Assembly (NCBI GenBank): GCA_016207275.1 | Contig: JACQPY010000007.1 | Coordinates: forward strand, 10,265 to 74,264 | Origin: Candidatus Kerfeldbacteria bacterium | GTDB taxonomy: Bacteria > Patescibacteriota > Patescibacteriia > SBBC01 | Direction: 5' to 3' | DNA length: 64,000 nt | Part shown: one piece after another, positions 1 to 64,000 of the stretch | How positions within the stretch are numbered: position 1 is the stretch's first letter | How the letters are laid out: the number at the start of each line of letters is the position of its first letter | The notes under the pieces: generated by a model | Told to the model about the DNA's origin: nothing | What the model saw: the letters and a program-made list of their open reading frames with translations, nothing else | Database searches by the model: none | Position numbers and translations under genes: made by a program

Positions 1-804
1 CTGCAACAGATGGGCGTTGTCGTACTCGTCGATGAAAATCGAAACTGAAGAACCCGACGCGCCGAAAGGTAACAAAACACTCGGCGACGATCCAACACCG
101 TTGACGGCCAAGAGTTGGTCGCCTTCAACCCAGACGATTCGTTGCATCCCGCCTCGCTCAACCGCGATCGCCAAGGATTGAATCGCATCAGGACTCGCCT
201 GCCGGATCTGCACTTCGGGAGTCAACCCCGTACCATCAAACGACCGGTACCATACCTGGGACTTGGCGGCGTTGGCGCCGATGAAGTGCGCTTGACCAGC
301 GCCATCAACCGCCACGTATCGGCCGTTGCCTGACAAGTAGGTGGCGTTGGCGGACACGAGCGAAACTGGATCGTGCCATTGCTGCACGCCGTCCTGAACT
401 CGGTAGTTGGTGTACCAAACTTCGGAGTAGTCGTCGGTGTGCCGAATAGCGTGCACGCTTCCGTCGCCGCCGCGATCAACCAGCGGCCCGGCGTATGCTG
501 CGTTGATGACGTCGGCCGACGGCAAGGGAAGATTGATCGCCGTCGTCACCCATTCGAAGTGCCGCGGCTCGTATGTCGAGATCGGGGCAAGCGTCTGTTC
601 AGCCAACGGCCGGGGATTGGTAAAAAAGGACCGGTACTCCGAACGCCGTCCAGCCGCCCGTTCGTCAGGAACCGGGCGGTCGATTTGAATGACGTTCGTC
701 GGACGGGGTCTTGGCTGCGCCAGAGCTGCCGACGATCCGAGTACAACACAAACAACGACAATCACGAGCGGTGCAAACCAGTGTTGCCCGTCAACACGGG
801 GCAC
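1..804 (-). CDS. Secreted hypothetical protein, 5' partial (runs off the left edge). It is absent from the ORF track because it has no in-window stop.
   Basis: The minus-strand frame has no stops from position 1 to about 804. The N-terminus reads ...WFAPLVIVVVCVVLGSSAALAQPRP, which looks like a signal peptide. Third-codon positions are GC-rich. Candidate starts are GTG at 804 or TTG at 816. Confidence 0.5.
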   Translation of the reverse strand, partial: MPRVDGQHWFAPLVIVVVCVVLGSSAALAQPRPRPTNVIQIDRPVPDERAAGRRSEYRSFFTNPRPLAEQTLAPISTYEPRHFEWVTTAINLPLPSADVINAAYAGPLVDRGGDGSVHAIRHTDDYSEVWYTNYRVQDGVQQWHDPVSLVSANATYLSGNGRYVAVDGAGQAHFIGANAAKSQVWYRSFDGTGLTPEVQIRQASPDAIQSLAIAVERGGMQRIVWVEGDQLLAVNGVGSSPSVLLPFGASGSSVSIFIDEYDNAHLLQ

Positions 805-1520
805 TGCGTTATGCAAAAAACTTGGCGCGCATTGACTCGCGTCCCGCTGTCCAGTCATCGCCACATGGACGGCTTGATTCATACTGAACTGGTCAATGGC
901 GGGGTAGAGGGGACCGTAAGGAAACGCGGGTTGCGGTTGAATACCTAACCGTACCCACTGGACCGCGTACGGACTGTACGTTCCGGTCTGCGTCACGTAC
1001 CTTCTTGGATTCAGCCCGTCTAAAAATGGATACGAAAGGCGTCTTGACTGACGAGGGCCTCGTCCTTAAAAGCTGAGCGGTTTCTCTCCTTGCGCCGTCC
1101 CGGTTGTGGGTTATTTTTTTATCGGTTTTGCTTGGGCGGCCGTCGTACCAAGCGCCAGCATGACCAGTGCAAGCATACCGAGAACAGCGAGCTGCACTCG
1201 GCGAATCCAAGAAGAGGCATGTTGCAGATCCATGCATTCTTCTTACTCTCGTCTTAGAGTGATGTCAAGCATAACGAGAGACTTTCGAGAAAGTTCCTCT
1301 CACAGACGTTCCCCTCCCTCATTCTTCAAACCGACATACTCAATTGATGTCTTTGGTAAAAATTTTCCCTCTTGACAAACGCGAAACGTTTCTTTTTCAG
1401 CTCAAACGTGGTAAAATTTTTTTACACGACTTCTGTGGATAACATTCGACGAAACTCCGATCTCACCTTTACGCGATGTGATACTCAGTCACGTCGCAGA
1501 ACCGAGAGGAGGTGACCTGA

Positions 1521-1601
1521 ATGGCAAAGCGACGCAGAAAGGCGAAGAAGACCAAGAAGACCGCAAAGCGACGCAAGTCGAGCCGACGGCGCCGCCGCTA
1601 A
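1521..1601 (+). CDS. Tiny, highly basic 26-aa peptide (MAKRRRKAKKTKKTAKRRKSSRRRRR)
   Basis: A perfect Shine-Dalgarno AGGAGGTGA sits 5 nt upstream of the ATG. An extended -10 TGgTAAAAT lies at 1409-1417. A strong hairpin terminator follows immediately. Confidence 0.35.
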   Translation: MAKRRRKAKKTKKTAKRRKSSRRRRR

Positions 1602-1613
1602 GTGGCGCTCGAC

Positions 1614-1649
1614 ACAAAACTAACCCTCGAACTGACGGGTTAGTTTTGT
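1614..1649. terminator. Bidirectional hairpin terminator
   Basis: acaaaactaaccc-tcgaactgac-gggttagttttgt gives a 13-bp stem. It lies between the small ORF on the plus strand and the converging 1640..2887 minus-strand gene. Confidence 0.5.
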
Positions 1650-2887
1650 GTTGGCGAGGTGGCTGACAGCAAGCCGAGCGCAATTATCACTGCGGCCAGC
1701 AAAGCCAGGTCGTTTTTGAACAACGGCGTATCAACCAAGCCGTGTGCCAAGATGCTGATGATGGCGGCGGCGTAGACCGAACCGGCTGGCTGACCCCACA
1801 TTCGTCGCAAGCACAGGCCGAGCAACCAGAGCGTGCCAATGAGTCCCAGCACGCCAGTTTCCAGCCACAGGTTGAGGTACAGGTTGTGCGGTTTTGCCAC
1901 GAGCCACTCGAGCGGCGGGAAGTACAAACGAGGGACGGTCGCCCGATAGGCTTGCTCAAAGGTGTTCGGACCTATCCCCAGCAGCGGGTGCTCACGACCG
2001 ACCTCGACCGCCGTCCGCCAAATTTGCGTGCGGACCAAGCTCGACGAGCGCGTGACAAAATTGAGTTTTTCTCGAAGGTAGTGCGTCGGCGACAAGATCA
2101 ACAGCAATAGCCCACCAACCACAGTTATCAACATCAGCGGGCGGCGTCGGCGTATTGGATCGAGCAACCTGATAGCTAAAACCAGCAACCCGGCCACGAG
2201 CGCCAGGTACCCGCCGAACGAAAAAGACAGCAGCAACGCCGCGGCCCCAAGTACCGCACTGATGCCGCTCAACCACCACGCCTGCCGCTGCAACCACCAA
2301 CCGACAGCCAGAACAAGCAACGGCACAATAAACATCGCCAAGTAGTTGGCGACCGGCGCGAATACCGAACTCAAGCGACCGCCCTCAACGGTCGACCGGA
2401 AAGTAGCCAGTTGCACCAGGCCAACAACGGAAACCCACAGCAGCGCCGCCAGAAGCGCCGTCCGCAGCAATCGCTGATCGGCACTTGTCCGAAACTCATG
2501 CACGACAATCAGACTGATCAGCAGCGGCTCGACGAGCCACGCCTTGAGCGCGCCGAGGCTCGCCGGCAAGTTAATTGACGCGGCTGTGGCCACCAGCCAC
2601 CCAGTCACGGTCACGGCTAGAGCTACGATCAGTGGTCGATCAAATATCAGCCGGAGCTGGGCGACCACGTTACCGAACGATTGTCGAGCGACAATACCAG
2701 CCAGCCAACCAGCGACGGTCCCCAGCACGCCGGCTTCGAGGGCTGTGGTTGGGTAACCAACCAACGTTGAACGCAGCAAGTATGCCGGCGCCCCAACCAC
2801 CAGCCCGGCCACGGCGTAGCGCGGCCACCGGAAGGCCACGACCGCAAACACAATTAGAACGACTGTCACCACCGACGGCGCAATCAT
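1640..2887 (-). CDS. O-antigen ligase/polymerase-like polytopic membrane protein (Wzy_C family)
   Basis: About 10-12 hydrophobic segments. Its start overlaps the next gene's stop by 4 bp. It sits next to a second Wzy-like gene, a GT4 gene and a flippase. Confidence 0.5.
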   Translation of the reverse strand: MIAPSVVTVVLIVFAVVAFRWPRYAVAGLVVGAPAYLLRSTLVGYPTTALEAGVLGTVAGWLAGIVARQSFGNVVAQLRLIFDRPLIVALAVTVTGWLVATAASINLPASLGALKAWLVEPLLISLIVVHEFRTSADQRLLRTALLAALLWVSVVGLVQLATFRSTVEGGRLSSVFAPVANYLAMFIVPLLVLAVGWWLQRQAWWLSGISAVLGAAALLLSFSFGGYLALVAGLLVLAIRLLDPIRRRRPLMLITVVGGLLLLILSPTHYLREKLNFVTRSSSLVRTQIWRTAVEVGREHPLLGIGPNTFEQAYRATVPRLYFPPLEWLVAKPHNLYLNLWLETGVLGLIGTLWLLGLCLRRMWGQPAGSVYAAAIISILAHGLVDTPLFKNDLALLAAVIIALGLLSATSPTQN

Positions 2888-4263
2888 GTCGCCTCCCTCG
2901 CTGAAACTGATCGTAGTCCAACCAGCGTCCCGAAGGTGAGGGCCAGGGTTTCCATGATGTGCGGGAACAACAGGCTGTTGACGAAAAAGCTGTGCACCGT
3001 AACGCTGACTAACCCGGCCAGCGCGCCTAAGCCAAGGCCGCGTTCAAAACCGGTCAGGCCACGGCGGAAGGCACGCCAACCGACTCCCGCCGCCGCCCAG
3101 AGCAACCATAGGTAGACAACCAGTCCAATTGGTCCCGTGGTCACCAGCACCGTTAACAAGCTCGAGTCTGAACCGCCAGCTGAGTGTTCAGCCGCATCCT
3201 TGATAAAGCCATAATCAACTTGGAGGTAGCGGTAGGTGTTGTAGCCAATGCCGGTCACCGGGTAGTCACGGTAGACGGTCAGCGCATGTTGCCAGGAAAC
3301 CAGGCGCAGGCGCGCCGTGGCATCGACTTTGATAGCGCCCTGCACGCGTTCTTGAACACGCGGGATCGTGGCGACGACGATCACCGCCGCCAGTACCAGC
3401 AGCACGAACAGGCGCCGCGACTTGAGAAACGTCAGGACCACGGCGCCAGCCAGAAAGGATAGGTAACCGCTGCGTGAGAAGGTCAAGACCACGGCGGCGA
3501 ACAGGACCGCGGTTACCACGGCCAGCACCAGGCGCCGTCTGCCCGTGCTATGCAGTGCAATCCCACCGACCAGCATGGTGGTAAAGGCAAAGAAACCCGC
3601 CAGGAAGTTGGGATCAAACCAGGTCGACAGTAGGCGACCGATGTGCGGATCCCATCCTTGCGGCACCATGAAACTGAAGTCGGGGAACAGCTTGAGCTGG
3701 ACGAAGCCAAGGACGGCGATGACTGCCGCGGCGCTTATCAGCCACCAGGTTAACCGACGAGCGTCGCGCTCACGCCGGATCAGGTCAGCCACGATCAGCA
3801 GCAGTACGGCGTACTCAGCCCAGCGCACCACGTAGAGAGCGGCGACCAGCCGTTCGCGGTCGGTCAAGAACGGTAGCTGCGCGGTACCGGCGATGAAAGT
3901 CAAAATAAAAACGACCAGCATGGTGGCGATCGGCCACGACAGCGGTGACGACGGCCAGCCCAACCGACCGCGAAGCAGCCCACGCATGAGCCAACCAACG
4001 ACCACCGCCGGCAGCAACACGTCATTCGGTAACACGGCACCCGCTCCGCCAAAGACGGGGACGCGAACGAGCTGTCCGATCACCAGTGAGGCCACTAACC
4101 CGGCCAATCCGACCAGCGGCCATCGGACCACGGCGATCCCGAGGAGCGAACCGGTGATGAGCAAACCGCCAAGGAGCGGGTCAGCGCCGACCAGCACCCC
4201 CGCAAACATGGCCACGCCAACCGCTAATACCGCGGCCAGACGATACGGTTGTTGCTCCAGCAT
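2884..4263 (-). CDS. O-antigen ligase (WaaL/Wzy_C)-like membrane protein
   Basis: Contains the VLTFSRSGYLSF motif typical of the O-antigen ligase domain. Polytopic. Confidence 0.55.
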   Translation of the reverse strand: MLEQQPYRLAAVLAVGVAMFAGVLVGADPLLGGLLITGSLLGIAVVRWPLVGLAGLVASLVIGQLVRVPVFGGAGAVLPNDVLLPAVVVGWLMRGLLRGRLGWPSSPLSWPIATMLVVFILTFIAGTAQLPFLTDRERLVAALYVVRWAEYAVLLLIVADLIRRERDARRLTWWLISAAAVIAVLGFVQLKLFPDFSFMVPQGWDPHIGRLLSTWFDPNFLAGFFAFTTMLVGGIALHSTGRRRLVLAVVTAVLFAAVVLTFSRSGYLSFLAGAVVLTFLKSRRLFVLLVLAAVIVVATIPRVQERVQGAIKVDATARLRLVSWQHALTVYRDYPVTGIGYNTYRYLQVDYGFIKDAAEHSAGGSDSSLLTVLVTTGPIGLVVYLWLLWAAAGVGWRAFRRGLTGFERGLGLGALAGLVSVTVHSFFVNSLLFPHIMETLALTFGTLVGLRSVSAREAT

Positions 4264-4300
4264 ACTACCTACTAAATTCTCTCATACTAACCACTATACC

Positions 4301-5374
4301 CTAACCACTAACCACTGCCTCATGCACAACCTTAGCCACGATCCGTGCCGTCCGCTCCCAGGTAAACTGCCGGCTGCGGTCCCGGCCAAGCCGCCGCAGG
4401 TGACGCCGCCGCTCTTCATCTTCTGCCGCCGAAGCCAGGGCCGTTACCCAGGCACCTTCTTCATACCCATTGACTAGAATACCGGCTTGACCGACGACTT
4501 CGGGAATTGAACTGGTGACGGCCGCCACGACCGGCGTGCCGGCGGCCATGGCCTCAAGCGGCGGGCGGCCAAAGCCTTCGTACCAGGAAGGAAAAGCCAA
4601 AACGCGAGCTTGGTGGTACAGCGCCTGCAGCTCAACATCGTTGACGCCGCCCAGCAGTCGAACATGTTCGTCCAACCCGTGTTGCGTCACGGCCCGGCGC
4701 ACGTCGCCCGCCAGCCAGCCTTCACTGCCGGCCAGGACCAAGTCGTAACTCGGAAAACGTCGGCGGAACTGAGCAAACACGCGAACCAAGAAAGTCAAGT
4801 TCTTCCGCGGTTCGAGCGTGCCGACGTGCAACAAGAACTTTTCCGGCAACTTGAAGTGCGCCAACGCGGCCTGTTGAGCAGCGGTAGTGGTCGGGAACGG
4901 TTGCTCGACGCCTTGAAGCGCGACCCGCAATCGGTCGGACGGCAACTTCAGCTCACGGATTGCTTCGGCCGCCGTGTACTCGGACACCGCGATGATGCGA
5001 GCGGCGAACCGCAGCGTCCAGGGCAGCCACCGGCCGTAAAACCAAGCTGACGGTCGGTGCAGCTGCTCGGGGAAGAGGCGCGCGGCCAGGTCGTGGAGTA
5101 CCACCACGGTCGGGACTGACGGACGGACCGGACCGGAAAAGCCGGGCTTGAGCAGTACGTCGACGCGCTCGCGCCGAACCAGCCGCGGCACGGTCACTTG
5201 ATCCCACCACCACCGCCCCGGCACCGAAAAATCACGCGCGTGAGATGGTCGCAACGACACGTAGGTTGTTTCGCGATCAACCAGCGGTAGCCACTTCGAC
5301 AGCGCGGCCGTAAATTGACCAATCCCGGCGTGCGACACCTCGGCGATTTGAGCGTCAACACCAACCCGCATCAC
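4301..5374 (-). CDS. Glycosyltransferase family 4 (GT1 superfamily)
   Basis: C-terminal E-x7-E region: FPSWYEGFGRPPLEAMAAGTPVVA. Confidence 0.75.
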   Translation of the reverse strand: MMRVGVDAQIAEVSHAGIGQFTAALSKWLPLVDRETTYVSLRPSHARDFSVPGRWWWDQVTVPRLVRRERVDVLLKPGFSGPVRPSVPTVVVLHDLAARLFPEQLHRPSAWFYGRWLPWTLRFAARIIAVSEYTAAEAIRELKLPSDRLRVALQGVEQPFPTTTAAQQAALAHFKLPEKFLLHVGTLEPRKNLTFLVRVFAQFRRRFPSYDLVLAGSEGWLAGDVRRAVTQHGLDEHVRLLGGVNDVELQALYHQARVLAFPSWYEGFGRPPLEAMAAGTPVVAAVTSSIPEVVGQAGILVNGYEEGAWVTALASAAEDEERRRHLRRLGRDRSRQFTWERTARIVAKVVHEAVVSG

Positions 5375-6786
5375 GGCGACCTCATCACGATGGCACGAAT
5401 GGTCGCGCGGTCGACCACTCGCAATGCCACCACCGCGGCGGCGTAAATCACCACACCGAGCAGGCCGTTGACTATCCAGGGAAGTCCTCGACTAAACCAC
5501 ATGGCCGCGGCCATCAGCCCACCGGCCGCCAGGATCCGAGCCGTCGGGCCTAAGCCAAACCGCACCTGCGCGGTGCGTAGCACCATCCAGGCGCCCGCTA
5601 CGGCCACCACTGACTCGACCAGCACGGTCACCGTAGCGGCGCCAAAATACGAGAACCGCGGAATGGTCGCCAGGTACAGTCCAATTGAGCTGATGGCGAC
5701 GACCGCGTAGATCCAAACCATCGCCCGCTGTCGATTGACCACCACCACGGTATTAGAAAAGAGGTAGCCGACGAAAATGGCCGCGGTCCCGACGATCAAA
5801 ATCCGCAGAATCGGCGCCGACGCGGCAAACTCGGGAGCCACCAGCTGCATTACCGGCTGAGCCACAAACTGGGTGCCAATCACCAGCGGCGCCGCCACCA
5901 GCACCAGCGCCTCAAAGCTCCGCTGGAGCATCCGGGCAAACCGCGGTCGGTCGCTCAGGTAGGCCGTGGTTAAGAGCGGCGTCAGCAAGCCGGCAAACAG
6001 CGCCGGAATGCTGATCAATGCCTCGAATACTCGGTACGGCGCCCCGTAGATACCGACGTCGTAGGCCGGGTAGTAGAGCGACAGGATGATCGTGTCAGCT
6101 TTAAAGTAGACCACATTAAAGGCGATCGACAGCGCGATGGGCCAGGTCGAACGAAGAATCTGCCACCACAACGGCGCGTCGAAACGCAAGCCGAAGGAAA
6201 CCAGACGGCGAGCCCACCACGCCGTGACGACAAAGATGACGGCTGACGATAGAACCACGGTCCAGACGATCCCGAGTACGCCAACGCCGGACCGAATAGC
6301 CAGTACGGTGGCGGCTAGCAACAGCACGCGGCCAATGACCTCGCCAATAATGAACCGTTCAGCTTGAAGGTGCTTCTGAAAAATGCCGGCCAGCACCTGT
6401 GTTAAGGTCACAAACAATGATGACAGGCTCATCGCCGCCACGCCGATCTTAACCAAGGGCGGGTAGGGGAAGAGCAGAACCAGCAGCGGCGCCAAACCCA
6501 AAATCAGCACGGCGCTGACCAGCCGCAGCGTGAATACGTTACTGACAATCCGCGACTGGTCAACGCCCGGTTCGCCAAGTGTCTTTGCTAAGTAGATGTA
6601 CAAGCCCAGATCGACCACCAGGCCAAAAAGCTGGAGGAAGGCGGTGATGGTGGTGTAGTAGCCGTAGCCTTCGACGCCGAGGTGTCGCGCCACCAGCAAG
6701 AAAACCACGAGCGCCAGTCCAATACTCAACGCCCGTCCTAGTGCCTGCAGCATCGTACTTCGAGCGACCGCGCGCGTCAGCGACAT
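5371..6786 (-). CDS. Polysaccharide biosynthesis protein / Wzx-like MOP-family flippase
   Basis: 471 aa with about 12-14 TM segments. Start/stop overlaps with the GT4 gene. Confidence 0.65.
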   Translation of the reverse strand: MSLTRAVARSTMLQALGRALSIGLALVVFLLVARHLGVEGYGYYTTITAFLQLFGLVVDLGLYIYLAKTLGEPGVDQSRIVSNVFTLRLVSAVLILGLAPLLVLLFPYPPLVKIGVAAMSLSSLFVTLTQVLAGIFQKHLQAERFIIGEVIGRVLLLAATVLAIRSGVGVLGIVWTVVLSSAVIFVVTAWWARRLVSFGLRFDAPLWWQILRSTWPIALSIAFNVVYFKADTIILSLYYPAYDVGIYGAPYRVFEALISIPALFAGLLTPLLTTAYLSDRPRFARMLQRSFEALVLVAAPLVIGTQFVAQPVMQLVAPEFAASAPILRILIVGTAAIFVGYLFSNTVVVVNRQRAMVWIYAVVAISSIGLYLATIPRFSYFGAATVTVLVESVVAVAGAWMVLRTAQVRFGLGPTARILAAGGLMAAAMWFSRGLPWIVNGLLGVVIYAAAVVALRVVDRATIRAIVMRSP

Positions 6787-6959
6787 GCGAACACAAAAAA
6801 GTGATCGACGATCTCTCGGAACGTACCATGGTTTGACTCACCGGTCAACCCAACACTATTTTTAAGTACTCAGCAGATTGAAAAAGCGACGGACTCTTTT
6901 TATCGGTTATCAAGCACCGCTGACGATTTTTATCTCCGCTGAAAAATGGCGCTGGGTCG

Positions 6960-6988
6960 TTGACGCAAATTGATTTTTGTGATATGCT
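6960..6988 (+). promoter_or_regulatory. Sigma70-like promoter TTGACG-N17-TATGCT; may give a leaderless mRNA starting at the ATG at 6994
   Basis: The -35 is at 6960-6965 and the -10 at 6983-6988. The ATG at 6994 is about 6 nt after the -10. No SD is present. Confidence 0.4.
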
Positions 6989-6993
6989 GAAGG

Positions 6994-8874
6994 GTGATCA
7001 TGTTGCAAAAAACGCAACACAAAAACCACCGCCGATCTGAACACGTGACGCGCGCGATGACCCTTCGCGCGTGGATTGTCATCAGCGTCGTGACGACCAT
7101 GCTAGTTGGCCCAATCGCACCCGGCTCGCTCGAGGCGGCGACAAAGAAAGAAACGACCGACGCGGCGCTCCTGGTCAATCAGTCGAACCGACTGATCACC
7201 TTGCCGCCGGGCAAGGCAGTCACCGTCTGGTTTGAGTTTCAGAACGTGGGGACGTCGACCTGGACTAACCAAGATCCTGACCCGGTCGGGCTCAATACCG
7301 ACGACCCGCTGCGTCGGAAGAGTAAGTTCCAGACTAAGCGGTGGCGGGCCTTTTGGCGTCCGACTCGTCTGCTGCAGGACAAGGTCAAGCCCGGAGCGGT
7401 TGGGCGGTTCCGTTTTGCGGTTAAAGCGCCGATAAAACCTGGCATTTGGCGCGAAAGTTTTTCATTGGTCCACGGCACCAAGACCCGCATCGCCGGTGGC
7501 CAAGCCGAGTTTATCATGATCGTCGGTCAGCCGGCTGACCTGGCGCAGGTCTTCCGCGCCCAACCAAAAAAAACATCGCTCTCATTCTGGGTTAAACCCG
7601 GCGATCGCATTTACTACCCGCTCGAGTTTCGCAACGTTGGCCACGCTTCCTGGCGACGCGACGGCTGGGGCACCACCAATCTCGGTCGCGTCAACCCCGA
7701 AGGCAGTCCGGCCATCGCTTCCACCAGTTCGCTGTCGCTCCAAACCACACCGACGATCGTCAAAGCCGCGACCCGACGGCAGTACACTTCAGCAATTCTC
7801 GACATCGTCGCCCCGACCGAGACTGGCTTGTACCGAGACAGCTTCGGCTTGGTTGGACCGAACGGACCGATTAGCGGCAGCGCCGTCACGGTCGAGGTCA
7901 ACGTCAGCCAGGACCCCCAGCCGCCCTTTGACGCTGAGCCGATCGTCCGGGTCGGCATCTACGCGCCGGCCAAACCGGTGGTGGTGACCGCGAATGGCTC
8001 GTACGAAATTAGGAATGCCGACACCAATGAGTACCTCGGCACGAACGCCGCCGACAGCACCGCCACGGTGACGTACGACCCTACCATCGGCCGCTACACG
8101 CTGCTGAGCAATGCGGTGGCCACGACCTACCCGCACGCCCTCCGCTTCGTTCCCCCCACTGACCAAACCATTATCGAAATCCAGAGTTTCTCCAACAAGC
8201 GGGAGGTGACGATTGACGGCCAGACCGCCACGGTCAACGACAACAAGTTTCGCGGCGCGGTCGAGGTCCGCTACGCACCGGCGACCAGCAAGCTGTGGGT
8301 GATCAATGAACTGCCGATCGAGCAGTACCTCTGGGGCTTAGCCGAAACTACCAACCGCGCGCCGCTTGAGTTCGTCAAAACACTGGTCACGGCGGCCCGC
8401 AGCTACGCCCTCTACCACCGGCTTCGGGCGACCAAGCACGCCGACGAAAATTACCACCTCAACAGCACCACTGACCAGCTCTACCGCGGCTACAACTACG
8501 AGCAGCGCCACCCCAACATCGCCGTCGGTACCCAGGCCACGCGCGGCATCGTCGCCACCCACCCATCAATGGTCAACGAAAAAAATACCATCGGCGCGAT
8601 TGTCGCCGCTTACTCGTCCTGCACTGACGGCCGGACGCGGAGCTACGTAGAGCGGTGGGGCGGCACGCCTGGCCTATTCCCTTACCTGATTTCAGTGCCG
8701 GATCCAGACGGTCTGTGCACCAATCAGCGCTGGCTCCAAGGCCTCGACGGCAACCACATGGTCGGCATGTCGGCGCTCGGCGCGCTGCGGTCAGTGGCTA
8801 ACCAAAACCTGACCTACGACGCGGTGCTGCGCTACTACTACACCGGCGTATCGTTACTTAGGGCCTACCAGTAG
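6994..8874 (+). CDS. Secreted SpoIID/LytB-domain protein with N-terminal tandem repeat domains
   Basis: EQYLWGLAETTNRAPLEFVKTLVTAARSYALYH matches the SpoIID/LytB core. Repeated VWFEFQNVGTSTW and YYPLEFRNVGHASW modules. The signal peptide starts at the alternative ATG at 7057. Confidence 0.6.
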   Translation: MIMLQKTQHKNHRRSEHVTRAMTLRAWIVISVVTTMLVGPIAPGSLEAATKKETTDAALLVNQSNRLITLPPGKAVTVWFEFQNVGTSTWTNQDPDPVGLNTDDPLRRKSKFQTKRWRAFWRPTRLLQDKVKPGAVGRFRFAVKAPIKPGIWRESFSLVHGTKTRIAGGQAEFIMIVGQPADLAQVFRAQPKKTSLSFWVKPGDRIYYPLEFRNVGHASWRRDGWGTTNLGRVNPEGSPAIASTSSLSLQTTPTIVKAATRRQYTSAILDIVAPTETGLYRDSFGLVGPNGPISGSAVTVEVNVSQDPQPPFDAEPIVRVGIYAPAKPVVVTANGSYEIRNADTNEYLGTNAADSTATVTYDPTIGRYTLLSNAVATTYPHALRFVPPTDQTIIEIQSFSNKREVTIDGQTATVNDNKFRGAVEVRYAPATSKLWVINELPIEQYLWGLAETTNRAPLEFVKTLVTAARSYALYHRLRATKHADENYHLNSTTDQLYRGYNYEQRHPNIAVGTQATRGIVATHPSMVNEKNTIGAIVAAYSSCTDGRTRSYVERWGGTPGLFPYLISVPDPDGLCTNQRWLQGLDGNHMVGMSALGALRSVANQNLTYDAVLRYYYTGVSLLRAYQ

Positions 8875-9448
8875 GCGTTGGCGGAGAGGCAGCCGGTGGA
8901 GGTATCGACTGACTCACTCCTTCCCGCCGGATGTACCGTAAAATTTCCGCTTTGACCAGCTCCGGGTCGGGAATGTCGGAAAACGTAAACCGCTCGCGCT
9001 CGCCGGCTGACTGCAGATGCAACGATCCGTAGTGCAGAAACGTCTGGACAAAGCCTTTTGTCTCGACGGTAACGTCTTGGACGCGGTCGAGCGTGAGATC
9101 GGCCACGGTTCGGTTGAACAGTCCTTTCTGTTCAATCCGAACGACACGCTCGTTAGTCACGATCAGTACGTCAAGGTAGTAGTCGAGCCAGTCGTGGAAA
9201 AACAGCATCCACAACAGTAACGTATACAACGAGGCGCCGAGGATGAGTAGCACGCCGCTCAGGTTTTGCGTATCAACGGTAAAACCAACGTCGAACCACG
9301 CCAGCGCGCCAAAAATCAGCAGCGGCGCGACGATCAACATCACGTACCGCACCAGTTTATGCACCAGCACGCTCCAGTGCTTCCGCTGCAGCAGTAAAAT
9401 CTGCTCGTCCCCGTGCATGCCCGGAAAGTCAACGCGGTGGGTCGGCAT
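8858..9448 (-). CDS. bPH_2 (YdbS/YdbT-like) membrane-flanked PH-domain protein
   Basis: Two TM helices followed by a PH-like domain. Architecture typical of PF03703. Confidence 0.5.
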   Translation of the reverse strand: MPTHRVDFPGMHGDEQILLLQRKHWSVLVHKLVRYVMLIVAPLLIFGALAWFDVGFTVDTQNLSGVLLILGASLYTLLLWMLFFHDWLDYYLDVLIVTNERVVRIEQKGLFNRTVADLTLDRVQDVTVETKGFVQTFLHYGSLHLQSAGERERFTFSDIPDPELVKAEILRYIRREGVSQSIPPPAASPPTPTGRP

Positions 9449-9702
9449 TACGATTCCGGACTAATGGTCACCGCCGGCAGTTCGACTGAGAACGATCCGC
9501 GCCAATCAACGCTGCTCAAGCTGGCCCAGGTAGCAACCACGATCAGAGATACGACCACGACGTAGACCGCGCTCATGGCGTAGGCTGTAGCGGTGTGCAT
9601 GCCAAAGCGCATGACGTGGTAGACGTTAAAAAAGCTAAAGACGACAATCACGAGCAGGGCCGCGCCGTAGACGATCAGCACGATGTAGGCTGGGATTTCC
9701 AT
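9448..9702 (-). CDS. Small membrane protein (2 TM)
   Basis: 84 aa and hydrophobic. Stop/start overlaps with ruvB and the bPH gene. Confidence 0.4.
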   Translation of the reverse strand: MEIPAYIVLIVYGAALLVIVVFSFFNVYHVMRFGMHTATAYAMSAVYVVVVSLIVVATWASLSSVDWRGSFSVELPAVTISPES

Positions 9703-10727
9703 TAGATACCGATGGGCTGGGCCGTGGCCGGCGGCCGGCGGCCGAGGTGCTTGTAGGCTTCAGCCGTGACCACCCGGCCGCGGGGCGTCCGGCCTAAGAA
9801 ACCGAGCTGTAAGAGAAACGGCTCGTAGACTTCTTCGAGCGTCTCGGTTTCCTCGGCCACGGCCGCGGCAATGGTACCTAGACCAACTGGCCCGCCGCCG
9901 AACTTGTCGATGATCGTTTCCAGGATTCGGCGGTCGATCTCGTCGAGGCCGAGCGTATCAATAGCCAAGGCCTCGAGCGCTTTCGCGGCCAGCGCCGGGC
10001 TGACCGGGCCGTTGCCGGCTTTGACCGCAACGTAGTCGCGAACGCGCTTAAGCAGCCGGTTCGCTACCCGCGGCGTCCGGCGCGATCGACGGGCGATTTC
10101 GGCGGCGGCCTCCGGCGCCAGCGCTACCCCCAGGATGGAACCCGAACGCTTCACGATCTGCTCAACATCCTCTGGCCGGTAGTAGTCAAGCCGAAACGTC
10201 AGGCCGAAACGGTCTCGGAGGGGACTGGACAAGGCGCTCATGCGGGTAGTCGCGCCGATCAGGGTGAACTTCGGCAGATCGAGTCGAATCGTCCGCGCGC
10301 CTGGCCCTTTGCCGACGACTAAATCGAGCTTGAAATCCTCCATCGCCGGGTAGAGGACCTCTTCAATCGTCCGGTTCAGACGGTGCATCTCGTCAATAAA
10401 GAGAATGTCGCCGTCGGCCAGGCTGGTCAGGATGGCCGCCAAATCACCGGCCCGCTCGATCGCTGGTCCGCTGGTGACGCGAATACCGGCGCCTAGTTCG
10501 TGGGCAATGACGTAGGCCAGGGTCGTCTTGCCGAGACCGGGATTGCCGTGCAACAAGATGTGCTCGATTGACTCGCGGCGCTGCTTAGCCGCGGCCAGGG
10601 CGATTTTCAAGTTCTGCTTGATCGCTTCCTGACCAACGTACTCGCTCAGCCGCCGAGGTCTCAACGTCAAATCGATCGTCTGGTCTTCGCTGCCAGCCTC
10701 CTCGGCAATGACCCGTTCATCAGCCAT
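9702..10727 (-). CDS. ruvB: Holliday junction branch migration helicase RuvB
   Basis: Walker [18 protein letters not shown], and a RuvB-type C-terminal winged helix. Confidence 0.9.
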
Positions 10728-10796
10728 AGTACAGGGGCAGCATACACGTTTTCCGTTGTTTTCTCAACAAAAACACGACTGCCGCGCCGTTAGGTC

Positions 10797-10995
10797 TTGA
10801 CACGATTTTCGACCCGTGCTAGGCTGCCACGTTCTGTCCGTGCGCTAGCCGCGAGCTATCTCGGGGGCACGACAAGCATGGGGACTATTCGCCGGTCGAT
10901 CTGGGGCAACCTCGATCGTACCAATGGATAATCTTCTTGCCCCTGAGGTAATTCTCGACTAACCCCAACCTCACGATCAAATACCCGGCGGGGGG
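10797..10995 (+). ncRNA. Candidate small non-coding transcript, with a promoter-like TTGACA-N17-TAGGCT (TG-extended) at 10797-10825
   Basis: There is no credible ORF. A GC-rich structured stretch (gtgc...gcac, cgatc...gatcg hairpins) ends in cccggcggggggcgttttt. It lies between the converging-strand genes ruvB and vanW. Confidence 0.25.
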
Positions 10996-11004
10996 CGTTT
11001 TTGT

Positions 11005-12831
11005 TTAGCCTTCTTCTTCGTCAGTATCTTTCGGCAAGTCTTTCACACCGACCAAACAAATTTCTCGCCACGGCCGGTAGTGGCTGGTGAACTTCGTATC
11101 AACTTTTTGACCATCGCCGTAGGTTACCGAGTAGGTAAAGTCCGCGTCAGAACCGGGGTGGGCTTTTTCAATGCACTTAGTCGTGCCCACCGGAATCTCG
11201 GTCGTTTCGATTTTCAGCGGCGGTGGCGGCGCGACCACATTGTAGACCTTGGGCGTCGAGCTGCTGGCCACCCGTCCGTCTTTGGTCCCCCAAAACTCGA
11301 AAACCAAATCGTCACCCTCGATCCGCGTTTGCAAGAGTAAGTAGGTCGGGTAGTCGTTCTTAAACCGGAAGTCTGGCTTGGGTTCATAAATCGTCGCGTC
11401 CATGCCGACCGGCGGTTCGTAGTACCGTACTCGGTACGAGTGGTTTTTCCGTTCAACCACCGGCAGGCCGGCATTGAGGACTAGCCGAAAGAAGGTCGTG
11501 CCGATCTGGCACAAGCCGCCGCCGAACTCAGGAATCGTACGATTTTCTTTAATCACCAGCTCCTGCCGGTAGCCGAGCGTCGCATCAACCGGACCGATTG
11601 CCTTAACCAGCGAGAATTCGTCGCCCGGCCGAACCAGCAAGCCGTTCAATAAATCAGCGCCAACCTTGATGTTGTGCCGGCGATTGACCGGGCTGCCGGA
11701 AAAGTTGGTCCGACCGACTGCCACCAGCTCTTTAACGCCGAGGTTACCAATCGTCTCGGCGGTTGCTTCGGGCTGGACCTCGCGCATGACCAAGGCCACC
11801 GACGACTCACCGCGCTCGAGCGCTCGACGAATGACCAAAACGCTGGCCTCAATATCGAGCTCTCGGCCCATGCTGCTGCCCTGGATCTGGGTGACCACGC
11901 CGTCGTTCAGGGCAAACTTCGCATTCTTCGCCACCGTGCTGACCTGCGGCAGCAACTCGGTCAAGTACGCTTCAACTGCCGCCCCATCAACCACCAAACT
12001 CAGTTGGCCGTTCTCGCGCACCGGCCGCAACCAGGTCACGAACGTGGCCAGTTTGAGCGTCACCGGCTGACCATCAGCCTCGAGCGTCACCGCGCCATCG
12101 TCCACCCGTTGCCGAACTTCAGGCAGCAAGGATTCGGCCTCACTCGCACTGACGAGCGGCACGTCTTCCTGGAGACTGACGGTAACCGGTTCAGCTGCCA
12201 GCGTCCGAATCCGACGCTCGACTTCCCGGCTAATCGCCGGGTAGTCAAAAGCGGTCCCAGCCTTTGGCGGCTTCATCGACACCTGCTTGCCGGTGAGGAG
12301 AAAGGACGGTTCAACGGCCGGATCCTCGTATGAACCGAGGGTGCCGGTCAGCGCTCGATTAAGGCCGTTAGCGTCAATAGTCACGGCTGGCGTAACCTGC
12401 GCCCCGGCGACCAGCGCCTGCAGTCGCGCCAGGGCCCGAACGAGCGGCGAACCATCCCGTCCAAAGGTCCTCATCTGCCGAACGGTGGCATCGGCGTTGT
12501 ACGACACCACGTCGCTGGCTAAGCCGAGATTTTTTGTATCGGCCACGGCGTACTCGAGCACCAATTCCTTGTCCTTAAAAACCAACTTGATGCCTTCGCC
12601 CTGGGCCTTCGAGAGTCCGGCCCGAATTACCGCCTCGGCTTCAGCCGCGGTTCGACCGCCCAGCGAGATGTCTGCAAATCGAACGCCGGGGCTGACTTTT
12701 CCGGCGTAGGCAACGTCGAGTACGGCGGCCGTGCCAACAATGATGGTCGCAGCGCCCGCGCCCAACAACAACCACATCCGACGTTGCGCCGGGGGTGATC
12801 CTGGTCGCTGCTTCACGGAGCGCTTAGCCAT
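11005..12831 (-). CDS. VanW-family protein
   Basis: C-terminal VanW core EFGGGLCQIGTTFFRLVLNAGL. N-terminal TM anchor. Confidence 0.7.
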   Translation of the reverse strand: MAKRSVKQRPGSPPAQRRMWLLLGAGAATIIVGTAAVLDVAYAGKVSPGVRFADISLGGRTAAEAEAVIRAGLSKAQGEGIKLVFKDKELVLEYAVADTKNLGLASDVVSYNADATVRQMRTFGRDGSPLVRALARLQALVAGAQVTPAVTIDANGLNRALTGTLGSYEDPAVEPSFLLTGKQVSMKPPKAGTAFDYPAISREVERRIRTLAAEPVTVSLQEDVPLVSASEAESLLPEVRQRVDDGAVTLEADGQPVTLKLATFVTWLRPVRENGQLSLVVDGAAVEAYLTELLPQVSTVAKNAKFALNDGVVTQIQGSSMGRELDIEASVLVIRRALERGESSVALVMREVQPEATAETIGNLGVKELVAVGRTNFSGSPVNRRHNIKVGADLLNGLLVRPGDEFSLVKAIGPVDATLGYRQELVIKENRTIPEFGGGLCQIGTTFFRLVLNAGLPVVERKNHSYRVRYYEPPVGMDATIYEPKPDFRFKNDYPTYLLLQTRIEGDDLVFEFWGTKDGRVASSSTPKVYNVVAPPPPLKIETTEIPVGTTKCIEKAHPGSDADFTYSVTYGDGQKVDTKFTSHYRPWREICLVGVKDLPKDTDEEEG

Positions 12832-12839
12832 CCTTAATT

Positions 12840-13358
12840 CTATCGCTCGTTGTCGTCCTGTTCTTCGTGGACGCGGACCGATTTGGCCCGCAGCTTGTCG
12901 GCCTTCGGCAGGACGACCGTCAAAATTCCATGCCTCAGCGTCGCCGTGACCTTTTCGCTCTTGACGTCAACCGGTAAAATGATTGAACGCGAAAATCCGC
13001 CCCAGTAGCACTCTTGGTAAAAGTAGTCTTGGGCCGGCACCTGCTGGTCACGGTGGCGAATCCCCCGAATCGTGACCATGTCGTTGTTGACGGTAATATC
13101 CAAGTCTTCAACCCGCACGCCAGCGACGGCGGACTGGACGACCACGGCCTCGTCAGTCTGGTAGACGTCAACGGCCAGCTGGCCTTCAAAGTTCTCGCCC
13201 AGCCAACGGTCGTCCCTCGGCTGCGTCGGCGGGTCGCTGGCTGGCGTTGCTGGGGAAATTCGACGTTCGGCCAAAACCGCACCGAAGAACGCGGCCGCCT
13301 CACCTGACGGCTGACGAACGGTCGGCGTACGTATTCCTTTATCTTCTTTCCGTGCCAT
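12840..13358 (-). CDS. Hsp20/alpha-crystallin small heat-shock protein
   Basis: ACD core LAVDVYQTDEAVVV...GILTVVLPK. The start was chosen at MARKEDKG (ATG at 13358). The longer ORF-track start is unlikely. Confidence 0.75.
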   Translation of the reverse strand: MARKEDKGIRTPTVRQPSGEAAAFFGAVLAERRISPATPASDPPTQPRDDRWLGENFEGQLAVDVYQTDEAVVVQSAVAGVRVEDLDITVNNDMVTIRGIRHRDQQVPAQDYFYQECYWGGFSRSIILPVDVKSEKVTATLRHGILTVVLPKADKLRAKSVRVHEEQDDNER

Positions 13359-13410
13359 ATCTTCAGTATACGAACTCTTCGGCAAACCAGCAACTAGTCG
13401 GTTCACTGAC

Positions 13411-13439
13411 TTGATTTTTCTGTTTCGATCAGCTAAAAT
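13411..13439 (+). promoter_or_regulatory. Near-consensus sigma70 promoter TTGATT-N17-TAAAAT on the plus strand, divergent from hsp20
   Basis: The -35 is at 13411-13416 and the -10 at 13434-13439. It points toward the tRNA-Glu locus. Confidence 0.45.
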
Positions 13440-13569
13440 CCGTTCTGCTCTACGGCCCATTGCCCGGCAAAGCCGGAAAGGAAAACGCCAGGTTTTTCCG
13501 GCCGCCACCTAGCGAGCCGTTCTCCACTCGGGCTAAAACCGCTAAACGTGAGCAACAAATCAAACGCTC

Positions 13570-13578
13570 TGGTAGAAT
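13570..13578 (+). promoter_or_regulatory. Extended -10 element TGgTAGAAT, about 18 nt upstream of the tRNA-Glu 5' fragment
   Basis: TGnTAGAAT at 13570-13578 looks like a tRNA promoter. It is positioned for the upstream partial copy, not for the intact tRNA. Confidence 0.35.
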
Positions 13579-13595
13579 ACAAAGAAGATTACACT

Positions 13596-13607
13596 ATGCC
13601 GCCATCG
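13596..13607 (+). repeat. 12-bp direct repeat atgccgccatcg, copy 1. It contains the first 10 nt of tRNA-Glu.
   Basis: Identical to 13946-13957, which overlaps the 5' end of the intact tRNA-Glu. It is followed by a GC-rich stretch that shares tctagtccg with the tRNA D-arm. Confidence 0.6.
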
Positions 13608-13696
13608 CCCGGCGAGGCCACGGCGGTAGCCGGGCAGGCCGGGTCCGGCAGTCCGGCGGAGCCGGACGTCGCCGGATCTAGTCCGCTCTCAAGAAT

Positions 13697-13972
13697 ATGC
13701 CATACTTTGTCTATGTATTAAGAAGTATCAAGACTGGCAGATTGTACTGTGGGAGCTGTGGTAATATCCAGGTTCGCTTGAAACAGCATAATGCGGGTCA
13801 AGTTGCTTCTACAAGACCGTACAGGCCATGGGAGCTCCTACGGAGCGAAGAATACACCACCAAATCGGAGGCACGAAAAAGAGAGTTACAGTTAAAAAAT
13901 TCTGGTGTTGCACGAAAGCAATTGAAGACAAACCCACAGCATTACATGCCGCCATCGTCTAGTCCGGTCTAG
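13697..13972 (+). CDS. GIY-YIG nuclease family protein (UPF0213/YhbQ-like, URI domain)
   Basis: MPYFVYVLRSIKTGRLYCGSCGNIQVRLKQHN has the GIY-x10-YIG and R/E/N core. Its 3' end reads through into the tRNA-Glu. Confidence 0.6.
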   Translation: MPYFVYVLRSIKTGRLYCGSCGNIQVRLKQHNAGQVASTRPYRPWELLRSEEYTTKSEARKRELQLKNSGVARKQLKTNPQHYMPPSSSPV

Positions 13973-14025
13973 GACGCCAGGTTTTCATCCTGGTAACAGG
14001 GGTTCGAATCCCCTTGGCGGTACCA
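13948..14025 (+). tRNA. tRNA-Glu (anticodon TTC), 78 nt including the encoded CCA
   Basis: Acceptor GCCGCCA/TGGCGGT, anticodon loop TTTTCAT, T-arm AGGGGTTCGAATCCCCT. Close to canonical bacterial tRNA-Glu. Confidence 0.85.
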
Positions 14026-14095
14026 ATCAGCTTTTTCCCGCCACAATAATCCAAAACTTCAAGGAGGGCGGGATCCCGCTCCGCGGGACAAGCTG

Positions 14096-14128
14096 AGAAC
14101 AGGGGTTCGACTCCCCTTGGGGCTACCA
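14096..14128 (+). other. Orphan tRNA 3'-end fragment (T-arm, acceptor 3' strand and CCA), a partial duplicate of the tRNA-Glu 3' end
   Basis: aacaggggttcgactccccttggggctacca versus tRNA-Glu aacaggggttcgaatccccttggcggtacca. No matching 5' acceptor, D or anticodon arm could be folded upstream. Confidence 0.5.
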
Positions 14129-14149
14129 CCCTGAACCAGTAACAAAAAA

Positions 14150-14172
14150 CAGGCGGCTTGCCCGTTTTTTGC
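14150..14172. terminator. Possible bidirectional terminator (A6-GC stem-T6)
   Basis: aaaaaacaggcggcttgcccgttttttg. The stem is short and imperfect. It lies after the tRNA cluster and before the converging 14188..14388 gene. Confidence 0.3.
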
Positions 14173-14187
14173 ATTTGCTTGTTTAGC

Positions 14188-14388
14188 CTACATCATGCCC
14201 GCGGCTTTCGCTACTTCGTCGGCGCTGTGGTAGGTCGCCTCGGGCACCTTGTCCATAAACATCTTTTTGTGTTCTTCGGGCACGTGCGACATCGTGTTGC
14301 ACGCTTCCCAAATGTCCTTCTTGGTGGCCGGGTAGGAAATGTGACTTTTAAGGTGCTCGGTCATCTCCTGCATGTTCATGTCGTCCAT
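14188..14388 (-). CDS. DUF2795-like small protein
   Basis: LKSHISYPATKKDIWEACNTMSHVPEEHKKMFMDKVPEATYHSADEVAKAAG fits the DUF2795 pattern (YPAtK...lPe..Y.s..eV). A GGAGG-type SD is upstream. Confidence 0.55.
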   Translation of the reverse strand: MDDMNMQEMTEHLKSHISYPATKKDIWEACNTMSHVPEEHKKMFMDKVPEATYHSADEVAKAAGMM

Positions 14389-14695
14389 CGAGAATCACCT
14401 CCTTTGCGTTCACGAATAGTATGGTTGAAGCGTGTGCGGAAAAAATCTGATTGTCAACCGCCGGCCGGTCGGTTAGGCAGCCTACCAATCCGGTTGGCAT
14501 TGCCGGTTTTCTAGCGGACGCCTTTACCGCAAACAACGCCCACGCCTTGACGCGGCGGGACAGTTAGGTTAAGGTCGGGGACTGCTCGTTGAAAACGTCG
14601 GTGCTGTTTTTAAGCGCCGATACATACTTCAGTCTTCAGTGCGGCTGTGTACCTCTCGCTACGCTTGGGTACACGGTTCAAAGGGGGTGAATAAC

Positions 14696-15172
14696 GTGGA
14701 ATGGACGCACGAAAGCAGAACGTCCACAATGAATCCAGCTCTCCGGGAACGTATCCTGAGCCGCCACCAAACTCTCTGCGTGGAGGGCCGGGAGTATGGC
14801 TATTTCGTCATTCAGCGGTCTCTGCCAGGCGCTCCCAGGTTCTTCGTCGGGCGCGACGAGACTTCCGGCTACTTCATCATTTCCGACGAGATCAAGGGGG
14901 AGTTCCGAGAATTGGTCTTGCGGCACGAGATGTTCGAGATCGGCGTGCTCGGCGGCCACGGTCAGAACAGATGTCAGAGTGCGCTCTTCTACGAACTCGC
15001 GCACTGTCCGCATCAACTTCTGCGCGACTACCTCGCCTACCGCCTTGACATGATCCAGCACCTGATCGCCTGGGTCGACGACCCGCAGCGCGTCGGCCAG
15101 TATCCGGCCGAACGCCGTCGTGAGATCGAGCGGACGCTCAGACGGATCAAGAATCTGCTGGCCACCCGCTGA
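14696..15172 (+). CDS. Hypothetical protein
   Basis: GTG start with SD AAGGGGGTG. GC3-rich codons. Promoter-like TTGACG-N17-TAAGGT and a GTGTACC-N14-GGTACAC inverted repeat lie in the leader. The equally long antisense ORF 14678..15202 lacks an SD. Confidence 0.45.
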   Translation: MEWTHESRTSTMNPALRERILSRHQTLCVEGREYGYFVIQRSLPGAPRFFVGRDETSGYFIISDEIKGEFRELVLRHEMFEIGVLGGHGQNRCQSALFYELAHCPHQLLRDYLAYRLDMIQHLIAWVDDPQRVGQYPAERRREIERTLRRIKNLLATR

Positions 15173-15243
15173 CGCCGAAGTCGTCCTCTGTTCGTACAAC
15201 ATACGCCCGATTCAGGACATCGTTCTGGGTCGGGCGCCTTATT

Positions 15244-16047
15244 TTACACCGTCTTCAAAAACGCCTCACTATACTGCGGCTGTGGTTTGACTGGGGTTGA
15301 CAGCTTCCACAGAACCTCAAACTGCAGCTTCATCAATTCAGTAAACTCCCGGCTCTGGACCGTAAATCCGAATGCCTCCTGCTTCGAAGAAATAAATCCG
15401 ACTTTGTCTTCATAAATCACGTGACCCATGTCCCAGCTTATACCTTCCGGAGCAAAGCGCTGTTCCCGGAGGAATTTTTTGCCGACGCCAAGGTATGGTG
15501 CGTCTTTAAAAGAAACTGCTTTATCGCGCGGCCACAGCGTCCGGATTGAAATGCCAAGCCGGATGCGTCGTCGGTGGAAGTTGGCCATATAGTCAGCGCC
15601 GAGCACGTCCACCATTTCGCGAAACGGCCACATCGAAACTACCTCTATTCCATTATACCACAGCGTATCTCGTAACACGTGCTTAACCCCTTCTGCGCCG
15701 GGATAAAACTTCATTCGCGGTTCAATGCTCCTTGATTGTTTGAGCATCGACGGCAGAACTGTTTTCAGTCGCCGGTCTTCTTGCTGCAGCCTTTCGATTT
15801 TGAACTGGAGAAGCTGCGACAGATGGCGGACATCGTCAACCTGAAATACTTTCGTATGCTCTTCATCCCGCTCGACGACCAAGCCGCTCTTCATTAATAA
15901 TTTCAGGTGGTCGTAGACCGAAGGCCGGGGGAGTCCCAGATTCTCGGCAAGTTGCCGGGCCGATAAAGGACCTGAACCCAACAGCCGCTCGTAAATTCGA
16001 GTGGCGTTTTCAGGTATTCCGAGAAGATCGAAGACTGCTTTATCCAT
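15244..16047 (-). CDS. TrmB-family HTH transcriptional regulator
   Basis: N-terminal LLGIPENATRIYERLLGSGPLSARQLAENLGLPRPSVYDHLKLLMKSGLV matches the TrmB wHTH. The gene is markedly AT-richer than the window average. The start was chosen at MDKAVF. Confidence 0.6.
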   Translation of the reverse strand: MDKAVFDLLGIPENATRIYERLLGSGPLSARQLAENLGLPRPSVYDHLKLLMKSGLVVERDEEHTKVFQVDDVRHLSQLLQFKIERLQQEDRRLKTVLPSMLKQSRSIEPRMKFYPGAEGVKHVLRDTLWYNGIEVVSMWPFREMVDVLGADYMANFHRRRIRLGISIRTLWPRDKAVSFKDAPYLGVGKKFLREQRFAPEGISWDMGHVIYEDKVGFISSKQEAFGFTVQSREFTELMKLQFEVLWKLSTPVKPQPQYSEAFLKTV

Positions 16048-16174
16048 AGGTTTGAAGTGCTTAATTCGTCGGATTTCGACGACAGATAGACAGTATGGAT
16101 TCAATGCTATACGGTGTCAAGTTCCCCAAATTATGGAGAACGCCAGCTCGTCTACAACCAGGAGGAATGAGAAA

Positions 16175-16768
16175 ATGTTCGTCGTTGCGCTCGTGCTTGC
16201 GGCGTTGACTGGCGGAGCGACTTGCGTTTCAGCTGATGCTATCGCCTTCTACTTCGGTCAGCAGTTGGCCGGAACCGGAAGTGCTGCTGAGGCCACGATC
16301 AATCGCGGAGCAATCGCGTTCGTCCCCTGGCTCGCCCTCGACGGCAGCAAGTTCGAGACGCTGGTCATGGCGCGGTACGCGGATTCCACGGCCACGGTCG
16401 CGTTCGGTCCGCTGCTCGGCTCGAACAATAACCCGAAGTCAGGCGCGACGCCGTACTTCGGAGCAGAGGCCAGGGGCAAGGTTCAACTTTGGCACTCTCG
16501 TTTCATCTTCCGCCTGGTGGAACGGCACACCAAGGAGGCGTTGCTTGCCCGTTTCGCCAATATCGGTCTAGAGGCAGGTCCGCCGCAGTTGCTCGTTCGG
16601 CTCTCCTACCAACCGATCCAGCGCAACCGCGTCGTGACCCACCGCCTGGCGCTCAAAGCAGTAACGTCGTACCGCAATGCCAAGGTCGGCGTCGAAATCC
16701 GTCAGAACTTTGACGGCAGTAACCGCAAAGGCGCCTTGGCTGAGGTCGTCATCCCGCTGAAGCGATAA
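16175..16768 (+). CDS. Secreted hypothetical protein
   Basis: SD AGGAGG at 16159. Signal peptide MFVVALVLAALTGGATCVSA. Divergent from the TrmB-like gene. Confidence 0.5.
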   Translation: MFVVALVLAALTGGATCVSADAIAFYFGQQLAGTGSAAEATINRGAIAFVPWLALDGSKFETLVMARYADSTATVAFGPLLGSNNNPKSGATPYFGAEARGKVQLWHSRFIFRLVERHTKEALLARFANIGLEAGPPQLLVRLSYQPIQRNRVVTHRLALKAVTSYRNAKVGVEIRQNFDGSNRKGALAEVVIPLKR

Positions 16769-16882
16769 AGATCGTTCGTCACGCCCGGCATGGATTGTAC
16801 ATCCGTGTCGGGCGCCTTCTTTTTTACCGACACGAGCTGAACGGCTTCTTGCCCTAAAATCACACTCTGCTACACTCGGGCT

Positions 16883-17413
16883 ATGCCCGAACGAGAAGGT
16901 TACGCCCCGACAGATGCTGAGCAATTTCGTTTTCCGGAATCGGAGGCTGGAGCTAAACAGCCACAACCATCCACGACTCCAGCGGAACAGGAGAAAATTC
17001 TGACTGACAAGCCTGAACTTTCGGTCGCCAGCCAGACCGAGGAGAAACACCCTCAGCCGTCGGACAGCATCGATGCGGAACTAGCGCCGTATCAACAAGA
17101 AGCTCAGCAAGAAGTAGTTCGAGAAACCACCCGCGCCCTCGGTGATTTCTGGGAGCTGCTGCCGCGGCGCGGCCAATTGGAAAAAAAGGACGTCGAAGGT
17201 CTGATTGACCACACCGACCTTGCAGTATTAACTTCAGTTCCGCGACGAGAACTGACCGCGGCCATCCGCAACCAGCGGCTAAACGAGAAACCTAAGCCGG
17301 AATTCATAACCAAAGGCCTAGACATCTTAGGAACCTGGATACACCTTGAGGCACTGAAGCGAGGCGGGGACCGATGGCTCGCCAGACCAAAAAACACTGA
17401 CACTCGGCGCTAA
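16883..17413 (+). CDS. Hypothetical acidic protein
   Basis: 176-aa ORF with a low-complexity Glu/Gln/Pro-rich N-terminus. Confidence 0.35.
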   Translation: MPEREGYAPTDAEQFRFPESEAGAKQPQPSTTPAEQEKILTDKPELSVASQTEEKHPQPSDSIDAELAPYQQEAQQEVVRETTRALGDFWELLPRRGQLEKKDVEGLIDHTDLAVLTSVPRRELTAAIRNQRLNEKPKPEFITKGLDILGTWIHLEALKRGGDRWLARPKNTDTRR

Positions 17414-17483
17414 GACCAGTGGTAAAGCTTGTCAATCGGGCGGGCAGCTCTGCACCGATCGACTTCTGTTATACTGACAGCGG

Positions 17484-18983
17484 ATGAACCGTCTGTCCGT
17501 TATCGTCGTGCTGCTGCTAACCACTGTTGGTGCAACGCTCCTCGCCCTCAACCAAGCCAACCACGCGGTCATCCTGACCACCGACTCAATTGTCTACGTT
17601 GATACGGCCCGGCACATTGCCGATGGCCAGGGCGTCGCCACCTCGATCCTGACGCTCGACGCCAAGCAGCTGCCGAATCCGCAAACGCAGTACCCGCCGC
17701 TCTACCCAATGGTGATGAGTCCGTTCATCCGTTTTGGCGTTGAACCGATTCTGGCCGGACGGTTGGTCAGCGCCATTAGCTTTGGCTTGACCGTGATGCT
17801 GCTCGGCCTGTGGGCCTGGCGATTGGCCGGGCCGTTGGCCGGATTGGCTGCGGCTGCACTTGTCACGACGTTGCCGGCCATGACTTCGGTGGCCGCCGCA
17901 GTTTGGGCTGACAGTTTGTACACGTTGCTCGTAACCGGCCTGGCTTGGTTAGGCTGGGAATTAACTCAGAAACCAGCTGGCCGGCTGCGCTGGTTTGTAC
18001 TTGGCGCGCTGGCCGGCCTGGGCCTACTCGACAAGTACCTCGGCATTCTGCTGCTCGGCGTGGTGGCCGTGACCGTGCTGCTGACGTTGCGCCACGGGCC
18101 AGCGCGCTGGCTGGCAATTCAGCGATTGGGCCTGGCGCTGGCTGGCGTGGCGCTATTCGCCGTTCCGCTCTTGCTGCGCAACGTCATGCTCAATCGCGCG
18201 ATCGGCGGCGCCGACCGCGGGCCGTCATCGCAGCCGCTGCTTGACATCATCGGTGATGCCCTGGTCACGGTCTCAGGCGATTTCACCGCGACCGTGCTCT
18301 GGATAGCGACGCTCATCGTCGTCGTTATCACCCTAGGTATCTCTCTACGGAACGCCGAATCACGCCGGCCGCTGGCCGCGCTCTGGCCAATCATTATTAC
18401 GTTTGTGGTATACCTGGTCGGCCTGATTGCCGCACGATTTCTCATCGACACCGACCGCATTCACACCCGTTTTACCATGCCCGTCTATCCGCTGGTCGTG
18501 CTGCTGTACGTGATCGTGATCGCTTGGGCAGCAAAAACGTTTAACCAGCGCGCCAGCAGTATTGTCCTAGCCGCGCTCGCGATCGTCTCTATTGCCTGGT
18601 CAGTCAAAACCTACGACTTCACCAGCCCAGCCTACACGCCCAAACCATCGTCACGCACTATGCTGATTGCGCAGCTAACGACTGAGCGCGACCTGATTAT
18701 CGGCGACCGGGCGCGGGAGTACAACTTGTTTCTTGGAAGAGCCGTCATCCAACTGAGTGACGACCAGACTGAACCGAAGTTGACGCCCGAGCGGTTGGCA
18801 GAACTCCACAACCGCTGGTCAGGGCGGTTCAATCGGACAGTACTGGCTTTTTCGCCAAACCTGGATTCAAAGGAGTACGGGCCGCTGGCAGCGCAGTTAA
18901 GCAGCGGCGCACCACTCGAGGGACTCAATCTCGTTCGAGCTGAACGACCGTTATTCGTCTATCAATATCAAGCCTCACCCTAA
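17484..18983 (+). CDS. GT-C fold glycosyltransferase, ArnT/PMT (GT39/GT83)-like polytopic membrane protein
   Basis: N-terminal loop DSIVYVDTARHIADGQG resembles the ArnT/PMT DE-motif loop. More than 10 TM segments. Confidence 0.55.
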   Translation: MNRLSVIVVLLLTTVGATLLALNQANHAVILTTDSIVYVDTARHIADGQGVATSILTLDAKQLPNPQTQYPPLYPMVMSPFIRFGVEPILAGRLVSAISFGLTVMLLGLWAWRLAGPLAGLAAAALVTTLPAMTSVAAAVWADSLYTLLVTGLAWLGWELTQKPAGRLRWFVLGALAGLGLLDKYLGILLLGVVAVTVLLTLRHGPARWLAIQRLGLALAGVALFAVPLLLRNVMLNRAIGGADRGPSSQPLLDIIGDALVTVSGDFTATVLWIATLIVVVITLGISLRNAESRRPLAALWPIIITFVVYLVGLIAARFLIDTDRIHTRFTMPVYPLVVLLYVIVIAWAAKTFNQRASSIVLAALAIVSIAWSVKTYDFTSPAYTPKPSSRTMLIAQLTTERDLIIGDRAREYNLFLGRAVIQLSDDQTEPKLTPERLAELHNRWSGRFNRTVLAFSPNLDSKEYGPLAAQLSSGAPLEGLNLVRAERPLFVYQYQASP

Positions 18984-18984
18984 G

Positions 18985-19047
18985 TGCCTCTCCTCGCACG
19001 CGAGGAGAGGCATCCTCAAAAACGCCTCTCCTCTTCGAGGAGAGGCT
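18985..19047. repeat. Tandem GC-rich hairpins (GCCTCTCCTC-N4-GAGGAGAGGC, twice) at a gene end; a palindromic element family member or terminator
   Basis: gcctctcctcgcacgcgaggagaggc and gcctctcctcttcgaggagaggc sit directly after the stop at 18983. Confidence 0.6.
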
Positions 19048-19129
19048 CGGTGAGGAGGTGCTACAATACCACCATGACCATCCCGGCCATCGAGACCACC
19101 AGCGATGAGATTGCTTCAAAACTGCCCGT

Positions 19130-19693
19130 TCACATCATTCCTGCGTAGTTCGATCTCTTAAAATCTTCGTAGTGTGGCGAGTAGATTGACCAGGGGAAAA
19201 CCGCCTCACCCAGTTCAACAAAAAAATCAATGTTCTCTTTTTGCTTTGGATGCACGATCATTGCGGCAGTTTTGATGTTCTCTTTCCTCGCGCCCATCTG
19301 CAGTAAGTGATTCTTCGCCACATCTATGGTTTTTGATAAGACAACATCGTCATCAACCAGCAGCACCTTTTGCTCGCTACCGATTTGCTGAGCTAAAGGT
19401 TCATGAATAAATGGTTGAGAGAATAGGTAGTAAAGATCCTCAAGCGCGCTGTAGAGAAACCTGAAGCGTCTAAATTTTTCTGGCATTCTCGGAATTATTG
19501 TTGACAACCGACATTTGACGCTCATTGGGCTATATGGTACGCCGAGAACTTTGGCAAGGTGGGTTCCGACGAGATGACCGCCGTATTTTATTCCGACCAC
19601 GAGATCTGGTCGATACGCGCTCTGTTGTATCCGTTTTCCGAGCCTTGCTGACTTTTCTGCAATTTCCTGAACTGTCCAAAAAGACTTTGTCAT
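19130..19693 (-). CDS. Phosphoribosyltransferase-family protein
   Basis: PRTase PRPP-binding loop KVLLVDDDVVLSKT. Confidence 0.55.
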   Translation of the reverse strand: MTKSFWTVQEIAEKSARLGKRIQQSAYRPDLVVGIKYGGHLVGTHLAKVLGVPYSPMSVKCRLSTIIPRMPEKFRRFRFLYSALEDLYYLFSQPFIHEPLAQQIGSEQKVLLVDDDVVLSKTIDVAKNHLLQMGARKENIKTAAMIVHPKQKENIDFFVELGEAVFPWSIYSPHYEDFKRSNYAGMM

Positions 19694-19730
19694 GTCAGTA
19701 TTGTAGTGAAAAACATATCAATAGGGCAGT

Positions 19731-20765
19731 ATGACTATTCTAGCAATAGAAACTTCCTGTGACGAAACCTCGGCTGCGGTCATTAAAAGAGACGGCGCGA
19801 TTGCTCGAATCCGCTCAAACATCGTGGCCTCGCAAGTGAAGCTTCACGCCAAGACCGGCGGGGTTGTGCCGGAAGTCGCCGCGCGGGAGCACATCAAACC
19901 GATCATTCCCACCATTGAACGTGCCTTAGCCAAAGCCAAAACTACGGTGCACAACGTTGATGCCCTAGCCGTCACCCTTGGCCCAGGTCTGCACACGGCA
20001 CTTTCGGTTGGCGTGGAAACGGCCAAAGCGCTATCGTACACGCTCGGTCTGCCGCTCATGCCCATCAACCACCTGCACGGCCACATTGCCTCAAACTGGA
20101 ACGCTCGCGCGCCAAAACTTCCAGCCCTCTGCCTGATTGTCTCCGGCGGACACACTGAACTGGTGCTGATTGACCGACGGCGCCGTATCAAGTTACTCGG
20201 CGCCACCCGTGACGATGCAGCCGGCGAAGCCTTTGACAAAGTCGCCCAGCTCTTACGGCTCGGCTACCCGGGCGGGCCAATCATCAGCCAGCTCGCGCAA
20301 CGCGGCAATCCTCGGGCCTTTGACCTGCCGCGGCCAATGCTCGAACACAAAAACTTTGATTTCAGTTTTTCCGGATTGAAAACCGCAGTTCGGTATCTTA
20401 TTGAAAAGAGTCCCCTCCTGCCCGAGGAGGGGACGCGGCGAGGCCGCGGGGAGGTGGGAGACCTTTGCGCCTCATTCCAGCAAGCAATCGTCGATGTGCT
20501 CGTGGCAAAAACTGTTCGCGCGGCAAAACTACACAAGCCCAAAGAAGTGCTGCTGGCCGGCGGCGTGGCCGCAAATACAGAACTTCGGCGGCGGCTGGCG
20601 GGTGAGATCCATAAGCTTAGTTGGAAACCATCATACCACCAGCCGCCGCTTGCGCTTTGCACGGACAACGCCGGCATGATCGGGTTGGCGGCGGCATACT
20701 TCAAAATCCCAATCAAAGCAGACGCCTGGAAAACAGTGGATATCCGACCAACGGTTGTTGTATAA
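19731..20765 (+). CDS. tsaD: tRNA N6-adenosine threonylcarbamoyltransferase TsaD (Kae1/Gcp)
   Basis: MTILAIETSCDETSAAV, HLHGH, and a GGVAAN C-terminal. It contains an in-frame palindromic element at 20409-20459. Confidence 0.9.
   Translation: MTILAIETSCDETSAAVIKRDGAIARIRSNIVASQVKLHAKTGGVVPEVAAREHIKPIIPTIERALAKAKTTVHNVDALAVTLGPGLHTALSVGVETAKALSYTLGLPLMPINHLHGHIASNWNARAPKLPALCLIVSGGHTELVLIDRRRRIKLLGATRDDAAGEAFDKVAQLLRLGYPGGPIISQLAQRGNPRAFDLPRPMLEHKNFDFSFSGLKTAVRYLIEKSPLLPEEGTRRGRGEVGDLCASFQQAIVDVLVAKTVRAAKLHKPKEVLLAGGVAANTELRRRLAGEIHKLSWKPSYHQPPLALCTDNAGMIGLAAAYFKIPIKADAWKTVDIRPTVVV
20409..20459. repeat. Palindromic element inserted in-frame in tsaD (GTCCCCTCCTgcccgAGGAGGGGAC plus a GCGGcgagGCCGC hairpin and a GGGGAGGTGGGAG tail)
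   Basis: The 21-nt core cccctcctgcccgaggagggg differs by 1 nt from the intergenic copy at 26401-26422. It encodes SPLLPEEGTRRGRGEVG in a variable TsaD loop. Confidence 0.7.
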
Positions 20766-20771
20766 AAACTT

Positions 20772-20806
20772 CGGCCGCCCTCTCGATTCACTGAGAGAGC
20801 GGCCGT
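20772..20806. terminator. Bidirectional hairpin terminator between converging tsaD and 20833..21414
   Basis: cggccgccctctc-gattcactga-gagagcggccg. Confidence 0.45.
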
Positions 20807-20832
20807 CTTGCTACTGCAACGATCTGATCCTC

Positions 20833-21414
20833 CTACTTTGGCGGAGATGGAATGGGGTAGTCATCGCCCATTTCCAGCTGCGGCGCGCTGGCTGGCTGCA
20901 GCCTGATCGTCACCAGTTGCAGCCCCGGACTCCAGTGGATGCGACGAGTCTTGACGTCGACCCCGCTGTGTCCGGCGGCGGACAGCACCTCCTTCAGTCG
21001 GACCGCGATAGCCTGCGGGTCTGGCACGCCGTCGAAGATCCGATTTGATTCGATGGTCAGCGAGGCTTGCTGCGTGGCCCGGTACTCCTCAACTGCCGGT
21101 CGCAGGTCACGAGGAGTGATCTGTTCGAGCGGCTTTCGGACGGTGAGAATCTTGATCCACACCTCGACCGTCACCTCGCACCACCGATCGAGCAGCTCTT
21201 CAGTGCCCAGTACCCTGGTGCCGACTCTCAAACCGCCCTTTCTGCGAAGGGCGCGTCGCTCGATCAGCGACTTGACTTCGTCACCTTCCTTGCCCCGATT
21301 GACCCGAACGAGGCAGTGGGCAACTCCTCGATGATCGTCGTCCCTCAGAATCTTGTCGAGAAAGTTGTCGAACTGAATTCCGCTGCCGTTTGGCTTGATG
21401 CTGGCTTCGACCAC
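20833..21414 (-). CDS. Hypothetical protein, immediately downstream of the Cas4-like nuclease on the same strand
   Basis: 193-aa ORF lying 36 nt after the nuclease gene. No recognisable motif. Confidence 0.4.
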   Translation of the reverse strand: MVEASIKPNGSGIQFDNFLDKILRDDDHRGVAHCLVRVNRGKEGDEVKSLIERRALRRKGGLRVGTRVLGTEELLDRWCEVTVEVWIKILTVRKPLEQITPRDLRPAVEEYRATQQASLTIESNRIFDGVPDPQAIAVRLKEVLSAAGHSGVDVKTRRIHWSPGLQLVTIRLQPASAPQLEMGDDYPIPSPPK

Positions 21415-21450
21415 GGTTCCCTCCTGTACTTGGTCGGTCCGTCATTGGGT

Positions 21451-22689
21451 TTAACTCACTCTTCGCTTCCTGACGCGAATCCGAGGCAGACTGACGCGCG
21501 GAGCGATGAGCTCTTCCAGGGAAATTTGGACTGGAAGCACCAGCCTGACGAGCTGCTCGTACTCTGCTGCGCGAGCAACGACTTGTGGTTCCTGGGTGAC
21601 CGGGATGACTAGCTGTGAAGGCACCAGTTTCACCTTCTCCAGCCGGTGACGCTCAGCAAATGCTTGGCGAGCGGTTGGCCGCTGACCCAGCTCCCATTCA
21701 CGGCACTGCCTAAACGCCCGGCAGTACCGGCAATGATTCCCGCGCGGGAACAGGGGAGTGATGTCGCCGGTTTCGATGTCTCTCAGTTTCTCGCTGGGTA
21801 GTGTACTGGCTAAGTCAGTCGGCGGACGTCGTCCGAACAACACCCCGTCGAAGTAGGCTTGCTTCTGCCGCAGCTTAAGGTACAGATGCCCAATCTCCCG
21901 GGGAGTGCGGAGCGGCGCGGCTTGGAAGGCGTTCCGACGGTAGTTGTAGATGAACATTCCTCGCAGCGGCGGCTGGCCGGGAATCTTTCCGCGCGCCCGC
22001 AGGTAGTGGTAAGCCAGTTGGTAGAACGTCAGCTGCGTCCCGCTGGCCAAGACCGGGTAGTCGAGCCAGCGATCCTTGTAGTCAACGATCCAGGCGCCGC
22101 TAGGTTGAATGGCAATCCGGTCGATCACGCCATTCAGCTTGAGGCCGTGCCAGTCCAGTCCGTTGAACCGGACTTCGAGCAGATTGATCGTACCGTCGCC
22201 CCGACGTCGGACGTGCCGCTCGTGGAACTTCGTCAGGATCTCGTTACCCTGTTCAAAGAGAACGCCTGGCTGGGCCAAGTACTCCCAGGCAACCTCAACC
22301 GGCTGATTCGGCGGTTTGCGCTGCCGGTTTATCCAGCTGTCGAACTTCTCGAGCGAGTTGAAGGGATTGCGCGGGTTACTGGCAAGGATTCGTCCATCAG
22401 GCATGGTTCGCATGTCGCCGACCGCTCCCCACCATAACCCTCTCCACGCCCCCAAGAAGTCCTTCAGTTGTTCGAACGGATAACGGCCAGTTGACCGATG
22501 CGACGTCAGGAACCGCTGGAACATGTAGTGGTGCGAAATCCCCCAGACTCCCAGCGGAGGCTCCGGGCCGGGCTCCGGAATGATAACTTCCCAGAAGTAG
22601 CGGGCATCGCAAGCGACCGCCGTATCGAAGCCGGTCGCTGACCACATCTTCGAGACGTTGCGGGGATTTCTTGGTCGGTGTCTTTGCAC
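21451..22689 (-). CDS. Cas4/AddB-type PD-(D/E)XK nuclease with a probable 4Fe-4S cluster (DUF83-like), standalone
   Basis: N-terminal Cys (VACDARYF). Nuclease motifs GVIDRIAIQPSGAWIVDYKDRW (D...D...ExK-like DYK). C-terminal C-x2-C-x5-C (CRYCRAFRQC). Confidence 0.6.
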   Translation of the reverse strand: MQRHRPRNPRNVSKMWSATGFDTAVACDARYFWEVIIPEPGPEPPLGVWGISHHYMFQRFLTSHRSTGRYPFEQLKDFLGAWRGLWWGAVGDMRTMPDGRILASNPRNPFNSLEKFDSWINRQRKPPNQPVEVAWEYLAQPGVLFEQGNEILTKFHERHVRRRGDGTINLLEVRFNGLDWHGLKLNGVIDRIAIQPSGAWIVDYKDRWLDYPVLASGTQLTFYQLAYHYLRARGKIPGQPPLRGMFIYNYRRNAFQAAPLRTPREIGHLYLKLRQKQAYFDGVLFGRRPPTDLASTLPSEKLRDIETGDITPLFPRGNHCRYCRAFRQCREWELGQRPTARQAFAERHRLEKVKLVPSQLVIPVTQEPQVVARAAEYEQLVRLVLPVQISLEELIAPRVSLPRIRVRKRRVS

Positions 22690-22707
22690 AATCTCACCTC
22701 CTTGTGG

Positions 22708-23982
22708 TCACTGCATCTGCAGCGCCGCCACGACCTTGCGCCGGTCAAGGGACTGTACCCGGCCGGCGAGAACGACGTTCATTGTCTCCTGCCGGAGAAT
22801 CCGACGGGCCATATACTGAACGCGCGAGGACGCGGTAATGCGGTGCAAGCGGCGTTGGTATGAAGTGCTGCTAACCGGCATTCCCGTGACCAGCACTTGT
22901 TCTGCCAGGAACCCGGCCAATTTGAGTGGACGGGTGTCGCGCAGTTGAGCGTGGTGATCGAGTGACTCGTATGCCGAGGTTAGGTCTTCCTCGGATAATG
23001 GCTTGTCTCGCAACAACCGAAGCTCTTCGGCGATGATGCGCAGCACGCTGACCACGGACTCGGGGCGGCAAGAGGTGATGACCGTCAAGTCACCTTCCTG
23101 CCCGTAGTTCCAGAGTTGCGAGTCAGCCTGGTAGACAAGACCTTCCCCGACGCGCAACCGTTGACGAAGTCGGGCGCTTTTTCGGATTGGCGAGCCGAGG
23201 TGATTGTTGATGAGAGACAAGAGCAGGCGTCGGCGGTCGCCGAACCCGAACGGAATCGGAAAGCCGACGCCGACTTGGACTCGCTCATCAGGCCAAGTGA
23301 TCATCCGCAACCGCAACCGCGATTGGGTGACGTGAAACGGCTCGGACTTGAGCGTCGGGTTGCTCATCAGTCGGCCGAAACGCCGTTCGAGCAGCGGGCG
23401 AACCTCGCCCGGATCGAAGGCCCCGCCGGCGACAATCACCACCGCGTCATGCATGAGCGTGGCGTGCCAGCGTCGGACCATCTCCGGTGTCATCGTCCTT
23501 AAGGCGTTCGCCCGGCCGTAAATGCTTCGACCTAACGCGTGTCCGTGGAAGACTGTCTCCTCCAGCACGTCGGCCAACCGCTCGTCCGGTATTTCCCGAT
23601 TCTCGAATTCCTCCTCCAGGATCGGATTGACGATACGCTGCAGCGTCGTTTTGGTGAACCGCGGGTACAGGACCTGGTCAATCGCCAACTGGACCGACTC
23701 CGCGGCCTTTGACGGACGCGAACGGAAGGAAGCTAAAAGCGCCTCTTGACCAGTTTCGATGAAGTCCGTGTGGACACAATCGGCCGCCCGCGCGAACGCC
23801 AGCGTATCTGGAAATCGTCGACACTCTTCATCAACGAAGTGGTCGATCAGATGCGTTACCCCGAGCAGCTGGTTCGGCTCATACCGTCCGCCGCGGAAGG
23901 CGATACAGAGCGCGAACTCATCGGCCCCCGCATTCGGCACCAGCAGGCACCGGACATGGTTGCGGAATTGCTCCACCTGCAT
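22708..23982 (-). CDS. M16 (pitrilysin)-family protein with a non-canonical HxxDH in place of HxxEH
   Basis: GVTHLIDHFVDE at the zinc-motif position. SD GGGGGAGG lies before MQVEQ (start 23982). M16 two-domain length. Confidence 0.5.
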   Translation of the reverse strand: MQVEQFRNHVRCLLVPNAGADEFALCIAFRGGRYEPNQLLGVTHLIDHFVDEECRRFPDTLAFARAADCVHTDFIETGQEALLASFRSRPSKAAESVQLAIDQVLYPRFTKTTLQRIVNPILEEEFENREIPDERLADVLEETVFHGHALGRSIYGRANALRTMTPEMVRRWHATLMHDAVVIVAGGAFDPGEVRPLLERRFGRLMSNPTLKSEPFHVTQSRLRLRMITWPDERVQVGVGFPIPFGFGDRRRLLLSLINNHLGSPIRKSARLRQRLRVGEGLVYQADSQLWNYGQEGDLTVITSCRPESVVSVLRIIAEELRLLRDKPLSEEDLTSAYESLDHHAQLRDTRPLKLAGFLAEQVLVTGMPVSSTSYQRRLHRITASSRVQYMARRILRQETMNVVLAGRVQSLDRRKVVAALQMQ

Positions 23983-24105
23983 GTGCCACCTCCCCCGTGA
24001 GTAACGAAATGTCAACCATCAGGCAGCTCAACAACAGGACAGTCTTACCAGATTCGTCCGAGCCTGACAAGGGCCTTGTCAACTGCCGACGTTTCGCTTT
24101 TCTTA

Positions 24106-24155
24106 AAACTAAATACCGGTCGCTCCGTCTCTTGTTCTAGAAAGGAACAGGAACG
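24106..24155. other. Long, near-perfect 50-nt stem-loop: CCGGTCGCTCCGT..TGTTCtagaaagGAACA..ACGGAGCGACCGG
   Basis: A 13-bp perfect outer stem plus a nested 5-6 bp inner stem. Intergenic, in a lower-GC patch between the M16-like gene and the DEDD exonuclease gene. Confidence 0.55.
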
Positions 24156-24382
24156 GAGCGACCGGCTTGAAAGAAGTGCAATCCATTATGCGCCCGTACT
24201 TCGGTGCAAAAACCTCGTGGCCGGATTGGACTGCTAGTCCTCGTCTTCGAGAAGCTTCAGCAGCCGAGCTTACTCATCAGGGCGAAAGATCTACGGCGAG
24301 CCGATGAACTGATGCGGCAGGGCTCGCCTCCTTATGCGTAGAGTTTGCCGCCGTTGTTAGAGCGTGGGGGGTGACGTTTTCC

Positions 24383-24988
24383 CTAGAACGTCATTCGCTG
24401 GTCAAGAATCTGATAGACCTGGTGTTCATACCGGGCGCCGTTCAGTCCGCGGTGCGGTTTTGACTCCTCGCCCAATCCGAGGAAAGCGCCAATCGAGGAG
24501 AGTGAAAGTGAGGTGATCCTGCCAGCCAGGAAATCGGGCTTGAGCGCCTCACTAGCAACTGACATCAGGCAATGCCAGTGGTAGTCGCCTTTCCATTTGA
24601 CGCCACCGCGTTGGAAGTAGCGATCCAGCCACCAGAATTCGAAGCTCGCATTGTACGCCCACGGGACGCAGTTGACGGCGAAATCGTTCAAACGTCGGAC
24701 TGCTTCCTCAGCCGGCAAAGCGTCAACCCAGTCCGCAAAGGTGAAGCCGTTGTACCCATTGAAGGAGAGTTCTGCCTCGGACTTCCCGAGGGGATTCGTA
24801 ACCTCGAACTTCAGGTCGAGTTCTCCGAGAACCTCCAGGTTGCGCGGATCGACCTTGACCAGACCGACCTCGCAGATCTCTCCGCCGTCCTCGAAACCCG
24901 TGCCGGTTGTCTCAACGTCCATGAAGAGCTTCGGAAGAAGATGAAAGTTCACCGTCCCAATCGGGCGATCCCTGTTAAGCAATCCCAT
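24383..24988 (-). CDS. DEDD-family 3'-5' exonuclease (DnaQ/RNase T-like)
   Basis: Exo I FMDVETTG. Exo II AYNASFEFWWL (HNAsFD-like). Exo III YQILD (Y-x3-D). Confidence 0.55.
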   Translation of the reverse strand: MGLLNRDRPIGTVNFHLLPKLFMDVETTGTGFEDGGEICEVGLVKVDPRNLEVLGELDLKFEVTNPLGKSEAELSFNGYNGFTFADWVDALPAEEAVRRLNDFAVNCVPWAYNASFEFWWLDRYFQRGGVKWKGDYHWHCLMSVASEALKPDFLAGRITSLSLSSIGAFLGLGEESKPHRGLNGARYEHQVYQILDQRMTF

Positions 24989-25242
24989 GCTCGTTCCTCC
25001 TTAGAAGTCAAGGTGCGATTCTATTACCAGACCGCAAAAATCTTATGCTCAGCCGAAAAAAATGTCAACGGCCAGCTATCGACCGGTGAAGCGCTCCACG
25101 GCCTTACGGCCGTGGCTTCGGCCCTTTCGGTTTTCGGAGCGCGGAACCCCGCATCCGTCCCGCCAACGGCGAGACTGGTGCGTGGGTAATAGAAAGCCGC
25201 TCCCATTCCGAAGGAAGAGAGCGGCCGCACTTCGCACACGAA

Positions 25243-25965
25243 CTACTTCGACTCCATCTCATTCCCGCAGTTCAGGCACTTGAACAACGATCCACTGCGG
25301 ACGGTCTGATGCCCGCACACATCGCAGAGCGGGAGCGCGCCGCTAGCCGATGGCGCAGCCGCCACCTCTGGCTGCGGCTCGATCCGCACGTCGATCCGGC
25401 ACTTGCCGCCGGGCTCGAGCGGCCAATCCTGCCGAATTACCCCGATCGCGCAGCCGGTTACTCCCGAAATCCTCAGCTTCTCAACGAGAAGAACCTGTAC
25501 TTCTCCTCGTCCGTACGCACGTTCGCTCGGTTTGTCATCGTACGTGTAGATCGCTGTGAACCCCCGACCCCGCTTCACCATCTCGAGGAGGCGCGGGAAT
25601 CCGCTGCCATTGGGAAAGTGTCTCAGCGCTTCGGTAAAGTGGATGACATCGCTCTCGAGCGTGACATGAACATCGACGTCGCGCCACAGTGGATCGATCG
25701 GCCGACCGACTGCCAGAGTGTGAGTCTGAACGTAGTCCACATCCCTCGGGATCGCGTCCAGCTCGAACAGTCTGATCCGGCTGATGAGCGTCTGGACTGA
25801 GACATTGACCGCCTCATCCATGCCCGCTTCCTGCTTTGGCTTGACGGTCGTCTTGAAGGCAATCCTGATGCTGCCGCTCTTCTGTAGCAGCTCGACCAGC
25901 CGCTTCACTTCGTGAACGTGCGTGTTGCTTTCGTTCCCGCCCAGCGTGAAAACTTCGGTTGTCAT
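25243..25965 (-). CDS. Hypothetical protein with an N-terminal PP-loop-like motif and a C-terminal CxxC...CxxC zinc ribbon; weak QueC-like resemblance
   Basis: SD GGAGGGG lies 7 nt before MTTEVFTLGGNESNT, which resembles SGGxDS with L/E substitutions. C-terminal CDVCGHQ-x13-CLNCG. The longer ORF-track start lacks an SD. Confidence 0.45.
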   Translation of the reverse strand: MTTEVFTLGGNESNTHVHEVKRLVELLQKSGSIRIAFKTTVKPKQEAGMDEAVNVSVQTLISRIRLFELDAIPRDVDYVQTHTLAVGRPIDPLWRDVDVHVTLESDVIHFTEALRHFPNGSGFPRLLEMVKRGRGFTAIYTYDDKPSERAYGRGEVQVLLVEKLRISGVTGCAIGVIRQDWPLEPGGKCRIDVRIEPQPEVAAAPSASGALPLCDVCGHQTVRSGSLFKCLNCGNEMESK

Positions 25966-26136
25966 CGAACACCCCTCCATCCACCGCTTTACCGCGGGGT
26001 CCCGCCAAAGGCGGTGACAAGTCCATGCCAGCCTGTCGGCAGCCGCCTGTTTGGCGACCATCACGACCAGCGCCTGCGTCACGAACCTGACCACGCATTC
26101 TTGCATGAAACCCCTGATTTGTCAATCCCAAACCTC

Positions 26137-26150
26137 CCCTCCTGCCCGAC
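26137..26150. repeat. Half-copy (left arm) of the CCCCTCCTgcccga palindromic element
   Basis: cccctcctgcccga is identical to the left arm of the tsaD copy but lacks the right arm. It is followed by a ctcggcatcgag x2 direct repeat. Confidence 0.5.
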
Positions 26151-26321
26151 CTCTCGGCCCTGCCTCGGCATCGAGGGCTCGGCATCGAGATGAGCTCGTC
26201 GTTCGAGACCCTGAGGGGTCCTCAGACCCTGAACGGGAGGCCGAAGGGGGAGGGGTGCCCGAAGCGAGGGGTGGTGGGAGCGTCAAACCTTGACCCCGAC
26301 GCCGACTCGCGTTACTGTGCA

Positions 26322-26601
26322 CATGCGTCAATACCTCGGACCTATGTCACCGAGGAAGCAGGGGAAGAACGTTTTGCAAAGCAACGGCGCGGGTTTCATC
26401 TCCCCTCCTGTCCGAGGAGGGGTCGGGGGAGGAGGAAGAACCCGCGCACCGCCAGCAGAATCAGTAAAACCCCATCAATGAGTGTCTCACGAGACCTTGA
26501 AACGAGTTCAGGGTGACAGCGAGAAACCCGGGTGGTACCTCCCCTGAGCACAGTCGAAGGGGACCTGGGCGCCGATCAGGCGTTCGCTTTACTTTTCACT
26601 C
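26322..26601 (+). promoter_or_regulatory. Candidate T-box-like leader of valS (Val specifier GUC in a short hairpin loop; GGGUGGUACC T-box core)
   Basis: Promoter-like TTGACC-N17-TACTGT at 26290-26318. Hairpin CCTCGG-acctatGTCA-CCGAGG at 26334-26355 carries a GUC+A. GGGTGGTACC at 26529-26539 matches the T-box core AGGGUGGNACC. The hairpin TCCCCT..AGGGGA follows. Confidence 0.3.
26401..26422. repeat. Intergenic copy of the palindromic element CCCCTCCTgtccGAGGAGGGG
   Basis: One mismatch to the tsaD in-frame copy. Followed by a G-rich tail. Confidence 0.65.
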
Positions 26602-29178
26602 GTGTCTATCATGACAGAAAAAAGTATGCCAGACCTCCAAAAAATCTACGATCCAAAATCGGTTGAACAGCCGACCTACCAGCGCTGGTTAAAGTCTGGT
26701 TACTTCAACCCTGACAAGTTGCCGAACGCGAAGAAGCGCAAACCATTCTCGATTGCCATGCCGCCACCGAACGTTACCGGCGAGCTGCACATCGGCCACT
26801 CGCTCGATCTCACGACCCAAGACATTCTCACGCGCTGGAAACGGATGAGCGGATTCGCGTCACTGTGGCTGCCGGGCACTGACCACGCCGGCATTGCCAC
26901 GCAAATCCTGGTCGAACGGACGCTCCGCGAACAGGGCATCTCGCGCTACGCCATCGGCCGGGAAACATTTTTGAAGCACGTCTGGCAATGGAAAGAAAAA
27001 TACGGCGAACGCATTGTCGAGCAAATCAAGCGCCTGGGCGCCTCCTGCGACTGGTCGCGCGAGCACTTTACCATGGACCCGCGGCTGTCCGAAGCGGTGC
27101 AAACCGCCTTTGTTCGGCTGTACCACGACGGCTTGGTCTACCGCGGCGAACGGGTCATCCACTGGTGTACCGATGACCAAACGGGTATTTCCGACCTGGA
27201 AGTCGACTACCGCGAAGAGGCCGGCACCCTCTGGTACATTCGCTACCCGCTGCTGACCGGCAACGAGTACGTCACCGTGGCCACCACCCGACCGGAAACC
27301 ATGCTCGGCGACACCGGCGTGGCCGTCCACCCCGACGATCCGCGCTACAAAAAAATTCTCGGCCAGCGGGTTAAGCTGCCGATTTCCGGACGGATCGTGC
27401 CGATCGTCGCTGATCGCGCCGTTGACCCGCAGTTTGGCACGGGCGCGGTCAAGGTCACCCCGGCCCACGACGTGCTTGACTTTGAAATCGGCGAGCGGCA
27501 GGGTTTGTCTAAGCTCGTGGTCATCGATCACCACGGCCGGATGACGGCCGCCGCCGGTCGTGACTTTACCGGGATGGGCACGCTCGAAGCGCGCGAATTG
27601 GTCGTCCGACTGCTCCGCGAATCCGGCAACCTCGTTAAGACCGAAGACTTCACCCACAACGTCGCGTACTGCTCACGGTCGGCGACACGAATCGAGCCGT
27701 TGCTCTCCAGGCAGTGGTTCGTTAAAACCAAACCGCTGGCTACTTTGGCCTTGGCTGCCCTCCGGTCGAAGAAAACCGTGGTCGTTCCTGAACGGTTTGC
27801 CAAAGTTCTGGTCCGCTGGCTCACCAACATCCGCGACTGGAACATTTCCCGCCAGCTGTGGTGGGGCCACCGCTTGCCGATCTGGTACTGCATTGCCTGC
27901 GACGAGCCGGTCGCCTCGATTAAAGAACCCAAAGCCACCTGCCGGCGTTGCCGTAACCGCGGTTACCGACATGACGACGATACGCTCGATACCTGGTTCT
28001 CCTCGGCCCTGTGGACCTTTTCCACCCTCGGTTGGCCAAAAAAAACCAAAGACTTGAGACGGTTCCACCCCACGGCCGTTCTTGGCACCGGCTGGGACAT
28101 CCTCTTTTTCTGGGTCGCCCGGATGGTGATGTTTTCACGCTACTTCCTGAAAGAAGTACCGTTCAAAACCGTCTACATTCACGGTCTCGTGCTCAATCAA
28201 CAGGGCCAGAAAATGTCCAAATCAAAAGGCACCGGCATTGACCCCATCCCAATGGCCGAGAAATACGGAACTGATGCGCTGCGCCTCTCGTTGGTCGTCG
28301 GCACGGCACCCGGTCTCGACTTCCGCATGTCCGAGCAGAAAATCGCCGGTCAGCGAAACTTCTGCAACAAACTCTGGAACGTCAGCCGGTATGTGCTAAC
28401 ACAGCCCCCCCTTGCTAAGGGGGGGCGGAGGAGCCGCCAGGCGCCGCGGGGGGGTGGGAGCAGGGGTGGTACGTTCGCCGATGCCTGGATTCTCGCTCGA
28501 CTTAACGAAGTTACAAGTACCGTCACCCAGCACCTCGACAAGTACCAATTCGGACTGGCGGTGGAGGCCTTGCAACAATTTCTGTGGAAAGACTTTGCTG
28601 ACTGGTACGTGGAGATTCACAAAGTTGAAAAGAACACGGCCGTGCTGCGCCATGTCCTGCGACAATGCCTAATACTCCTCCATCCCTTTGCGCCGTTTAT
28701 CACTGAAGCAATCTGGAAAGCCATGGGCGAAAAACGGCTGCTGATGATCGAATCGTGGCCAACTAACAAAAATCGGTACCAGCATGAGCTTCGAACTATT
28801 CAAGGGTTCAAAAACTTTCAACGCCTGGTAATCGGCCTGCGCAACCTCAAAATCCACGGCGCCAACAACCAACCGCTGTCAATCCAACCAACTACTAAGC
28901 TCAACCGTGAACTGCTGGCCAGACTGACTGGCGTTGCCTTCGCCGACCAAGCACCGACTGAGGCTGACCGCGTCGTCATCGCCGATGAGCAGTTGATGGT
29001 GCCGGGGGCGGTGGCCAAACAATATGCCGACTGGCGCCGGCGCGAAGTCGAGCAGCTCAACCGCTACATCGCTCAAAAAGAACAACTCGTCGCCAACGCC
29101 AAAGCGCCGGAGCACGTGCGGGCGCAAGCTCAAGCCGATCTGAATGCCGCTCGGAGCCGGATAGCCGAACTAGAGTAA
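26602..29178 (+). CDS. valS: Valine--tRNA ligase
   Basis: HIGH (ELHIGHSLDL), KMSKS, and a C-terminal coiled coil. GTG start at 26602 or ATG at 26611. It contains an in-frame GC-rich palindromic insertion at 28404-28470. Confidence 0.9.
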   Translation: MSIMTEKSMPDLQKIYDPKSVEQPTYQRWLKSGYFNPDKLPNAKKRKPFSIAMPPPNVTGELHIGHSLDLTTQDILTRWKRMSGFASLWLPGTDHAGIATQILVERTLREQGISRYAIGRETFLKHVWQWKEKYGERIVEQIKRLGASCDWSREHFTMDPRLSEAVQTAFVRLYHDGLVYRGERVIHWCTDDQTGISDLEVDYREEAGTLWYIRYPLLTGNEYVTVATTRPETMLGDTGVAVHPDDPRYKKILGQRVKLPISGRIVPIVADRAVDPQFGTGAVKVTPAHDVLDFEIGERQGLSKLVVIDHHGRMTAAAGRDFTGMGTLEARELVVRLLRESGNLVKTEDFTHNVAYCSRSATRIEPLLSRQWFVKTKPLATLALAALRSKKTVVVPERFAKVLVRWLTNIRDWNISRQLWWGHRLPIWYCIACDEPVASIKEPKATCRRCRNRGYRHDDDTLDTWFSSALWTFSTLGWPKKTKDLRRFHPTAVLGTGWDILFFWVARMVMFSRYFLKEVPFKTVYIHGLVLNQQGQKMSKSKGTGIDPIPMAEKYGTDALRLSLVVGTAPGLDFRMSEQKIAGQRNFCNKLWNVSRYVLTQPPLAKGGRRSRQAPRGGGSRGGTFADAWILARLNEVTSTVTQHLDKYQFGLAVEALQQFLWKDFADWYVEIHKVEKNTAVLRHVLRQCLILLHPFAPFITEAIWKAMGEKRLLMIESWPTNKNRYQHELRTIQGFKNFQRLVIGLRNLKIHGANNQPLSIQPTTKLNRELLARLTGVAFADQAPTEADRVVIADEQLMVPGAVAKQYADWRRREVEQLNRYIAQKEQLVANAKAPEHVRAQAQADLNAARSRIAELE
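28404..28470. repeat. Palindromic element inserted in-frame in valS (GCCCCCCCTTgctAAGGGGGGGC plus a GCGGaggagCCGC hairpin and a GGGGGGGTGGGAG tail)
   Basis: It shares the tail motif CGCGGGG(A/G)GGTGGGAG with the tsaD element. It encodes PPLAKGGRRSRQAPRGGGSRGG in a variable loop between RYVL and ADxWIL. Confidence 0.65.
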
Positions 29179-29222
29179 TTCAAACACCTCGGCCAGCTCT
29201 TTGGCGGCTTTGGCAGAACTGG
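29165..29222 (-). pseudogene. Orphan duplicated 3' end of the CsoR/RcnR-family gene (...SAKAAKELAEVFELL*)
   Basis: The 23-bp perfect direct repeat gccagctctttggcggctttggc at 29192-29214 and 29819-29841 (about 33 bp with 1 mismatch). The minus-strand translation reproduces the last 13-15 aa of the 29797..30060 gene. Confidence 0.6.
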
Positions 29223-29335
29223 AGTAATGCTAAAGTTCTCGACTTCGCTCGAACAGCAGTTTTATTATTGTTCTTCGAGCGCCCCGCCATGCGGCGGGGG
29301 AGTCGAGAAGTGCACGACACTTGTAACCGCCGCGT

Positions 29336-29800
29336 TTATATCAATGCTAGCTGTTTGTCGAGCGGTGGATTTGAAAAATATGCACGAACATCAAAGCTCG
29401 AGTCAACCAGCTCAATCATTTCCATACTTCCGCGCTCGATGAGTTTGAATCCCGGCCTTTGAAGGTTAACGCTTTTGAAGAGCTGGTAGTTCGAAACGGT
29501 GAAATCGGCATCGCCGCGTTCGGTGCGTGTCGGGTCAGGTGCGCGTATCTTCAGCAGCCTTAAATCGCCGGCGACCGTGCGCAGCGGATCTATTTGAAAC
29601 AGCGGGCCGGTTGGTGTTTCCTTAATAACGCTTCCAAAATGTCGCGCCGCATCGACGAGCGTTGTATATTCATCTTGGGTCTGCGCGAAAACTGCAGCAT
29701 AGTTGACTGGTGCGTTTGTCTCACTCGTATGTTTATCACGAAGATTGCGTGACTGCGTTACAATTTCCTGCACCAATGACTTGAGGTCTTCAGCGGTCAC
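29336..29800 (-). CDS. Hypothetical protein, located inside the lower-GC segment bounded by the duplicated csoR-family gene end
   Basis: 154-aa ORF. No recognisable motif. Its 4-bp overlap with the downstream gene start is created by the insertion. Confidence 0.45.
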   Translation of the reverse strand: MTAEDLKSLVQEIVTQSRNLRDKHTSETNAPVNYAAVFAQTQDEYTTLVDAARHFGSVIKETPTGPLFQIDPLRTVAGDLRLLKIRAPDPTRTERGDADFTVSNYQLFKSVNLQRPGFKLIERGSMEMIELVDSSFDVRAYFSNPPLDKQLALI

Positions 29801-30060
29801 AGCAGCTCAAATAGCTCAGCCAGCTCTTTGGCGGCTTTGGCGGTTTTGCCACTGGCGACATCAGCGGCCACCGACGTGTTCAAGTACTGTTCAATCAAGG
29901 CGGCGTCGAACTTTTTGAGGGCGTTTTGCACGGCCCGCGACTGACGCAACACTTCAACAGCCGGTTTACCGTCAGCCAGCATCTTGCGAATGGCGGTCAA
30001 GTGGCCGTCAATAATCGCCAGCCGGTGCTCAATGGTTCGCCTCGAATCCATGCCTTTCAT
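29797..30060 (-). CDS. CsoR/RcnR/FrmR-family (DUF156) metal-sensing transcriptional repressor
   Basis: IEHRLAIIDGHLTAIRKML...VLRQSRAVQNAL. The start was chosen at MKGMDSRR (30060). The longer ORF-track form is unlikely. Confidence 0.65.
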   Translation of the reverse strand: MKGMDSRRTIEHRLAIIDGHLTAIRKMLADGKPAVEVLRQSRAVQNALKKFDAALIEQYLNTSVAADVASGKTAKAAKELAELFELL

Positions 30061-30136
30061 ACATACCTCTTTCCGATCATTCGCCCTATTCGTAAGTATT
30101 CGCAGGGGATTGTGGGCGAATGTGCTGACAACCTGA

Positions 30137-30155
30137 ATCCCCCGTAGGGGGATTA
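30137..30155. repeat. Perfect palindrome AATCCCCCgtaGGGGGATT
   Basis: Intergenic, between the csoR-family gene and pilB. Confidence 0.5.
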
Positions 30156-30210
30156 TACCATTGCCCAGATTGCTTAACAATCCCCACCACCTCCCCACCG
30201 CTTCGCGGTC

Positions 30211-30232
30211 TCCCCTCCACAATTGTGGAGGG
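30211..30232. repeat. Perfect 22-nt palindrome CCCCTCCACAATTGTGGAGGGG (palindromic element family variant)
   Basis: The sequence equals its own reverse complement. It lies in the csoR-pilB intergenic region and is followed by a GTCC/GGAC hairpin. Confidence 0.6.
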
Positions 30233-30258
30233 GATGTCCGGAGGACAGGGGCGGTGAC

Positions 30259-31950
30259 TTACTCCGCCACCGAAAATACCTCTTCCACCGTGGTAATCCC
30301 ATCTAGCGCTTTCAGTAATCCATCTTGCGCCATGGTCAGCATGCCTTGGTCGCGGGCCAGTTCGCGCAGGTCAGCCTCGGCGGCCGTGCCGGAGAGAATT
30401 AATTTTTCCAGCTGGCCGTTCATCTCTAAAACCTCAAAAATGCCGATCCGGCCGCGGTAGCCAATCCCGTGGCAAACATCGCAGCCCGCGCCTTTCTTAA
30501 ACCGCCACGACGTGTGCTGGCCAGGTCGATCAGGACTGGAAGCGGGGATGTCGGCCAGCGCGCGCTTGACCCGTTCGAGCATTTCCGGATCAAGCTGATC
30601 GTCGACGACGCACCGGTCGCAAATCTTGCGGACCAGCCGCTGGCCCATCATCAAGTTCAAGGCCGGCGCCAGCAGGTACGGCTTCGTGCCCATGGACAGC
30701 AATCGCGGGATGACGCCGATGGCATCGTTGGTGTGCAGCGTCGAGAGCACGAGGTGGCCGGTCAGCGCCGCCTGAATCGCGGTCTCGGCCGTTTCCAGGT
30801 CGCGAATTTCGCCGACCATAACGATGTCCGGGTCTTGCCGCAGCATGGCGCGCAAGCCCTTGGCAAAGGTGTAGCCCTTTGACCAATCGACTTGACTTTG
30901 GTTGATCCCAGGCAAGCTGTATTCGATCGGATCTTCCAGGGTGATGATCTTGGTGTCCGGTTTGTTCAGCTTGACGGCAATAGCATAGAGCGTCGTGGTT
31001 TTTCCGGAACCGGTCGGCCCCGAGGTAAGGAGCATGCCGTTCGGCCGGTCGATGTGCTGCACCAACAATCTGAAGGCTCGACCGCGCAGGCCCAGCTGCT
31101 CGAAGGTGATGCTGACGTTTGAGCCCATCAGGAGCCGCATGACGACGCTTTCGCCGTAGGCGGTCGGCAGGGTCGAGACGCGAACGTCAATGTGCTGGTT
31201 ATCGAGCAGCAGCGTCACCCGGCCGTCCTGCGGCACCTTATCAACGTTAATTTTCAATCCGGCAATCAGCTTGATGCGGTTGATGATCCGCGGCCAAGCG
31301 TCCTTGGGTAAGGCGGCGACCGTCTGCAGCACGCCGTCAATTCGGTAGCGGACCTTAACATCCTGCTCCTCGGCCTCGATGTGGACGTCAGAAGCGGCGG
31401 CCTCGATCGCCCCGGCTAGGATGAGCGTAAAGACTTCGGTCAGCGGCACGCTCCTGACCTTCTGTTCGAGGGCGCGAAAATCTTTCAGTTCCTGCCGGTA
31501 CCGTCGGACCGCATCCTGCCGAATCTCGAGGCCGGTCGTAACTTTACGCGGCTGGGGAATGCGGTCGTAGAGTTTTAGCGCGCTCAAAAAGCTGTGCTCA
31601 GAAATGACGTACAGGCCGACGTGGGCGTTGTTCTCAGCGGCGATTGTCTCAACCAGTTGGGCCACACCGTCGCGCTCCGGATCAACGGCCGCCAGCCGAA
31701 TTTCATGGCCGCTCCGCAAGAAACAAACTACCTGGAGCTTAACGGCCACGTCCTTGGCAATCGTCGCCAGCGTTTCCGGACCGATCGGAAAACCGGTCAA
31801 GTTTATGTAGGGCAAACCTAAGCGCGACCCGCGCTCCTGCGTCAGGTGCTCTTTCTCCTTCAGCTTGATCTCCGCCATCTTCTCGCGGAACTTCTCTTCG
31901 GTTTCCGGCGAGGCAATGCGGAGATTCGACGTTTGGTCATCCATGTCCAC
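30259..31950 (-). CDS. Type II/IV secretion system ATPase GspE/PilB
   Basis: Walker A LLTSGPTGSGKTTTLYA. Asp box. A His box region. N-terminal GSPII-like domain. Confidence 0.85.
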   Translation of the reverse strand: MDMDDQTSNLRIASPETEEKFREKMAEIKLKEKEHLTQERGSRLGLPYINLTGFPIGPETLATIAKDVAVKLQVVCFLRSGHEIRLAAVDPERDGVAQLVETIAAENNAHVGLYVISEHSFLSALKLYDRIPQPRKVTTGLEIRQDAVRRYRQELKDFRALEQKVRSVPLTEVFTLILAGAIEAAASDVHIEAEEQDVKVRYRIDGVLQTVAALPKDAWPRIINRIKLIAGLKINVDKVPQDGRVTLLLDNQHIDVRVSTLPTAYGESVVMRLLMGSNVSITFEQLGLRGRAFRLLVQHIDRPNGMLLTSGPTGSGKTTTLYAIAVKLNKPDTKIITLEDPIEYSLPGINQSQVDWSKGYTFAKGLRAMLRQDPDIVMVGEIRDLETAETAIQAALTGHLVLSTLHTNDAIGVIPRLLSMGTKPYLLAPALNLMMGQRLVRKICDRCVVDDQLDPEMLERVKRALADIPASSPDRPGQHTSWRFKKGAGCDVCHGIGYRGRIGIFEVLEMNGQLEKLILSGTAAEADLRELARDQGMLTMAQDGLLKALDGITTVEEVFSVAE

Positions 31951-32061
31951 TCAGTATACCCCGTGACCGACTTTATTGAAATTACCACACCCGCTCGCGG
32001 GGCTGCGTTTGATGCGTGCGCAACCGCCCCACAGACTGTGGTTAAGAACTCACTACGTTCA

Positions 32062-32172
32062 GCCCCTCCTCGACTGAGGGGGGCTAATTGGGGTGTCAGT
32101 TTTGGGCTCAGGCTGATGGGATGGTTTCTCCTCTCCCTTCCAGGGAGAGGTTGGGTGAGGGTTTCACTGTCA
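32062..32172. repeat. Palindromic element cluster: AGCCCCTCCTCgactGAGGGGGGCT plus CCTCTCCCTtccAGGGAGAGG with a GGGTGAGGG tail
   Basis: Intergenic between pilB and the DHH gene. Same arm motif as the other copies. Confidence 0.55.
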
Positions 32173-32185
32173 TCGACCTCGGCCG

Positions 32186-33316
32186 CTACTTAAACAAGCT
32201 CTCGACGATCTTGGTGACGCTGGCTTCAGCGGCGCCGAGGTCAGGGTAGGTTGACTTCCAGATGACCAGGTTTTGCGCGCCGTGTACCGCCGCCCCGGGG
32301 AAAAGCTTGAGCAAGTTGATGGCGTTAGTGGCGCTGGCCAGGACCGTAACGATTCCGCGGCGGGCGTAGATGATAGCGATCAGCTGGGCCGTCGGAACGT
32401 TGACGATAAGCTCGTCGATGACGCGCGGCAGCTCATCTTCGGTGGCTTCGGCCTTAGCAAAATCTTGCTCGGACAGCAGTGAGTAAACGAACCGGCCGTC
32501 GAACTTTTCTTGCAGCCGCGCCAGCGCCCGCCCCCAGAGCTTCAGCGTGCCGAGCGACTTCGACTGAAACAAGTTGTCGATAATTTCCTCGCGCCGGGCG
32601 CCCGAGGCAATCAGGTGGCTGGCGACGGCCAGCGAGCGCGGCGTCACGTTCGGCGTCTGGAAGCTCTTGGTTTTAGAAATGATGCCGGTCAGCAAGGTCG
32701 TCGCCACCTGCTCGTCGAGGACGTTAAACCCTAACGCCTTGACCAACTCAAATACCAGCTCCGAGGTCGAGCTGGCGGTCAGGTCAACCAGGTTGACTGC
32801 GCCGTAGTGGGTGTTTTTGGCGCGGTGATCGACGTTCAAAATCGGCACGCGGTAGAAAAACTCGGCGTTGTTGGTGGCTAGCTCGCCGAGCAGTTCGAGA
32901 TCGGCCGCATCAACGGTAACCACCAGATCGTAGGCGTAGTTGCCGGCGCCGGTGGTCACGTCTCGAGCCTCGTAGAAGCCGTCTTTGGGCGTGACCAAGA
33001 CGTTGAGCTTACCATCCTCGATGGCGTAGCTCAGCTCGTCGACGGCTACCTTGGAAACATCGAGGGTGATGATGAACTGGCGGATGTTCTTCAACTCTTT
33101 TTCGATGGCGTTGCTCTTCGGCAAGAAACCGTGGTTGGCTGGCAACTCGAACTGGCTACAGACAATCCGGGCGCGCTTGCCCAGTTTTTCCAGCGTCAAG
33201 AACAACCCCAGGCCGCCGGCAATGGCGTCCGACGACGGCCGGACGGGCAGACAGATGAGGATATTCTTGCTCCGGTTGAGCAGTTCGACGGCTTGGTGGA
33301 GGGAGGTCAGTTCCAT
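32186..33316 (-). CDS. DHH-family phosphoesterase (NrnA-like), motifs partly degenerate
   Basis: Domain order and length fit DHH plus DHHA1. ILICLPVRPSSDAIAG sits at the DHH motif position. Confidence 0.5.
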   Translation of the reverse strand: MELTSLHQAVELLNRSKNILICLPVRPSSDAIAGGLGLFLTLEKLGKRARIVCSQFELPANHGFLPKSNAIEKELKNIRQFIITLDVSKVAVDELSYAIEDGKLNVLVTPKDGFYEARDVTTGAGNYAYDLVVTVDAADLELLGELATNNAEFFYRVPILNVDHRAKNTHYGAVNLVDLTASSTSELVFELVKALGFNVLDEQVATTLLTGIISKTKSFQTPNVTPRSLAVASHLIASGARREEIIDNLFQSKSLGTLKLWGRALARLQEKFDGRFVYSLLSEQDFAKAEATEDELPRVIDELIVNVPTAQLIAIIYARRGIVTVLASATNAINLLKLFPGAAVHGAQNLVIWKSTYPDLGAAEASVTKIVESLFK

Positions 33317-33524
33317 GGTTTAACTACACCCTCCAAGATGCTTTGTAGAGAATGGGTTATCTTACTGAGCCGGGCAAAACCTGTCAACCCCGTTAGGGCG
33401 TCGGCGTGAAGTATCCTGAAAACTGAAACCTACCACGAACTAATTACCTCGGCCTCTCTAACCGGGTCACGTTTCGGCGCCGTTTGGCTGGCCGCCGGGG
33501 CCAGCGCCTGCTAGCATAGGCACT

Positions 33525-34055
33525 ATGGCTCGCTCCGTCACCGTGACGACCGATTCGCCCGCCGCCACCCGTCGACTGGCCGCTGCCCTTGGCCGAGCTG
33601 CCCGGGCTGGAGAAATTGTTGCCTTGACCGGCGGTCTTGGCAGCGGCAAAACGACCTTCGCCCAAGCCTTGGCGCGGGCGGCGGGTGTTCGTTCGCGGCT
33701 GCGGAGTCCAACGTTTGTGATCGCGGCCAGCTACCGCACCGGACGTCAACTGGCCCGACAGCTCCACCATCTTGACCTCTACCGGTTACGCCGGTTGTCA
33801 GTGACCGACACCGCCACGGTGACCGAAGTACTCGGCGACCGTCAAGCAATTATCATCGTCGAGTGGGCTGACCGGCTGGATCGTCGGCAGCTCCCCCGAA
33901 ACCGAACGACCTTCCTTAACTTCCGTGTCCGCGTCAATCACCGGCGCGTCATTCGAGTTGTTGGCCGGCTTAGCCGCTTCGTGCCGGTAGGGCCGGGGCG
34001 ACGTCCTTTGGGAGGCTCGGCCGACCGCGCTGGACCTCGCTGCCGATCGGCCTAA
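33525..34055 (+). CDS. tsaE: tRNA threonylcarbamoyladenosine biosynthesis protein TsaE
   Basis: GEIVALTGGLGSGKTTFAQALARAAG...SPTFVIAASY...HLDLYRL. Confidence 0.8.
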   Translation: MARSVTVTTDSPAATRRLAAALGRAARAGEIVALTGGLGSGKTTFAQALARAAGVRSRLRSPTFVIAASYRTGRQLARQLHHLDLYRLRRLSVTDTATVTEVLGDRQAIIIVEWADRLDRRQLPRNRTTFLNFRVRVNHRRVIRVVGRLSRFVPVGPGRRPLGGSADRAGPRCRSA

Positions 34056-34284
34056 CCGAATCGTGAACCACCAACTTGGTTGGCGTTATCGCCACGACCT
34101 GCGAACGGTGGATGCGCAGGGTTGATTGAATTAGTGGCTGGACGAGACGGCTCGGACTGACCAGGTACGCGTTGACCAGGTGTGCTTCAACGTCCAGTTC
34201 GATGTCAACCACCCGGCCGAGACGGTTGCCGCTCTCGGTTTCAACTGGCAGGTGGTGGAGCTGCTTGAGCGAGACAATGCTCAT
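33970..34284 (-). CDS. PRC-barrel domain protein
   Basis: GNRLGRVVDIELDVEAHLVNAYLV fits the PRC barrel. Its convergent 86-nt overlap with tsaE makes the exact C-terminus uncertain. Confidence 0.45.
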   Translation of the reverse strand: MSIVSLKQLHHLPVETESGNRLGRVVDIELDVEAHLVNAYLVSPSRLVQPLIQSTLRIHRSQVVAITPTKLVVHDSVRPIGSEVQRGRPSLPKDVAPALPARSG

Positions 34285-35051
34285 GGCTTCGACTCAATCG
34301 TCGGCGGTCGCTTGGGCCGGGCCAAAATCTGCCGCTGACCAATCTGGAATAAGTTCCAGGTGATGTAGTAGAGTGATAGGCCGGCCGGCAGAATGTACGA
34401 GATGAAGGCGAAGCTGAAAGGGGTGATGTAGTTCATCTGTCGCAGGATGGAGGTGGCCGACCGTTCGTCTTTGGCGCCCGGAACACTCGGCGGCGTGCTC
34501 TTGGGGGCCAGCAGCCGGGTCAGAAGGAACTGTGACCCGCCAACGAGAATGGCTAGGACGATATTCTTGGTCGCGCTTAAGTCTAAAAACCCAAACGAGG
34601 TCGTCACGATTGGCGCGGCGGCGTAGATGTCGCGCAACGAGCCGTACAGGTCAGCCAGTCGTTCGGGGGCCAGCAGGTGCGTGACCGGGTCAATCTTGAG
34701 GCCAGAAATGAAAACTTGATAGAGGGCGATAAAGAAGGGGAACTGGACGATAATCGGCAGGCAAGAGGATAACGGATTAAACTTATGCTGACGGTAGAGG
34801 GCCATGGTCTGCCGAGCCAGCTCTTCGCGGTTGTTTTTGTGTTTCTGCTGCAGTTCCTTCAACTTCGGCTGCAGCTCTTGCAGCATTTGTGAGGAGCGGA
34901 CTTGGATCAATGATGGCCAGAAGAGTACCGTCAACGTCAGGATCGTGACGGCAATGATGGCCAGCCCCAAATCATGAACCGGGAGATAGTGGTAGGCCGC
35001 GATCAGGGCATTAAAGATCGGCCGGTAGAAGATGGTGTGGAACAGTGCCAT
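34281..35051 (-). CDS. yidC: Membrane protein insertase YidC (short form)
   Basis: 256 aa with 5 TM segments, in the conserved position after yidD/rnpA. Confidence 0.8.
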   Translation of the reverse strand: MALFHTIFYRPIFNALIAAYHYLPVHDLGLAIIAVTILTLTVLFWPSLIQVRSSQMLQELQPKLKELQQKHKNNREELARQTMALYRQHKFNPLSSCLPIIVQFPFFIALYQVFISGLKIDPVTHLLAPERLADLYGSLRDIYAAAPIVTTSFGFLDLSATKNIVLAILVGGSQFLLTRLLAPKSTPPSVPGAKDERSATSILRQMNYITPFSFAFISYILPAGLSLYYITWNLFQIGQRQILARPKRPPTIESKP

Positions 35052-35056
35052 CGTGG

Positions 35057-35299
35057 TCAGCGCACGGGGTCAAGGCCACCCGCGCTCCAGGGATTGCAGC
35101 GGAGCAAACGCCAGCCAGCCAGCCAGAGTCCCCGGATCAGGCCGTAGCGTTCCAGGGCTTTGATGGCGTAGCTGGAGCAGGAAGGGTGAAAACGACAAAA
35201 ACCATGGGGATACGCCGCCCGCCACCGTCCGTGGTCAGGAGAGAGCGTCCGTTGGTACCTCCGGATGAGGGCGGTAATGAGGGTAGTCAGTGGGTTCAT
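35057..35299 (-). CDS. yidD: Membrane protein insertion efficiency factor YidD
   Basis: [19 protein letters not shown] motif. Confidence 0.8.
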
Positions 35300-35643
35300 C
35301 GACGAGAGTTGCTGGTGACGCGATCAATCAGCCTGGCGCATTCGGCCGCCAAGTTGGCGAAGGGCTGCTGGAGAGCGCTCGATTTAGCAATGATGACGAG
35401 ATCGAACCCGCGGGCCGTGGGTAGCCGGGGCCGGACGGCTGCTCGGAGCTGCCGGCGCAGGCGGTTTCGCGCCGTCGCCCGCTTCGATACCTTCGTGCCG
35501 ACGACGATGCCGACCCGGGGTGTCGCCGTTGGTTTCGTTCGCCGTGCCCGGACGACGAGTGTCTGACCGCCAACCGCCCGCCCCTGCTGGTAGACCCGGC
35601 TAAAGGCGGTGGTGTGGCGGAGCCGGTTGGCACGCGACAGCAT
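35296..35643 (-). CDS. rnpA: RNase P protein component RnpA
   Basis: [22 protein letters not shown]..., Arg-rich. The start was chosen at the internal ATG 35643. The longer ORF-track form would overlap rpmH. Confidence 0.75.
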
Positions 35644-35648
35644 ATCCC

Positions 35649-35795
35649 CTAGCGCACGCCCGGGGTCAGCCGTCGGCGACCTTTGCGTCGTCGACGGCTG
35701 AGTACCCGACGGCCGCCGGCGCACCGAGCGCGACGGAGAAAGCCGTGTACGCGATGACGGCGACGTTTCTTTGGTTGGTAGGTTCGCTTCGGCAT
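35649..35795 (-). CDS. rpmH: 50S ribosomal protein L34 (bL34)
   Basis: Manual translation gives [48 protein letters not shown]. It is too short for the ORF track. Conserved rpmH-rnpA-yidD-yidC order. Confidence 0.8.
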
Positions 35796-35870
35796 ACTTT
35801 TCGTATTGTTACCGCAGTATAACAGTCAAAAACCGAAATCGTCAACGCGTGAGGGTTGAGTGGTGGGAAA

Positions 35871-35901
35871 ATTTCCACATTTCATGCACAGCTTCTCCAC
35901 A
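35871..35901. promoter_or_regulatory. DnaA-box-like 9-mers (TTTCCACA, TTCTCCACA) in the rpmH-dnaA intergenic region
   Basis: atttccaca at 35871-35879 and ttctccaca at 35893-35901. Each is 1 mismatch from TTATCCACA. Confidence 0.45.
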
Positions 35902-35985
35902 CCTAATCCATAAAATCATTAGTTTTTGATTCATCAAGTCGTGCTATAGTCTGTTAGTAGCTAGACGTAACGTACTGGGGTTTCC

Positions 35986-37347
35986 ATGACCAATGAACAA
36001 CTCTGGCAGGTTGTCCTTGGTGAGCTTGAGCTGCTCATCAGTAAAGCTAATTTTACGACGTGGTTTAAGAACACGTTCGTCTTATCGGCTGACCAGGGGA
36101 CCGTGTTGATCGGCGTGCCAAACGCCTTCACCCAGAGCTGGCTGCAGAATAAGTACCACGATCAGATCATCAAAGCGCTTGAACACGCGCTTGACCAAAA
36201 ACCCGTCAAAGTCGAGTATCAGGTCTCGACCCCGAAACGCCACGCCGCCTCGCCCGGCTCGACCCCGACGGTCGACACGGTCGCGCCGAAACCAACCGCC
36301 AACGGAAACGGCCGCATCGAGGACTTCAATCTCAACCCGCGTTACCAGTTCGTGGGTTTTGTCGTTGGTAAGGGCAATGCGCTGGCCCATGCGGCGGCCA
36401 TGGCGGTTAGTGAAAAGCCGGGAGAAACCTACAACCCGCTGTTTATCTACGGCGGCGCTGGTTTGGGCAAGACGCACTTGATGCAGGCCATCGGCCACGA
36501 GGTGTTGCGGCGTTTCCCCGACAAACGCGTTCTGTACGTCAGCTGCGAGCGGTTCACCAACGACTTCATCCAGGCCGTCTCGCGGGGTCAGGCCGAATCG
36601 TTCAAGAAGCGCTACCGCACCGTCGACGTCTTATTGATCGACGATATCCAATTCCTAGCGGGTAAAGAGGGGACGCAGGAAGAATTCTTTCACACCTTCA
36701 ACGCCTTGCACCAAGTTAATCGGCAGATCGTAGTTACCTCCGATCGCCCGCCGAAGTCGATTCCCGCGCTCGAAGCCCGAATCACTTCGCGGTTCGAATG
36801 GGGCATGATTGCCGACATCGCTCAACCCGATTACGAAACACGGACCGCCATTCTTGAATCAAAGTGTAAAGACAAGCGCTACCGCCTATCCGCGGAGATC
36901 CTTCACTTCTTGGCCACCACCATCCAGTCGAACGTCCGTGAGTTGGAGGGCGCACTCAACCGCATCATCGTCTACCAACAACTCAACAACGCCGCGCCGA
37001 CGCTCGACGGGGTCAAGCAGTTGCTGGCCTCGGTCACCAGTCGCGCCCCGCGCGGCGGACTGACCGCCAAGCAGCTGCTCAATACGGTGGCCTCGTTTTA
37101 CGATGTCTCGCTTGACGACATGGTTGGTAACAGCCGCAAGAAGGAGTTGGTGTTACCACGACAAATCGCGATGTTTTTAATGCGCGAAGAACTCAAGAGT
37201 TCGTTCCCCAATATCGGTCACGAGCTTGGTGGGCGGGATCACACGACCGCCATGCACGCCGTCATGAAGATCGGCACTATTGTCGGCAACGACGACAAGC
37301 TTCGTCAGGATATCAACCTTATCCGCCAGCGTCTGTACAACATGTGA
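35986..37347 (+). CDS. dnaA: Chromosomal replication initiator DnaA
   Basis: AAA+ GGAGLGKTHLMQAIG, a sensor, and the C-terminal DNA-binding domain LGGRDHTT. Confidence 0.9.
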   Translation: MTNEQLWQVVLGELELLISKANFTTWFKNTFVLSADQGTVLIGVPNAFTQSWLQNKYHDQIIKALEHALDQKPVKVEYQVSTPKRHAASPGSTPTVDTVAPKPTANGNGRIEDFNLNPRYQFVGFVVGKGNALAHAAAMAVSEKPGETYNPLFIYGGAGLGKTHLMQAIGHEVLRRFPDKRVLYVSCERFTNDFIQAVSRGQAESFKKRYRTVDVLLIDDIQFLAGKEGTQEEFFHTFNALHQVNRQIVVTSDRPPKSIPALEARITSRFEWGMIADIAQPDYETRTAILESKCKDKRYRLSAEILHFLATTIQSNVRELEGALNRIIVYQQLNNAAPTLDGVKQLLASVTSRAPRGGLTAKQLLNTVASFYDVSLDDMVGNSRKKELVLPRQIAMFLMREELKSSFPNIGHELGGRDHTTAMHAVMKIGTIVGNDDKLRQDINLIRQRLYNM

Positions 37348-37597
37348 ATGACTGTGGGATTGTGGTCACAAAAATCGCGGGTGGCCACGGCACAAACTAG
37401 GGATAACTCTCCCCGCCGTTACCAAACCACCAACACCTTATCCCATTGACGCCGACGCCTGCCAACAACCCCCACCAACCCACCCACACTGCCACCAACA
37501 CAAAAACCACACCACCACCACCCCTAACCCCAACAAGCAACCACCGAAACAATGGTTATCCACTTTCCCACCGTCCTTATTACTATTACCATCTGGT
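37348..37597. promoter_or_regulatory. Candidate oriC in the dnaA-dnaN intergenic region
   Basis: DnaA boxes GTTATCCAC (about 37552), TTATCCCA and TGTGGGAT. An AT-rich stretch ttattactattaccatctggtatgaaaat. A CA-only tract of about 110 nt at 37440-37550. Confidence 0.5.
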
Positions 37598-38695
37598 ATG
37601 AAAATATCCTGCACTAAAGAGAACCTTACCACAGGACTGTCGATTGTTACCCGGGTAGCGGCCAAAAACCTTACGTTGCCAATCCTGGGCAACGTGTTGC
37701 TTCGGGCTACGGGCGGCACGCTAACGCTTGGGGCAACAAACCTCGAGGTTGGGGTTATTACGCGGGTGCGCGGTAAGGTTACCAAAGAGGGGTCAGTAAC
37801 CGTCCAGGCACGGCTGCTTAATGAGTTTGTAAGTTTACTCGACGACGATCGTATCGAACTTGAGTCAGATGGCACCTCGCTTCGGGTTGAGGGGGCAACT
37901 TCAAAAACCACCATCCGAGGAATTACCGCGGATGATTTTCCGATTATCCCGGCGGTGGCCCACGAGAGCGGCTTTCGGGCGCCGGCCACCACCCTCCACC
38001 ACGGGTTAACGCGTGTGCTTTTTGCCGCCGCGCAAGACGCCACCCGACCAGAAATATCTGGAATCTACGTTGCCCGGCGCGGAGCCGAACTGACCATGGC
38101 GGCCACGGACAGCTACCGCCTGGCCGAAGCCCGACTACAATTGGACGGCGCCGGCCGCGATCTTACTGCCATTATTCCCAGCCGAGCCTTAGCTGAACTG
38201 GCCCGGATCCTGCCCGTGGAGGGCCAGGTTGAGCTTTATCTCAGTGATAGTCAAGCCCTCTTCGTCACCGACGGCACAGAGTTGACCACCCGGTTGATCG
38301 AGGGCCAGTACCCCGATTATCAGCAGATCATCCCGGAATCGAGTCAGACGCAAGCGGTTGTTGACGTGGAAACACTGACCAAGGCGGTCAAAACAGCCAG
38401 CCTCTTCTGCAAACCAGGGATCAATGATGTCACCGTTGAGCTCGACCCAACCGGCCGGGTAATAACCTGCGCCGCTGCCAATGCCGAGCTCGGCGAGCAC
38501 CGCGGGCGAATCGAGGCGAAAGTCAGCGGCAAGCCAACCAGCATTGTCTTCAACTACCGTTACCTGCTCGATGGCCTAGCCAACCTCGGTACGGACAGCG
38601 CCACACTCGGCGTCTCAGATAACGCCAGTCCGGGCGTTTTACGGCCGCAAAACGGCGGGACATACCTGTACCTACTCATGCCTATTCGGCAGTAA
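37598..38695 (+). CDS. dnaN: DNA polymerase III beta sliding clamp DnaN
   Basis: Three-domain clamp, MKISCTKENL... Confidence 0.85.
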   Translation: MKISCTKENLTTGLSIVTRVAAKNLTLPILGNVLLRATGGTLTLGATNLEVGVITRVRGKVTKEGSVTVQARLLNEFVSLLDDDRIELESDGTSLRVEGATSKTTIRGITADDFPIIPAVAHESGFRAPATTLHHGLTRVLFAAAQDATRPEISGIYVARRGAELTMAATDSYRLAEARLQLDGAGRDLTAIIPSRALAELARILPVEGQVELYLSDSQALFVTDGTELTTRLIEGQYPDYQQIIPESSQTQAVVDVETLTKAVKTASLFCKPGINDVTVELDPTGRVITCAAANAELGEHRGRIEAKVSGKPTSIVFNYRYLLDGLANLGTDSATLGVSDNASPGVLRPQNGGTYLYLLMPIRQ

Positions 38696-38698
38696 TGC

Positions 38699-39025
38699 AT
38701 GGCCACGCGGCTCGCTGACCTTTTGGCCGGGGCCGTCGGACGGGCTGGCGCGACCGAGCAGGTGTTAGCCGCCCAAATCCTCCGTCACACCGCCAGTCTC
38801 CTCCGGGAGCTTCTCGGGCCGGACAGTCAACAGTTCGTTTTCCCCCGCTCATTTCGGCGCGGGGCTTTGACGCTGGTGATCAGCAATCAGGCGGTTAGCC
38901 TCGAGATCCGCTACCACGAACGCCAACTGCTTGACCGCCTGCGCCAACAATTCCCCCGCATCAGCATTGAACGTGTCCAACTCGTGCGTGGCGACCCGGC
39001 GGCTACGTCGGATGAAGCACGTTGA
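38699..39025 (+). CDS. DUF721/DciA-like protein (putative replicative helicase loader)
   Basis: 108 aa, conserved position after dnaN. Pattern ...VFPRSFRRGALTLVISNQAVSLEIRYHERQLLDRL. Confidence 0.55.
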   Translation: MATRLADLLAGAVGRAGATEQVLAAQILRHTASLLRELLGPDSQQFVFPRSFRRGALTLVISNQAVSLEIRYHERQLLDRLRQQFPRISIERVQLVRGDPAATSDEAR

Positions 39026-41657
39026 TGTCAAAGCTGGCCTCGCCGACGTTGCCGACGTCGTCGCGAGCAACTACCCGAATCGGGTAGAAGCCGTTACCGA
39101 CGTCAACTAGGGGAATGGCGACGGTGGTGGCCGTGGTCGTCGGCTGCGCTACGGCGACGCCGTTGAAGTAGAATTCGGTGGCCGCAATCGTTCGCGGGCT
39201 GCTGACGGAGACGCTGACTGCCACGCTGTCAGTGGTGATGGTAGCATTGGCGGCCGGACTGGTGATGGTGACCAGCGGCGCTTGCGTGCGCAGCTCGCAG
39301 GACTCGAGCGCCGGACGCTCTTCGAGGTAACCGTTTTTCTTAGCCCACGCGTGGACCGGGCCTTCCCACGAAGCGTATTGAGGGTCTTTGGTTGGGTCAG
39401 CTGGCGCCGGTCCGAGCGGATCACGCGGGTTAAGGTAGTGGAGAATAGTATGGACGGCGCGAACTATTTTTTCGGTGACGAACTCTTTCGGCCACGAGGC
39501 CAAGCACGAGTCGGGGATTTGTCGGCCGGTGACCCAGTCGACTTTAGTCGGCACTTCACCCTCAAGCTTGCCCTGGAGGATTGGTTTGTCGACCTTGGGT
39601 GACTTGGGCTTCTTGAACGACTCCGGTCGGGTACCCTGCAGGGCCTGGCGCATGAAGGCGTTCCAGATTGGGGCGGCCACCACTGATCCGTCGGCGCCGG
39701 GTTTCATCGCCTTATTTCTGGTCTCGCCGGTCCAGACGCCGGCGACGAAGCTGGGCGTGTAGCCGAGAGCCCAAGCGTCGCGGTACTCTTGGGTGGTGCC
39801 GGTCTTGGCCGCCACTGGTCGGTCCGGCAGCGTCAGCCGGTTGCGTGAGCCAAAAATAAAGCTGCGGGCATCGTTGTCGCTGAGCACACTGTTGATCATT
39901 CGGGCAACATTCTCGTCCAGAACGCGGCTGGCCGTGGCCTTGAACTCTTCTAGAATCTTGCCGCTCCGATCCTCAATCCGGAGGATCGGCGCGGTGGTGT
40001 AGCGCATCCCCTCGGTCGCAAAAGCGCCGAAGGCCGCGGTATGCTCGAGCAGGGTGACGTCGGCTCCACCCAAGACTAGCGACAGGCCGAGCCGCGAACG
40101 GTCATCCCAGGTGGTGTAGCCCATTTTTTGGGCTTGGTCAATGACGTTATCGATACCGGCCAAGTAGAGGGTTTTGACCGCCGGGATGTTAAGCGATCCG
40201 GCCAGAGCCTGGCGCATCGCCACTGGTCCGTGCTCCTTGCCGTCGTAGTTATTCGGCGCATAGTCGGGTCCACCGGCGTTCTTGAACCGAGTCTTCAGGT
40301 CGAATAGAATGGTCTCTGGTGTAAAGCCGCGACTAAAAGCCGTGGCGTAGACAATCGGCTTGATTGATGATCCGGGCTGTTGCAGCGTCAGGGCGACGTT
40401 GACGTTGCCGTCAATGTCTCGGTTAAAGTAATCACGCGAACCAACCATGGTCAGGAGCTGGCCGGTCTTAGGGTCGATCGCCACCAGCGCGACGTTCGTC
40501 GCCCCCCACCGCTTCTCGTTGGCCGGCGCCAGCTCGCCGATGACCTTCTCGGCCGCCAGCTGCTTGTCGACGTCGAGGGTCGTCGTCACCCGAAGCCCGC
40601 CGCGCTCGACTACCTTCTCACCGTATTTTTCTGTCAGTAATTCTTTGACGTAGAAGACGAAGTGCGGAGCAATGATGGTTTCCCGTTTCGGCTTGACGTT
40701 TTTAAGGACATCGTCTTGCTGGGCCGCATCGGCCTCCGCTTGCTTGAGGTACCCCTGCTCGACCATTAGGTCGAGGATGTAGTGAGCCCGGCCGAGCAGT
40801 TTGTCGGTATGGTTGCCGTAGGGCGAGTAGAAGGTCGGGGCCTGCGGCAGCGCGGCCAGGACAGCCGATTCGGCCAAGGTCAGGGAGCGGGCCGGTTTAC
40901 CAAAATACGTTTCGGCGGCGGCTTCGACGCCGTAGGCATTCGAGCCGTACGGGATTTCGTTGAAGTAGAGCTTGAGAATTTGCTCTTTCGTGAAGCGGCG
41001 TTCGATTTGGTAGGCGAGGACGACCTCGCGAATCTTGCGGGTCAACCTTTTTTCACTGGTCAGAATGGCATTCTTGACGAACTGCTGGGTAATGGTCGAG
41101 CCGCCCTGCGACGAACCGGTAGTAACGTCGCGCCACAGGGCGCGGACAATGCCGGTCAGCGAGAAGCCTTGGTGTTTGTAGAAGTCTTTGTCTTCGATGG
41201 CGACGGTGGCGTTAATGACCGACGGCGTAATTTCGCTCAGCTCGACCACGGTCCGACGCTCGTCACCATGGATTTCATAGAGTAACGTTTTACCGTCGCG
41301 GGCGTAAATCCGAGTTGATTGGGCGACGTTGCGATCAGAGATTTTGTCGGGGTCGGGGAGATCACGGGAAAACCAGGCAAACACCACCACGGTTGAAAAG
41401 ACAAAAAACAGCGCCAGCGTTGCGCCGAGCGGAAACCAAAAGCGGACCAACCGCTCGCGACGGGCTTGTTGACGGGCAGCAGCGCGCATCCGCTCCCAGG
41501 CGCGTCGCCCGGCTACCATGAACAAACCTCCCAGCGCGACCAGCGCCCGGAAGATGGTCGGACCACCTCGCGGCTTCGCGGCGCGCCAGGTACGATCAAA
41601 CCGGCGAGTTGGGTCTTCAGCGTTTGGCGGGGGTCGCTTGAGGTGGGGGATGGGCAT
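39003..41657 (-). CDS. Class A penicillin-binding protein (PBP1A-type transglycosylase/transpeptidase) with a C-terminal extension
   Basis: GT51 EDKDFYKHQG. TP SSIKP/SxN/KTG. N-terminal TM anchor. About 150-aa C-terminal Ig-like tail. Confidence 0.85.
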   Translation of the reverse strand: MPIPHLKRPPPNAEDPTRRFDRTWRAAKPRGGPTIFRALVALGGLFMVAGRRAWERMRAAARQQARRERLVRFWFPLGATLALFFVFSTVVVFAWFSRDLPDPDKISDRNVAQSTRIYARDGKTLLYEIHGDERRTVVELSEITPSVINATVAIEDKDFYKHQGFSLTGIVRALWRDVTTGSSQGGSTITQQFVKNAILTSEKRLTRKIREVVLAYQIERRFTKEQILKLYFNEIPYGSNAYGVEAAAETYFGKPARSLTLAESAVLAALPQAPTFYSPYGNHTDKLLGRAHYILDLMVEQGYLKQAEADAAQQDDVLKNVKPKRETIIAPHFVFYVKELLTEKYGEKVVERGGLRVTTTLDVDKQLAAEKVIGELAPANEKRWGATNVALVAIDPKTGQLLTMVGSRDYFNRDIDGNVNVALTLQQPGSSIKPIVYATAFSRGFTPETILFDLKTRFKNAGGPDYAPNNYDGKEHGPVAMRQALAGSLNIPAVKTLYLAGIDNVIDQAQKMGYTTWDDRSRLGLSLVLGGADVTLLEHTAAFGAFATEGMRYTTAPILRIEDRSGKILEEFKATASRVLDENVARMINSVLSDNDARSFIFGSRNRLTLPDRPVAAKTGTTQEYRDAWALGYTPSFVAGVWTGETRNKAMKPGADGSVVAAPIWNAFMRQALQGTRPESFKKPKSPKVDKPILQGKLEGEVPTKVDWVTGRQIPDSCLASWPKEFVTEKIVRAVHTILHYLNPRDPLGPAPADPTKDPQYASWEGPVHAWAKKNGYLEERPALESCELRTQAPLVTITSPAANATITTDSVAVSVSVSSPRTIAATEFYFNGVAVAQPTTTATTVAIPLVDVGNGFYPIRVVARDDVGNVGEASFDINVLHPT

Positions 41658-41776
41658 ACGGTTGAGTCCACGCCGGATACATCAACGTCCGCACCAGCGG
41701 TCGGTGATGCTCAGTAGCCGGTGCCTGGCGACTCGCGTCGCCGACGTGCTCATAGCCTGCCGAGCATAACAAAAAA

Positions 41777-42997
41777 GTGCTATACTTTCAAGCGTTTAGC
41801 GCACTAATGGACTCTCGCGAACTATTAACTCGTGGTATTGCTGAAGTCGTTGATCGAGCGCACCTCGGCCAACACCTCAGTCGTGGCCGCCCGTTGCGCG
41901 TTAAGTTCGGCATTGACCCGACCGGCGCGCAATTACACCTTGGTCACGCGGTACCGCTGCGAGTGTTGCGTCGCTGGCAAGACCTCGGTCACGTCGCTGT
42001 CTTGATTATTGGCGACTATACCGCCAGCATCGGTGATCCGTCAGGTCGTACTGAGACACGGCCGCCGTTGTCTGACGCCGCGATTAAAAAAAATTACGCG
42101 ACCTACGAACGTCAAGCGTTCAAGATTATAGACCAGAAACGTACCGAGGTCCGCTGGCAGTCTGAGTGGTTTAAGAAGTTTTCGCTAAAAGACCTTATCG
42201 GTCAGGCGGCGCAGCTGTCAGTCGGCTGGATACTGTCCCATGAAACGTTTCGCGACCGCGCCAAAAACAGGCAACCGCTGGCTTTTCACGAGCTGTTCTA
42301 CCCGCTGCTGCAAGCTTACGATTCAGTGGCGGTCAAAGCTGACGTGGAGGTCGGCGGGCTCGATCAAAAATTCAACCTGCTGACCGGCCGGGAGTTAATG
42401 AGAGCACACGGTTTGCCGCCACAGGACGTGGTCCTGACCAAGTACCTAATCGGTACGGACGGCCAGAAAATGGGCAAGTCGCTCAACAACTTTATTGCCC
42501 TGGAAGAAGAGCCGTTTGAGATGTTCGGGAAGATTATGTCCTTGCCAGATACCGTGCTGCGCGACTATTTCGAGCTGGCGACTGATGTGGCACTGGCGGA
42601 TTTTGAAAAAATGCACTGGTCAGGCGCCGAAGCGCGGAACACGAAGATGTTTTTGGCGCGCAAGATTGTTGAGGAGTACCATGGTGTCGAGAAATCGAAT
42701 GAGGCGATGCGAAAATGGGAAGACTTTCGAGAGGGAAAAACCGACGGCCGAACAGTCGAAGTAAAATTTTGGAAGGCGTTAAGAGACGTTGTAGTAAACG
42801 CCGGCTACGCCCGTAGCAATAGTGATGCTCAAAGGTTGTTCGAACAAGGAGCAGTTTATCTTGACGGAAAAATTGAAAAAGATTGGCGGAAAAATCCTTG
42901 GGATGTTGGTTTAGGCTGGCATCAACTCGTTATTGGAAAGAAAAAAAGAACGGTCAAATTTCTCATTCAGGCACTGCCAAAAAAGAAAACAATTTGA
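41777..42997 (+). CDS. tyrS: Tyrosine--tRNA ligase
   Basis: FGIDPTGAQLHLGH, KMGKS, and a C-terminal S4-like domain. Confidence 0.8.
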   Translation: MLYFQAFSALMDSRELLTRGIAEVVDRAHLGQHLSRGRPLRVKFGIDPTGAQLHLGHAVPLRVLRRWQDLGHVAVLIIGDYTASIGDPSGRTETRPPLSDAAIKKNYATYERQAFKIIDQKRTEVRWQSEWFKKFSLKDLIGQAAQLSVGWILSHETFRDRAKNRQPLAFHELFYPLLQAYDSVAVKADVEVGGLDQKFNLLTGRELMRAHGLPPQDVVLTKYLIGTDGQKMGKSLNNFIALEEEPFEMFGKIMSLPDTVLRDYFELATDVALADFEKMHWSGAEARNTKMFLARKIVEEYHGVEKSNEAMRKWEDFREGKTDGRTVEVKFWKALRDVVVNAGYARSNSDAQRLFEQGAVYLDGKIEKDWRKNPWDVGLGWHQLVIGKKKRTVKFLIQALPKKKTI

Positions 42998-43071
42998 CTT
43001 CGGAGCTCAGTCAAACGCATCCGGCAACTGTCAAGAAACACACCACCCCGCAAACACAAACAAGCGGTTAA

Positions 43072-43095
43072 CGTCATATTAGCCCCTCCTCACAT
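43072..43095. repeat. Palindromic element GCCCCTCCTCacatGAGGAGGGGC flanked by an A6 run
   Basis: 10-bp stem. Lies between tyrS and the end of the alpha-glucan operon. Confidence 0.6.
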
Positions 43096-43160
43096 GAGGA
43101 GGGGCAAAAAACGACCTATGTTTATTCCACTGCTTGTGGGGTGGTCTGATTGTTGAATGG

Positions 43161-44120
43161 TTACCGACGTTTCTTCGAGGGTCTTTTCTTCCCTTCTCCC
43201 CGGTAGAACCTAGCCGCATCTTCAGGTGGAACGGTGTTGACGATGAGCCGTGATCCGAGTTCGAGGCCGGCCCAGACGTCGCCGCGCGGCGCAATCCGAA
43301 GGTAGAAGTGTTCGTTTTTGTCGTTGACCAGCTGGTGGCAGAAGAGGTTGTAGGGCAGGCCGAGCGTACTCAGCTTTGTCAACAGGTGCTTGAGCATGGC
43401 GGCCAGCGACTGTCGCTCAACGGCTTTTAGGTTGCCGAGGTTGTCGACATGGCGCCAGGGAATGATCCAGGCTTCGTAGTTGTAGGACGAGGCGTACGGA
43501 GCGATCACGCCGAAGTGGCCATCTTCAGTAATCCAGCGCGGACCTTTTTGCTCGCGGACGAGGAGGTCCTCATAATAGCAGCGACCTTTCTGGATCTGGT
43601 ACTCTTCTGCCCGTCGGCGTTTGTCAACGATGTGCGGCGGGACGAACGACGAGGCGAAGATTTGCGAGTGCGCGTGGGCAATCGAGGCGCCGGCTTTTCC
43701 GCCGCGATTTTTGAAGGTCATGATGTACTTAATTTTCGAGTCCCGTTCGAGCGTGCGGATACGTTTGCCAAAGACGTCGATGATGATGGCGATGTGCTCG
43801 ACCGACAGGTCGGCAAACTCGACGTTGTGTTCCGGCGTATCAATCACCACTTCTTGGTAGCCGTAGGCTTTCGGGTTGCTCGCGTGAACAACGGGGTAGA
43901 CGTTCTTGATGACTTTGACGGTCCAGTGTAAGCCACGACCAATCGTCAAGAGCGCTTTGACGTCGCGCAGCTGCGGGGGACAGAAAATGCAGGTGGCCGG
44001 GCCTTGGTCTTGATGGACCACGGTCGTCGGCGGAAAGTCATGCGGTCGGCGCTTGCGTCCAGCCGCGATGATGACCACCCGATCGTGAATGTAGTCTTGG
44101 CGAATTTCTGAGGTTGTCAT
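43161..44120 (-). CDS. GalT-family nucleotidyltransferase (galactose-1-phosphate uridylyltransferase / ADP-glucose phosphorylase-like HIT)
   Basis: CIFCPP (CxxC). HIT motif SIAHAHSQIF. Last gene of the glucan operon. Confidence 0.65.
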   Translation of the reverse strand: MTTSEIRQDYIHDRVVIIAAGRKRRPHDFPPTTVVHQDQGPATCIFCPPQLRDVKALLTIGRGLHWTVKVIKNVYPVVHASNPKAYGYQEVVIDTPEHNVEFADLSVEHIAIIIDVFGKRIRTLERDSKIKYIMTFKNRGGKAGASIAHAHSQIFASSFVPPHIVDKRRRAEEYQIQKGRCYYEDLLVREQKGPRWITEDGHFGVIAPYASSYNYEAWIIPWRHVDNLGNLKAVERQSLAAMLKHLLTKLSTLGLPYNLFCHQLVNDKNEHFYLRIAPRGDVWAGLELGSRLIVNTVPPEDAARFYRGEGKKRPSKKRR

Positions 44121-45559
44121 AGCGTCTTCCGGGCTTGTTGGTACAGCTCGAGGTAGGCGCGGGCCGAGCGATCCCAGGAAAAATCTTGGGTCATGCAGCG
44201 ACTAAGGAGGGCTTGCCAGCGTGGCCGGTCGTGGTACCAGTGTAAACCGCGAGCGACGGACTCGGCAAAGGCTTTCGGCGTAAAGGGGGTAAAGGTGAAG
44301 CCCAGGCCGCGCTCAGGTTCAGCCGCGACGTCGGGGACCGTGTCGATCAGCCCGCCGGTGGCGTGGACGACGGGGGGGGTGCCGTAACGCATGGCGATCA
44401 TTTGGCCGAGGCCGCACGGTTCGAACACTGAGGGCATCAGGAAGAGGTCACAGCCGGCGTAGATCGCTCGGGCAAAGGCTTCGTCGAAGCCGAGACGGGC
44501 GTAGATGTGGCGGGGGTGTTCGCGGGTCAGTTTCTGGACCAGGCTTTCGTAGTCAGCCAAGCCACTACCGAGTAGGACGAGCCGGGCACCGGAACGTACC
44601 ATCATTGTACTATGCTGGACGATCAAATCAACGCCTTTCTGTTCGGTCAGACGGCCAATAAAACCAAACGTGGGAATCGTTGGATCAGGCGTAAAGCCGC
44701 ACTGTTCGTGTAGGGCCAACTTGTTTTCAGCTTTGCGTTCAATGGTGGCTGCGGTGTAGCGAACGCGAACGTACCGATCATGAGCCGGATCGTACTGGTG
44801 GGTATCAATGCCGTTGATAATGCCGACCAGATCGTCGCGGCGGTCCTGGAGCGATTCAGCCAGCCCTTCGCCGCGTTCGGGGGTGAGAATTTCTTGGGCG
44901 TAGTGTGGACTGACCGTATTGATCAACGTCGCGCCCAACACACCTTGTTGGAGGAGGTTAAGATCGCCATGGCGGTCGCGGGTGGCCAGGTGCCGGCCGT
45001 CAGCTTCCTGCAGTTCCAGAAACGATAAGACTGCGGCGGCGTTCCAGCCACCCTGGTGGGCCAGGTTGTGGATGGTAAAGACGGTCGCGGCCCGGACGGC
45101 CCGACGAGCCAGCAGAGCCGGCACTAACCCGGTATGCCAGTCGTGGCAGTGGACAATGTTAGGCTCCCAGCCGAGCAGGGGAACGATTTCCGCCACCGCC
45201 GCCGAGAAGAATAAAAAGCGGGCCAGTTCCGTGAACGGCTCGTCCACGCCGTGTTCGTTGTAGACTGGACCACGGCTGAGGTAGGTGGTGTTCTCAATCA
45301 AGTAGACCGGTACCTTCGTTTCCGGTAGCTGACTGGTTAGCACGCGGCAGTGTTCCTGACCGCGACCAGTGGTGACCACTACATCCGGCAACAGCGGTTC
45401 GAGCGAGGGATTACCCGTTAACCGCTCATAGCGAGGCATGATGATGCGGACATCGACCCCGAGCCGCTTGAGGGCAATCGGTAGAGCGCCAACGACATCA
45501 GCCAGTCCGCCGACTTTAGCGAACGGACTAACTTCGGCGCTCACCAAGAGGATGTTCAT
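44117..45559 (-). CDS. glgA: Glycogen/starch synthase (GT5, GlgA-like)
   Basis: N-terminal AEVSPFAKVGGLADVVGALP (K-x-GGL). Confidence 0.8.
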   Translation of the reverse strand: MNILLVSAEVSPFAKVGGLADVVGALPIALKRLGVDVRIIMPRYERLTGNPSLEPLLPDVVVTTGRGQEHCRVLTSQLPETKVPVYLIENTTYLSRGPVYNEHGVDEPFTELARFLFFSAAVAEIVPLLGWEPNIVHCHDWHTGLVPALLARRAVRAATVFTIHNLAHQGGWNAAAVLSFLELQEADGRHLATRDRHGDLNLLQQGVLGATLINTVSPHYAQEILTPERGEGLAESLQDRRDDLVGIINGIDTHQYDPAHDRYVRVRYTAATIERKAENKLALHEQCGFTPDPTIPTFGFIGRLTEQKGVDLIVQHSTMMVRSGARLVLLGSGLADYESLVQKLTREHPRHIYARLGFDEAFARAIYAGCDLFLMPSVFEPCGLGQMIAMRYGTPPVVHATGGLIDTVPDVAAEPERGLGFTFTPFTPKAFAESVARGLHWYHDRPRWQALLSRCMTQDFSWDRSARAYLELYQQARKTL

Positions 45560-47589
45560 GGTTGCGCCAGGTGATTCAGGAGTTCGCCAATCAGTCGGCG
45601 GAGTAGGTCCACGTACCGCCGCCGATTCGGGTCGCGTGGTCCGAGGTTGACCAGGGTAATCGCCAGAATGTCGAGTGCGCTCCGCAGCTCGAAGGTCGGG
45701 AGCGAAGCTCGTACCTGGTGACGCTGTTGTTGGTTGAGTGACTGGAGATAGGCTTGGGTGAATCGTTCTCGCAGTCGGTTGATGACGCCAGGGACGAGGT
45801 GACCGTGGAGCATGACGTTAAGGTGCATGCGGAATATACCGAGGTCTATGGCTGGATGTCCGATGCCGCTCTGGGTGAAGTCTATCAGCCCAATCCCGGA
45901 CGGAACGGCGATGATATTGCTGGCCTGAAAGTCGTGATGGACCAAGGCGCGCCGATCGTACCAGCGGGTTCGTTCCGCGGCCGTGATGGACTGGAACGTT
46001 TTTCTGAGGTTTAGAAGTGCCCCGGGCCCACCTTGCTTAATCTGTCGTTCCAGCCGACGCAGGAAACGCCGTTCCGCTGACCAGGTTAAGTGTCGCAGGC
46101 CCGCGGTCGGGACCCGCTGGAATCGGGCTAAGGCGCGGCCCGCCGCCACCACGAGTTTGGCAAAATGACCTGAACGGAAGGGGACCAGCCGCAGCGGAGC
46201 GCCGACTAACTCTTCGTAAAAGACGTACCTGAGCTGTGGTTCATACCGTAGCGGCCGAATACTGGCGAAGCCCTGGCGGTGCTGCCAAACGCGGGCCATC
46301 ACTGCAAAACTCGCGTGATCAATCCGATTCCCCCGGACTAGCCTGTAACTGGTCTGGCCGTCCGGCCAGACGATATTCAGTCGGTAGCGCATCAGGTAGC
46401 TCTGTATCGACAGGGCGCGGTGGTGCTCGAGCTGGAGCCGAGCCAGCGTCTGCGCCCCCGGGAAAAACTGTTTGAGGTGGGTGGTAAAGTAGGCCTGCAT
46501 GGTACCGCGGTTTTGCAGGGCGCGCGGCAAGGTAGCGGGCCTGACCGCGGATAGCGCGAGCGGTGGCGGGAAACGGCCGCCAATCAGCAGCTGTTCGGCG
46601 GTGATCAAGGCGGCTCGCGCTATCCGGCGGCCAAGCGCGGGGCGAATAGACAAGGTATAGGCCAGAACCTGCAGGCTCCACCAGGCGCGGTGGAGCTTGA
46701 TCCGTTGGCCTGCCTGCGGTCCGACCTCGACGAGGGCCGGCCGGTAACCAGTCATAAAAGCTCGTCCGAGCCGTTGGGCGAAGCGTCGGCGGCAGCGGCC
46801 TTTCCAGACGAGCAAGTCGACTTGGGCAAAGAAATTGCCTACATCGCTCAAAGGGTCAAAGGTGACGCTGTTGCCAAAGTCAATAAAAGCCGTGCTGCCG
46901 TCGCGGCTGGCAATGATGTTGTCGAGGTTGAGGTCGCCGTGGATGGTGCGGAAGTATCGGCCGTAGCGGCGACCGACCTCAACCTGGGCAGCGGTGGCGG
47001 CCTGGAGAAGCCGGACTGCGTGCTCGAGGTATGCCGGCGCCGCTCGGACAACGTCATCACGGAAGTAGTTGGCGTCCCGTTCAATGCGGGCCGGCGTTCG
47101 TCGCGGACTGGTCTGGAGGCGCAGCCGGTGCAGCCGAGCCAGCCACCGGCCGGCGTCGCGGGCCGTCGCGACGGCCAGCGAACCGCCCCGTTCGATCAGC
47201 CGCTCGAGCGGTATGCCTGGCGAATCTTGGTACAGGTGGAGTCGGAGGCGACGAACCACGCCAAATGAGGCCGGAGCGCGCAGCCGGTCGGCCGAAAAAC
47301 TGGACCGCGTCAGCACCTGCTGTAACCGGTCGGCGATCGACGCTTCGTTGCCCGTGTCCTTACTCGGAATGTTGCCGCGGATGATGTGCCGCATCGTCCG
47401 GCCGCCGGGGCGGCGGAGCGTCAGATCGTAGCGAAGTGAGTGCTTAAAGGAAAAGCGACCGATTTCGCGGGCGCTGGCCGACCGGAGCGTGGTGCCAGGC
47501 GGGTAGGCGCGACGGACGATCCGCGACAGCAGCGGGCGCATGGCCTGAATCGTTCGGGCTTGCCGGACGAGCTTGCCCTCGGTCGTCAT
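45556..47589 (-). CDS. Tandem APH/maltokinase-like phosphotransferase (two kinase-like domains)
   Basis: Domain 1 has IHGDLNLDNII...IDFG. Domain 2 has LVHHDFQASNII...IDFT. Sits in an alpha-glucan context with 4-bp overlaps on both sides. Confidence 0.55.
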   Translation of the reverse strand: MTTEGKLVRQARTIQAMRPLLSRIVRRAYPPGTTLRSASAREIGRFSFKHSLRYDLTLRRPGGRTMRHIIRGNIPSKDTGNEASIADRLQQVLTRSSFSADRLRAPASFGVVRRLRLHLYQDSPGIPLERLIERGGSLAVATARDAGRWLARLHRLRLQTSPRRTPARIERDANYFRDDVVRAAPAYLEHAVRLLQAATAAQVEVGRRYGRYFRTIHGDLNLDNIIASRDGSTAFIDFGNSVTFDPLSDVGNFFAQVDLLVWKGRCRRRFAQRLGRAFMTGYRPALVEVGPQAGQRIKLHRAWWSLQVLAYTLSIRPALGRRIARAALITAEQLLIGGRFPPPLALSAVRPATLPRALQNRGTMQAYFTTHLKQFFPGAQTLARLQLEHHRALSIQSYLMRYRLNIVWPDGQTSYRLVRGNRIDHASFAVMARVWQHRQGFASIRPLRYEPQLRYVFYEELVGAPLRLVPFRSGHFAKLVVAAGRALARFQRVPTAGLRHLTWSAERRFLRRLERQIKQGGPGALLNLRKTFQSITAAERTRWYDRRALVHHDFQASNIIAVPSGIGLIDFTQSGIGHPAIDLGIFRMHLNVMLHGHLVPGVINRLRERFTQAYLQSLNQQQRHQVRASLPTFELRSALDILAITLVNLGPRDPNRRRYVDLLRRLIGELLNHLAQP

Positions 47590-48959
47590 GGCTTGGTCGA
47601 GCTCGGCTGTTCGTACCGGCGCAGTTCTTTAATTCGGTCGCGGAGTTGCGCCGCCCGTTCGAACTCTTGTCGACTCGCCACCAAGGCCATCTCCTTTTCC
47701 AGGTTTTTGATGATTTTCTCGATCTCCCGTTTTGGCAACGTCGGCATGCCCTCGTCGGTACGTTGGCGGATTTCCTCGTCTTCCTGTTTCGACAGCGCCT
47801 CGACAATGCCCTCCCGCTGCCAATCGAAGCCGGTAAAGACGATTCGCTGGTAGAGATCAGTCGCCCGGCGTTTAGCCTCGTCGCTCGCGCCCGGCGTTTT
47901 CAGGACTACATCTCTCAGTTCCTTGGCTCCGCGCTCGATCATTTCCAGCGACCACCACGGCTTGGCCGAGGCCCACCAGTACTGATCAGAGTGCAGCGCT
48001 CGGTCCAGCAGCTGGCGGGCTTCAGCGTAACTTGGGCCGGTAGCGCTAGCGGCCCCGAGGGTGGCGATCGCCAGATCAGTCAGCTGCCACTGCAGCTGGT
48101 GAATAGTGTTGTCCTGATCGTCCCAGCGGGCGAAGGGGACGCTGCGCTCCAAGTCCTTTTCCATCAACGCCCAGGTTGACGGCAAGAGGCTGACCGAGGC
48201 GGTCGCGGTGAAGCGCTGCGGCAAATCAGAAATCAGCACGGTTTCCAGGAGCTTCGATTCGTAGACTTCGAAAAGGAGGTGCTCCATGCCCGGTCGGTGG
48301 TGGCCAAACGTTTCACCATCCATCGCCGTTAGGAGGTACTCGTGGCGTTGGAGCCGGTCGCCCAAACCTTCGATTAAGAGGTTGCCGGTGCCGAGCTGAC
48401 CAGAGAGAATTTTGTAGCTCATCCGCCGTTCGCGGAAGTAGATTTTCAAGGCCGGGGCGTCGGCATTGGTGTAGATTTTGGCGTAGTCAATTTTGCCGAG
48501 TTGGCGGTTAAAAGATAACTCATCGCAGATAATCCATTCAAAGCCGAGCCGGGACACGACTTCAGCCACGTGTTTTGAGATGCCCATTTCCGGTGGGAAA
48601 AATCCACGCGGTCGGTAGAGGTCGCCGAAGTACTGGCGATGTGTTTGAGTATTGAGCTCAATTTGCCGGATAATTTCTTGATCCGGAAGTCGGGGGAGCA
48701 GGGGATGGAACTTGGCCGAACCGGTCAGCTCGATTTGTCCGCATTTCAGCAGTTCGCGGACGAGGTCAATGACATCGGTCGCGCCGTTCTGTTCCCACAG
48801 CTCGACCAAAATGGAGCTGATATTCATGGTGGTCCGCGCGTGCGCGTGTTCGAGCATGCCGCGGAGAATTGGTCGGTACGACTCGGCCGTGATTTTTTTC
48901 ACCCAAAACAGCTTCTGGGTCGGCGGTTGGTAGAAGTGCAGGAAGTTGGCCCAAATCAT
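47586..48959 (-). CDS. Glycoside hydrolase family 57 domain fused to a C-terminal UVR (UvrB/UvrC-type) motif
   Basis: N-terminal MIWANFLHFYQPP GH57 signature. C-terminal QEFERAAQLRDRIKELRR UVR helix-hairpin. Confidence 0.6.
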   Translation of the reverse strand: MIWANFLHFYQPPTQKLFWVKKITAESYRPILRGMLEHAHARTTMNISSILVELWEQNGATDVIDLVRELLKCGQIELTGSAKFHPLLPRLPDQEIIRQIELNTQTHRQYFGDLYRPRGFFPPEMGISKHVAEVVSRLGFEWIICDELSFNRQLGKIDYAKIYTNADAPALKIYFRERRMSYKILSGQLGTGNLLIEGLGDRLQRHEYLLTAMDGETFGHHRPGMEHLLFEVYESKLLETVLISDLPQRFTATASVSLLPSTWALMEKDLERSVPFARWDDQDNTIHQLQWQLTDLAIATLGAASATGPSYAEARQLLDRALHSDQYWWASAKPWWSLEMIERGAKELRDVVLKTPGASDEAKRRATDLYQRIVFTGFDWQREGIVEALSKQEDEEIRQRTDEGMPTLPKREIEKIIKNLEKEMALVASRQEFERAAQLRDRIKELRRYEQPSSTKP

Positions 48960-48979
48960 ATACTCGGGTGTGAAACCTT

Positions 48980-49090
48980 CCCCGACTGGATCGGGGATTT
49001 CCCCCTCCGATGCTCCCCCCTTCCCTTTAGGGTGTCGACCCTTGCGGCTCCGCTAGGGTCCCGTCCGTTGGACACCCTGATCGTCGCCGC
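48980..49090. repeat. GC-rich structured intergenic element: C-rich run plus AGGGTGTCgac...GACACCCT inverted repeat
   Basis: Lies between the two GH57 genes. 8-bp inverted-repeat arms with a GTCGAC core. Same C-rich flavour as the palindromic element family. Confidence 0.4.
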
Positions 49091-49158
49091 TGCAGGTCGA
49101 CGGGTTGTTATACAAAAGCCTAAGATTAGCATGACGTAGTTGGAGCCTTTTGATGCTT

Positions 49159-50376
49159 TTAGTTTACACTTTTTCCGCCGAGGTAGCGAGGCATTGGCTC
49201 GTGGCGCATGAAGCGCTTGAGGTGACGGTCGGCGGCGCCGGAAGCGTGCCAGCGATGAGCGGTGTTTTTGATGCTCCCGACCAACCTACGGACTCGTTCG
49301 AGGGTCGAGTGCGGCGGGCTGAGCTCCTCAGCCAGAAGCCGCAGCCGTTCGGCGGCCTGCATAATGATGTCGACGTCCCACCACGGCTCGCGTGAGGCCC
49401 ACCAGTACCAGTCGCTAGCCATCGTCTGGTCGAATTCGGTCCGGATCGGCCGGGGCAGTCGGTCGCGGCGTTCGTGGTGGTAGACTAACTTGAGCACGGT
49501 GGTAAACAGCGCCCATTGGAGCTGGTGCAGGTGATTTGCGGGGTTTCGCCAGAGGACAAAGGGCACGTCGCGAGCCAGGTCGGCTGGCCGACTGGACCAG
49601 CTGGCCGCCCGCGGCCGGACGGTGCGCGGACCGTCGAGCGATTTAAGCACCTCCGAGATGGTCACCGTTTCGACGGTGGGAAGCCGGACCAGGTGCTGCC
49701 ACATTTTTTTGGCCGCCCGCCGGTGGTGGCCAAGGTTTTCGCCGTCCATCGCCGTGATCAGTAGACTCTTCTGCCCGTTCCATCGCTGGACCGTCGAGAA
49801 GAACTTGTGAACGTCCCCAGGTTGCGCTTCGAACGCCAGGTAGTCGCTGACAAAGCGGTTGCGGAAAACGGCGGTCAGGGTCGTGCCGGCGATTCGGTAC
49901 TGTTGTTCGTAGTTAACCAGTCCCGGGTGACTGATCCCGTCAAGGATAACCCAGCGGTAGCCGAGCTGGCTGAGCCACCGGCCGAGCTTGGCATTGTAGG
50001 CCATCTCCGGCGGAAAGAAGCCGGCCGGCCGGTAGGCCGAACCAAAGGCTCGCCGGTTGGTGGCCCGGTTGAGAGTTACTTGACGCCGAACCTCGGCTTC
50101 CGGCAGGAGCGGCAGAATCGCGTGGTACATCGCCGAGTCGGTCAGTTCGACCTGGCCCCGCTGCAAGAGTCGACGGAGCCCGGTCACGATTGGCCGAAAG
50201 GCTCGCTGCTGCAGCTGCTCGGTCAGCGAGCCGGCAATATTAATGGTCACCCGCACGTCACGGTGGCTGAGCAAAAACGAGATCAGCGGGCGGTAGCTTT
50301 CCCGCGCCACTTTAGCGATGACGCGCGTCGGCCAGTGCGGCGGCTGGTAGAGGTGAAAGAAGTTAGCCCAGCGCAT
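49159..50376 (-). CDS. Glycoside hydrolase family 57 protein (second copy)
   Basis: MRWANFFHLYQPPHWP. The start was set at the internal ATG 50376, because the longer ORF would overlap glgA-2. Confidence 0.6.
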   Translation of the reverse strand: MRWANFFHLYQPPHWPTRVIAKVARESYRPLISFLLSHRDVRVTINIAGSLTEQLQQRAFRPIVTGLRRLLQRGQVELTDSAMYHAILPLLPEAEVRRQVTLNRATNRRAFGSAYRPAGFFPPEMAYNAKLGRWLSQLGYRWVILDGISHPGLVNYEQQYRIAGTTLTAVFRNRFVSDYLAFEAQPGDVHKFFSTVQRWNGQKSLLITAMDGENLGHHRRAAKKMWQHLVRLPTVETVTISEVLKSLDGPRTVRPRAASWSSRPADLARDVPFVLWRNPANHLHQLQWALFTTVLKLVYHHERRDRLPRPIRTEFDQTMASDWYWWASREPWWDVDIIMQAAERLRLLAEELSPPHSTLERVRRLVGSIKNTAHRWHASGAADRHLKRFMRHEPMPRYLGGKSVN

Positions 50377-51853
50377 CAGAACGTTCGTGTGATCGTTGTT
50401 TTTGCAGCACCATCGCCTGTCGGTACAGCTCGACGTACTTCTCGGCCGGGATGTCCCAAGAATACGATTCTTGCATGGCTTGCCAGGCGAGGTGCTCCCA
50501 CACCTGCGGGTACTTGAAGGTTTCCAGGGCGCGGACGATTGCCACCAGCAGGTCGTCCGAGGCGTAGCGCGAAAAAACAAAACCCGTACCTTTGCCAGTG
50601 CGCGGATCGAAGTCCTCGATCGTGTCGGATAGGCCGCCGGTTTTGCGGACGATGGGAATGGAGCCATAGCGCAGGCTGATGAGCTGGGACATGCCGCACG
50701 GTTCGTAGCGGCTGGGCATCAAGAACATGTCTGAGCCGGCGTAAACCCGAGAGCCGAGTTCTTCGGTGAATGGCGTGAGCAAGGCGATGCGGCCGGGATA
50801 GGTCCGAGCTGCCCGCCTGAAAATGTTGACGTAGTCTCGGTCACCGGTGCCGACAATGACCATTTGGAGGGGCAGCTGCATCAGAACCGGCAGGATGTTT
50901 TTGATTAAGTCAAAGCCCTTCTGCTCGGTCAAACGATGAACCAGCCCGATCAGGGGAATATCGTCGCGCGGCTCGAGGCCGATCATTTTCTGAAGCTCGC
51001 CTTTGTTCTGACGCTTGCGGTCGAGAGAGTTCCAATCGTAGGGGTGCCACAGGTGCGAGTCAAACTGCGGGTTGTAGACTTGGTAGTCAATGCCGTTGAT
51101 GATTCCGAAGACATCTTTCTGACGACGGCGAAGGAGGCGGTCGAGGCCCTGACCGTACTCCGGGGTTAAAATTTCTTGGGCGTACCGGACGCTGACGGTA
51201 TTGATCGCGTCAGCGTAACGAATGCCCCGCTTGGCGAAGTTGACCCACCGGATTTTGGCACTGCTTTTCGGCAGCGGGCCGAGTCCGACATCAACTTTAT
51301 CTGACGGACCCTGCCACCAGTTTCCCTGCATTTGGAAGAGTAAGTTATGGATGGTGACGACGGTTGCCGTTTTGCTGAAAAACGGATTATCCTGCTCACG
51401 GGTCCGGAGAATATTTGGGATGATGGCGGTGTGCCAATCGTGGCAGTGAATGACGTCGGGTGGTTCGCCGAGGCGTTGGGCCAGCTGGACGACCGCCATC
51501 GAGAAGACGGCGAAGCGGAGGGCGTCGTTGTCGTGCCCGTACATGTAGACTTGATACCGGCCGTACAACTCCTCGCTACAAATAAAGTAGATGTCCAGAC
51601 CTTCGCGGAGTTTAAGGTGTTTAGTTTTTAGGTGGTAGGTGCCATCGCCGATCGCCACGTCGAACTCGATTCCCGGCTGATCGTAAGGAATCTCGGCGTT
51701 CTTCATGAAGCCGTAGAACGGCGTGACTGAGACGATCCGGTGTCCGAGCTTCGCCAGGTGTTTTGGCAAGGCGGCGGCCACGTCGCCTAAGCCGCCACTT
51801 TTCGAGTAGGGTGAGACTTCGGCGCTGGCGCTCAGGATAAAGAGGGGGTTCAT
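50363..51853 (-). CDS. glgA: Glycogen/starch synthase (GT5, second GlgA paralog)
   Basis: AEVSPYSKSGGLGDVAAALP. Confidence 0.8.
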   Translation of the reverse strand: MNPLFILSASAEVSPYSKSGGLGDVAAALPKHLAKLGHRIVSVTPFYGFMKNAEIPYDQPGIEFDVAIGDGTYHLKTKHLKLREGLDIYFICSEELYGRYQVYMYGHDNDALRFAVFSMAVVQLAQRLGEPPDVIHCHDWHTAIIPNILRTREQDNPFFSKTATVVTIHNLLFQMQGNWWQGPSDKVDVGLGPLPKSSAKIRWVNFAKRGIRYADAINTVSVRYAQEILTPEYGQGLDRLLRRRQKDVFGIINGIDYQVYNPQFDSHLWHPYDWNSLDRKRQNKGELQKMIGLEPRDDIPLIGLVHRLTEQKGFDLIKNILPVLMQLPLQMVIVGTGDRDYVNIFRRAARTYPGRIALLTPFTEELGSRVYAGSDMFLMPSRYEPCGMSQLISLRYGSIPIVRKTGGLSDTIEDFDPRTGKGTGFVFSRYASDDLLVAIVRALETFKYPQVWEHLAWQAMQESYSWDIPAEKYVELYRQAMVLQKQRSHERSDALG

Positions 51854-52935
51854 GAGGTTAGCGGAATGTCCAGCTCATTGGCGGCCAGCACGAACATGGC
51901 GTGGCTCCAGACGAGGGGGGAGATGCCAATCCGGAAGTCGCTAAACAGTTGCTCGGGGAGGTACCGATCGACGCGGTCAATGACCCAGTTAAAGTAGGCC
52001 TCAGCCTTTTCTCGATCCCCGGCGCGGTTCAGGACGATCGCCAACCAGAAGTTGAGCACCGGCCAAGCGCCGCCGCCTTCCCAGGCCGAACCTTCCGAAT
52101 CGAAGTAGTCAAACTGGTAGCGGTGGACGCCGCCGTCAACCACCAGCGTCCGTTCGATTGTTTGGATGGTGCTGAGCATGCGCTCGTCGTTGGGTTCAAC
52201 CATCTCGAACGGCCAGCCTAAGCCGAGAACTGAAGCGTCGATGTTGGCGTCGTCAATCTTACCGTGGTTGCGCAGGAAGTAGCCGCGCTGCTCATCGTAG
52301 GCCTCGTCGACCTCCTTTTCCATTTCTTGGGCGGTTTGCTTCCAGAGCTTGTGCGGCCAGAGTTCGTTGGCCAGGAAGAGTCCTCGGCTGCAGGCGGCGA
52401 TCGAGTAGGTGAAGTTGTTTTCCACCCGAGACGAGGTCTGGCGAAAGCCGTCTTCCCAGAGATCGACGGTGTTGGGCAGAAAGTACGTTTTGTTCCAGGC
52501 CGCGGTTAAGCCGTCGCACAACCGATCAACCAATGCTCGGAACTGGTTTGCCCGCTTCCCATCGCCATGACAGTACTGGTGGATGGCCCATAAGACCGTG
52601 CCCATTTGGTCTGGTTGGAACATTCGGCCCATGCTGCCGATCCGTCCGTTGGTCGAGTAGTTGGAGAATAACAGGCGGTCTTTCTGAAAATCCTCTGGTT
52701 TTGTTTCCAGCCAGCGAAAGAACGACTCGGCCGCAGGCAATCCCAGCTTTTCCGCGGCCAGGGCAGTGAAGCAGGCATCACGCGGCCAGACGTAGCGGTA
52801 GTCAGCCGCCTCTCGCGGGTAGTAGGGTTTGTCCGAGTTGGCGGCGACGATCGCGCCGTTATCGAGCATGGCGTCGTCAATGACCTGGCGCGACGATTCG
52901 AGCAGGCGAGTGATTTTGGCGCGGCGATCAGTCAT
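51850..52935 (-). CDS. Glycoside hydrolase family 15-like (glucoamylase/glucodextranase catalytic barrel only)
   Basis: YRYVWPRDACFTALA and the (alpha/alpha)6 length. First gene of the operon. Confidence 0.55.
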   Translation of the reverse strand: MTDRRAKITRLLESSRQVIDDAMLDNGAIVAANSDKPYYPREAADYRYVWPRDACFTALAAEKLGLPAAESFFRWLETKPEDFQKDRLLFSNYSTNGRIGSMGRMFQPDQMGTVLWAIHQYCHGDGKRANQFRALVDRLCDGLTAAWNKTYFLPNTVDLWEDGFRQTSSRVENNFTYSIAACSRGLFLANELWPHKLWKQTAQEMEKEVDEAYDEQRGYFLRNHGKIDDANIDASVLGLGWPFEMVEPNDERMLSTIQTIERTLVVDGGVHRYQFDYFDSEGSAWEGGGAWPVLNFWLAIVLNRAGDREKAEAYFNWVIDRVDRYLPEQLFSDFRIGISPLVWSHAMFVLAANELDIPLTS

Positions 52936-53431
52936 ACCGGCCGGGCCGCGTGCCGCAGACTGCCACGGCCACCGCGTCAGCGGCGTCGTCCGGATGCGGC
53001 GGGCGGTCGAGTTTGAACAACAGCTGGAGCATGCGCTGGACTTGTCGTTTATTAGCTTGACCGTAGCCGGTCACCGATTGCTTAACGGTCAGGGGCGAGA
53101 ACTCCTGGATCGGTAGCCGATGTTCAGCCGCCGCCAGCATCACCACGCCACGCGCCTGACTGACGACCATGGCCGTTTTGACGTTGGTGGAGAAGAACAA
53201 CTGCTCGACCGCCATTCGGTCGGGGCGGTGCTTGGTCATCAGGTCGTGGAGGTTACGATGAAGCGTTGCTAGTCGCTGGCCAACTGGTTGACGGGCTGGC
53301 GTTTCGATGGTCCCGCAGGTCTTGAGCGAGAGTGAGCCGTCAGCCAGTCGAACTACGCCGTAGCCAGTTCGACCGAGGCCGGGATCGATACCCAGCACAA
53401 TTAGTTCAGATGGCGGCGTTCGTGGCGACAT
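52928..53431 (-). CDS. ruvC: Crossover junction endodeoxyribonuclease RuvC
   Basis: LIVLGIDPGLGRTGYGVV. The start was chosen at MSPRT (53431). Confidence 0.8.
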   Translation of the reverse strand: MSPRTPPSELIVLGIDPGLGRTGYGVVRLADGSLSLKTCGTIETPARQPVGQRLATLHRNLHDLMTKHRPDRMAVEQLFFSTNVKTAMVVSQARGVVMLAAAEHRLPIQEFSPLTVKQSVTGYGQANKRQVQRMLQLLFKLDRPPHPDDAADAVAVAVCGTRPGRYD

Positions 53432-54122
53432 CGTTGATATCCTGAAGGTCTTCGAGAGCCAGGAGAAAGTCGGTAACTTTTTCCCGCTGGTCGGCCGGCG
53501 GTGCCATGACGGTAGTTGGAACGAGGGCCAGTTCGGCGTTGAGTACTTCGGCACCGGCCGCCGTCACCGCGTCGCGCACGGCTGCTAGGGCAGTCGGCGA
53601 AGTATAGACGATGACGGAATCGCCTTCCTCGACTACATCCGCGGCGCCGGCGTCAATGGCCGCAAGCTCAACAGCCTCGCGATTGGCGTTGCGCTTGACT
53701 TCAACAAAGCCCCGACGCGCAAACATCCACCGGACGCTGTTGGTGTGGCCAAGGCGGCCGCCGTACTCGGTAAAAACTCGGCGTAGTTCGCCGGCCGTGC
53801 GGTGGCGGTTGTCCGTGAGGGCCTCGACTACCACGGCAATGCCGCCCGGCCCGTAGCCCTCGTAGGTGACCGTGGCCATCGGCCGGTCAGTCGCTTCGCC
53901 GCTGCCGCGTTTGATTGCCCGTTCGACGTTGTCTTTCGGCATGTTGGCAGCGCGGGCCTTCTCGATCGTCAAGCGAAGACGAAAATTGATCGCCGGGTCC
54001 GGGCCACCCTCGCGAGCGGCAATGGTAATGGCGTTTGCCAATTTGGTGAAAGCGATTCCTTTTTTGAGGTCAGCCGTTCCTTTTTGGCGTTTGATTTGTG
54101 CCCATTTCGAATGTCCAGACAT
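53406..54122 (-). CDS. YebC/PmpR-family transcriptional regulator
   Basis: MSGHSKWAQIKRQKG. Start at 54122. Confidence 0.8.
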   Translation of the reverse strand: MSGHSKWAQIKRQKGTADLKKGIAFTKLANAITIAAREGGPDPAINFRLRLTIEKARAANMPKDNVERAIKRGSGEATDRPMATVTYEGYGPGGIAVVVEALTDNRHRTAGELRRVFTEYGGRLGHTNSVRWMFARRGFVEVKRNANREAVELAAIDAGAADVVEEGDSVIVYTSPTALAAVRDAVTAAGAEVLNAELALVPTTVMAPPADQREKVTDFLLALEDLQDINDVATNAAI

Positions 54123-54273
54123 ACAACGATGATGATCCGATTTCGTTCGGATCACACGGCCAGGTCAATCGTGAAGTACCGTGCATTGTATCATTTTTTT
54201 GCATGCTCGTCAATCAAATGGCAGTCGGATAACTTGCATATCGGGTAGCGTTTGCTAAAGTACTGACGTACAC

Positions 54274-55365
54274 TTGAATGCTCGACGCATGCCGCACCGG
54301 CTAGACACTACACGTTTGTACCGATCCCGCGCCCGGCAGCTGGTGCTGGCGTCGTTGCGTTCGTTCGCCGAGCAGTGTCGTCGTGGATTTGCCGAGGCGC
54401 GAGCGGTAACGTTTCCCGCCTCGTTTCGGAAGATCGACCAGGTCGTGGTCGTCGGCATGGGCGGTTCGGCGCTGGGCAGCGACGTTATTCGGAGCGTGTT
54501 TTTTGATCAGCTGCGCCTGCCGCTGACCGTGGTCAACGGCTATGCCTTGCCGCGCTCGGTTACGTCGCGCACGCTCGTAATCCTGTCGAGCTACTCGGGT
54601 ACAACCGAGGAGGTACTGGCGGCGGCGGCCAGCGCCCACCGTCACCGCGCCCGGATTACGGGTTTGACCGTAGGCGGCCCGCTCGGTACCTGGTTTCGCC
54701 GCCACCAGTTGCCGTGGTACCGAATTGACGGCGGCGCCAACCCGGCGGGGCAGCCGCGCCTCGGCTTAGGCTACAGCATCATGGGTCAGCTCGGGTTGCT
54801 GGCAGGCTTAGGACTAATTCGCCTGCCAGGCCGGGCGGTGACTTCCCTGGCGGCCTACCTGGAACGCCGCGCCTGGGATTTTGACGTAGCCCGACCAAAA
54901 CGGACCAATCCTGCCAAGCAGCTGGCCGTAACACTCCGAACCTCGTTGCCGATTGTGGTTGGGGCGGAGCACTTGAGCGGCAGCGTCCACGCGATGGCCA
55001 ATCAATTGAACGAAACCGCCAAGACGTTGGCCGTACCCTTCCAGCTGCCAGAACTTAATCACCATCTCCTCGAAGGGTTGCGTTGGCCGCGCGCTGTTCG
55101 GCAAGCCACGATGGTGCTGTTCCGATCAGACCTCTACCACCGGCGCGTGGCCACCCGCGTTCGAGTTACTGCTGAGTTGGCTGAACGAGCGGGGCTACGG
55201 GCAACCGTGGTCCCCGTCCACGGTATGGATCGCCTGACCCAAGCGTTCGATCTCCTTGTCTTCGCCGGCTACGTCAGCTTGTACCTCGCCGTAGTGCACG
55301 GCGTCGATCCGTTAGCTATTCCGACGGTCGACGAGCTGAAGCGCCGGCTGCACCGCGCGGCCTAG
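54274..55365 (+). CDS. Bifunctional phosphoglucose/phosphomannose isomerase (SIS domain, archaeal-type PGI/PMI)
   Basis: VVVGMGGSALGSDV SIS motif. 363 aa. Confidence 0.6.
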   Translation: MNARRMPHRLDTTRLYRSRARQLVLASLRSFAEQCRRGFAEARAVTFPASFRKIDQVVVVGMGGSALGSDVIRSVFFDQLRLPLTVVNGYALPRSVTSRTLVILSSYSGTTEEVLAAAASAHRHRARITGLTVGGPLGTWFRRHQLPWYRIDGGANPAGQPRLGLGYSIMGQLGLLAGLGLIRLPGRAVTSLAAYLERRAWDFDVARPKRTNPAKQLAVTLRTSLPIVVGAEHLSGSVHAMANQLNETAKTLAVPFQLPELNHHLLEGLRWPRAVRQATMVLFRSDLYHRRVATRVRVTAELAERAGLRATVVPVHGMDRLTQAFDLLVFAGYVSLYLAVVHGVDPLAIPTVDELKRRLHRAA

Positions 55366-55399
55366 TTCGTCGGACATCGTCGCCTCCGGTCGTCCATGC

Positions 55400-57082
55400 T
55401 TGGGTCGGAGGCGACGATGTCTTGGCTCACTGCCGTCGTGGCGGTATACTTTTAGTATGCCGTCGTTCGTGACTCGGGTCCGGTCGTGGTATCGTGCCCA
55501 CGGGAGTTGGGTTGGCTACCTAATTGTCTTTTCGTTGGCCTTTATTTTGTTCGCCTATTGGCAGCACCTGCCGCTGTACGCTGATCCCGACTCGTTCTAC
55601 CATGCCAAATTGGCCGTCCTGCTGCGTGACGGTCAATTCGTGACTGACTTTGCCTGGTTGCCGTTTACGACGCTCGCCCAGACCTACGCTGATCAGCACT
55701 TTCTTTACCATCTGTTGCTCGTGCCGTTCGTGAGCCTGACTGACCCGCTGATTGGGTTAAAGTTGGCGACGGTCGTCCTCGGCGCCTTGATGGCGTTGAC
55801 GTTCTACTGGTTTCTCCGCCGCTGGCAGATTCCCTGGGCCTTGGCCACGACGGTAGTTTTGTTGCTGGTCAACCCGTTCAGTTTTCGGATGAACCTGGCC
55901 AAAGCCTCGAGCCTATCGCTGACCTTGTTGCTGATCGGGATCGCCGCCGCCTTTGCCTACCGACCGTGGGTTCTTGGTCTATTGGCCTTTTGCTACGTCT
56001 GGTTCTACGGCGGCTTCCCGCTGCTCGTGGTGGCGACGCTGACGTTCGCGGTGGTCAGCTATCTGCATAAGCGATTCGTTCGGCGTGAAAATCCGAACCT
56101 GTTGCTCCACCGCATCCGCGCCCTCCTGGGACGCCTGTTTCGGCACCGACGGGTTCGCCGTCTTAACCTGCGTATGGCGGTCGCGGTGCTGGCCGGAACC
56201 GGCCTGGGGATTGTGCTCAATCCCTTTTTTCCGGCTAACCTCCGATTCTACCTTGACCAATTTGTTCGCATCGGGATCGTCAACTATCAGAAAACAATCG
56301 GCGTCGGCGGTGAATGGTATCCGTACGGCTTTATTGATTTGATGGCTAACACGGTTTTGGTTTCGATTCCGCTGGTGATCACCATCGTTTTGTTTTTCTT
56401 AAACTGGCGGAAACAGAGCACCCGCTCGATCACCCTGGCCTTACTATGGTTGTTCTTTTTTCTGCTGACGCTCAAGTCGCGCCGCTACGTCGAGTACTAC
56501 GTGCCGTTCGCCTTGCTGTTCGTTGCGTTTTCGCTCCACGATTCACTTCGCCACGTCCGCTTCCGTGACCTCTGGTTTCGGGTGCGGGCCTGGTTTTTAC
56601 GGAGCGGTTGGGCCCGAATCGGCATCGTCGCCTTTGCCACCTACGTCGCCATCGTGCTGCCGACCGTCGTGGTCCGCGACTTGGTGAGTGAGCGACGAGA
56701 TCTCGCCCATGGTTTTCGACTCGACTTGTTTGCCGACGAGAGCCGCTGGATCGCCGAACACAGTCACCCCGGGGCGGTCGTCTTTCACAGCGACTGGGAT
56801 GAATTTCCTACGCTGTTCTACTTCAACAGCTACAACCGTTATATTGCCGGTCTTGATCCGACCTTTTTGTACTTAGAAGATCCAACGCGCTACCGGCAGT
56901 GGGCCAACGTGACGCTCGGCAAGGAAACCGGCGATGTCTATGAGATTATTCGCGGCAGTTTTAATGCCGATTTTGTGTTTGTCGAGCACGACCACCAGGC
57001 GATGGATCGCTTGATTGCGGCCGACGATCGGTTCTCGTTGGTCTACGACGGGCCGGATGCCAAGGTTTACCAGGTTGATTGA
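55400..57082 (+). CDS. GT-C-like polytopic membrane glycosyltransferase (ArnT/PMT-like loop)
   Basis: YADPDSFYHAKLAVLLRDGQF first-loop motif. More than 12 TM segments. The start may be the ATG at about 55457 (MPSFV). Confidence 0.5.
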   Translation: MGRRRRCLGSLPSWRYTFSMPSFVTRVRSWYRAHGSWVGYLIVFSLAFILFAYWQHLPLYADPDSFYHAKLAVLLRDGQFVTDFAWLPFTTLAQTYADQHFLYHLLLVPFVSLTDPLIGLKLATVVLGALMALTFYWFLRRWQIPWALATTVVLLLVNPFSFRMNLAKASSLSLTLLLIGIAAAFAYRPWVLGLLAFCYVWFYGGFPLLVVATLTFAVVSYLHKRFVRRENPNLLLHRIRALLGRLFRHRRVRRLNLRMAVAVLAGTGLGIVLNPFFPANLRFYLDQFVRIGIVNYQKTIGVGGEWYPYGFIDLMANTVLVSIPLVITIVLFFLNWRKQSTRSITLALLWLFFFLLTLKSRRYVEYYVPFALLFVAFSLHDSLRHVRFRDLWFRVRAWFLRSGWARIGIVAFATYVAIVLPTVVVRDLVSERRDLAHGFRLDLFADESRWIAEHSHPGAVVFHSDWDEFPTLFYFNSYNRYIAGLDPTFLYLEDPTRYRQWANVTLGKETGDVYEIIRGSFNADFVFVEHDHQAMDRLIAADDRFSLVYDGPDAKVYQVD

Positions 57083-57089
57083 GCGGCCG

Positions 57090-57734
57090 ATGATTTCCGA
57101 TGACCAGCTGCGGGCGCGTCACCAGGCGGTCCCGCCTGATTACTACGACCGCGGCGTGCGGATCAACGCCTGGCAGCGTGTCTGGCACGAGCGTCGCCGT
57201 CCAATTGTGGAACGATTGCTGATCGGCCGCGGTGGCCGCTTGCTCGACGTCGGCTGCCACGGTGGGTACCTGACGCGGATTATTGCCCAGGCCAGTCGGG
57301 CGGCGGTTACCGGCATCGACATTTCGCCGCCAGCGGTGGCCTACGCCCGGGCGTACGTCCCAGCCGCCCAGTTCGTCGTTGGCGACATCCAGGACGGCCT
57401 GCCGTTTCCCGACGGCAACTTTGAGACGGTGACGGCTTTTGATGTACTCGAGCACGTGCCGCGCCTGGAGTCGGTACTGCGTGAAGTTCACCGCGTGCTC
57501 GCGCCGGGCGGGTTATTTGTAATTGGCGTACCGCGCGAGACGCGGCTGTGGCGTTTGGTGTGGACACTGTGGGTCAAATCGCGCGGCGCAGTCTGGCACG
57601 ACGTCCACGTCCATAAATTCACGCCCGAACGACTGTCTGAGGTGATTACCGCTCAAGGGTTCGGCGAGCGTCAACGCGTGGTATCGCACTGGGGAATGTA
57701 CAGCGTCTTAACGTTTGAACGAGCAAAAAGATGA
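57090..57734 (+). CDS. Class I SAM-dependent methyltransferase
   Basis: LLDVGCHGGYL motif I. VLAPGGLFVIGVP. Confidence 0.7.
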   Translation: MISDDQLRARHQAVPPDYYDRGVRINAWQRVWHERRRPIVERLLIGRGGRLLDVGCHGGYLTRIIAQASRAAVTGIDISPPAVAYARAYVPAAQFVVGDIQDGLPFPDGNFETVTAFDVLEHVPRLESVLREVHRVLAPGGLFVIGVPRETRLWRLVWTLWVKSRGAVWHDVHVHKFTPERLSEVITAQGFGERQRVVSHWGMYSVLTFERAKR

Positions 57735-58999
57735 TTGGCCTGGATGCGCTGCTGCTGTTTGTCTTGGTCTTGAAAACGGTTTCGCTCTTTACCCTGCGAA
57801 CCTCTGCCTACTTGTTCGCCTTACCGGATAACTACTTGGTGTTTTCGATTGTTCCCTTGCTGGTGCTCGCTGGGTATGTTGCCGTGAGTGCTCTCCGGCC
57901 GGCTCAGCGCAGCTGGAACGTACGCTTTGGCGCTGTCGTGCTGCTGGGCGTGTTCTTGGTCGGGTCACTATTTGGACTACAGCTGTTCGCCCGCCGCAAC
58001 AGCCTGCCGTACTTGTTCATCCACGACGGCGCAGTGCAGGCTGAAGATGCCATCGCTGCGCTTCGCCAGGGCCAGAATCCCTACACGATTGATTACCGTG
58101 AACGGACATTCGGCGCTTTCCCCGACGGCTTTTCCGAGGCCACCCGGCCGAACCCAGCCTGGACGCACCACATTTACTTGCCCTTGCAGTTGCTGCTCGG
58201 CTTACCGATTGCCATCGTGAGTGAAGTGTTGTGGGATTGGTTTGATATACGACTGCTGTACGCATTATCGTTCGCGCTTCTCATTATCTGTACGGCGCTG
58301 CTGAGCAAAAACCTGGAGCGCCGGTTACTCGTCCTGATACTCGGTCTATTCAATCCGCTTTTCCTACCGTTTTTTGCGGCCGGATTTAATGATGTATTTT
58401 TTCTCGGCTGGATCGCGCTCGGGGCCCTCCTGTTGCAGCGAAGACGATTTACCTTGGCCGGATTGGCGCTTGGTTTTGCCTTTGCCAGTAAGCAGTCAGC
58501 CTGGTTTCTCCTGCCGTTCTACGCGGCTTACGTCTACGCTACGGCTGGCGGACCGCGTCGGTGGTGGGTCGCGGCACGTCGGCTGCTGCCGGCGGTGCTG
58601 GTGACCGCCGTGGTGATCGCGCCGTTCTTTGCTTGGTCGCCGGCCGACTTTATTGACGACACGATTCGCTACGGTACGGGCAGTGCCGAGCTGAGTTACC
58701 CGATTTCCGGATTCGGCCTCAGTCAGCTGATGCTGGCGTCCGGCGTCATTCGCTCGTCGTGGGATTATTATCCGTTCTGGATTTTCCAGGTGATCGTCGG
58801 CCTGCCGCTGTTGGCGGTGTTGATCCGCCGGCAACGGCGAGATCCGTCGGTCAGCCAGATGCTGACCTCATTCGGGCTGCTGGCTTTTGCCTTGTGGTTC
58901 GTGTCGCGTTTTTTCAACGACAGCTACGTTGGTGTGCTGTCAGTCGTGTTCTTGCTGGCTTACGCCGCTCAGGAGCCAGCCCGAGAAAACAATGTTTAG
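57731..58999 (+). CDS. Polytopic membrane protein, probable GT-C mannosyltransferase (DUF2029/GT87-like), paralog A
   Basis: NPLFLPFFAAGFND...ASKQSAWF, shared with paralog B. Confidence 0.5.
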   Translation: MIGLDALLLFVLVLKTVSLFTLRTSAYLFALPDNYLVFSIVPLLVLAGYVAVSALRPAQRSWNVRFGAVVLLGVFLVGSLFGLQLFARRNSLPYLFIHDGAVQAEDAIAALRQGQNPYTIDYRERTFGAFPDGFSEATRPNPAWTHHIYLPLQLLLGLPIAIVSEVLWDWFDIRLLYALSFALLIICTALLSKNLERRLLVLILGLFNPLFLPFFAAGFNDVFFLGWIALGALLLQRRRFTLAGLALGFAFASKQSAWFLLPFYAAYVYATAGGPRRWWVAARRLLPAVLVTAVVIAPFFAWSPADFIDDTIRYGTGSAELSYPISGFGLSQLMLASGVIRSSWDYYPFWIFQVIVGLPLLAVLIRRQRRDPSVSQMLTSFGLLAFALWFVSRFFNDSYVGVLSVVFLLAYAAQEPARENNV

Positions 59000-60293
59000 G
59001 GCCGCGGTTAGCTTTTTTTCACCGCTTACTGAGCGTTTGAGGTTATACTCGCCTCGTTCGTGGGTTCTGGTTTTGTTGGGGCCAACCTTTATGGCGCTTG
59101 CTCGACCGTACATCCGTGTTGGGCAGTGGGGAATTATCATCCTGACGCTGCCGTTGTTGGTCGCGCTGATTATAAGCTTGGTCGATGATCTAACGAAAAA
59201 GACTCGGCCTGGATCGTGGACGGTGGCGATAGTTGTTTTTTGGATCGCAGCACTGTGCCTGGTTAATCTGGTGACGCTCCCGAAACAGTCAATGGATGAA
59301 GTGTTGCTGACCGAAGAAGCTCAACGCGGGTTAGTCCACGGACTCAATCCGTACCAGCGCAACTTTCAAGGAACCATATTCGACCAGTGGCGCGGCGATC
59401 TGCGACCCTTTGGCGGCATTCATCCGGCAACTGAGCACTACGTCTACTTTCCGGGTCAGATCGTGATGAGTTTACCCTTTTTCGCATCGTTGACGGCGAC
59501 TGGCTGGTACGATCAACGGATTGTCTATTTTACAGCCTATTTCGCTTTACTGCTGGTAATCTGGATGAACTTGCGTGGATCAGCAAACCGCGAAGCGCTG
59601 GTGTTGGCATTTGCACTGAATCCCTTTTTTGTTTTCTTGTTCTACGGCTTCAATGACCTGATGGTGCTGTTTCTCTTCGCCGCCGGTAGCTTTTGCTTTG
59701 CCCGCAGTCGATGGGGTCTGGGGGCAGTATTTTTCGGGGCGGCGGTCGCCACTAAACAGACGGCGCTGATTACGGTTGCGTTTATGCTGCTGTGGCTCTG
59801 GTTTTCACCGGCCGTTTCACGTCGGTCTCGGATACGGGCGTCGCTAATCGTCGTTGGTATGGCGGCGGTTATCATCGGTCCGTTCGTGCTGTGGTCTCCA
59901 TCCGCCTTCACCGAAGACACGATCGATTTCTTTACATCGGGGATGGGAACGACTACCCCTGGTGAGGGTTTCGGTAAATTGCTGATGCTGGCCGGCTGGC
60001 ACAATGCAACAGCGTCACCCTTACGCCGATTGGTGGAACTGGCGATAGTTTTCTCCATTATTGTCTGGCTGGCTGGTTGGGTTATTCGCCGGCCGTCACT
60101 CTACCGTGCGATCTTGGCCGGCGCAATCGGCTTAGCCGCTATCTGGTTTTTCTCGTCGTATTTTTTGCCGGCGCATGCCGGAGTAGTTCTCATTTTAATA
60201 ACGCTGGCGTATCTTATTAATGAAGTTGAAGGACGAGCGACCTCGCTCGGCACTTCAGCGGTTAGCGCCGGGTCTAAGATTCAACCGTCATAA
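58992..60293 (+). CDS. Polytopic membrane protein, probable GT-C mannosyltransferase, paralog B
   Basis: NPFFVFLFYGFND...ATKQTALI. Start at the ATG at 58992, overlapping the upstream stop by 8 nt. Confidence 0.5.
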   Translation: MFRAAVSFFSPLTERLRLYSPRSWVLVLLGPTFMALARPYIRVGQWGIIILTLPLLVALIISLVDDLTKKTRPGSWTVAIVVFWIAALCLVNLVTLPKQSMDEVLLTEEAQRGLVHGLNPYQRNFQGTIFDQWRGDLRPFGGIHPATEHYVYFPGQIVMSLPFFASLTATGWYDQRIVYFTAYFALLLVIWMNLRGSANREALVLAFALNPFFVFLFYGFNDLMVLFLFAAGSFCFARSRWGLGAVFFGAAVATKQTALITVAFMLLWLWFSPAVSRRSRIRASLIVVGMAAVIIGPFVLWSPSAFTEDTIDFFTSGMGTTTPGEGFGKLLMLAGWHNATASPLRRLVELAIVFSIIVWLAGWVIRRPSLYRAILAGAIGLAAIWFFSSYFLPAHAGVVLILITLAYLINEVEGRATSLGTSAVSAGSKIQPS

Positions 60294-60295
60294 TC

Positions 60296-60952
60296 ATGCC
60301 TCGTTCAAAGTTCACCACGCCCGTGCCCGAAACGCTGACCGAGACGTTTCAGTTGGCAAACAAACGTTTCTACCGGGAAGAAGAGGATTACGACTGGGTA
60401 CGCGCGACCGACCGCCTGGTGGGCGTTGAGAGCATTTTTCACAAGTTCCGCGAGCGGACAGTGCGGAAGTTGATCGGACGGTATGGAAGGCCTGGCCAGT
60501 ATCTTGACGCTGGCTGCGGCAGCGGGTTGTTTTTACGACACTTGCCGCCGGGATCGGTGGGACTGGATATAAACCCGCGAAACATCGATCGTGCCCGGCA
60601 GCACGCACCGCACGCCGAGCCGGTGCTCGGTGACATTGAGGCCATGCCGTTCCCTGATGGTACTTTTTCTACCGTCGTCTTGACCGAGGTGATTGAACAC
60701 CTTCCCGATCCGCGACCGGCACTGAGAGAGGTGATGCGCGTAATCACATCGGCCGGAATTGTAATTGGCTCGACCCCGCGACGGAGTATCTTTTGGAAAC
60801 TACGCGGCTTGAGCAGTACATGTCCAGGTGAACCGTTTCACCGCGAGTTTAGCCGTCAGGAGCTATACCAATTGTTAGCGGCTTTTGGTCGGCCGACTGT
60901 CGCCATGAAACATTTCGGCATGACTTGGGCGTTCACGCTTCAGCGGCGATGA
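60296..60952 (+). CDS. Class I SAM-dependent methyltransferase (second)
   Basis: YLDAGCGSGLFL. DGTFSTVVLTEVIEHLPDP. Confidence 0.7.
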   Translation: MPRSKFTTPVPETLTETFQLANKRFYREEEDYDWVRATDRLVGVESIFHKFRERTVRKLIGRYGRPGQYLDAGCGSGLFLRHLPPGSVGLDINPRNIDRARQHAPHAEPVLGDIEAMPFPDGTFSTVVLTEVIEHLPDPRPALREVMRVITSAGIVIGSTPRRSIFWKLRGLSSTCPGEPFHREFSRQELYQLLAAFGRPTVAMKHFGMTWAFTLQRR

Positions 60953-62181
60953 CCCGCATCTGGCCGGCGGTATTTACGGTCGTGGTAGCGACGAGCATCC
61001 TCGTCGTCGTGGCCGGACTTAGTCGTGAACTCCCGCCGCACGCCCGGCAACCCCTAACCACGCTCGTTCAGGATGACTACGAGCTGGCCGTCTTCTACAA
61101 CCGGACTGACTTCGTTCGCCGCGGTGAGCTGCCGTACGTCGGGGAAACGATTGCGTACCCCCTGCTCGGCGTTGTGTACGTAATGTTGCCTCGGTTATTT
61201 GGTACGGACTTTGCCGACTACCGCACGGGGTTGGTCCTGCAGAACGTAATCGTCACGGTGTTGCTGATGCTGGTTACCGCCCGCTTGCTTCGGCAGTTAG
61301 GACGGCCGCGGCACTGGCTGTGGCTGCTGGCGCTGCCCGGCTTCCTGTATTTTGCCTTGTACCGCTACGATGTATTTCCGGCGCTGCTCGTGGTCGTGGC
61401 TTTTCTGTGTCTATTCTCGCGGCGCTACGGGCCAGCCTTCATTACCCTCGGCATCGCAGTGCTCGCTAAGGGTTACCCGATCGTACTTTTTCCCATTATG
61501 TTTGCCTACTGTGGTCAGGAAAAAGGTCAGTACCCAAACCCGCTTTTCAATCGCTACGTCTTTATGACGCTGGCCCCATCAGCGGTGGTACTGGCGGCGA
61601 TGAGCTGGGCGGCCGGAATTGAGAAGGCACTTTTTCCGTATCTATTTCAGACCAGTCGGCAGATCGACCACGGGACGATCTACCTCTGGTACGCTGAGTG
61701 GTTTCGGCAACACCTGACGAGGCCAACGTGGAACTTATTGAACATGGTGTTTTTGAAGATGTTAGCCTTACTTCAGGTCGTTCTACCACTCAGCATCTAC
61801 CTTGGTCATCGGTATTTCAGCCGGCTGATTCGTTACCCCCGTGATGTGGTTGTCTGGTCAGTCTTGACCTTACTACTGTTCATTCAATTTTTCCCCTACC
61901 ACTCACCACAGTGGTTCATTTGGATCCTGCCGCTGCTCGTACTGGTTATTGAGACGCGCGCCCAACTGGCAGTGGTGATCAGCTACGGCCTCGTCACCTA
62001 CCTGCAGTTTCCGGTGGCCTTCAACTACTTCGGCTATGATTCGTTGGTCCACGGCGGCATCGTCATGCTGCGGACCACGCTTCACCTCAGTCTATTCGTC
62101 TTGCTGGCGCGGGAATTTATCAGTGGTCAGCGCCGCGATCGTGGTATGCTGAGCGCATACCATCAGGAGTCGCCGCGATGA
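60925..62181 (+). CDS. Polytopic membrane protein, probable GT-C glycosyltransferase, paralog C
   Basis: More than 10 TM segments. YRYDVFP...SRRYG...LAKGYP pattern similar to paralogs A and B. Confidence 0.45.
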   Translation: MGVHASAAMTRIWPAVFTVVVATSILVVVAGLSRELPPHARQPLTTLVQDDYELAVFYNRTDFVRRGELPYVGETIAYPLLGVVYVMLPRLFGTDFADYRTGLVLQNVIVTVLLMLVTARLLRQLGRPRHWLWLLALPGFLYFALYRYDVFPALLVVVAFLCLFSRRYGPAFITLGIAVLAKGYPIVLFPIMFAYCGQEKGQYPNPLFNRYVFMTLAPSAVVLAAMSWAAGIEKALFPYLFQTSRQIDHGTIYLWYAEWFRQHLTRPTWNLLNMVFLKMLALLQVVLPLSIYLGHRYFSRLIRYPRDVVVWSVLTLLLFIQFFPYHSPQWFIWILPLLVLVIETRAQLAVVISYGLVTYLQFPVAFNYFGYDSLVHGGIVMLRTTLHLSLFVLLAREFISGQRRDRGMLSAYHQESPR

Positions 62182-62864
62182 CACCCCAGGCATCAGTCGT
62201 TCTCCCGACCTACAATGAGGCAGCTAATCTCAGCGAGCTAATTCCTCGGCTGGCGGCGCTCAAGGGCGGTATAGAAATCGTGGTGGTCGACGACGGCTCG
62301 CCCGACGGCACTGAGCAGGTGGCCAACCATTTGGCCGGCCACTACCCGGTCCGCGTGCTTCAACGAGGCACCAAGCGCGGCCTCGCTTCGGCCGTGATCG
62401 ACGGCGTTCAGGCTGCCCGGGCGCCGATTGTGGTGGTAATGGATGCTGACCAGTCGCACGACGAGCAGATTATTCCCCAGCTGGTTACGGCGGTTGAAGC
62501 CGGCAGTCAGGTAGCCATCGGCTCGCGGTTTGCTTCGGGCGGGTCAACTGAAGATGCAGTCATCCGGCGTTTTTTTAGCTGGTGCGCAAAGCAAGTTGCC
62601 CGACTGGTGCTTGACGTCCGGATACAGGATCCGATGAGCGGCTTCTTTGCCATGCGCCGCGATGATTTTCTTCGCCTCGCACCACAGCTCAAACCGCGCG
62701 GGTTTAAGATTTTACTTGAGCTACTGGTCCGCCTGAAACCAGCGAAGGTGACTGAAGTTGGTTTCCGCTTCAAGAGTCGGCAGAAAGGAGAGAGCAAGCT
62801 GACCGGCAAGATTGCTTTGGAGTACTTTCGAATGATTTTCGAATTATGGCGAGCGCGACACTGA
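62178..62864 (+). CDS. GT2 polyprenol-phosphate mannose synthase (Ppm1/DPM1-like)
   Basis: VVLPTYNEAANL, IVVVDDGSPDGT, and the DAD motif VMDADQSHD. Confidence 0.75.
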   Translation: MTPQASVVLPTYNEAANLSELIPRLAALKGGIEIVVVDDGSPDGTEQVANHLAGHYPVRVLQRGTKRGLASAVIDGVQAARAPIVVVMDADQSHDEQIIPQLVTAVEAGSQVAIGSRFASGGSTEDAVIRRFFSWCAKQVARLVLDVRIQDPMSGFFAMRRDDFLRLAPQLKPRGFKILLELLVRLKPAKVTEVGFRFKSRQKGESKLTGKIALEYFRMIFELWRARH

Positions 62865-64000
62865 GCAACGGCGACCGATGGCGCGGGGCAGCTGCGGTTG
62901 GCCTATGCCTGGTTATTTTGGTTGGTTTCTGGTCAGTCGGCGCGAGCAAAGATTTTTGGTACGATGAGCAATTCGTTAGAACACTGGTTGACCAACCGAT
63001 GACCGAAACAATCAAGCTCCTGAAGTTCGAAAATAGTCCGCCATTTACTTTTGCGGTCGTTTACTGGTGGGAAAAGTTGGTAGGTAGCAGTGAGGTAGCC
63101 CTCCGCGTGCTGTCGCTCGGGCCGACGTTGTTGGGGATTGTTGTTTTGTCTCGGTTTGCTCGGGCGGCTTTTGGTCGGACCAGCGGATTGGTCGTGGCCG
63201 GGTTGGCGAGCGTAGCCAGCCTGGCGGTGACGCAGGCCCTGGAACTGCGAATGTACCCGTGGGTGCTGCTGTGGTCGACCTCAGCTCTGTTCCTGGTACA
63301 TCAGTACGCGTCCAAACCTCGAGCGACAGCATTGATCGCGCTGACCGTAGTTCACGTTCTCGGCTTGTACACGCACTACACGTACGTCGTAGTCGTCGTG
63401 GCGAGCGGCGTGTGGTTGTGGTGGGGAGCAAGAGTACAGCGTCGAGCAATTGCGCTGCACGCTGCGGTAGTCGCAGTGTTATTTTTGCCATGGGTCCTTT
63501 ACTCACTGGTACCAATTGCCCAACATTGGACGACAAGCCTTGGCGTCCAGCAGGACCGGAACCTGCTGGCGATCGCCCTGTTCCCGCTCCGCCTGTTTGC
63601 CATGCCGCTGTTTGGTGAACCGAACTGGCTGACCGTCGTTCGCTTCATGGTCGCGGCGATAATCGGACTAGGCATTTTGTGGTCATTGCGGCTCCTGTTG
63701 CGGCCAACCGACGATCGTAGCGTTGTGGTTCTGCGGTGGCTATTCGGCCTGGTCGTCGGCGGACTGCTGGTACTGGCCCTGGCTGGATTTTCCGATCCAA
63801 AGTACGCGACCGTGTTGGTGCCAGCCGTTATTGCGGTGGTCGCTGTTGGCTTAGTACGGCTACCGCTGCCAGGAGCCGTTCGGGCAGTGTTGATAGTTTT
63901 AGCGGTGGTCGGCGAGCTCGTCGTCAGCTACGCGCACGCTCGCGCGCCGCTGGTGACGTACCGCGAGGCAACCGCAGTGGTTGAGCGCGTGGGACAGACC
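62846..64000 (+). CDS. ArnT/PMT-family GT-C glycosyltransferase, 3' partial (runs off the window). It is absent from the ORF track.
   Basis: The frame is open from the ATG at 62846 to 64000. KDFWYDEQFVRTL first-loop motif. Multiple TM segments. Confidence 0.55.
   Translation, partial: MASATLSNGDRWRGAAAVGLCLVILVGFWSVGASKDFWYDEQFVRTLVDQPMTETIKLLKFENSPPFTFAVVYWWEKLVGSSEVALRVLSLGPTLLGIVVLSRFARAAFGRTSGLVVAGLASVASLAVTQALELRMYPWVLLWSTSALFLVHQYASKPRATALIALTVVHVLGLYTHYTYVVVVVASGVWLWWGARVQRRAIALHAAVVAVLFLPWVLYSLVPIAQHWTTSLGVQQDRNLLAIALFPLRLFAMPLFGEPNWLTVVRFMVAAIIGLGILWSLRLLLRPTDDRSVVVLRWLFGLVVGGLLVLALAGFSDPKYATVLVPAVIAVVAVGLVRLPLPGAVRAVLIVLAVVGELVVSYAHARAPLVTYREATAVVERVGQT

What the first reader, a model, noticed from the sequence alone, without database searches (positions are those of the whole stretch)
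29165..29841. Roughly 600-bp lower-GC insertion into the 3' end of a CsoR/RcnR-family gene, flanked by a duplicated gene end
A 23-bp perfect direct repeat (about 33 bp with one mismatch) lies at 29192-29214 and 29819-29841.

The downstream copy is the true 3' end of the metal-sensing repressor gene (...AKAAKELAELFELL*). The upstream copy, translated on the minus strand, gives an orphan ...SAKAAKELAEVFELL* with its own stop.

This is the signature of a site-specific integration that restores the target gene's C-terminus. Between the repeats lies AT-richer DNA with one 154-aa ORF of unknown function (29336..29800). No integrase is present, so this is either a very small cargo element or the remnant of a larger one.
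Basis: seen in the sequence. Interest (0 to 1): 0.55.

Follow-up and report, generated by a model that had tools for sequence, protein, structure and literature searches.

The report
Gene-insertion scar behind a repressor gene
A foreign 154-residue gene has been spliced in behind a small repressor gene of an uncultured groundwater bacterium, leaving the repressor's old 45-base end stranded next to valS; it is a real but fairly ordinary recombination scar at a spot where related genomes also gain and lose genes.

Summary
The repeat is real: 35 nt with 3 mismatches (23 exact) at 29180-29214 and 29807-29841. It appears in no shuffle and is identical in two independent single-run assemblies.

The upstream copy is a complete former end of the CsoR-family gene (…EVFELL*), and its stop codon overlaps the valS stop. 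Two relatives have exactly this "empty" arrangement, with valS and csoR converging and overlapping by 4 nt.

Between the copies lie:
- a second copy of the last 13 nt of valS;
- a 75-nt structured element (E), found elsewhere only in the closest relative;
- a gene of foreign composition (GC3 0.51 against 0.71), whose GTG start overlaps the csoR stop.

That gene belongs to a highly conserved, unannotated family of CPR bacteria and DPANN archaea with a YecM-like VOC fold. It is cargo, not a recombinase.

The junction is a variable slot. Relatives carry nothing, a membrane protein, E, other genes or ORF154 there. Two more relatives show the same csoR-tail duplication (26 nt and 41 nt), one with different cargo.

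No integrase, att structure or conserved ends were found. The best reading is duplicative recombination between an "empty" and a "filled" allele of this slot. Site-specific integration is not excluded.

The parts
26602..29178 (+). valS (valyl-tRNA synthetase), the conserved left border of the variable slot. It is about 96% identical to relative L010 over 28847-29116, and only about 75% identical over its last 60 nt.
   Evidence: Pfam tRNA-synt_1 at 2e-133 plus Anticodon_1; mosaic identity to L010.
29167..29179 (+). V: the last four valS codons plus one base (GAACTAGAGTAAT). Its CTA doubles as the TAG stop of the orphan csoR end on the other strand.
   Evidence: Sequence.
29170..29214 (-). Orphan former 3' end of the csoR-family gene (...AKAAKELAEVFELL*). 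By DNA homology it spans 29180-29214. It reads in frame to a stop that overlaps the valS stop by 9 nt, so it preserves the 'empty-site' junction.
   Evidence: It gives the same amino-acid end as L010 csoR. The empty arrangement is seen in L089 and L173. The region has no significant RNA structure.
29216..29228 (+). V': a second copy of the valS end (GAACTGGAGTAAT, 12 of 13 identical to V, with a synonymous CTA to CTG change). It marks the left edge of the 'filled' allele. The joint with the orphan (GGC A GAAC) has at most 2 nt of microhomology.
   Evidence: Sequence; inference.
29236..29309 (+). E: a Y-shaped structured element with a 9-bp closing stem (TTCTCGACT/AGTCGAGAA) and two hairpins. 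It probably acts as a terminator or RNA-end structure between convergent transcripts.
   Evidence: MFE -48 kcal/mol, z -6.7 on the + strand. The only other copy is in L010, at the same slot. The inner stem keeps pairing through double changes. No Rfam match.
29336..29800 (-). ORF154: the cargo gene, a YecM-like VOC-fold protein of unknown function. Its GTG start overlaps the csoR TGA (GTGA), and it has no promoter of its own.
   Evidence: 1123 homologues at 58-69% identity in CPR bacteria and DPANN archaea. No Pfam, NCBIfam, PHROG or PADLOC hit. AlphaFold2 pLDDT 96.8. Foldseek best hit 1K4N, E 5e-7, TMq 0.74, followed by VOC enzymes. GC3 0.51.
29807..29841 (-). Functional copy of the repeat: the present 3' end of the csoR-family gene (...AKAAKELAELFE, followed by LL* at 29797-29806).
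   Evidence: This tail is 34/45 identical to L010, whereas the gene body from 29842 on is about 98% identical.
29797..30060 (-). CsoR/RcnR-family repressor gene (87 aa). It lacks the canonical Cys-His-Cys ligand set.
   Evidence: PF02583 at 1.5e-15. Aligned to M. tuberculosis CsoR (2HH7), positions C36/H61/C65 are A/Y/S.
30136..30180 (-). Likely promoter and operator of the csoR-ORF154 operon: -35 TTGTTA, 17-nt spacer, TG-extended -10 TATAAT, abutting the palindrome AATCCCCCGTAGGGGGATT (30136-30154).
   Evidence: Promoter scan gives 10 of 12 matches. The palindrome was read from the sequence, and L010 has a similar one. The function is inferred.

Best explanation
The feature is the scar of a duplicative recombination at a variable slot between two convergent genes, valS and a CsoR-family repressor gene.

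One allele of this slot is 'empty'. The two genes overlap tail to tail, and csoR ends ...EVFELL* on top of the valS stop. Another allele is 'filled': valS, a 75-nt structured element E, ORF154, then csoR. In it ORF154 had earlier been captured directly behind csoR with overlapping stop and start codons, so it is read from the csoR promoter.

In the window lineage an empty-allele molecule and a filled-allele molecule were joined out of register. The empty allele runs from valS to 45 nt into csoR. It is joined, at a point with at most 2 nt of microhomology, to a filled allele that begins 13-16 nt before the valS stop.

Two routes give this product. One is one-ended, homology-facilitated illegitimate recombination of transforming DNA. 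The other is a single crossover of a small circle that carries 35 nt of csoR-tail homology.

The result leaves valS intact. It strands the old csoR end as an orphan with no use found for it, and gives csoR a replacement end followed by ORF154. ORF154 is cargo, a VOC-fold and probably metal-dependent enzyme, and not the agent of its own movement.

Shown: the anatomy, the empty and filled relatives, the foreign composition, the fold, and recombination mosaicism. Inferred: the order of events, the recombination route, and co-transcription of ORF154 with csoR.
For: - The repeat is real and is not an artefact.
- The orphan reads EVFELL* in frame across the valS stop. L010 csoR, 96% identical, has the same amino-acid end.
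- Empty alleles exist in L089 and L173.
- A filled allele with the same csoR/ORF154 start-stop overlap exists in L087/L088.
- The slot is variable. It holds a membrane protein (L007-9, L176), two copies of it (L022), membrane protein plus E (L010), membrane protein plus a 224-aa gene (L174), or two other genes (L172).
- The same csoR-tail duplication occurs with other content. L172 has 41 nt at 88% identity, spacing 1194, with a functional end EVFALL* and an orphan EVFELL*. L087/L088 have 26 nt.
- A second copy of the valS end lies beside the orphan. Any model with a filled-allele partner predicts this.
- The last 12 nt of the two csoR ends differ at 6 sites, all synonymous, next to a 23/23 identical core. 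That fits two old alleles joined by a recent crossover.
- Identity to L010 is mosaic, with 95-99% patches in a 70-75% background. This shows ongoing homologous recombination between lineages.
- Single crossover of a circular molecule is documented to duplicate part of the homologous locus, and HFIR is defined as one homologous plus one illegitimate end (PMC3240628).
- Orphans left behind by such displacement have been proposed for T6SS and Rhs loci (PMC5361080).
- ORF154 has a VOC fold and no recombinase features.
Against: - No filled allele without the orphan was found for the window's own lineage, so the postulated partner is inferred.
- Homology of 23-41 nt is near the lower limit for RecA-dependent crossover (from my own knowledge of minimal processing segments).
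- Three independent duplications end within about 13 nt of each other inside csoR. That clustering would also suit a site-specific enzyme.
- The near-identical L010-like patch in csoR starts at the inner edge of the repeat (between 29839 and 29851). Simple Campbell or break-repair versions then predict an L010-like orphan core, which is not seen. The orphan core is 23/23 identical to the functional tail but only 16/23 identical to L010.
- Natural transformation has not been shown for these bacteria.
Confidence: 0.55

Rival explanations
1. Site-specific integration. The last 30-45 nt of csoR are an attachment site for small integrase-less cassettes, moved by a recombinase encoded elsewhere. Each cassette carries its own copy of the csoR end, which replaces the resident one.
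For: - Direct repeats flank the insert, the target gene's end is restored and the composition is foreign.
- Three independent inserts at the same gene end carry different cargo (window, L172, L087/88).
- Mismatches cluster on the stop-proximal side of an identical core, as in attL/attR pairs.
Against: - There is no integrase in the insert, and none was seen in 64 kb by a weak test.
- The repeat has no dyad symmetry and its edges differ between cases.
- Insert ends share no sequence.
- The insert carries 13 nt of valS, which an element with defined ends would not need.
- ORF154 homologues elsewhere sit in unrelated contexts without a csoR tail.
- None was found in viral contigs.
Confidence: 0.2
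2. Replication or repair template switching within one chromosome. A filled allele (valS-E-ORF154-csoR) acquired a 49-nt templated patch at the valS end. The polymerase jumped 578 nt ahead, copied 35 nt of the csoR tail, and then jumped back.
For: - The structure can be written as a 49-nt insertion (35 nt of csoR tail, one base, and 13 nt of valS end) into a filled allele.
- The 23-nt core is identical between the copies.
Against: - It does not explain why the patch joins valS so as to read ELL* in frame (about 2e-4 by chance).
- It does not explain why the orphan carries the L010-like bases at 2 of its 3 mismatches.
- It does not explain why L172 shows an orphan with a complete EVFELL* end as well.
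- No microhomology is seen at the first jump.
Confidence: 0.1
3. The orphan is the leftover 3' end of a deleted membrane-protein gene. In relatives that gene overlaps the csoR tail by 26 nt. On this reading the orphan is not an old csoR end.
For: - In L008, L009 and L022 the membrane-protein gene and csoR overlap by 26 nt.
- In L087/88 the second repeat copy is that gene's 3' end.
Against: - The window's orphan extends about 18 nt beyond where the membrane gene's stop would lie.
- It has no stop codon in the membrane gene's reading frame.
- It continues into valS, reading ELL*.
Confidence: 0.05

Closest known systems
Integrative elements (prophages, genomic islands) inserted in the 3' end of a gene, flanked by attL/attR
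   Same: Direct repeats derive from the target gene's end. The inserted DNA supplies a replacement end. The displaced original end remains at the far side. The composition is foreign.
   Different: The insert is only 0.6 kb, with one cargo gene and no integrase. The repeat has no recognisable core symmetry. Repeat edges vary between cases. The insert also carries a piece of the other flanking gene (valS).
Homology-facilitated illegitimate recombination, and single-crossover integration of circular DNA (PMC3240628; de Vries & Wackernagel 2002 and Prudhomme et al. 2002, as cited in PMC5361080)
   Same: One junction is in register with homologous sequence and the other is non-homologous with little or no microhomology. 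Part of the homologous locus is duplicated, as seen for single crossovers. Both processes occur in populations that exchange DNA, and mosaic identity is seen here.
   Different: The homology is only 23-41 nt, whereas the duplications reported in E. coli were 109-950 bp. The process itself has not been observed in CPR bacteria. Which molecule was donor is unknown.
Orphan modules left by displacement at T6SS effector-immunity and Rhs loci (PMC5361080)
   Same: New content is added behind a conserved gene while the previous downstream piece is pushed along and kept as an orphan. The process recurs at one locus, and no integrase is known.
   Different: Here the orphan is only a 45-nt gene end with no use found for it, and the cargo is not a toxin-immunity pair.
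E. coli YecM (PDB 1K4N) and the vicinal-oxygen-chelate (VOC) superfamily
   Same: The predicted fold of ORF154 has two beta-alpha-beta-beta-beta modules after an N-terminal helix. TMq is 0.74 to 1K4N, and further hits are to extradiol dioxygenases, methylmalonyl-CoA epimerase, Mrd and FosB.
   Different: There is no sequence-level match to any Pfam family or PDB chain. Identity to 1K4N is 11%. Metal ligands and substrate are unknown.

Membership tests
Integrase-mediated integrative element at a gene 3' end | Direct repeats (att core) flank the insert, and one of them is the target gene's end | tested here: met
   35-nt repeat at 29180-29214 and 29807-29841.
Integrase-mediated integrative element at a gene 3' end | A tyrosine or serine recombinase gene lies in or next to the element | tested here: not met
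   The insert holds only ORF154 (VOC fold) and element E. No Xer-like ORF was found in the 64 kb window by phmmer with one query, which is a weak test. The rest of the genome was not available.
Integrase-mediated integrative element at a gene 3' end | The same crossover core is used in independent insertions | tested here: inconclusive
   Three cases share the same gene end, but the inner repeat edges lie about 45, 41 and 32 nt from the end of the stop codon, and the junctions share no motif.
Integron gene cassette | An attC recombination site at the cassette's 3' end, and an IntI/attI platform | tested here: not met
   There is no Rfam match. The only structured element (E) is found at this slot alone, in two genomes. 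No integrase was found.
IS element or MITE with target-site duplication | Terminal inverted repeats, a short TSD of fixed length, and multiple copies | tested here: not met
   The 627-nt unit has no terminal inverted repeats. The duplication is 35 nt here and 26 or 41 nt in relatives. There is one copy in the window. ORF154 has no transposase signature.
Homology-facilitated illegitimate recombination or single-crossover duplication | One junction in register with homologous DNA, the other non-homologous with 0 to a few nt of microhomology | tested here: met
   The functional tail is in register with csoR. The orphan/V' joint, GGC-A-GAAC, has at most 2 nt of possible microhomology.
Homology-facilitated illegitimate recombination or single-crossover duplication | Both partner alleles exist, and the lineages exchange DNA by homologous recombination | tested here: inconclusive
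   Empty alleles were seen in L089 and L173, and a filled allele in L087/88. Mosaic 95-99% patches against L010 show exchange. The exact filled partner of the window lineage was not found.
Homology-facilitated illegitimate recombination or single-crossover duplication | DNA uptake or transformation occurs in the organism | not testable with these tools
   A PilB-like T2SSE ATPase gene lies next to csoR, but competence cannot be inferred from it.
CsoR/RcnR family (PF02583) | Match to the family profile above the curated cut-off | tested here: met
   57.7 bits against a cut-off of 22.8.
CsoR/RcnR family (PF02583) | Cu(I) ligand set Cys36-His61-Cys65 (M. tuberculosis numbering) | tested here: not met
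   The aligned residues are Ala, Tyr and Ser, and the protein has no cysteine. It belongs to the fold family, but its effector is unknown.
VOC superfamily / YecM-like | Paired beta-alpha-beta-beta-beta modules | tested here: met
   AlphaFold2 model with pLDDT 96.8. Foldseek hit to 1K4N at E 5e-7, then VOC enzymes.
VOC superfamily / YecM-like | Sequence membership in a curated VOC or YecM family, and metal-binding residues | tested here: not met
   No Pfam or NCBIfam hit for the protein or for 39 relatives, and no PDB sequence hit. The invariant residues E94, D97, D99 and E130 are candidate ligands only.

The most novel reading that the evidence does not exclude
The 3' end of this CsoR-family gene is a dedicated landing site in Kerfeldbacteria. 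Tiny cassettes without an integrase (ORF154 with E; a two-gene unit in L172) would be inserted there by a recombinase acting in trans, or by a short-homology mechanism not yet described. Each cassette would bring a replacement gene end, giving a minimal gene-capture system in ultra-small genomes.
Probability: 0.15. Interest if true: 0.65.

Novelty: new member of a known kind. Interest (0 to 1): 0.35.

Why it matters
This locus gives a rare base-by-base view of how a genome-reduced, uncultured CPR bacterium gains a gene. Two convergent genes that overlap tail to tail form a slot. Related genomes hold different contents there, and these contents are exchanged as alleles through flanking homology. 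An out-of-register join preserved both the empty and the filled junction side by side.

It also shows a foreign gene being placed under a resident repressor's promoter simply by overlapping the stop and start codons.

Separately, the cargo belongs to an unannotated VOC-fold family that is about 60% identical between CPR bacteria and DPANN archaea. That family deserves biochemical attention.

None of this requires a new kind of mobile element.

Tried and rejected
1. **Assembly artefact: rejected.** Two single-run Logan contigs are identical to the window across both copies.

2. **ORF154 as a self-mobile cassette that makes 20-60-nt target duplications wherever it lands.**
   - A scan of 72 loci found flanking repeats around 7 ORF154 genes, against 3 of about 285 other ORFs.
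   - In L109, L125, L138, L107 and L162 the repeats turned out to be recurrent intergenic terminator/promoter modules, with 3 or more copies per locus.
   - The idea was dropped except for the csoR-linked cases.

3. **General link between ORF154 and csoR: rejected.** None of the 80 metagenome loci carries a csoR. The closest ORF154 homologues sit in unrelated contexts.

4. **Phage carriage: not found.** No relative was detected in IMG/VR.

5. **E as a repeated MITE or a known RNA: rejected.** There is no Rfam hit, and no other copy in the window or in 273 kb of relatives.

6. **Orphan as a valS terminator: rejected.** The region has no significant fold.

7. **Defence-island reading of the slot: no support.** There are no PADLOC hits.

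8. **Orphan as a remnant of the deleted membrane gene: disfavoured**.

9. **Whether the window's ORF154 and that of L088 are orthologues: left open.** L088's copy is a long branch.

10. **afdb50 fold library:** not available.


Full report
**Observation**

The window carries a direct repeat at 29180-29214 and 29807-29841. It is 35 nt long with 3 mismatches and a spacing of 627 nt. The exact 23-mer GCCAGCTCTTTGGCGGCTTTGGC occurs only at these two places, and no shuffle of the window gives two matches.

The downstream copy is the 3' end of an 87-aa PF02583 (CsoR/RcnR family) gene on the minus strand, 29797-30060.

The upstream copy, read on the minus strand, is ...GCC AAA GCC GCC AAA GAG CTG GCC GAG GTG TTT GAA TTA CTC TAG, which translates as ...AKAAKELAEVFELL*. 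Its last nine bases are the reverse complement of the valS end CTA GAG TAA.

Two Logan assemblies of separate sequencing runs (L005, L006) are identical to the window across both copies, so the repeat is not an assembly artefact. The window comes from a Candidatus Kerfeldbacteria MAG.

**Anatomy between the copies, read on the + strand**

| Coordinates | Feature |
|---|---|
| 29167-29179 | valS end GAACTAGAGTAAT (V) |
| 29180-29214 | orphan csoR tail |
| 29215 | one A |
| 29216-29228 | second copy of the valS end, GAACTGGAGTAAT (V', 12 of 13 identical) |
| 29229-29235 | seven bases |
| 29236-29309 | structured element E |
| 29310-29335 | 26 bases |
| 29336-29800 | ORF154, minus strand |
| 29797-29841 | functional csoR tail (stop codon, the last three codons, then the 35-nt repeat copy at 29807-29841) |

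The ORF154 GTG start overlaps the csoR TGA stop (GTGA).

- **Composition.** ORF154 has GC3 0.51, against 0.71 +/- 0.05 for 35 long ORFs of the window. The insert is among the 3% lowest-GC 600-nt stretches.
- **Element E.** E folds into a Y shape: -48 kcal/mol, z -6.7 on the + strand. It has no Rfam match. A covariance model finds it only here and in the closest relative L010, at the same slot. The inner stem keeps its pairing through double changes.
- **Promoter.** Upstream of csoR lies a promoter-like site: TTGTTA, 17 nt, then a TG-extended TATAAT (30180-30152). It abuts the palindrome AATCCCCCGTAGGGGGATT. ORF154 is therefore most likely read from the csoR promoter. This is an inference.

**What the cargo is**

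- ORF154 has no Pfam, NCBIfam, PHROG or PADLOC match.
- It has 1123 homologues at 58-69% identity. They come from CPR bacteria (Kerfeldbacteria, Chisholmbacteria and others) and DPANN archaea (Micrarchaeota, Aenigmarchaeota, Diapherotrites, Nanoarchaeia).
- A profile search of 1.8 billion cluster representatives finds 364 clusters, mostly stand-alone proteins of 150-160 aa. One is a fusion to an aldo/keto reductase.
- The AlphaFold2 model is confident (pLDDT 96.8). It matches E. coli YecM (1K4N, E 5e-7, TMq 0.74) and then VOC-superfamily enzymes.
- The family profile has no sequence-level hit in PDB or Pfam.
- ORF154 is therefore a cargo enzyme of unknown substrate, not a recombinase. No relative was found in viral contigs.

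**Relatives**

valS-based loci from GTDB genomes, and contigs encoding csoR homologues, show that the valS/csoR junction is a variable slot.

| Locus | Content between valS and csoR |
|---|---|
| L089, L173 | nothing; valS and csoR overlap by 4 nt |
| L007, L008, L009, L176 | a 193-200-aa membrane protein; in L008 and L009 (and in L022, below) its 3' end overlaps the csoR end by 26 nt |
| L022 | two copies of that membrane-protein gene |
| L010 | membrane protein plus E |
| L174 | membrane protein plus a 224-aa gene |
| L087/L088 | membrane protein plus ORF154 |
| L172 | two other genes |

- **L087/L088.** The csoR stop and ORF154 start overlap (ATGA), just as in the window. A 26-nt repeat flanks ORF154, and one copy serves as the membrane gene's end. 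ORF154 was therefore already sitting behind csoR before the window's scar formed.
- **L172.** A 41-nt repeat (88% identical, spacing 1194) flanks a different, GC-rich two-gene insert. The functional csoR ends EVFALL*, and the orphan keeps EVFELL*.
- **Other ORF154 homologues.** Elsewhere they lie in unrelated contexts with no csoR.

**Why the orphan is an old, once-functional gene end**

- After the shared TTTGA the orphan continues A TTA CTC TAG. This completes E-L-L-stop in frame, the same amino-acid end as in L010 (96% identical csoR). By my estimate a random junction would do this about once in 5000.
- The functional end reads GAG CTG CTG TGA and the orphan end GAA TTA CTC TAG. They differ at six sites, and all six are synonymous. 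They sit next to a core that is 23/23 identical.
- The V/V' difference (CTA against CTG) is also synonymous for valS. The CTA version is the one needed as TAG on the opposite strand.
- These are therefore two old alleles. One is dual-coded with valS (empty) and one is free of that constraint (filled). They have been brought together by a recent join.

**Mechanism**

The structure equals an empty allele running from valS to 45 nt into csoR, joined to a filled allele that starts 13-16 nt before the valS stop. The joint has at most 2 nt of microhomology.

Two routes give this product. One is one-ended homology-facilitated illegitimate recombination. The other is a single crossover of a small circle carrying about 35 nt of csoR tail. 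Single crossovers of circular molecules are documented to duplicate part of the homologous locus (PMC3240628). Orphans left by such displacement have been proposed at T6SS and Rhs loci (PMC5361080).

The lineages do exchange DNA. Identity to L010 alternates between 95-99% patches and a 70-75% background. The stretch 29117-29841 behaves as one slot allele between two L010-like patches.

Against a site-specific route:
- no integrase was found, though the test was weak;
- the repeat has no dyad symmetry;
- the insert ends share no sequence;
- the repeat edges differ between cases.

I cannot exclude the site-specific route. Three cases cluster within about 13 nt of each other, and the L010-like patch begins at the repeat's inner edge. 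No simple model predicts either observation (notebook section 'unexplained').

**Dead ends**

A wider idea was that ORF154 is a self-mobile cassette making long target duplications wherever it lands. It looked promising at first. It failed because, in most other loci, the flanking repeats are recurrent intergenic terminator/promoter modules. The orphan region has no significant RNA structure.

**Verdict**

The reading as an insertion that displaced and replaced the gene's end is right, and the predicted empty synteny exists. The claim of site-specific integration is not supported by any specific evidence.

This is a well-preserved recombination scar at a gene-gain hotspot, which is a known kind of event, in a CPR bacterium. 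The cargo family and the Cys-less CsoR-family regulator are side observations of some interest.

Noticed in passing
window 29336-29800 (-); homologues P0002-P0120; alignment A1: ORF154 belongs to an unannotated family that is about 60% identical between CPR bacteria and DPANN archaea. It has 1123 hits, and 364 clusters at 50% identity. Residues E94, G96, D97, A98, D99, F100, E130, Y141 and others are invariant. The predicted fold is a YecM-like VOC fold. One representative (P0139) is fused to an aldo/keto reductase.
   Followed up: partly
window 29236-29309 (+); L010 7135-7210: Element E is a 75-nt Y-shaped structured element (-48 kcal/mol, z -6.7). It is present only at the valS/csoR slot of the window and of its closest relative. 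The inner stem shows compensatory changes, and there is no Rfam family. In L010 it is flanked by a diverged 16-nt duplicate of the csoR/membrane-gene overlap (7095-7110 and 7218-7233).
   Followed up: partly
window 29797-30060 (-): The CsoR-family protein has no cysteine. The positions of the Cu(I) ligands C36/H61/C65 of M. tuberculosis CsoR are Ala/Tyr/Ser, so its effector is unknown. A CsoR-operator-like palindrome, AATCCCCCGTAGGGGGATT (30136-30154), abuts a strong -10 element.
   Followed up: partly
window 26602-30060 compared with L010: DNA identity to L010 is mosaic. It reaches 95-99% at about 26752-26977, 28477-28700, 28847-29116 and 29842-29976, in a 70-75% background. One patch edge (between 29839 and 29851) coincides with the inner edge of the 35-nt repeat.
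   Followed up: partly
L109 (658, 1759, 3220; 1234, 1798, 2807), L107 (3915, 4530, 5781, 6118), L162 (3978, 4472, 5480), L125, L138: In several low-GC CPR/DPANN contigs, ORF154 and its neighbouring genes are separated by recurrent intergenic modules of 19-42 nt. These are a terminator hairpin plus an extended -10, or a TATA-like box. They give cassette-array-like spacing of 500-1250 nt. These modules caused the apparent excess of flanking repeats around ORF154.
   Followed up: partly
L162 3842-3986: A 145-nt tRNA, presumably containing an intron, is found by Rfam (46.8 bits) but missed by ARAGORN. The ORF154 homologue starts 15 nt after it.
   Followed up: no
L172 1534-1574 and 2728-2768: This is a second, independent orphan csoR tail (41 nt, ...EVFELL*), 1194 nt beyond the functional end. 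The insert holds a nucleoside 2-deoxyribosyltransferase-like gene (weak Pfam hit) and a 150-aa unknown gene. The contig ends 15 nt after the orphan.
   Followed up: partly
L022 1763-2350 and 2397-2990: The 195-aa membrane-protein gene that occupies the valS/csoR slot is present here as a tandem pair. The family has no Pfam match.
   Followed up: no
window 30211-30234: A perfect 24-nt palindrome, TCCCCTCCACAATTGTGGAGGGGA, lies just downstream of the stop of the PilB-like T2SSE ATPase gene (30259-31950, -) and upstream of the csoR promoter. It is probably a terminator hairpin.
   Followed up: no
window 47586-48959 and 49159-50667 (-): These two neighbouring genes appear to be paralogues: their N-terminal sequences are similar and they share the only other direct repeat in the window (31 nt, 87% identical, 47952 and 49378). 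They were not scanned against any protein-family library.
   Followed up: no

Follow-up and report, generated by a model that had tools for sequence, protein, structure and literature searches.

Seven genes of α-glucan metabolism are clustered on the minus strand of the window, the 64-kb stretch of a Candidatus Kerfeldbacteria MAG that we analysed, where they span exactly positions 43161-52935, as the initial annotation had reported. In the direction of transcription they encode a GH15 glucohydrolase, a GT5 glucan synthase (GlgA2), two GH57 proteins (GH57b and GH57a), a two-domain APH-fold kinase, a second synthase (GlgA1) and a GalT/HIT-family enzyme. The domain assignments made for all seven pass Pfam and NCBIfam profile searches, and catalytic motifs are present in every protein. 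The genes had been described as overlapping throughout: this is true of five of the six internal junctions (4, 14, 4, 4 and 4 nt), but a G+C-rich spacer of 199 nt (48960-49158, minus strand) lies between GH57b and GH57a. This sole non-overlapping junction has no Rfam match and neither a promoter nor a terminator match, and its fold z-score is -2.07. It is not conserved, the gap in relatives being about 7-130 nt.

The description of the locus as a glucan operon stands; its extent is probably larger than the seven genes proposed. Because yebC and ruvC overlap its 5' end, the array probably comprises nine genes, forming a transcription unit with the 199-nt spacer inside it. The end of ruvC and the start of GH15 share 8 nt (ruvC, 52928-53554, minus strand; probable start M42 at 53431, with the Pfam match of the ORF beginning at residue 53), and ruvC is itself overlapped by yebC (TACO1/YebC family; 53406-54155, minus strand; probable start M12 at 54122). 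The order yebC-ruvC-cluster is found in 39 of 86 surveyed loci. Upstream of yebC lies a sigma-70-like promoter match (TTGACG-17-TACAAT with TG; 54185-54213, minus strand), a consensus match only, which agrees at 10 of 12 positions and is the best within 42900-54400; it is likely the start of the whole transcription unit. A bacterial-type phosphoglucose isomerase gene (PGI), previously placed downstream, is instead located upstream on the plus strand (54274-55365), divergent from the yebC promoter region, and is a conserved neighbour of the cluster in 24 of 51 long loci. The convergent neighbour downstream of the array encodes tyrosyl-tRNA synthetase. Genes neighbouring the cluster also include GT87, GT2 and methyltransferases.

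Both synthases are of the ADP-glucose type: GlgA2 (496 aa; 50363-51853, minus strand; KSGGL at residue 18) and GlgA1 (480 aa; 44117-45559, minus strand; KVGGL at residue 15) score 495 and 518 bits, respectively, against TIGR02095 (cut-off 328). They are 37% identical to each other and differ in position, all 74 upstream copies in the surveyed loci being of the GlgA2 type and 49 of 53 downstream copies of the GlgA1 type. Judged by their sequences, the two are ancient positional paralogues. A GH57-GlgA unit had been proposed to occur twice in diverged form; the divergence is borne out but the tandem module is not, as the pairs are mirrored, GlgA2-GH57b being followed by GH57a-kinase-GlgA1. As in the glgBXCAP operon of E. 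coli, the genes are clustered and the polymer is made by a GT5 GlgA of the ADP-glucose type, but GH57, GH15, GalT-like and kinase genes take the place of GlgC, GlgX and GlgP.

The GH15 protein (361 aa; 51850-52935, minus strand; PF00723, 78 bits) consists of the catalytic domain only, with no N-terminal β-sandwich domain, and keeps both catalytic glutamates (WED at residue 160, PEQ at residue 327). Its best PDB match is 5Z3A, the single-domain isomaltose glucohydrolase of Kribbella flavida, which also lacks the bacterial N-terminal domain and whose two catalytic Glu (WEE and PEQ) align, although the match reaches only about 52 bits. The context of the Kribbella enzyme is presumably dextran use, that of the cluster an α-1,4/α-1,6 glucan operon. 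No signal peptide or transmembrane segment was found in any of the seven proteins. Catalytic motifs begin so early, at residues 8-18, that a leader peptide would not fit in front of them, and the best reading is that the seven products act in the cytoplasm. CPR genome surveys list GH57 and GH15 proteins as amylose or starch degraders, and count GH13 in the same way. This could suggest a cluster serving the uptake-linked breakdown of starch or glycogen from the environment or a host, with the GlgA proteins secondary. However, the lack of signal peptides and transmembrane segments, the two ADP-glucose-type synthases within one overlapping array and the observation that GlgA and the UVR-tailed GH57 protein form the core conserved pair of the cluster all argue against this role, which we regard as highly improbable.

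GH57b (405 aa; 49159-50376, minus strand) matches PF03065 with 128 bits; its true start is the ATG at 50376 (MRWANFF), which gives the 14-nt overlap with GlgA2, and its homologues measure 405-414 aa. GH57a (457 aa; 47586-48959, minus strand; PF03065, 114 bits) combines a catalytic barrel and a helical bundle. The GH57 calls thus withstand the profile searches proposed for them, and the catalytic pairs Glu124 and Asp211 in GH57b and Glu124 and Asp214 in GH57a are present. We regard both proteins, which are 35% identical, as catalytically intact GH57 enzymes without subfamily assignment. The branching-enzyme fingerprint is absent from both: WW stands at logo positions 35-36 and T or N at position 23, a pattern that resembles amylase or amylopullulanase. 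Branching of the product is therefore only putative. The polymer could be another α-glucan, linear or amylose-like, belonging to the cell envelope or capsule, or phosphorylated, with the kinase modifying the polymer; such a kinase would be a bacterial analogue of starch phosphorylation. The lack of a recognisable branching enzyme, the GH57 fingerprint and the GT87, GT2 and methyltransferase neighbours point in this direction, but the array contains no exporter and we know of no APH-fold kinase acting on polymers. Moreover, Sulfolobus makes glycogen with GlgA and an amylase and without GlgB (PMC8158581), and we consider a different α-glucan unlikely.

The C-terminal part of GH57a consists of a conserved linker followed by a UVR (UvrB/UvrC-type) helix-hairpin (residues 410-448; 47616-47732, minus strand), as had been claimed. 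Residues 414-448 match PF02151 with 32.3 bits (cut-off 21.5), the C-termini of UvrB are matched, and profile matches of the tail include UvrB, UvrC, McsA and ClpC, with a weak match to the NCBIfam McsA kinase-activator model. Its helices span residues 410-429 and 433-447 in the AF2 model, and its residues are invariant across 40 homologous sequences. The Pfam score, the UvrB match, the hairpin and this invariance rule out a generic coiled coil. GH57b has no UVR tail, and a Pfam search found no second UVR motif in the cluster. In UvrB/UvrC, McsA and ClpC the motif mediates dimerisation or partner docking; here the same motif (…EKEM…EFERAAQLRDRIKELR), with a predicted helix hairpin, is instead fused to a glycoside hydrolase.

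The kinase gene follows GH57a, in translational coupling through an ATGA overlap, and encodes a protein of 677 aa, in which PF01636 matches two stretches, in line with the two APH-like domains first described. The N-terminal APH/ChoK-like domain (about residues 1-345; 46555-47589, minus strand) carries R71-G-N, H217-G-D219...N224 and D237-F-G, and the C-terminal one (about residues 346-677; 45556-46554, minus strand) R419-G-N, H551-x-D553...N558 and D570. HxDxxxxN and the Mg-binding Asp are kept in both halves and invariant in 16 full-length homologues; of the catalytic Lys and Asp that the initial annotation had singled out, Asp is retained in each half, whereas the β3 position of Lys is an invariant Arg (RGN). 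Proteins from about 15 clusters (50% identity) are full length as well, at 654-684 aa, which rules out a frameshift product. On sequence grounds, the protein is a fusion of two paralogous kinase genes with both sets of active-site motifs kept. Single-domain relatives match either its N half or its C half, and the C half, which is 31-32% identical to the single-domain kinase of one of the loci (L004), is classed as the orthologue of the single-domain kinases found in other CPR. Across the loci, GH57-UVR is followed immediately by an APH-fold gene in 55 of 75 cases (41 single, 5 as two adjacent genes, 9 fused). In roughly 1.4 Mb of locus DNA, 63 kinase-like ORFs were found, every one of them in this position.

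The AF2 model of the kinase (pLDDT 91.6) resembles small-molecule APH and choline/ethanolamine kinases, and its structural and profile neighbours also include macrolide and corramycin phosphotransferases and ACAD11. Weak NCBIfam matches were obtained to the peptide-phosphorylating APH-fold kinases LxmK, CotS and Bud32. HxE replaces HxDxxxxN in 18 of 72 kinase-like domains adjoining GH57-UVR, so that what is conserved in the kinase may be something other than catalysis. One possibility is that the protein regulates GH57a, as a protein kinase or as a pseudokinase partner: bound to the UVR hairpin or to the acidic, conserved linker of GH57a, it would shift the glucan enzymes from synthesis to mobilisation and back. 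McsA, a UVR-motif protein that activates the kinase McsB, and the eukaryotic glycogen synthase and phosphorylase kinases offer analogies. The adjacency of the two genes, the invariance of the UVR tail and linker although the kinase diverges, the weak McsA match of the tail, the peptide-kinase matches and the HxE domains, possibly non-catalytic in a quarter of the family, are consistent with such a partnership. Against this, most structural and profile neighbours are small-molecule kinases, and 20 of 75 GH57-UVR loci have no kinase, which shows that the UVR tail does not need one. Such regulation, including docking on GH57a, therefore appears rather doubtful.

Maltokinase is an APH-fold anomeric kinase, and the mycobacterial TreS-Pep2(Mak)-GlgE system similarly couples an APH-fold kinase genetically to an α-glucan-active enzyme of a glycoside hydrolase family, providing, as proposed here, a glgC-independent entry into α-glucan. 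The shared fold and the link of the kinase to a GH57 protein without assigned specificity would allow a route in which maltose-1-phosphate made by the kinase is used by one retaining GH57 to extend the glucan beside GlgA. We found, however, that the kinase is not especially similar to any known anomeric sugar kinase, maltokinase included: Pfam gave no Mak_N_cap match, and no Mak structure appeared among the top 50 Foldseek matches or the profile matches. Unlike the mycobacterial system, the cluster has GlgA, and no GH13-type protein of the TreS or GlgE class was found near it with E. coli GlgX as probe. We also know of no GH57 enzyme that uses sugar-1-phosphate donors, and a GlgE-like route is very unlikely.

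The last gene of the array encodes the GalT/HIT-family enzyme (319 aa; 43161-44120, minus strand; CIFC at residue 44, HAHSQ at residue 149), named a DUF4931 protein by NCBI. It matches the GalT N-terminal domain (53 bits) and Pfam DUF4931_N but scores under the GalT equivalog cut-offs. Its best PDB match is Arabidopsis At5g18200 (1Z84/2H39; E 2e-42 over 304 residues), the match to E. coli GalT being far weaker (E 3.5e-18). The HxHxQ nucleophile motif, CxxC and His Zn-ligands of At5g18200 align with the cluster protein, which differs in being bacterial, 319 aa long and in carrying DUF4931_N. At5g18200 is described in the literature as an ADP-glucose phosphorylase, and our protein, closest to that enzyme, is best named ADP-glucose-phosphorylase-like. 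Its supposed role in handling a nucleotide sugar is likely; alternatively, it could be a true hexose-1-P nucleotidyltransferase. The absence of glgC had also been noted correctly: no GlgC, GlgX or GlgP homologue is present in the 64-kb window, none of GlgC or GlgX in the 86 loci besides one 24.8-bit match, and a GlgP-like gene in only 7 of them. Since the search covered 64 kb and the flanks of relatives, any of glgC, pgm, glgB and glgP might be encoded in other parts of the genome of about 1 Mb.

The presence of the GalT-like enzyme in a glucan synthase operon suggests that it runs in the synthetic direction. Thermodynamics of sugar nucleotides lead us to infer that ADP-Glc phosphorolysis is the favoured direction of ADP-glucose phosphorylase, so the enzyme could be degradative. 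GlgA1 and the GalT-like enzyme, working chiefly to degrade or to buffer, might then replace the missing glycogen phosphorylase (glucan + Pi ⇌ Glc-1-P), with ADP-Glc coming from a glgC elsewhere. GalT-like and GlgP-like genes indeed never occur together in the 51 loci that span 17 kb or more (36 GalT only, 5 GlgP only, 10 neither), but this exclusivity is phylogenetically confounded because it is lineage-linked (WWE3-type loci). In addition, such degradation needs the strongly unfavourable reversal of glycogen synthase, and no glgC was found in any examined flank. We give it little credence.

Taken together, the data favour, with a probability of about 0.6, a cytoplasmic, GlgC-independent operon that makes and turns over a glycogen-like α-glucan, a reading close to the original one that holds after scrutiny of the UVR tail, the kinase frame and the GH57 profiles. 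As the cluster has no glgC, the GalT-like enzyme would run ADP + Glc-1-P → ADP-Glc + Pi, a reaction that glucan synthesis by GlgA would pull towards ADP-Glc, so that the donor would be supplied without ATP cost or PPi release. As its substrate, the kinase would take either a small sugar or the glucan that GH57a makes or releases; the most economical guess is that it is an anomeric sugar-1-kinase whose product feeds the GalT-like enzyme. Operons that combine a sugar kinase with a GalT-family nucleotidyltransferase occur in the Leloir (GalK/GalT) and bifidobacterial GNB-LNB (NahK/GalT2) pathways, and NahK has the APH fold. GalT2 is treated in the same paper as At5g18200. In contrast to these pairs, the nucleotide here is likely ADP and the leaving group Pi, and the kinase is a putative anomeric kinase. 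The two genes also occur apart, the kinase without GalT-like in about 12 loci and GalT-like without the kinase in 9; they are thus not mutually dependent, which weakens the feeding step.

The GlgA2 and GH57 pairs may cooperate in building and shaping the polymer, for which amyA-glgA of Sulfolobus would be a parallel; we take its AmyA (Saci_1200) to be a GH57 protein. In Sulfolobus acidocaldarius (glgX-gaa-glgC, amyA-glgA), amyA-glgA is needed for glycogen synthesis, with the amylase required for accumulation, glucoamylase is needed for degradation, and no GlgB was found (PMC8158581). As here, GlgA is paired with an amylase, a GH15-type glucoamylase is present, no GlgB is recognisable and the enzymes are intracellular (PMC8158581). 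Our CPR cluster differs from that of this archaeon, whose locus includes glgC and glgX, with glgP located separately; the archaeon has a single GlgA and a single amylase and lacks an APH kinase, a GalT-like gene and a UVR tail. During mobilisation, GH15, and possibly also one GH57, would free glucose or oligosaccharides, while the UVR hairpin may oligomerise GH57a or dock a partner.

A literature search found no published description of the cluster. Its GH57-UVR fusion, tandem kinase and paralogue pairs, at first regarded as unusual, are not peculiar to this genome. Kerfeldbacteria, Nomurabacteria and Portnoybacteria share this gene order with unclassified Patescibacteria and with 80 further GTDB species loci. 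GH57a has relatives in at least 582 GTDB species representatives, and within the top 120 clusters identities of GH57a with its UVR tail range from 60 to 84%, across many CPR lineages. The cluster is conserved across the ultra-small Patescibacteria (CPR), in hundreds of species, and was probably inherited vertically.

Seven genes occupy positions 43161-52935 of the minus strand, in the order proposed in the initial annotation, and their open reading frames coincide exactly with the proposed coordinates. From 5' to 3', they encode a GH15 protein (361 aa; 51850-52935), the upstream glucan synthase GlgA2 (496 aa; 50363-51853), the glycoside hydrolase GH57b (405 aa; 49159-50376), its UVR-tailed counterpart GH57a (457 aa; 47586-48959), a kinase (677 aa; 45556-47589), the downstream synthase GlgA1 (480 aa; 44117-45559) and a GalT-like protein (319 aa; 43161-44120). 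Called mechanically, the GH57b open reading frame reaches 50667. The gene actually begins at the ATG at 50376 (MRWANFF…), a start that lines up with the N-terminus of GH57a and gives the protein the same length as its homologues. Overlaps had been reported at all junctions. Five junctions do overlap, by 4, 14, 4, 4 and 4 nt, whereas GH57b is set apart from GH57a by a spacer of 199 nt. At the upstream end, ruvC overlaps the GH15 gene by 8 nt and is overlapped in turn by yebC, and the best promoter-like match of the region is found just upstream of yebC (54213-54185). Owing to these overlaps and to the position of this match, the array probably comprises nine genes, including yebC and ruvC. The phosphoglucose isomerase (PGI) gene, initially placed downstream, in fact lies beyond yebC and is divergent from the array (54274-55365, plus strand), while the convergent neighbour at the 3' end of the array encodes a tyrosyl-tRNA synthetase. 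Adjoining the PGI gene is a 560-aa open reading frame without Pfam match (55400-57082, plus strand), a conserved neighbour that has homologues close to the cluster in 28 of the 51 long loci. Elsewhere in the window, ruvB lies ~42 kb away from ruvC (9702-10727, minus strand) and a (sugar-specific) transcriptional regulator of the TrmB family is encoded at a distance of ~27 kb from the cluster (15244-16104, minus strand).

The spacer between GH57b and GH57a (48960-49158) is G+C-rich and contains a strong local hairpin (GGGG…CCCC). An Rfam search over window positions 42-55 kb returned zero matches, and therefore no riboswitch or leader is recognized in the spacer. Its fold is marginally better than that of shuffled sequences (z = -2.07), and it is not conserved in three loci surveyed in other genomes, two of which contain repeated TTGAC motifs in the equivalent gap. 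A functional RNA element was rejected on these three grounds.

Every one of the seven proteins passes the curated profile cut-offs for the domains that had been assigned to it. GlgA1 and GlgA2 reach 517.5 and 494.9 bits with the "ADP-glucose type" GT5 model TIGR02095 (cut-off 328.45), and their KxGGL motif is found as KVGGL at aa 15 and KSGGL at aa 18, respectively. Membership of this family suggests that both synthases use ADP-glucose as donor. GlgA1 and GlgA2 share 37% identity, GH57a and GH57b 35%. Across the surveyed loci, all upstream synthases are of the GlgA2 type (74/74) and nearly all downstream synthases of the GlgA1 type (49/53). Since the types are position-specific and the pairs diverged to this extent, the two synthases and the two GH57 proteins are, as judged from their sequences, ancient positional paralogues and not the result of a recent duplication. 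The initial description of a GH57-GlgA unit present twice as diverged paralogues thus holds for the divergence, but the pairs are mirrored, not tandem.

The GH15 protein consists of the catalytic domain alone (PF00723, 78.3 bits, cut-off 22). Both catalytic Glu are kept, in WED at aa 160 and PEQ at aa 327, which align with WEE and PEQ of the closest solved relative, the single-domain isomaltose glucohydrolase 5Z3A. The protein falls short of the bacterial/archaeal two-domain glucoamylase model TIGR01577 (131.5 vs 820.7 bits); its match spans model positions 273-614 of 616 and the N-terminal β-sandwich domain is missing. No signal peptide or transmembrane segment was predicted in any of the seven cluster proteins, whose catalytic motifs start as early as residues 8-18, placing the system in the cytoplasm. 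A function in extracellular starch degradation is extremely unlikely, in view of the leaders missing from all cluster proteins and of the presence of two glucan synthases.

It had been considered that the GH57 assignments might fail in profile searches. Both proteins score well above the PF03065 cut-off of 21.2 bits (GH57a 114.4, GH57b 128.2) and contain the five conserved regions of the family (HFYQP/HLYQP, GQIE/GQVE, FPPE(M), DGETFG/DGENLG and SDQYWW/SDWYWW), including the nucleophile Glu (CSR-3) and the proton-donor Asp (CSR-4). Glu124 of GH57a aligns with the T. litoralis nucleophile region, and E124 and D214 are invariant in an alignment of 40 sequences. The AF2 model of GH57a (pLDDT 87) displays a (β/α)7 barrel followed by a helical bundle, and its top Foldseek matches are all GH57 structures (E 1e-17 to 1e-11). 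Assignment of a specificity from the structure was rejected, as the scores fail to discriminate clearly among solved GH57 types: 4-α-glucanotransferase, amylopullulanases and branching enzymes all fall within E ~1e-17 to 1e-13 and TM 0.54-0.62.

The fingerprint of GH57 branching enzymes comprises Leu at logo position 23, Phe followed by a non-aromatic residue at positions 35-36 and a 17-22-aa flexible loop together with β5-β6 (PMC6037648, PMC9291813). We mapped CSR-4 and CSR-5 onto the logo positions by motif. At position 23, GH57a has Thr and GH57b has Asn, while both have Trp-Trp at positions 35-36. Trp-Trp is amylopullulanase-like and the Thr of GH57a is α-amylase-like, giving one feature of each type. 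This fingerprint, together with the smaller size of the GH57 proteins (390-405 aa vs ~520 aa in branching enzymes) and scores of 19-32 bits with the NCBIfam branching-enzyme models (cut-offs 920-1000), sets GH57a and GH57b apart from the GH57 branching enzymes. With the same motif-based mapping, the published 4-α-glucanotransferase signature fits neither protein. That the product of the cluster is a different or modified α-glucan appears improbable.

GH57a ends in a UVR helix-hairpin, as first annotated. This stretch scores 32.3 bits with PF02151 (cut-off 21.5) and also matches the UvrB, UvrC, McsA and ClpC models as well as UvrB C-terminal peptides in the PDB. In the AF2 model, helices 410-429 and 433-447 form a hairpin (pLDDT ~76-82 in the helices) after a low-confidence linker. 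Hairpin residues E432, E434, R435, A436, A437, R440, R442, E445 and Y449 and the acidic linker are invariant in the 40 sequences. A generic coiled coil was rejected on the basis of the PF02151 score, the UvrB matches and these invariant residues. A Pfam scan detected no second UVR motif within the cluster. Over the top 120 clusters of relatives (defined at 90% identity), GH57a with its tail is 60-84% identical and nearly all carry PF03065 and PF02151 together; NCBI labels these relatives just "UvrB/UvrC motif-containing protein".

The 677-aa protein had been predicted to contain two consecutive APH-like kinase domains, and PF01636 indeed matches it in two stretches (94.8 bits). Its halves are paralogues with ~29% identity and both retain the HxDxxxxN catalytic loop and the Mg-binding Asp (H217-G-D219…N224 and D237 in the N half, H551-x-D553…N558 and D570 in the C half), which are invariant in 16 full-length homologues. 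Of the catalytic Lys/Asp pair, each half thus keeps the Asp, but where the family has its ATP-phosphate-binding Lys on β3, the third strand of the N-lobe, both carry an invariant Arg (R71 and R419, "RGN"). Structure and profile searches alike placed the kinase, for which the AlphaFold model is confident (pLDDT 91.6, pTM 0.84), among small-molecule enzymes, namely APH, macrolide phosphotransferases, choline/ethanolamine kinases and the kinase domain of ACAD11. Identification as maltokinase, NahK or MTR kinase is not supported, as these neighbours are generic APH/choline kinases and MTR kinase ranks 35th. The cluster also differs from the maltokinase (Mak/Pep2)/GlgE system: the kinase has no match to the Mak_N_cap domain and no close similarity to Mak, which is absent from its top 50 Foldseek matches and from the 60 profile matches listed, and no GH13-type neighbour was detected near the cluster with E. 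coli GlgX as a probe. A GlgE-like maltose-1-phosphate route is accordingly very unlikely.

An APH-like gene is located directly 3' of the GH57-UVR gene in 55 of the 75 loci with enough downstream sequence: 41 contain a single gene, 5 two adjacent genes and 9, window included, a fused gene. All 63 kinase-like open reading frames in ~1.4 Mb of locus DNA are found at this position. Our first kinase HMM missed divergent kinases, and apparently kinase-less loci with 1-2-kb gaps proved to hold APH-like genes after a Pfam check and re-iteration. An exhaustive profile search yielded ~15 full-length tandem representatives, and relatives with a single domain correspond to the N half in some cases and to the C half in others. 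Comparison with these homologues therefore identifies the 677-aa kinase as a gene fusion of two neighbouring paralogues and not an assembly artefact; a frameshift or mis-join was rejected since full-length homologues keep the motifs of both halves. The five loci with two adjacent genes represent the split state of the fused arrangement. Tandem APH domains are not unique to the cluster, as other protein families carry two or three APH stretches. These include 750-810-aa proteins unrelated to the cluster kinase; six proteins from outside the window belong to such families of 750-1400 aa, one tandem family being an ABC-transporter-APH fusion.

The kinase family is heterogeneous, with HxE in place of HxDxxxxN in 18 of 72 kinase-like domains. 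This subfamily, found in fifteen loci, has a Lys on β3 and an "IDWEN" motif, and may correspond to pseudokinases or to a variant catalytic loop. A regulatory role of the cluster kinase, as an active kinase or a pseudokinase that binds the UVR tail, is possible, if rather unlikely. In eight loci, a 294-aa PHP-domain protein is encoded between the kinase-like gene and GlgA1 (e.g. at 12377-13261 of locus L073). It resembles relatives of TrpH/pAp-phosphatase and 3',5'-nucleoside bisphosphate phosphatase / RNase RNM. We set it aside as a partner phosphatase of the kinase because its scores are far below the family cut-offs and it is absent from the window.

The GalT-like protein scores 53.2 bits with PF01087 (GalP_UDP_transf; cut-off 22.1). 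The HxHxQ nucleophile motif is present as HAHSQ at aa 149 and CIFC is found at aa 44; both align with the motifs of 1Z84, and the CxxC/His zinc ligands align with those of Arabidopsis At5g18200. The protein does not classify as a classical galactose-1-phosphate uridylyltransferase, being below both GalT equivalog cut-offs (TIGR00209 and NF008724; 86.7 vs 102.1 and 112.3 vs 448 bits). It matches At5g18200 (1Z84/2H39) over its whole length with an E value of 2e-42, compared to 3.5e-18 for E. coli GalT. At5g18200 has been cited as an ADP-glucose phosphorylase. In Patescibacteria (CPR), the GalT-like protein is 55-85% conserved and is annotated as DUF4931 or, by JGI, as uridylyltransferase. ADP-glucose phosphorylase catalyses the reaction ADP-Glc + Pi ⇌ Glc-1-P + ADP.

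We probed all open reading frames of the window and of the 86 surveyed loci by phmmer with E. coli GlgC, GlgX and GlgP. None of the three was detected in the 64-kb window, which confirms the reported absence of glgC. The 86 loci gave one weak GlgC-like match, zero GlgX and GlgP-like genes in 7 loci. Pfam scans found no PGM or NTP-transferase among the other window genes. All seven loci with a GlgP-like (GT35) gene are devoid of a GalT-like gene. Among the 51 loci of at least 17 kb, 36 contain the GalT-like gene only, 5 the GlgP-like gene only, 10 neither and 0 both. This exclusion may reflect functional replacement or a plain lineage effect (WWE3-type loci). It would fit a model in which GlgA1 and the GalT-like enzyme act as a phosphorylase substitute, but it is phylogenetically confounded and we regard this model as distinctly improbable. 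In some loci the kinase gene is present and the GalT-like gene missing, in others the reverse.

The kinase, GH57a and the GalT-like protein show 100% identity to proteins encoded on an 81-kb contig of a Candidatus Kerfeldbacteria MAG. The order yebC-ruvC-GH15-GlgA-GH57-GH57/UVR-kinase-GlgA-GalT recurs in other Kerfeldbacteria, in a closed Nomurabacteria genome and in unclassified Patescibacteria, and a Portnoybacteria contig contains the core GlgA-GH57/UVR-kinase-GlgA. With each GTDB species represented by one genome, relatives of GH57a were detected in at least 582 species; of the 80 best, nearly all are labelled Patescibacteria or resemble them. HMMs derived from the window proteins served to annotate the surveyed loci. 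The invariable core of these loci consists of an A2-type GlgA and, downstream of it, GH57+UVR, with a second GH57 between them in some loci. Thirteen loci are recorded as "uncultured Gammaproteobacteria", "Candidatus Saccharibacteria" or "Anaerolineales"; these labels probably stem from automatic labelling or mis-binned contigs. The cluster is widespread and not peculiar to this genome.

The window spans the replication origin region, as indicated by dnaA and dnaN (35986-38695, plus strand) and by the cumulative GC skew, which turns at 32-34 kb with a minimum near 32 kb. Transcription of the cluster, which is 5-17 kb away from dnaA, runs towards that gene, and the succession cluster, TyrRS, (ROK), PBP, DciA, DnaN, DnaA is kept in relatives. 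The region is bordered by two surface-polysaccharide-type gene sets, at 1640-6786 (minus strand; two Wzy_C O-antigen-ligase-like proteins, a GT4 and a flippase) and 57015-62864 (plus strand; two methyltransferases, two GT87 and a GT2), and strong AT-skew excursions coincide with both.

We conclude that this is a glycogen-type gene cluster with non-canonical parts. Its first interpretation as an α-glucan operon is supported, with corrections of detail. In contrast to the glgBXCAP-type operon, none of the three genes probed (GlgC, GlgX and GlgP) accompanies GlgA in the window. Functionally, the cluster comes closest to the crenarchaeal glg locus of Sulfolobus, where the amyA-glgA operon is needed for glycogen accumulation, a glucoamylase degrades glycogen and no GlgB was found (PMC8158581). 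For its components, the closest counterparts are At5g18200, single-domain GH15, the UVR motif of UvrB/UvrC and generic APH kinases. Our literature searches on the cluster, the GH57-UVR fusion, the kinase, DUF4931 and CPR glycogen retrieved no description.

Our data establish to which families the enzymes belong and that their catalytic motifs are intact; they also show the proteins to be cytoplasmic and the genes to be tightly packed and deeply conserved. In the mechanism that we propose, the GalT-like enzyme would convert ADP + Glc-1-P into ADP-Glc + Pi, with GlgA pulling the reaction forward, and would stand in for GlgC. The GlgA and GH57 pairs would build and shape the polymer, GH15 would free glucose during mobilisation, and the substrate of the kinase would be a sugar or glucan with a link to GH57a, whose UVR hairpin would oligomerise it or dock a partner. 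More speculatively, a kinase working as an anomeric sugar-1-kinase would close the cycle. Against this mechanism stand the independent occurrence of kinase and GalT-like genes in part of the loci, the absence of a branching-type signature in both GH57 proteins, the possibility that some of the kinases are non-catalytic and the favoured direction of the HIT enzyme, which is phosphorolysis.

In a further-reaching reading, the cluster would constitute a previously undescribed, ATP-sparing and GlgC-independent storage-glucan route, to which we assign a probability of roughly 0.15. The APH-fold anomeric kinase would produce a sugar-1-phosphate from glucose or from malto-oligosaccharide released by GH57a/GH15, and the HIT enzyme would join it to the ADP just made, for a net reaction glucose + ATP -> ADP-Glc + Pi. 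Two specialised GlgA isoforms would then polymerise ADP-Glc, and the UVR hairpin of GH57a would hold the kinase and/or the synthases as a metabolon. In a variant of this route, the kinase would phosphorylate the glucan itself, as a bacterial counterpart of starch or glycogen phosphorylation.

Patescibacteria are usually described as host-dependent starch degraders with tiny genomes, and CPR genome surveys tally GH57, GH15 and GH13 genes as "amylose degradation". A strongly conserved cytoplasmic operon with two synthases speaks for internal carbon storage in many of them, apparently via a non-canonical enzyme set. The cluster is of interest for a plausible pathway that does without GlgC in a large uncultured radiation, not for an anomaly of this window, and for three testable questions, namely the substrate of a kinase family always associated with GH57-UVR, the partner of the UVR hairpin and the specificity of a new GH57 subfamily, for which it offers hundreds of natural sequence variants. 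If the GalT-like enzyme supplies ADP-glucose from ADP and Glc-1-P, the activation step of glycogen synthesis would need no ATP, which, if true, would bear on the energy economy of obligate fermenters and on the evolution of glycogen and starch pathways.

Follow-up and report, generated by a model that had tools for sequence, protein, structure and literature searches.

In mycobacteria and corynebacteria, polyprenyl-phosphate-mannose (PPM)-dependent mannosylation relies on a DPM1/Ppm1-type GT2 enzyme (Ppm1) that supplies polyprenyl-phosphate-mannose, and on paralogous GT-C transferases of family GT87 (PimE, MptA, MptB and MptC/Rv2181). These act outside the membrane and carry a catalytic Asp after TM1 together with a conserved Lys, and in mycobacteria their genes are scattered. 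Mycobacterial 3-O-methylmannose polysaccharide (MMP) is built in the cytoplasm by a soluble GDP-mannose-dependent mannosyltransferase, with methyltransferases and a hydrolase. In PimE, an essential catalytic Asp at JM1 and a phosphate-binding Lys have been described (PMC12041525). The haloarchaeal Agl pathway uses the GT2 enzymes AglJ and AglD, the methyltransferase AglP, the GT-C enzyme AglS and the oligosaccharyltransferase (OST) AglB (PMC3871713), while three-component (Gtr-type) systems consist of a GtrB-like synthase, a GtrA or MATE flippase and one GT-C (PMC11127046).

The locus considered here lies at the end of a 64,000-nucleotide stretch of DNA, referred to as the window, from a metagenome-assembled genome (MAG) of Candidatus Kerfeldbacteria (Patescibacteria/CPR), an organism with an ultra-small genome. 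It probably, at somewhat better than even confidence, encodes extracytoplasmic glycosylation driven by polyprenyl-phosphate-mannose and yielding a strain-specific, partly methylated glycan.

Layout and variability of the island

Eight co-directional genes occur in the order originally predicted, as borne out by the ORF list and by the public gene calls on a contig of identical sequence (L001; offset to window coordinates +55146). Their successive junctions are a 7-nt spacer, overlaps of 4 and 8 nt, a 2-nt spacer, two overlaps of 4 nt and one of 19 nt (Table 1). The last gene, gD, runs past the window as predicted: the window end cuts a protein of 509 aa, encoded at 7700-9229 of the public contig and ending at window-equivalent position 64375. 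The operon extends about 4.6 kb beyond the window end, where gD is followed by the genes of a membrane/spermidine-synthase-like protein (812 aa) and of g542, a g1 paralogue of 542 aa; next come a DUF2079 gene in convergent orientation and a gene for a VirB2-like pilin, such pilins being encoded convergently beside the island. The island measures about 15 kb in all, and the window covers its first two thirds. TM segments are absent from MT1, MT2 and GT2 and number at least seven in every other protein. A gene for a bifunctional phosphoglucose/phosphomannose isomerase (PGI/PMI) lies immediately upstream, 91 nt from g1. Of 71 related loci whose upstream sequence was long enough, 42 have PGI immediately before g1. 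The protein matches NCBIfam bifunctional PGI/PMI models at up to 1.5e-72, under their equivalog cut-offs; no island protein reached an NCBIfam equivalog cut-off either.

Table 1. Genes of the island within the window and the gene preceding it.
Gene	Assignment	Position	Strand	Evidence
PGI/PMI	Bifunctional phosphoglucose/phosphomannose isomerase	54274..55365	+	Pfam bact-PGI_C 4.1e-34
g1	541-aa membrane protein	55457..57082	+	ORF opens at 55400; no Pfam/NCBIfam match
MT1	Soluble class-I SAM-dependent methyltransferase	57090..57734	+	Methyltransf_11 5.5e-25
gA	GT87/PIG-M-like GT-C	57731..58999	+	GT87 2.5e-8, 34.4 bits vs gathering 25
gB	GT87/ALG3-like GT-C	58992..60293	+	GT87 4.7e-9, 36.8 bits; ALG3 1.7e-5; both above gathering
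MT2	Soluble class-I SAM-dependent methyltransferase	60296..60952	+	Methyltransf_11 1.2e-20
gC	Distant GT87/PIG-M-like family member	60949..62181	+	GT87 1.6e-4, 21.9 bits, below gathering
GT2	DPM1/Ppm1-type polyprenyl-phosphate-mannose synthase	62178..62864	+	Glycos_transf_2 3.9e-31; PDB 5mlz 5.9e-54
gD	PMT_2 (ArnT/PMT-like) GT-C	62846 to beyond 64000	+	PMT_2 9.7e-9, 36 bits vs gathering 26.1

The survey of relatives covered 81 species-level loci, 47 of them complete, and all sequences compared are metagenome assemblies. The flanks of the island are conserved and its middle is hypervariable: the complete loci display 26 architectures spanning 0-11.5 kb, and the island of the present window is the largest version among them. 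Relatives with 65-70%-identical g1 have no methyltransferases, gC or 812-aa gene, and the methyltransferase family occurs in 16 of the 81 loci, with up to four copies in some. Nearly all variable families are GT-C according to profile-profile comparison. The constant member is g1, which does not depend on the rest of the island, since 7 of the 47 complete loci have it with no variable genes. We interpret the variable GT-C, GT2 and methyltransferase genes as determining a glycan specific to the strain. The cluster represents a single allele of a hypervariable island, which shifts where its interest lies; the original prediction had missed this conserved-flank island of Patescibacteria and the VirB2-like pilin genes that adjoin it.

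Donor synthase, methyltransferases and membrane proteins

The presence of a Ppm1-like synthase in the cluster is upheld. The match of GT2 to the Pyrococcus Dol-P-Man synthase (PDB 5mlz) covers residues 4-225, and D89-A-D91 aligns with the DAD motif of that enzyme; the DxD whose absence would have counted against the assignment is thus in place. The similarity to ArnC and GtrB is far lower (about 1e-8 to 2e-8), with 38 bits for GtrB against 186 for the Dol-P-Man synthase. GT2 consists of the catalytic domain alone, without a membrane anchor, and from family resemblance its specificity would be for mannose. The two predicted SAM methyltransferases are likewise supported by their Methyltransf_11 matches as soluble class-I enzymes; they contain no hydrophobic segment and are paralogues of each other (33% identity over 190 aa, E 6e-28).

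The placement of gA, gB and gC in a GT-C family also holds. Both gA and gB pass the GT87 gathering score, and gA has a precomputed MptA_B_family match; gC falls below the score, and single-linkage clustering links it to the other two via intermediate sequences (family C1). It is therefore a paralogue in the sense of belonging to the same family, but a distant one, with a BLAST E of 0.045 to gA/gB. The description of gA and gB as tandem duplicates needs a similar adjustment: at 30% identity over 325 aa (E 3e-29) they are paralogues, but not recent ones, the pair being shared by relatives with 47%-identical g1. Their common motifs (NPxF, GFND and KQ) are real but represent conserved columns of the whole family. 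Among 45 sequences of this GT87-like family, D99 and K254 (gA numbering) are invariant, while P117/Y118 (NPY), P209 and D221 (GFND) reach 90% conservation or more; gC retains the invariant Asp and Lys. A Dol-P-Man enzyme, GPI mannosyltransferase I (PIG-M/Gpi14), is matched by the family profile at 1.5e-13, and the invariant Asp falls on the PIG-M DXD. PimE was not matched in the search of this profile against the PDB. Nonetheless, D99 and K254 are plausible counterparts of the catalytic Asp and phosphate-binding Lys of PimE, and from its sequence we infer that gA is a polyprenyl-phosphate-mannose-dependent mannosyltransferase.

The first gene had been called ArnT-like, which its sequence does not bear out. 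No Pfam or NCBIfam model matches g1, nor any of 56 members of its family even at E<=10. The sequence is identical to the NCBI entry 'hypothetical protein HY567_00960 [Candidatus Kerfeldbacteria bacterium]', and the family, which is undescribed, comprises 3381 representatives when clustered at 50% identity (E<=1e-3). It occurs in 282 species genomes, of which all informatively named ones are Patescibacteria. In the AlphaFold (AF2) model (pLDDT 92.1), g1 is predicted to be a membrane protein of GT-C fold whose C-terminus forms an alpha/beta domain outside the cytoplasm. Its best Foldseek matches in the PDB are the oligosaccharyltransferases STT3 (E 2e-9, TM 0.66), PglB and AglB, with ArnT at just 1e-4, and each of the best 35 is either a GT-C enzyme or PIG-U, a GPI transamidase subunit that is GT-C-like. 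Five motifs, catalytic in appearance, are invariant in 84 loci: [D/E]PDSFYH, VGxEW, KSRRYVEY, H-x-[D/S]-WD-[E/D]-FP and GLDxTF. Comparison by hhalign relates g1 to g542 (probability 96.7%, E 3.6e-10). The C-terminal domain of the g542 family has eight PDB matches at E<=10, all weak and all to STT3 or AglB (E 0.005-0.06), and it aligns to OSTs at the WWDYG segment, the position at which g1 reads SDWDEF and g542 lacks the motif. Set directly against g1 in profile comparison, PglB (probabilities 2.3% and 0.7%) and the N-terminal half of STT3 (0.08%) gave negative results, and the comparison of the g1 C-terminal domain with the PDB was negative too. Weak, transitive sequence relationships, along with the predicted fold, underlie the role suggested for g1: we see in it the constant enzyme of the island, responsible for initiation or attachment.

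Proposed pathway and alternative explanations

In the favoured reading, the soluble GT2 would place mannose from GDP-mannose on polyprenyl phosphate at the inner membrane face; family membership supports the reaction, and the identity of the sugar is the conjectural part. A flippase would then turn over the lipid-linked sugar. Profile scans detected no GtrA-, MATE- or Wzx-like flippase in the island, and the subset of window ORFs scanned contained no genes for GDP-mannose synthesis. Sugars would be transferred outside the membrane by the GT-C enzymes, namely gA, gB, gC, gD and g1 and, beyond the window, g542 and the DUF2079 protein, as their fold and family assignments indicate. MT1 and MT2 most likely O-methylate the sugar on a nucleotide- or lipid-linked precursor, because SAM is available in the cytoplasm and both enzymes are soluble. 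As for the acceptor, a surface or secreted protein is the first choice, held at rather less than even confidence, and a lipid- or wall-anchored mannan ranks below it as a tentative second.

Among the alternatives, a lipomannan-like pathway, corresponding to the 'methylated mannan' of the original prediction and following the logic of actinobacterial PIM/LM synthesis, is possible but clearly not favoured. Its GT-C enzymes would polymerise and branch mannan on a membrane lipid or wall-linked primer, and the methyltransferases would cap it with methyl groups. The GT87-level scores of gA and gB and the MptA_B_family match of gA point this way, as do the Ppm1-type synthase within the cluster, at least three paralogous mannosyltransferases suited to chain building, and the glycolipid acceptor of PIG-M, the nearest solved relative of the GT87-like family. 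However, the island has no lipid-primer enzyme (no PimA/PimB-type GT4 and no inositol-lipid genes), the profile does not match PimE in the PDB, and the conserved g1 and g542 are most like protein-modifying OSTs. Furthermore, most Patescibacteria have no lipid biosynthesis, and to our knowledge no lipoglycan is known in them. An unlikely alternative is the decoration of a finished polymer, in which an expanded three-component-type system would attach side-chain sugars, on the outer side of the membrane, to a polymer of separate origin. Such a polymer could come from the Wzx/Wzy_C/GT4 genes at 1.6-6.8 kb, and seroconversion-like surface variation would be the effect. Two of the three hallmark components, a polyprenyl-phosphate-sugar synthase and GT-C proteins, are present (PMC11127046), gene content is hypervariable between close relatives, and a Wzx-type flippase, two Wzy_C proteins and one GT4 are encoded in the same window. 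On the other hand, the island contains neither a GtrA- nor a MATE-type flippase, classical systems have a single GT-C against seven here, and the Wzx/Wzy genes are about 50 kb away. The conserved flanking GT-C proteins (g1, g542 and DUF2079) point to a self-contained pathway.

Modification of the neighbouring pilin is more doubtful still. Here g1, possibly with g542 and the DUF2079 protein, would act in an OST-like manner on the short …TTxNVT tail at the C-terminus of a VirB2-like pilin, with the variable genes building or extending the glycan as modelled on the Agl pathway. OSTs are the best fold matches of g1, and T4SS_pilin genes occur in 37 of 81 loci, where they follow DUF2079 or come directly after g1. 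In the present locus, the gene after DUF2079 encodes a T4SS_pilin (PF18895, 2.2e-13) ending in …VAGTTRNVTQ*. N-x-S/T is found in 35 of 61 distinct type-1/2 pilin tails (16±3 in shuffles), 26 of them with exactly NVT, and none lies in other parts of these pilins; this enrichment comes from related sequences and thus reflects conservation within one clade rather than independent events. Moreover, the g1 motifs stay invariant where the adjoining pilins lack a sequon or Thr-rich tail (L054, L062, L066, L038/41/43), and WWDYG is kept in neither g1 nor g542. The Asn lies just 4-6 residues from the membrane helix, whereas eukaryotic OST requires about 12-14. C-terminal processing and cyclisation, known from VirB2/TrbC pilins, could account for the conserved tail. 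Pilin arrays are also abundant in the Patescibacteria classes Microgenomatia and Saccharimonadia (PMC12102498), yet these are missing from the informative names among the g1 loci listed, apart from one Microgenomatus-named MAG. Finally, the membrane proteins might be transporters or other non-glycosyltransferases with no glycosylation pathway at all, given the absence of Pfam matches for g1, g542 and several of the variable families. This has a negligible probability and is effectively refuted: none was classified in a transporter family, gA, gB and gD exceed Pfam GT-C thresholds, the GT87-like profile matches PIG-M at 1e-13, the best 35 fold matches of g1 are of GT-C type, and the locus families interlink as GT-C in hhalign.

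Comparison with known systems

The likeness to the MMP locus suggested originally is poor: both combine mannose with SAM methyltransferases, but the MMP pathway is cytoplasmic, and the island transferases, apart from the donor synthase, are all membrane GT-C proteins. The mycobacterial and corynebacterial PPM system shares with the island the type of donor synthase, the paralogous external GT-Cs with their Asp and Lys, and GT87 membership for gA and gB. In contrast to it, the island is a single operon without PI-primer enzymes, its methyltransferase genes are interleaved with GT-C genes, its content is hypervariable between species, its host is a Patescibacterium (presumed monoderm), and the nearest solved relative of its GT87-like profile is PIG-M (GT50), not PimE. 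Gtr-type systems likewise pair a GT2 polyprenyl-phosphate-sugar synthase with a GT-C and generate surface-glycan diversity; the island differs from them in its number of GT-C genes, its methyltransferases, the lack of a detected flippase gene and a synthase far nearer to Dol-P-Man synthase than to GtrB.

With STT3, AglB and PglB (GT66), g1 shares its predicted fold and a layout in which an extracytoplasmic C-terminal domain comes after a membrane domain of many passes. Further common features are the acidic D-x-D that follows TM1 and two invariant residues, a Glu within a long external loop and an Arg within one of the later TM regions. The C-terminal domain of the g542 family matches OSTs exclusively. 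Unlike these enzymes, g1 has no Pfam STT3 match, no second DXD was found in it, its C-terminal domain measures just about 125 aa, and WWDYG is replaced. The bacterium also lies outside the known PglB lineages, and the cluster has no cytoplasmic glycosyltransferase series for a lipid-linked oligosaccharide. As a pathway, the monophosphate-lipid GT2, methyltransferase, Dol-P-Man-type GT-C and OST-like enzyme mirror AglJ/AglD, AglP, AglS and AglB, and the logic of the island resembles that of an O-antigen or N-glycan locus. At the level of family and fold alone, with no evidence of a GlcNAc2-type lipid-linked oligosaccharide or GPI, relatives of each family of eukaryotic ER-lumen Dol-P-Man enzymes (DPM1; PIG-M, ALG3/9/12; PMT; STT3) come together in one bacterial operon.

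Operon layout and genomic surroundings

The glycosylation island at the right end of the window consists of eight genes on the plus strand, named here g1, MT1, gA, gB, MT2, gC, GT2 and gD, which are separated by spacers of 2-7 nt or overlap by 4-19 nt. The same eight co-directional genes, in the order and with the tight packing of the original prediction, are present in the ORF list and in the independent public gene calls of L001, a 15.9-kb Logan contig that is identical to the window over the window's last 8,854 bases and was used for comparison. A hypothetical protein from a Candidatus Kerfeldbacteria MAG has exactly the sequence of g1. Beyond the isomerase gene that precedes g1, YebC and RuvC are encoded on the opposite strand, followed by glycogen-type genes. 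Scanning the island for promoters and terminators gave a signal no better than chance.

Past the end of the window, the operon continues on L001 with the rest of gD, an 812-aa protein and g542, a membrane protein of 542 aa. Downstream of g542 comes a convergent gene for a DUF2079 protein (5.2e-50), after which L001 includes the final part of a T4SS_pilin (VirB2-like) gene. The 812-aa protein matches NCBIfam PRK03612 at 1.8e-15, far under the cut-off, and among 81 loci it is present in this island only; it is possibly a transporter or flippase. In a Pfam scan of the island ORFs of at least 200 aa, no GtrA-, MATE- or Wzx-like match was obtained, and the 20 other window ORFs scanned included neither a phosphomannomutase nor a GDP-mannose pyrophosphorylase.

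Coordinates of the island genes and their neighbours (window positions unless marked L001)
Feature	Coordinates	Strand	Source or remark
PGI/PMI, bifunctional phosphoglucose/phosphomannose isomerase	54274-55365		91 nt upstream of g1
g1	55457-57082	+	ORF list and public L001 gene calls
MT1	57090-57734	+	ORF list and public L001 gene calls
gA	57731-58999	+	ORF list and public L001 gene calls
gB	58992-60293	+	ORF list and public L001 gene calls
MT2	60296-60952	+	ORF list and public L001 gene calls
gC	60949-62181	+	ORF list and public L001 gene calls
GT2	62178-62864	+	ORF list and public L001 gene calls
gD	62846 to beyond window end	+	509 aa in full, completed on L001
812-aa protein	L001:9399-11837 (window-equivalent 64545-66983)	+	weak spermidine-synthase/aminopropyltransferase-like domain flanked by 7 + 6 hydrophobic segments
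T4SS pilin (VirB2-like) gene	L001:15647-15865 (window-equivalent 70793-71011)	-	convergent to the island

Several other features of the window concern the envelope or the chromosome. The O-antigen-like cluster originally placed at 1.6-6.8 kb is indeed a second envelope-glycan cluster (1640-6786, minus strand), with two Wzy_C proteins (O-antigen ligase/polymerase-like), a GT4 and a Wzx-type (Polysacc_synt) flippase. Similarly, the upstream gene at 17484 described as ArnT-like encodes a PMT_2 (ArnT/PMT-like) GT-C protein (17484-18983, plus strand); it stands alone and has no BLAST similarity to gD. A glycogen/alpha-glucan block (43161-52935, minus strand), comprising a GalT-like gene, two starch-synthase-type GlgA, an APH-family kinase, GH57, a third GlgA-type gene and GH15, is syntenic with the left flank of the island in most relatives. 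The T2SSE/PilB-type secretion ATPase at 30259-31950 (minus strand) probably serves a type IV pilus. dnaA and dnaN lie at 35986-38695 (plus strand), and the GC skew changes sign, from negative to positive, around 32-36 kb; the window therefore probably contains the chromosomal origin of replication, some 20 kb away from the island. According to a published survey, T4SS genes of Patescibacteria reportedly tend to sit near dnaA.

Cytoplasmic enzymes and GT-C proteins

The island combines a cytoplasmic GT2 and cytoplasmic methyltransferases with seven GT-C membrane proteins, all components being assigned by family or fold. GT2 matches Pfam Glycos_transf_2 (3.9e-31) and the Pyrococcus dolichyl-phosphate-mannose synthase PfDPMS (5mlz; 186.5 bits, E 5.9e-54), and its D89-A-D91 is in register with the DAD of 5mlz, so the metal-binding DxD of GT-A enzymes is present, as expected for the Ppm1-like synthase proposed originally. 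Against ArnC (38.1 bits) and sll0501, a GtrB homologue (37.7 bits), it scores far lower (about 2e-8 for both), which places it nearer to Dol-P-Man synthases. Since the 228-aa protein has no hydrophobic segment and the alignment stops before the transmembrane domain of 5mlz, it lacks the membrane anchor of type I and type III synthases and resembles the anchor-less type represented by human DPM1 and M. smegmatis Ppm1. Its best NCBIfam match is AglJ, at 73.9 bits against a cut-off of 325, and no equivalog cut-off was reached. Judging from these likenesses, the donor sugar would be mannose. The two methyltransferases, MT1 and MT2, belong to the class-I SAM-dependent type (Pfam Methyltransf_11, 5.5e-25 and 1.2e-20, respectively); they contain no hydrophobic segment and are paralogues with 33% identity.

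Of the membrane proteins, gA, gB, gC and gD matched GT87 or PMT_2 profiles, and none was classified in an unrelated transporter family, in line with the original classification as GT-C. Against Pfam GT87 (PF09594, the PimE/Rv2181-type PPM-dependent mannosyltransferases; gathering score 25), gA (34.4 bits) and gB (36.8 bits) score above the threshold and gC (21.9 bits) under it; gB also exceeds the Pfam ALG3 threshold. The proposed tandem duplication of gA and gB stands as far as paralogy is concerned (30% identity across 325 aa), but it is not recent: the pair is also kept in relatives at 47% g1 identity, which indicates an old duplication. By BLAST, gC is barely similar to gA, and it joins the gA/gB cluster through intermediate sequences. 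gD matches PMT_2 (PF13231) with 36.1 bits as the window fragment and 35.2 bits at full length (gathering score 26.1).

A PDB search with the single gA sequence gave no match. The profile of 45 GT87-like family members matched GPI mannosyltransferase I (PIG-M/Gpi14, GT50), a Dol-P-Man enzyme, at 1.5e-13 to 5.9e-12 over nearly its whole length. This was its sole PDB match at E<=1, a range in which the solved GT87 enzyme PimE (9dm5) did not appear. In sequence terms, the gA/gB/gC family thus sits between GT50, GT87 and GT58. Only two columns are invariant among the 45 members, gC included, namely D99 and K254 (gA numbering), and D99 falls on the DXD of PIG-M. Two residues are indispensable in PimE (PMC12041525), namely the catalytic Asp D58, where the first juxtamembrane helix has its tip, and the phosphate-stabilising Lys K195; D99 and K254 may plausibly correspond to them.

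The g1 family and oligosaccharyltransferases

The interest of the locus lies mainly in its comparative picture and in the g1 family, not in the annotation of the cluster. g1 itself has no Pfam or NCBIfam match, and a Pfam scan of 56 homologues found no GT-C family at E<=10. A few homologues weakly match DUF7649 and DUF7657, two recent Pfam families (E 0.001-0.004). The family comprises 3,381 representatives at 50% identity with E<=1e-3, and 1,340 with E<=1e-30. In the PDB, a single-sequence g1 search returned nothing and the full-length profile gave a chance match only.

The AlphaFold2 model of g1, obtained with the 56 sequences, is confident (pLDDT 92.1, pTM 0.89). It predicts a membrane domain of many helices, followed by an alpha/beta domain of approximately 125 residues at the C-terminus; oligosaccharyltransferases likewise join a multi-pass membrane domain to an extracytoplasmic C-terminal domain. 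In a Foldseek comparison with the PDB, the top 18 hits are STT3, PglB, AglB and DPY19, with yeast and human STT3 at E 2e-9 to 1e-7 and TM up to 0.66 (TMq), PglB at 3e-7 and AglB at 6e-7. DPY19, ALG12/ALG9 and ArnT (1e-4, TMq 0.52) follow at lower ranks, and then AftD, PimE and PMT. The description of g1 as ArnT-like is consequently replaced: its predicted fold is closest to oligosaccharyltransferases (OSTs). Five g1 motifs are essentially invariant across all 84 loci: [D/E]PDSFYH just past TM1, VGxEW in a long external loop with the invariant E286, KSRRYVEY, H-x-[D/S]-WD-[E/D]-FP where the C-terminal domain begins, and GLDxTF.

OSTs are defined by two DXD motifs, TIXE/SVSE, WWDYG and DK/MI (PMC8342417). 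The g1 family was compared with a PglB family profile, derived from a C. jejuni PglB sequence that shares 99% identity with its database entry. A second comparison used a profile of the STT3 N-terminal half, built from a real STT3 fragment; hhalign gave 0.7% and 0.08%, respectively. Pfam STT3 matched none of the 56 members at E<=10, and the profile of the g1 C-terminal domain alone found no OST. On the negative hhalign results, g1 was not assigned to GT66. WWDYG is absent from g1, which has H-S-[D/S]-W-D-[E/D]-F-P instead, and the g542 family is without WWD. D/E43-P-D45 of g1, kept in all 84 loci, is a candidate counterpart of the first DXD of OSTs in external loop 1, an equivalence that alignment did not demonstrate. 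In an hhalign segment of low probability (2.3%), g1 E286 is in register with the Glu of PglB TIXE, the motif of external loop 5, and R343 with the Arg of GLRFTIY.

The sequence link to OSTs is transitive. g1 and the g542 family are paralogues of shared architecture (hhalign 96.7%, E 3.6e-10), and the C-terminal profile of the g542 family, searched against the whole PDB, matched only OSTs (8/8, E 0.005-0.06): fungal and human STT3A/B, yeast STT3 and the C-terminal domain of AglB-S2. The g542-family pattern '…eA..WLkqNT…vvlS…G..Ip…R' aligns with '…eAy.WLrqNT…imSWWDYGyqI…R' of STT3, the likeness being confined to the surrounding segment (WLxxNT…S…) and not extending to WWDYG itself. The g1 consensus 'WLxxNTPxGSxVvHSDWDEFP' fits the same STT3 segment and retains the second Trp and the Asp. 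A common origin of g1 and g542 with the OST lineage is probable, at a minimum for their C-terminal domain and general fold. Both proteins fall short of the OST-defining motifs, and OST biology permits no inference on their acceptor.

Locus variability, acceptor and known systems

In a pattern scan covering one genome per GTDB species, a g1 relative is encoded in 282 genomes, and every informative name belongs to Patescibacteria (Kerfeld-, Falkow-, Komeili- and Buchananbacteria, Parcubacteria and a single MAG named Candidatus Microgenomatus). Many MAGs with this locus (L008, L014, L027, L029, L030 and others) are titled 'uncultured Gammaproteobacteria bacterium' in TPA assemblies, probably a labelling artefact of those submissions.

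Across 81 non-redundant loci, the flanks are fixed and the middle is variable. The left flank is made up of glycogen genes together with RuvC and YebC, and PGI/PMI and g1 usually come next; the variable stretch is followed, usually, by a g542-family gene, the convergent DUF2079 gene and a VirB2-like pilin array. The 47 loci with both flanks visible show 26 gene orders, and g1 and the first convergent gene are 0 to 11.5 kb apart, the allele of the window being the largest. The variable genes draw on a limited number of families: GT87-like proteins occur in 43 of the 81 loci, DPM1-like GT2 in 35 (often in two copies) and methyltransferases in 16 (up to four copies), besides PMT_2-like proteins and several membrane families that carry no annotation. 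By profile-profile comparison, nearly all membrane families interlink as GT-C. Gene content turns over on a short evolutionary scale, since loci with 65-70% identical g1 (L005-L009) are without both methyltransferases, gC and the 812-aa gene. Such rapid turnover between fixed flanks suggests a surface structure under diversifying pressure, such as host recognition, phage or predation.

In the proposed mechanism, the lipid-linked sugar would be flipped by some further protein. SAM is cytoplasmic, so the methyltransferases would act on a cytoplasmic precursor. g1 would provide the constant initiating or attaching step, and the variable genes would set the strain-specific glycan. A protein acceptor is tentatively favoured on account of the OST-like conserved enzymes, the presence of a PMT_2 protein and the nearby pilin genes. 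A mannan anchored to a lipid or to the wall is a more doubtful candidate, and it is unlikely that the island decorates a polymer made elsewhere; the Wzy_C and Wzx-type cluster near the other end of the window could supply such a polymer.

A minority hypothesis is pilin glycosylation, in which g1 would act on the tails of the VirB2-like pilins. Similar pilin genes lie downstream of DUF2079 in L002-L084, and the neighbouring pilins often end in …[N]TTxNVT(x), with one or two N-x-T sequons directly after the second membrane helix; in this genome, the tail is …VAGTTRNVTQ. N-x-S/T occurs in 35 of 61 distinct pilin tails versus 16±3 in composition-preserving shuffles, although these sequences are related, so that the enrichment is conservation within a clade. 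The sequon is found neither elsewhere in these pilins nor in a third pilin type. Against the hypothesis, the tail Asn is very near the membrane and VirB2-type pilins are known to undergo C-terminal processing. Co-variation of the g1 motifs with the N-x-T tail was considered and rejected, as the motifs are invariant whatever the tail and unchanged in loci whose pilins are without it. Patescibacteria pilin arrays have been described without mention of glycosylation (PMC12102498).

The broadest reading, that g1 and g542 form an unrecognised, Patescibacteria-wide OST-lineage offshoot coupled to a hypervariable glycan island, with targets including neighbouring VirB2-like pilins with a conserved C-terminal N-V-T tail, is improbable as a whole. 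If true, many CPR bacteria would have protein glycosylation and a strain-specific sugar coat on their VirB2-like pilin appendages, which are thought to mediate the episymbiotic lifestyle of Patescibacteria. These bacteria represent a large share of bacterial diversity and live attached to other microbes; to our knowledge, their surface chemistry is almost entirely uncharacterised, and no paper was found tying them to GT-C enzymes, OSTs or pilin glycosylation. One large lineage, with genomes of roughly 1 Mb, spends as much as about 15 kb on extracytoplasmic glycosylation, and the locus reveals a family of about 3,400 50%-identity clusters without a Pfam model, whose nearest structural relatives are N-glycosylation enzymes. 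Should the g1 family be a protein glycosyltransferase, OST-like chemistry would extend to a new bacterial superphylum, and compact, modular GT-C cassettes would be available for glycoengineering.

The island works like known polyprenyl-phosphate-sugar/GT-C pathways, including mycobacterial PPM-dependent mannosylation, Gtr-type three-component systems (PMC11127046) and the haloarchaeal Agl pathway (PMC3871713). In Gtr-type systems, a dedicated small flippase (GtrA, SMR or MATE) adjoins the synthase and the GT-C enzyme, whereas none was detected among the island ORFs of at least 200 aa. Unlike all three, the island has no recognisable flippase or primer enzyme, gathers up to seven GT-C genes and methyltransferases in one operon, shows an O-antigen-like hypervariable architecture, and is anchored by an undescribed family with an OST-like fold that, as far as seen, belongs to Patescibacteria only.
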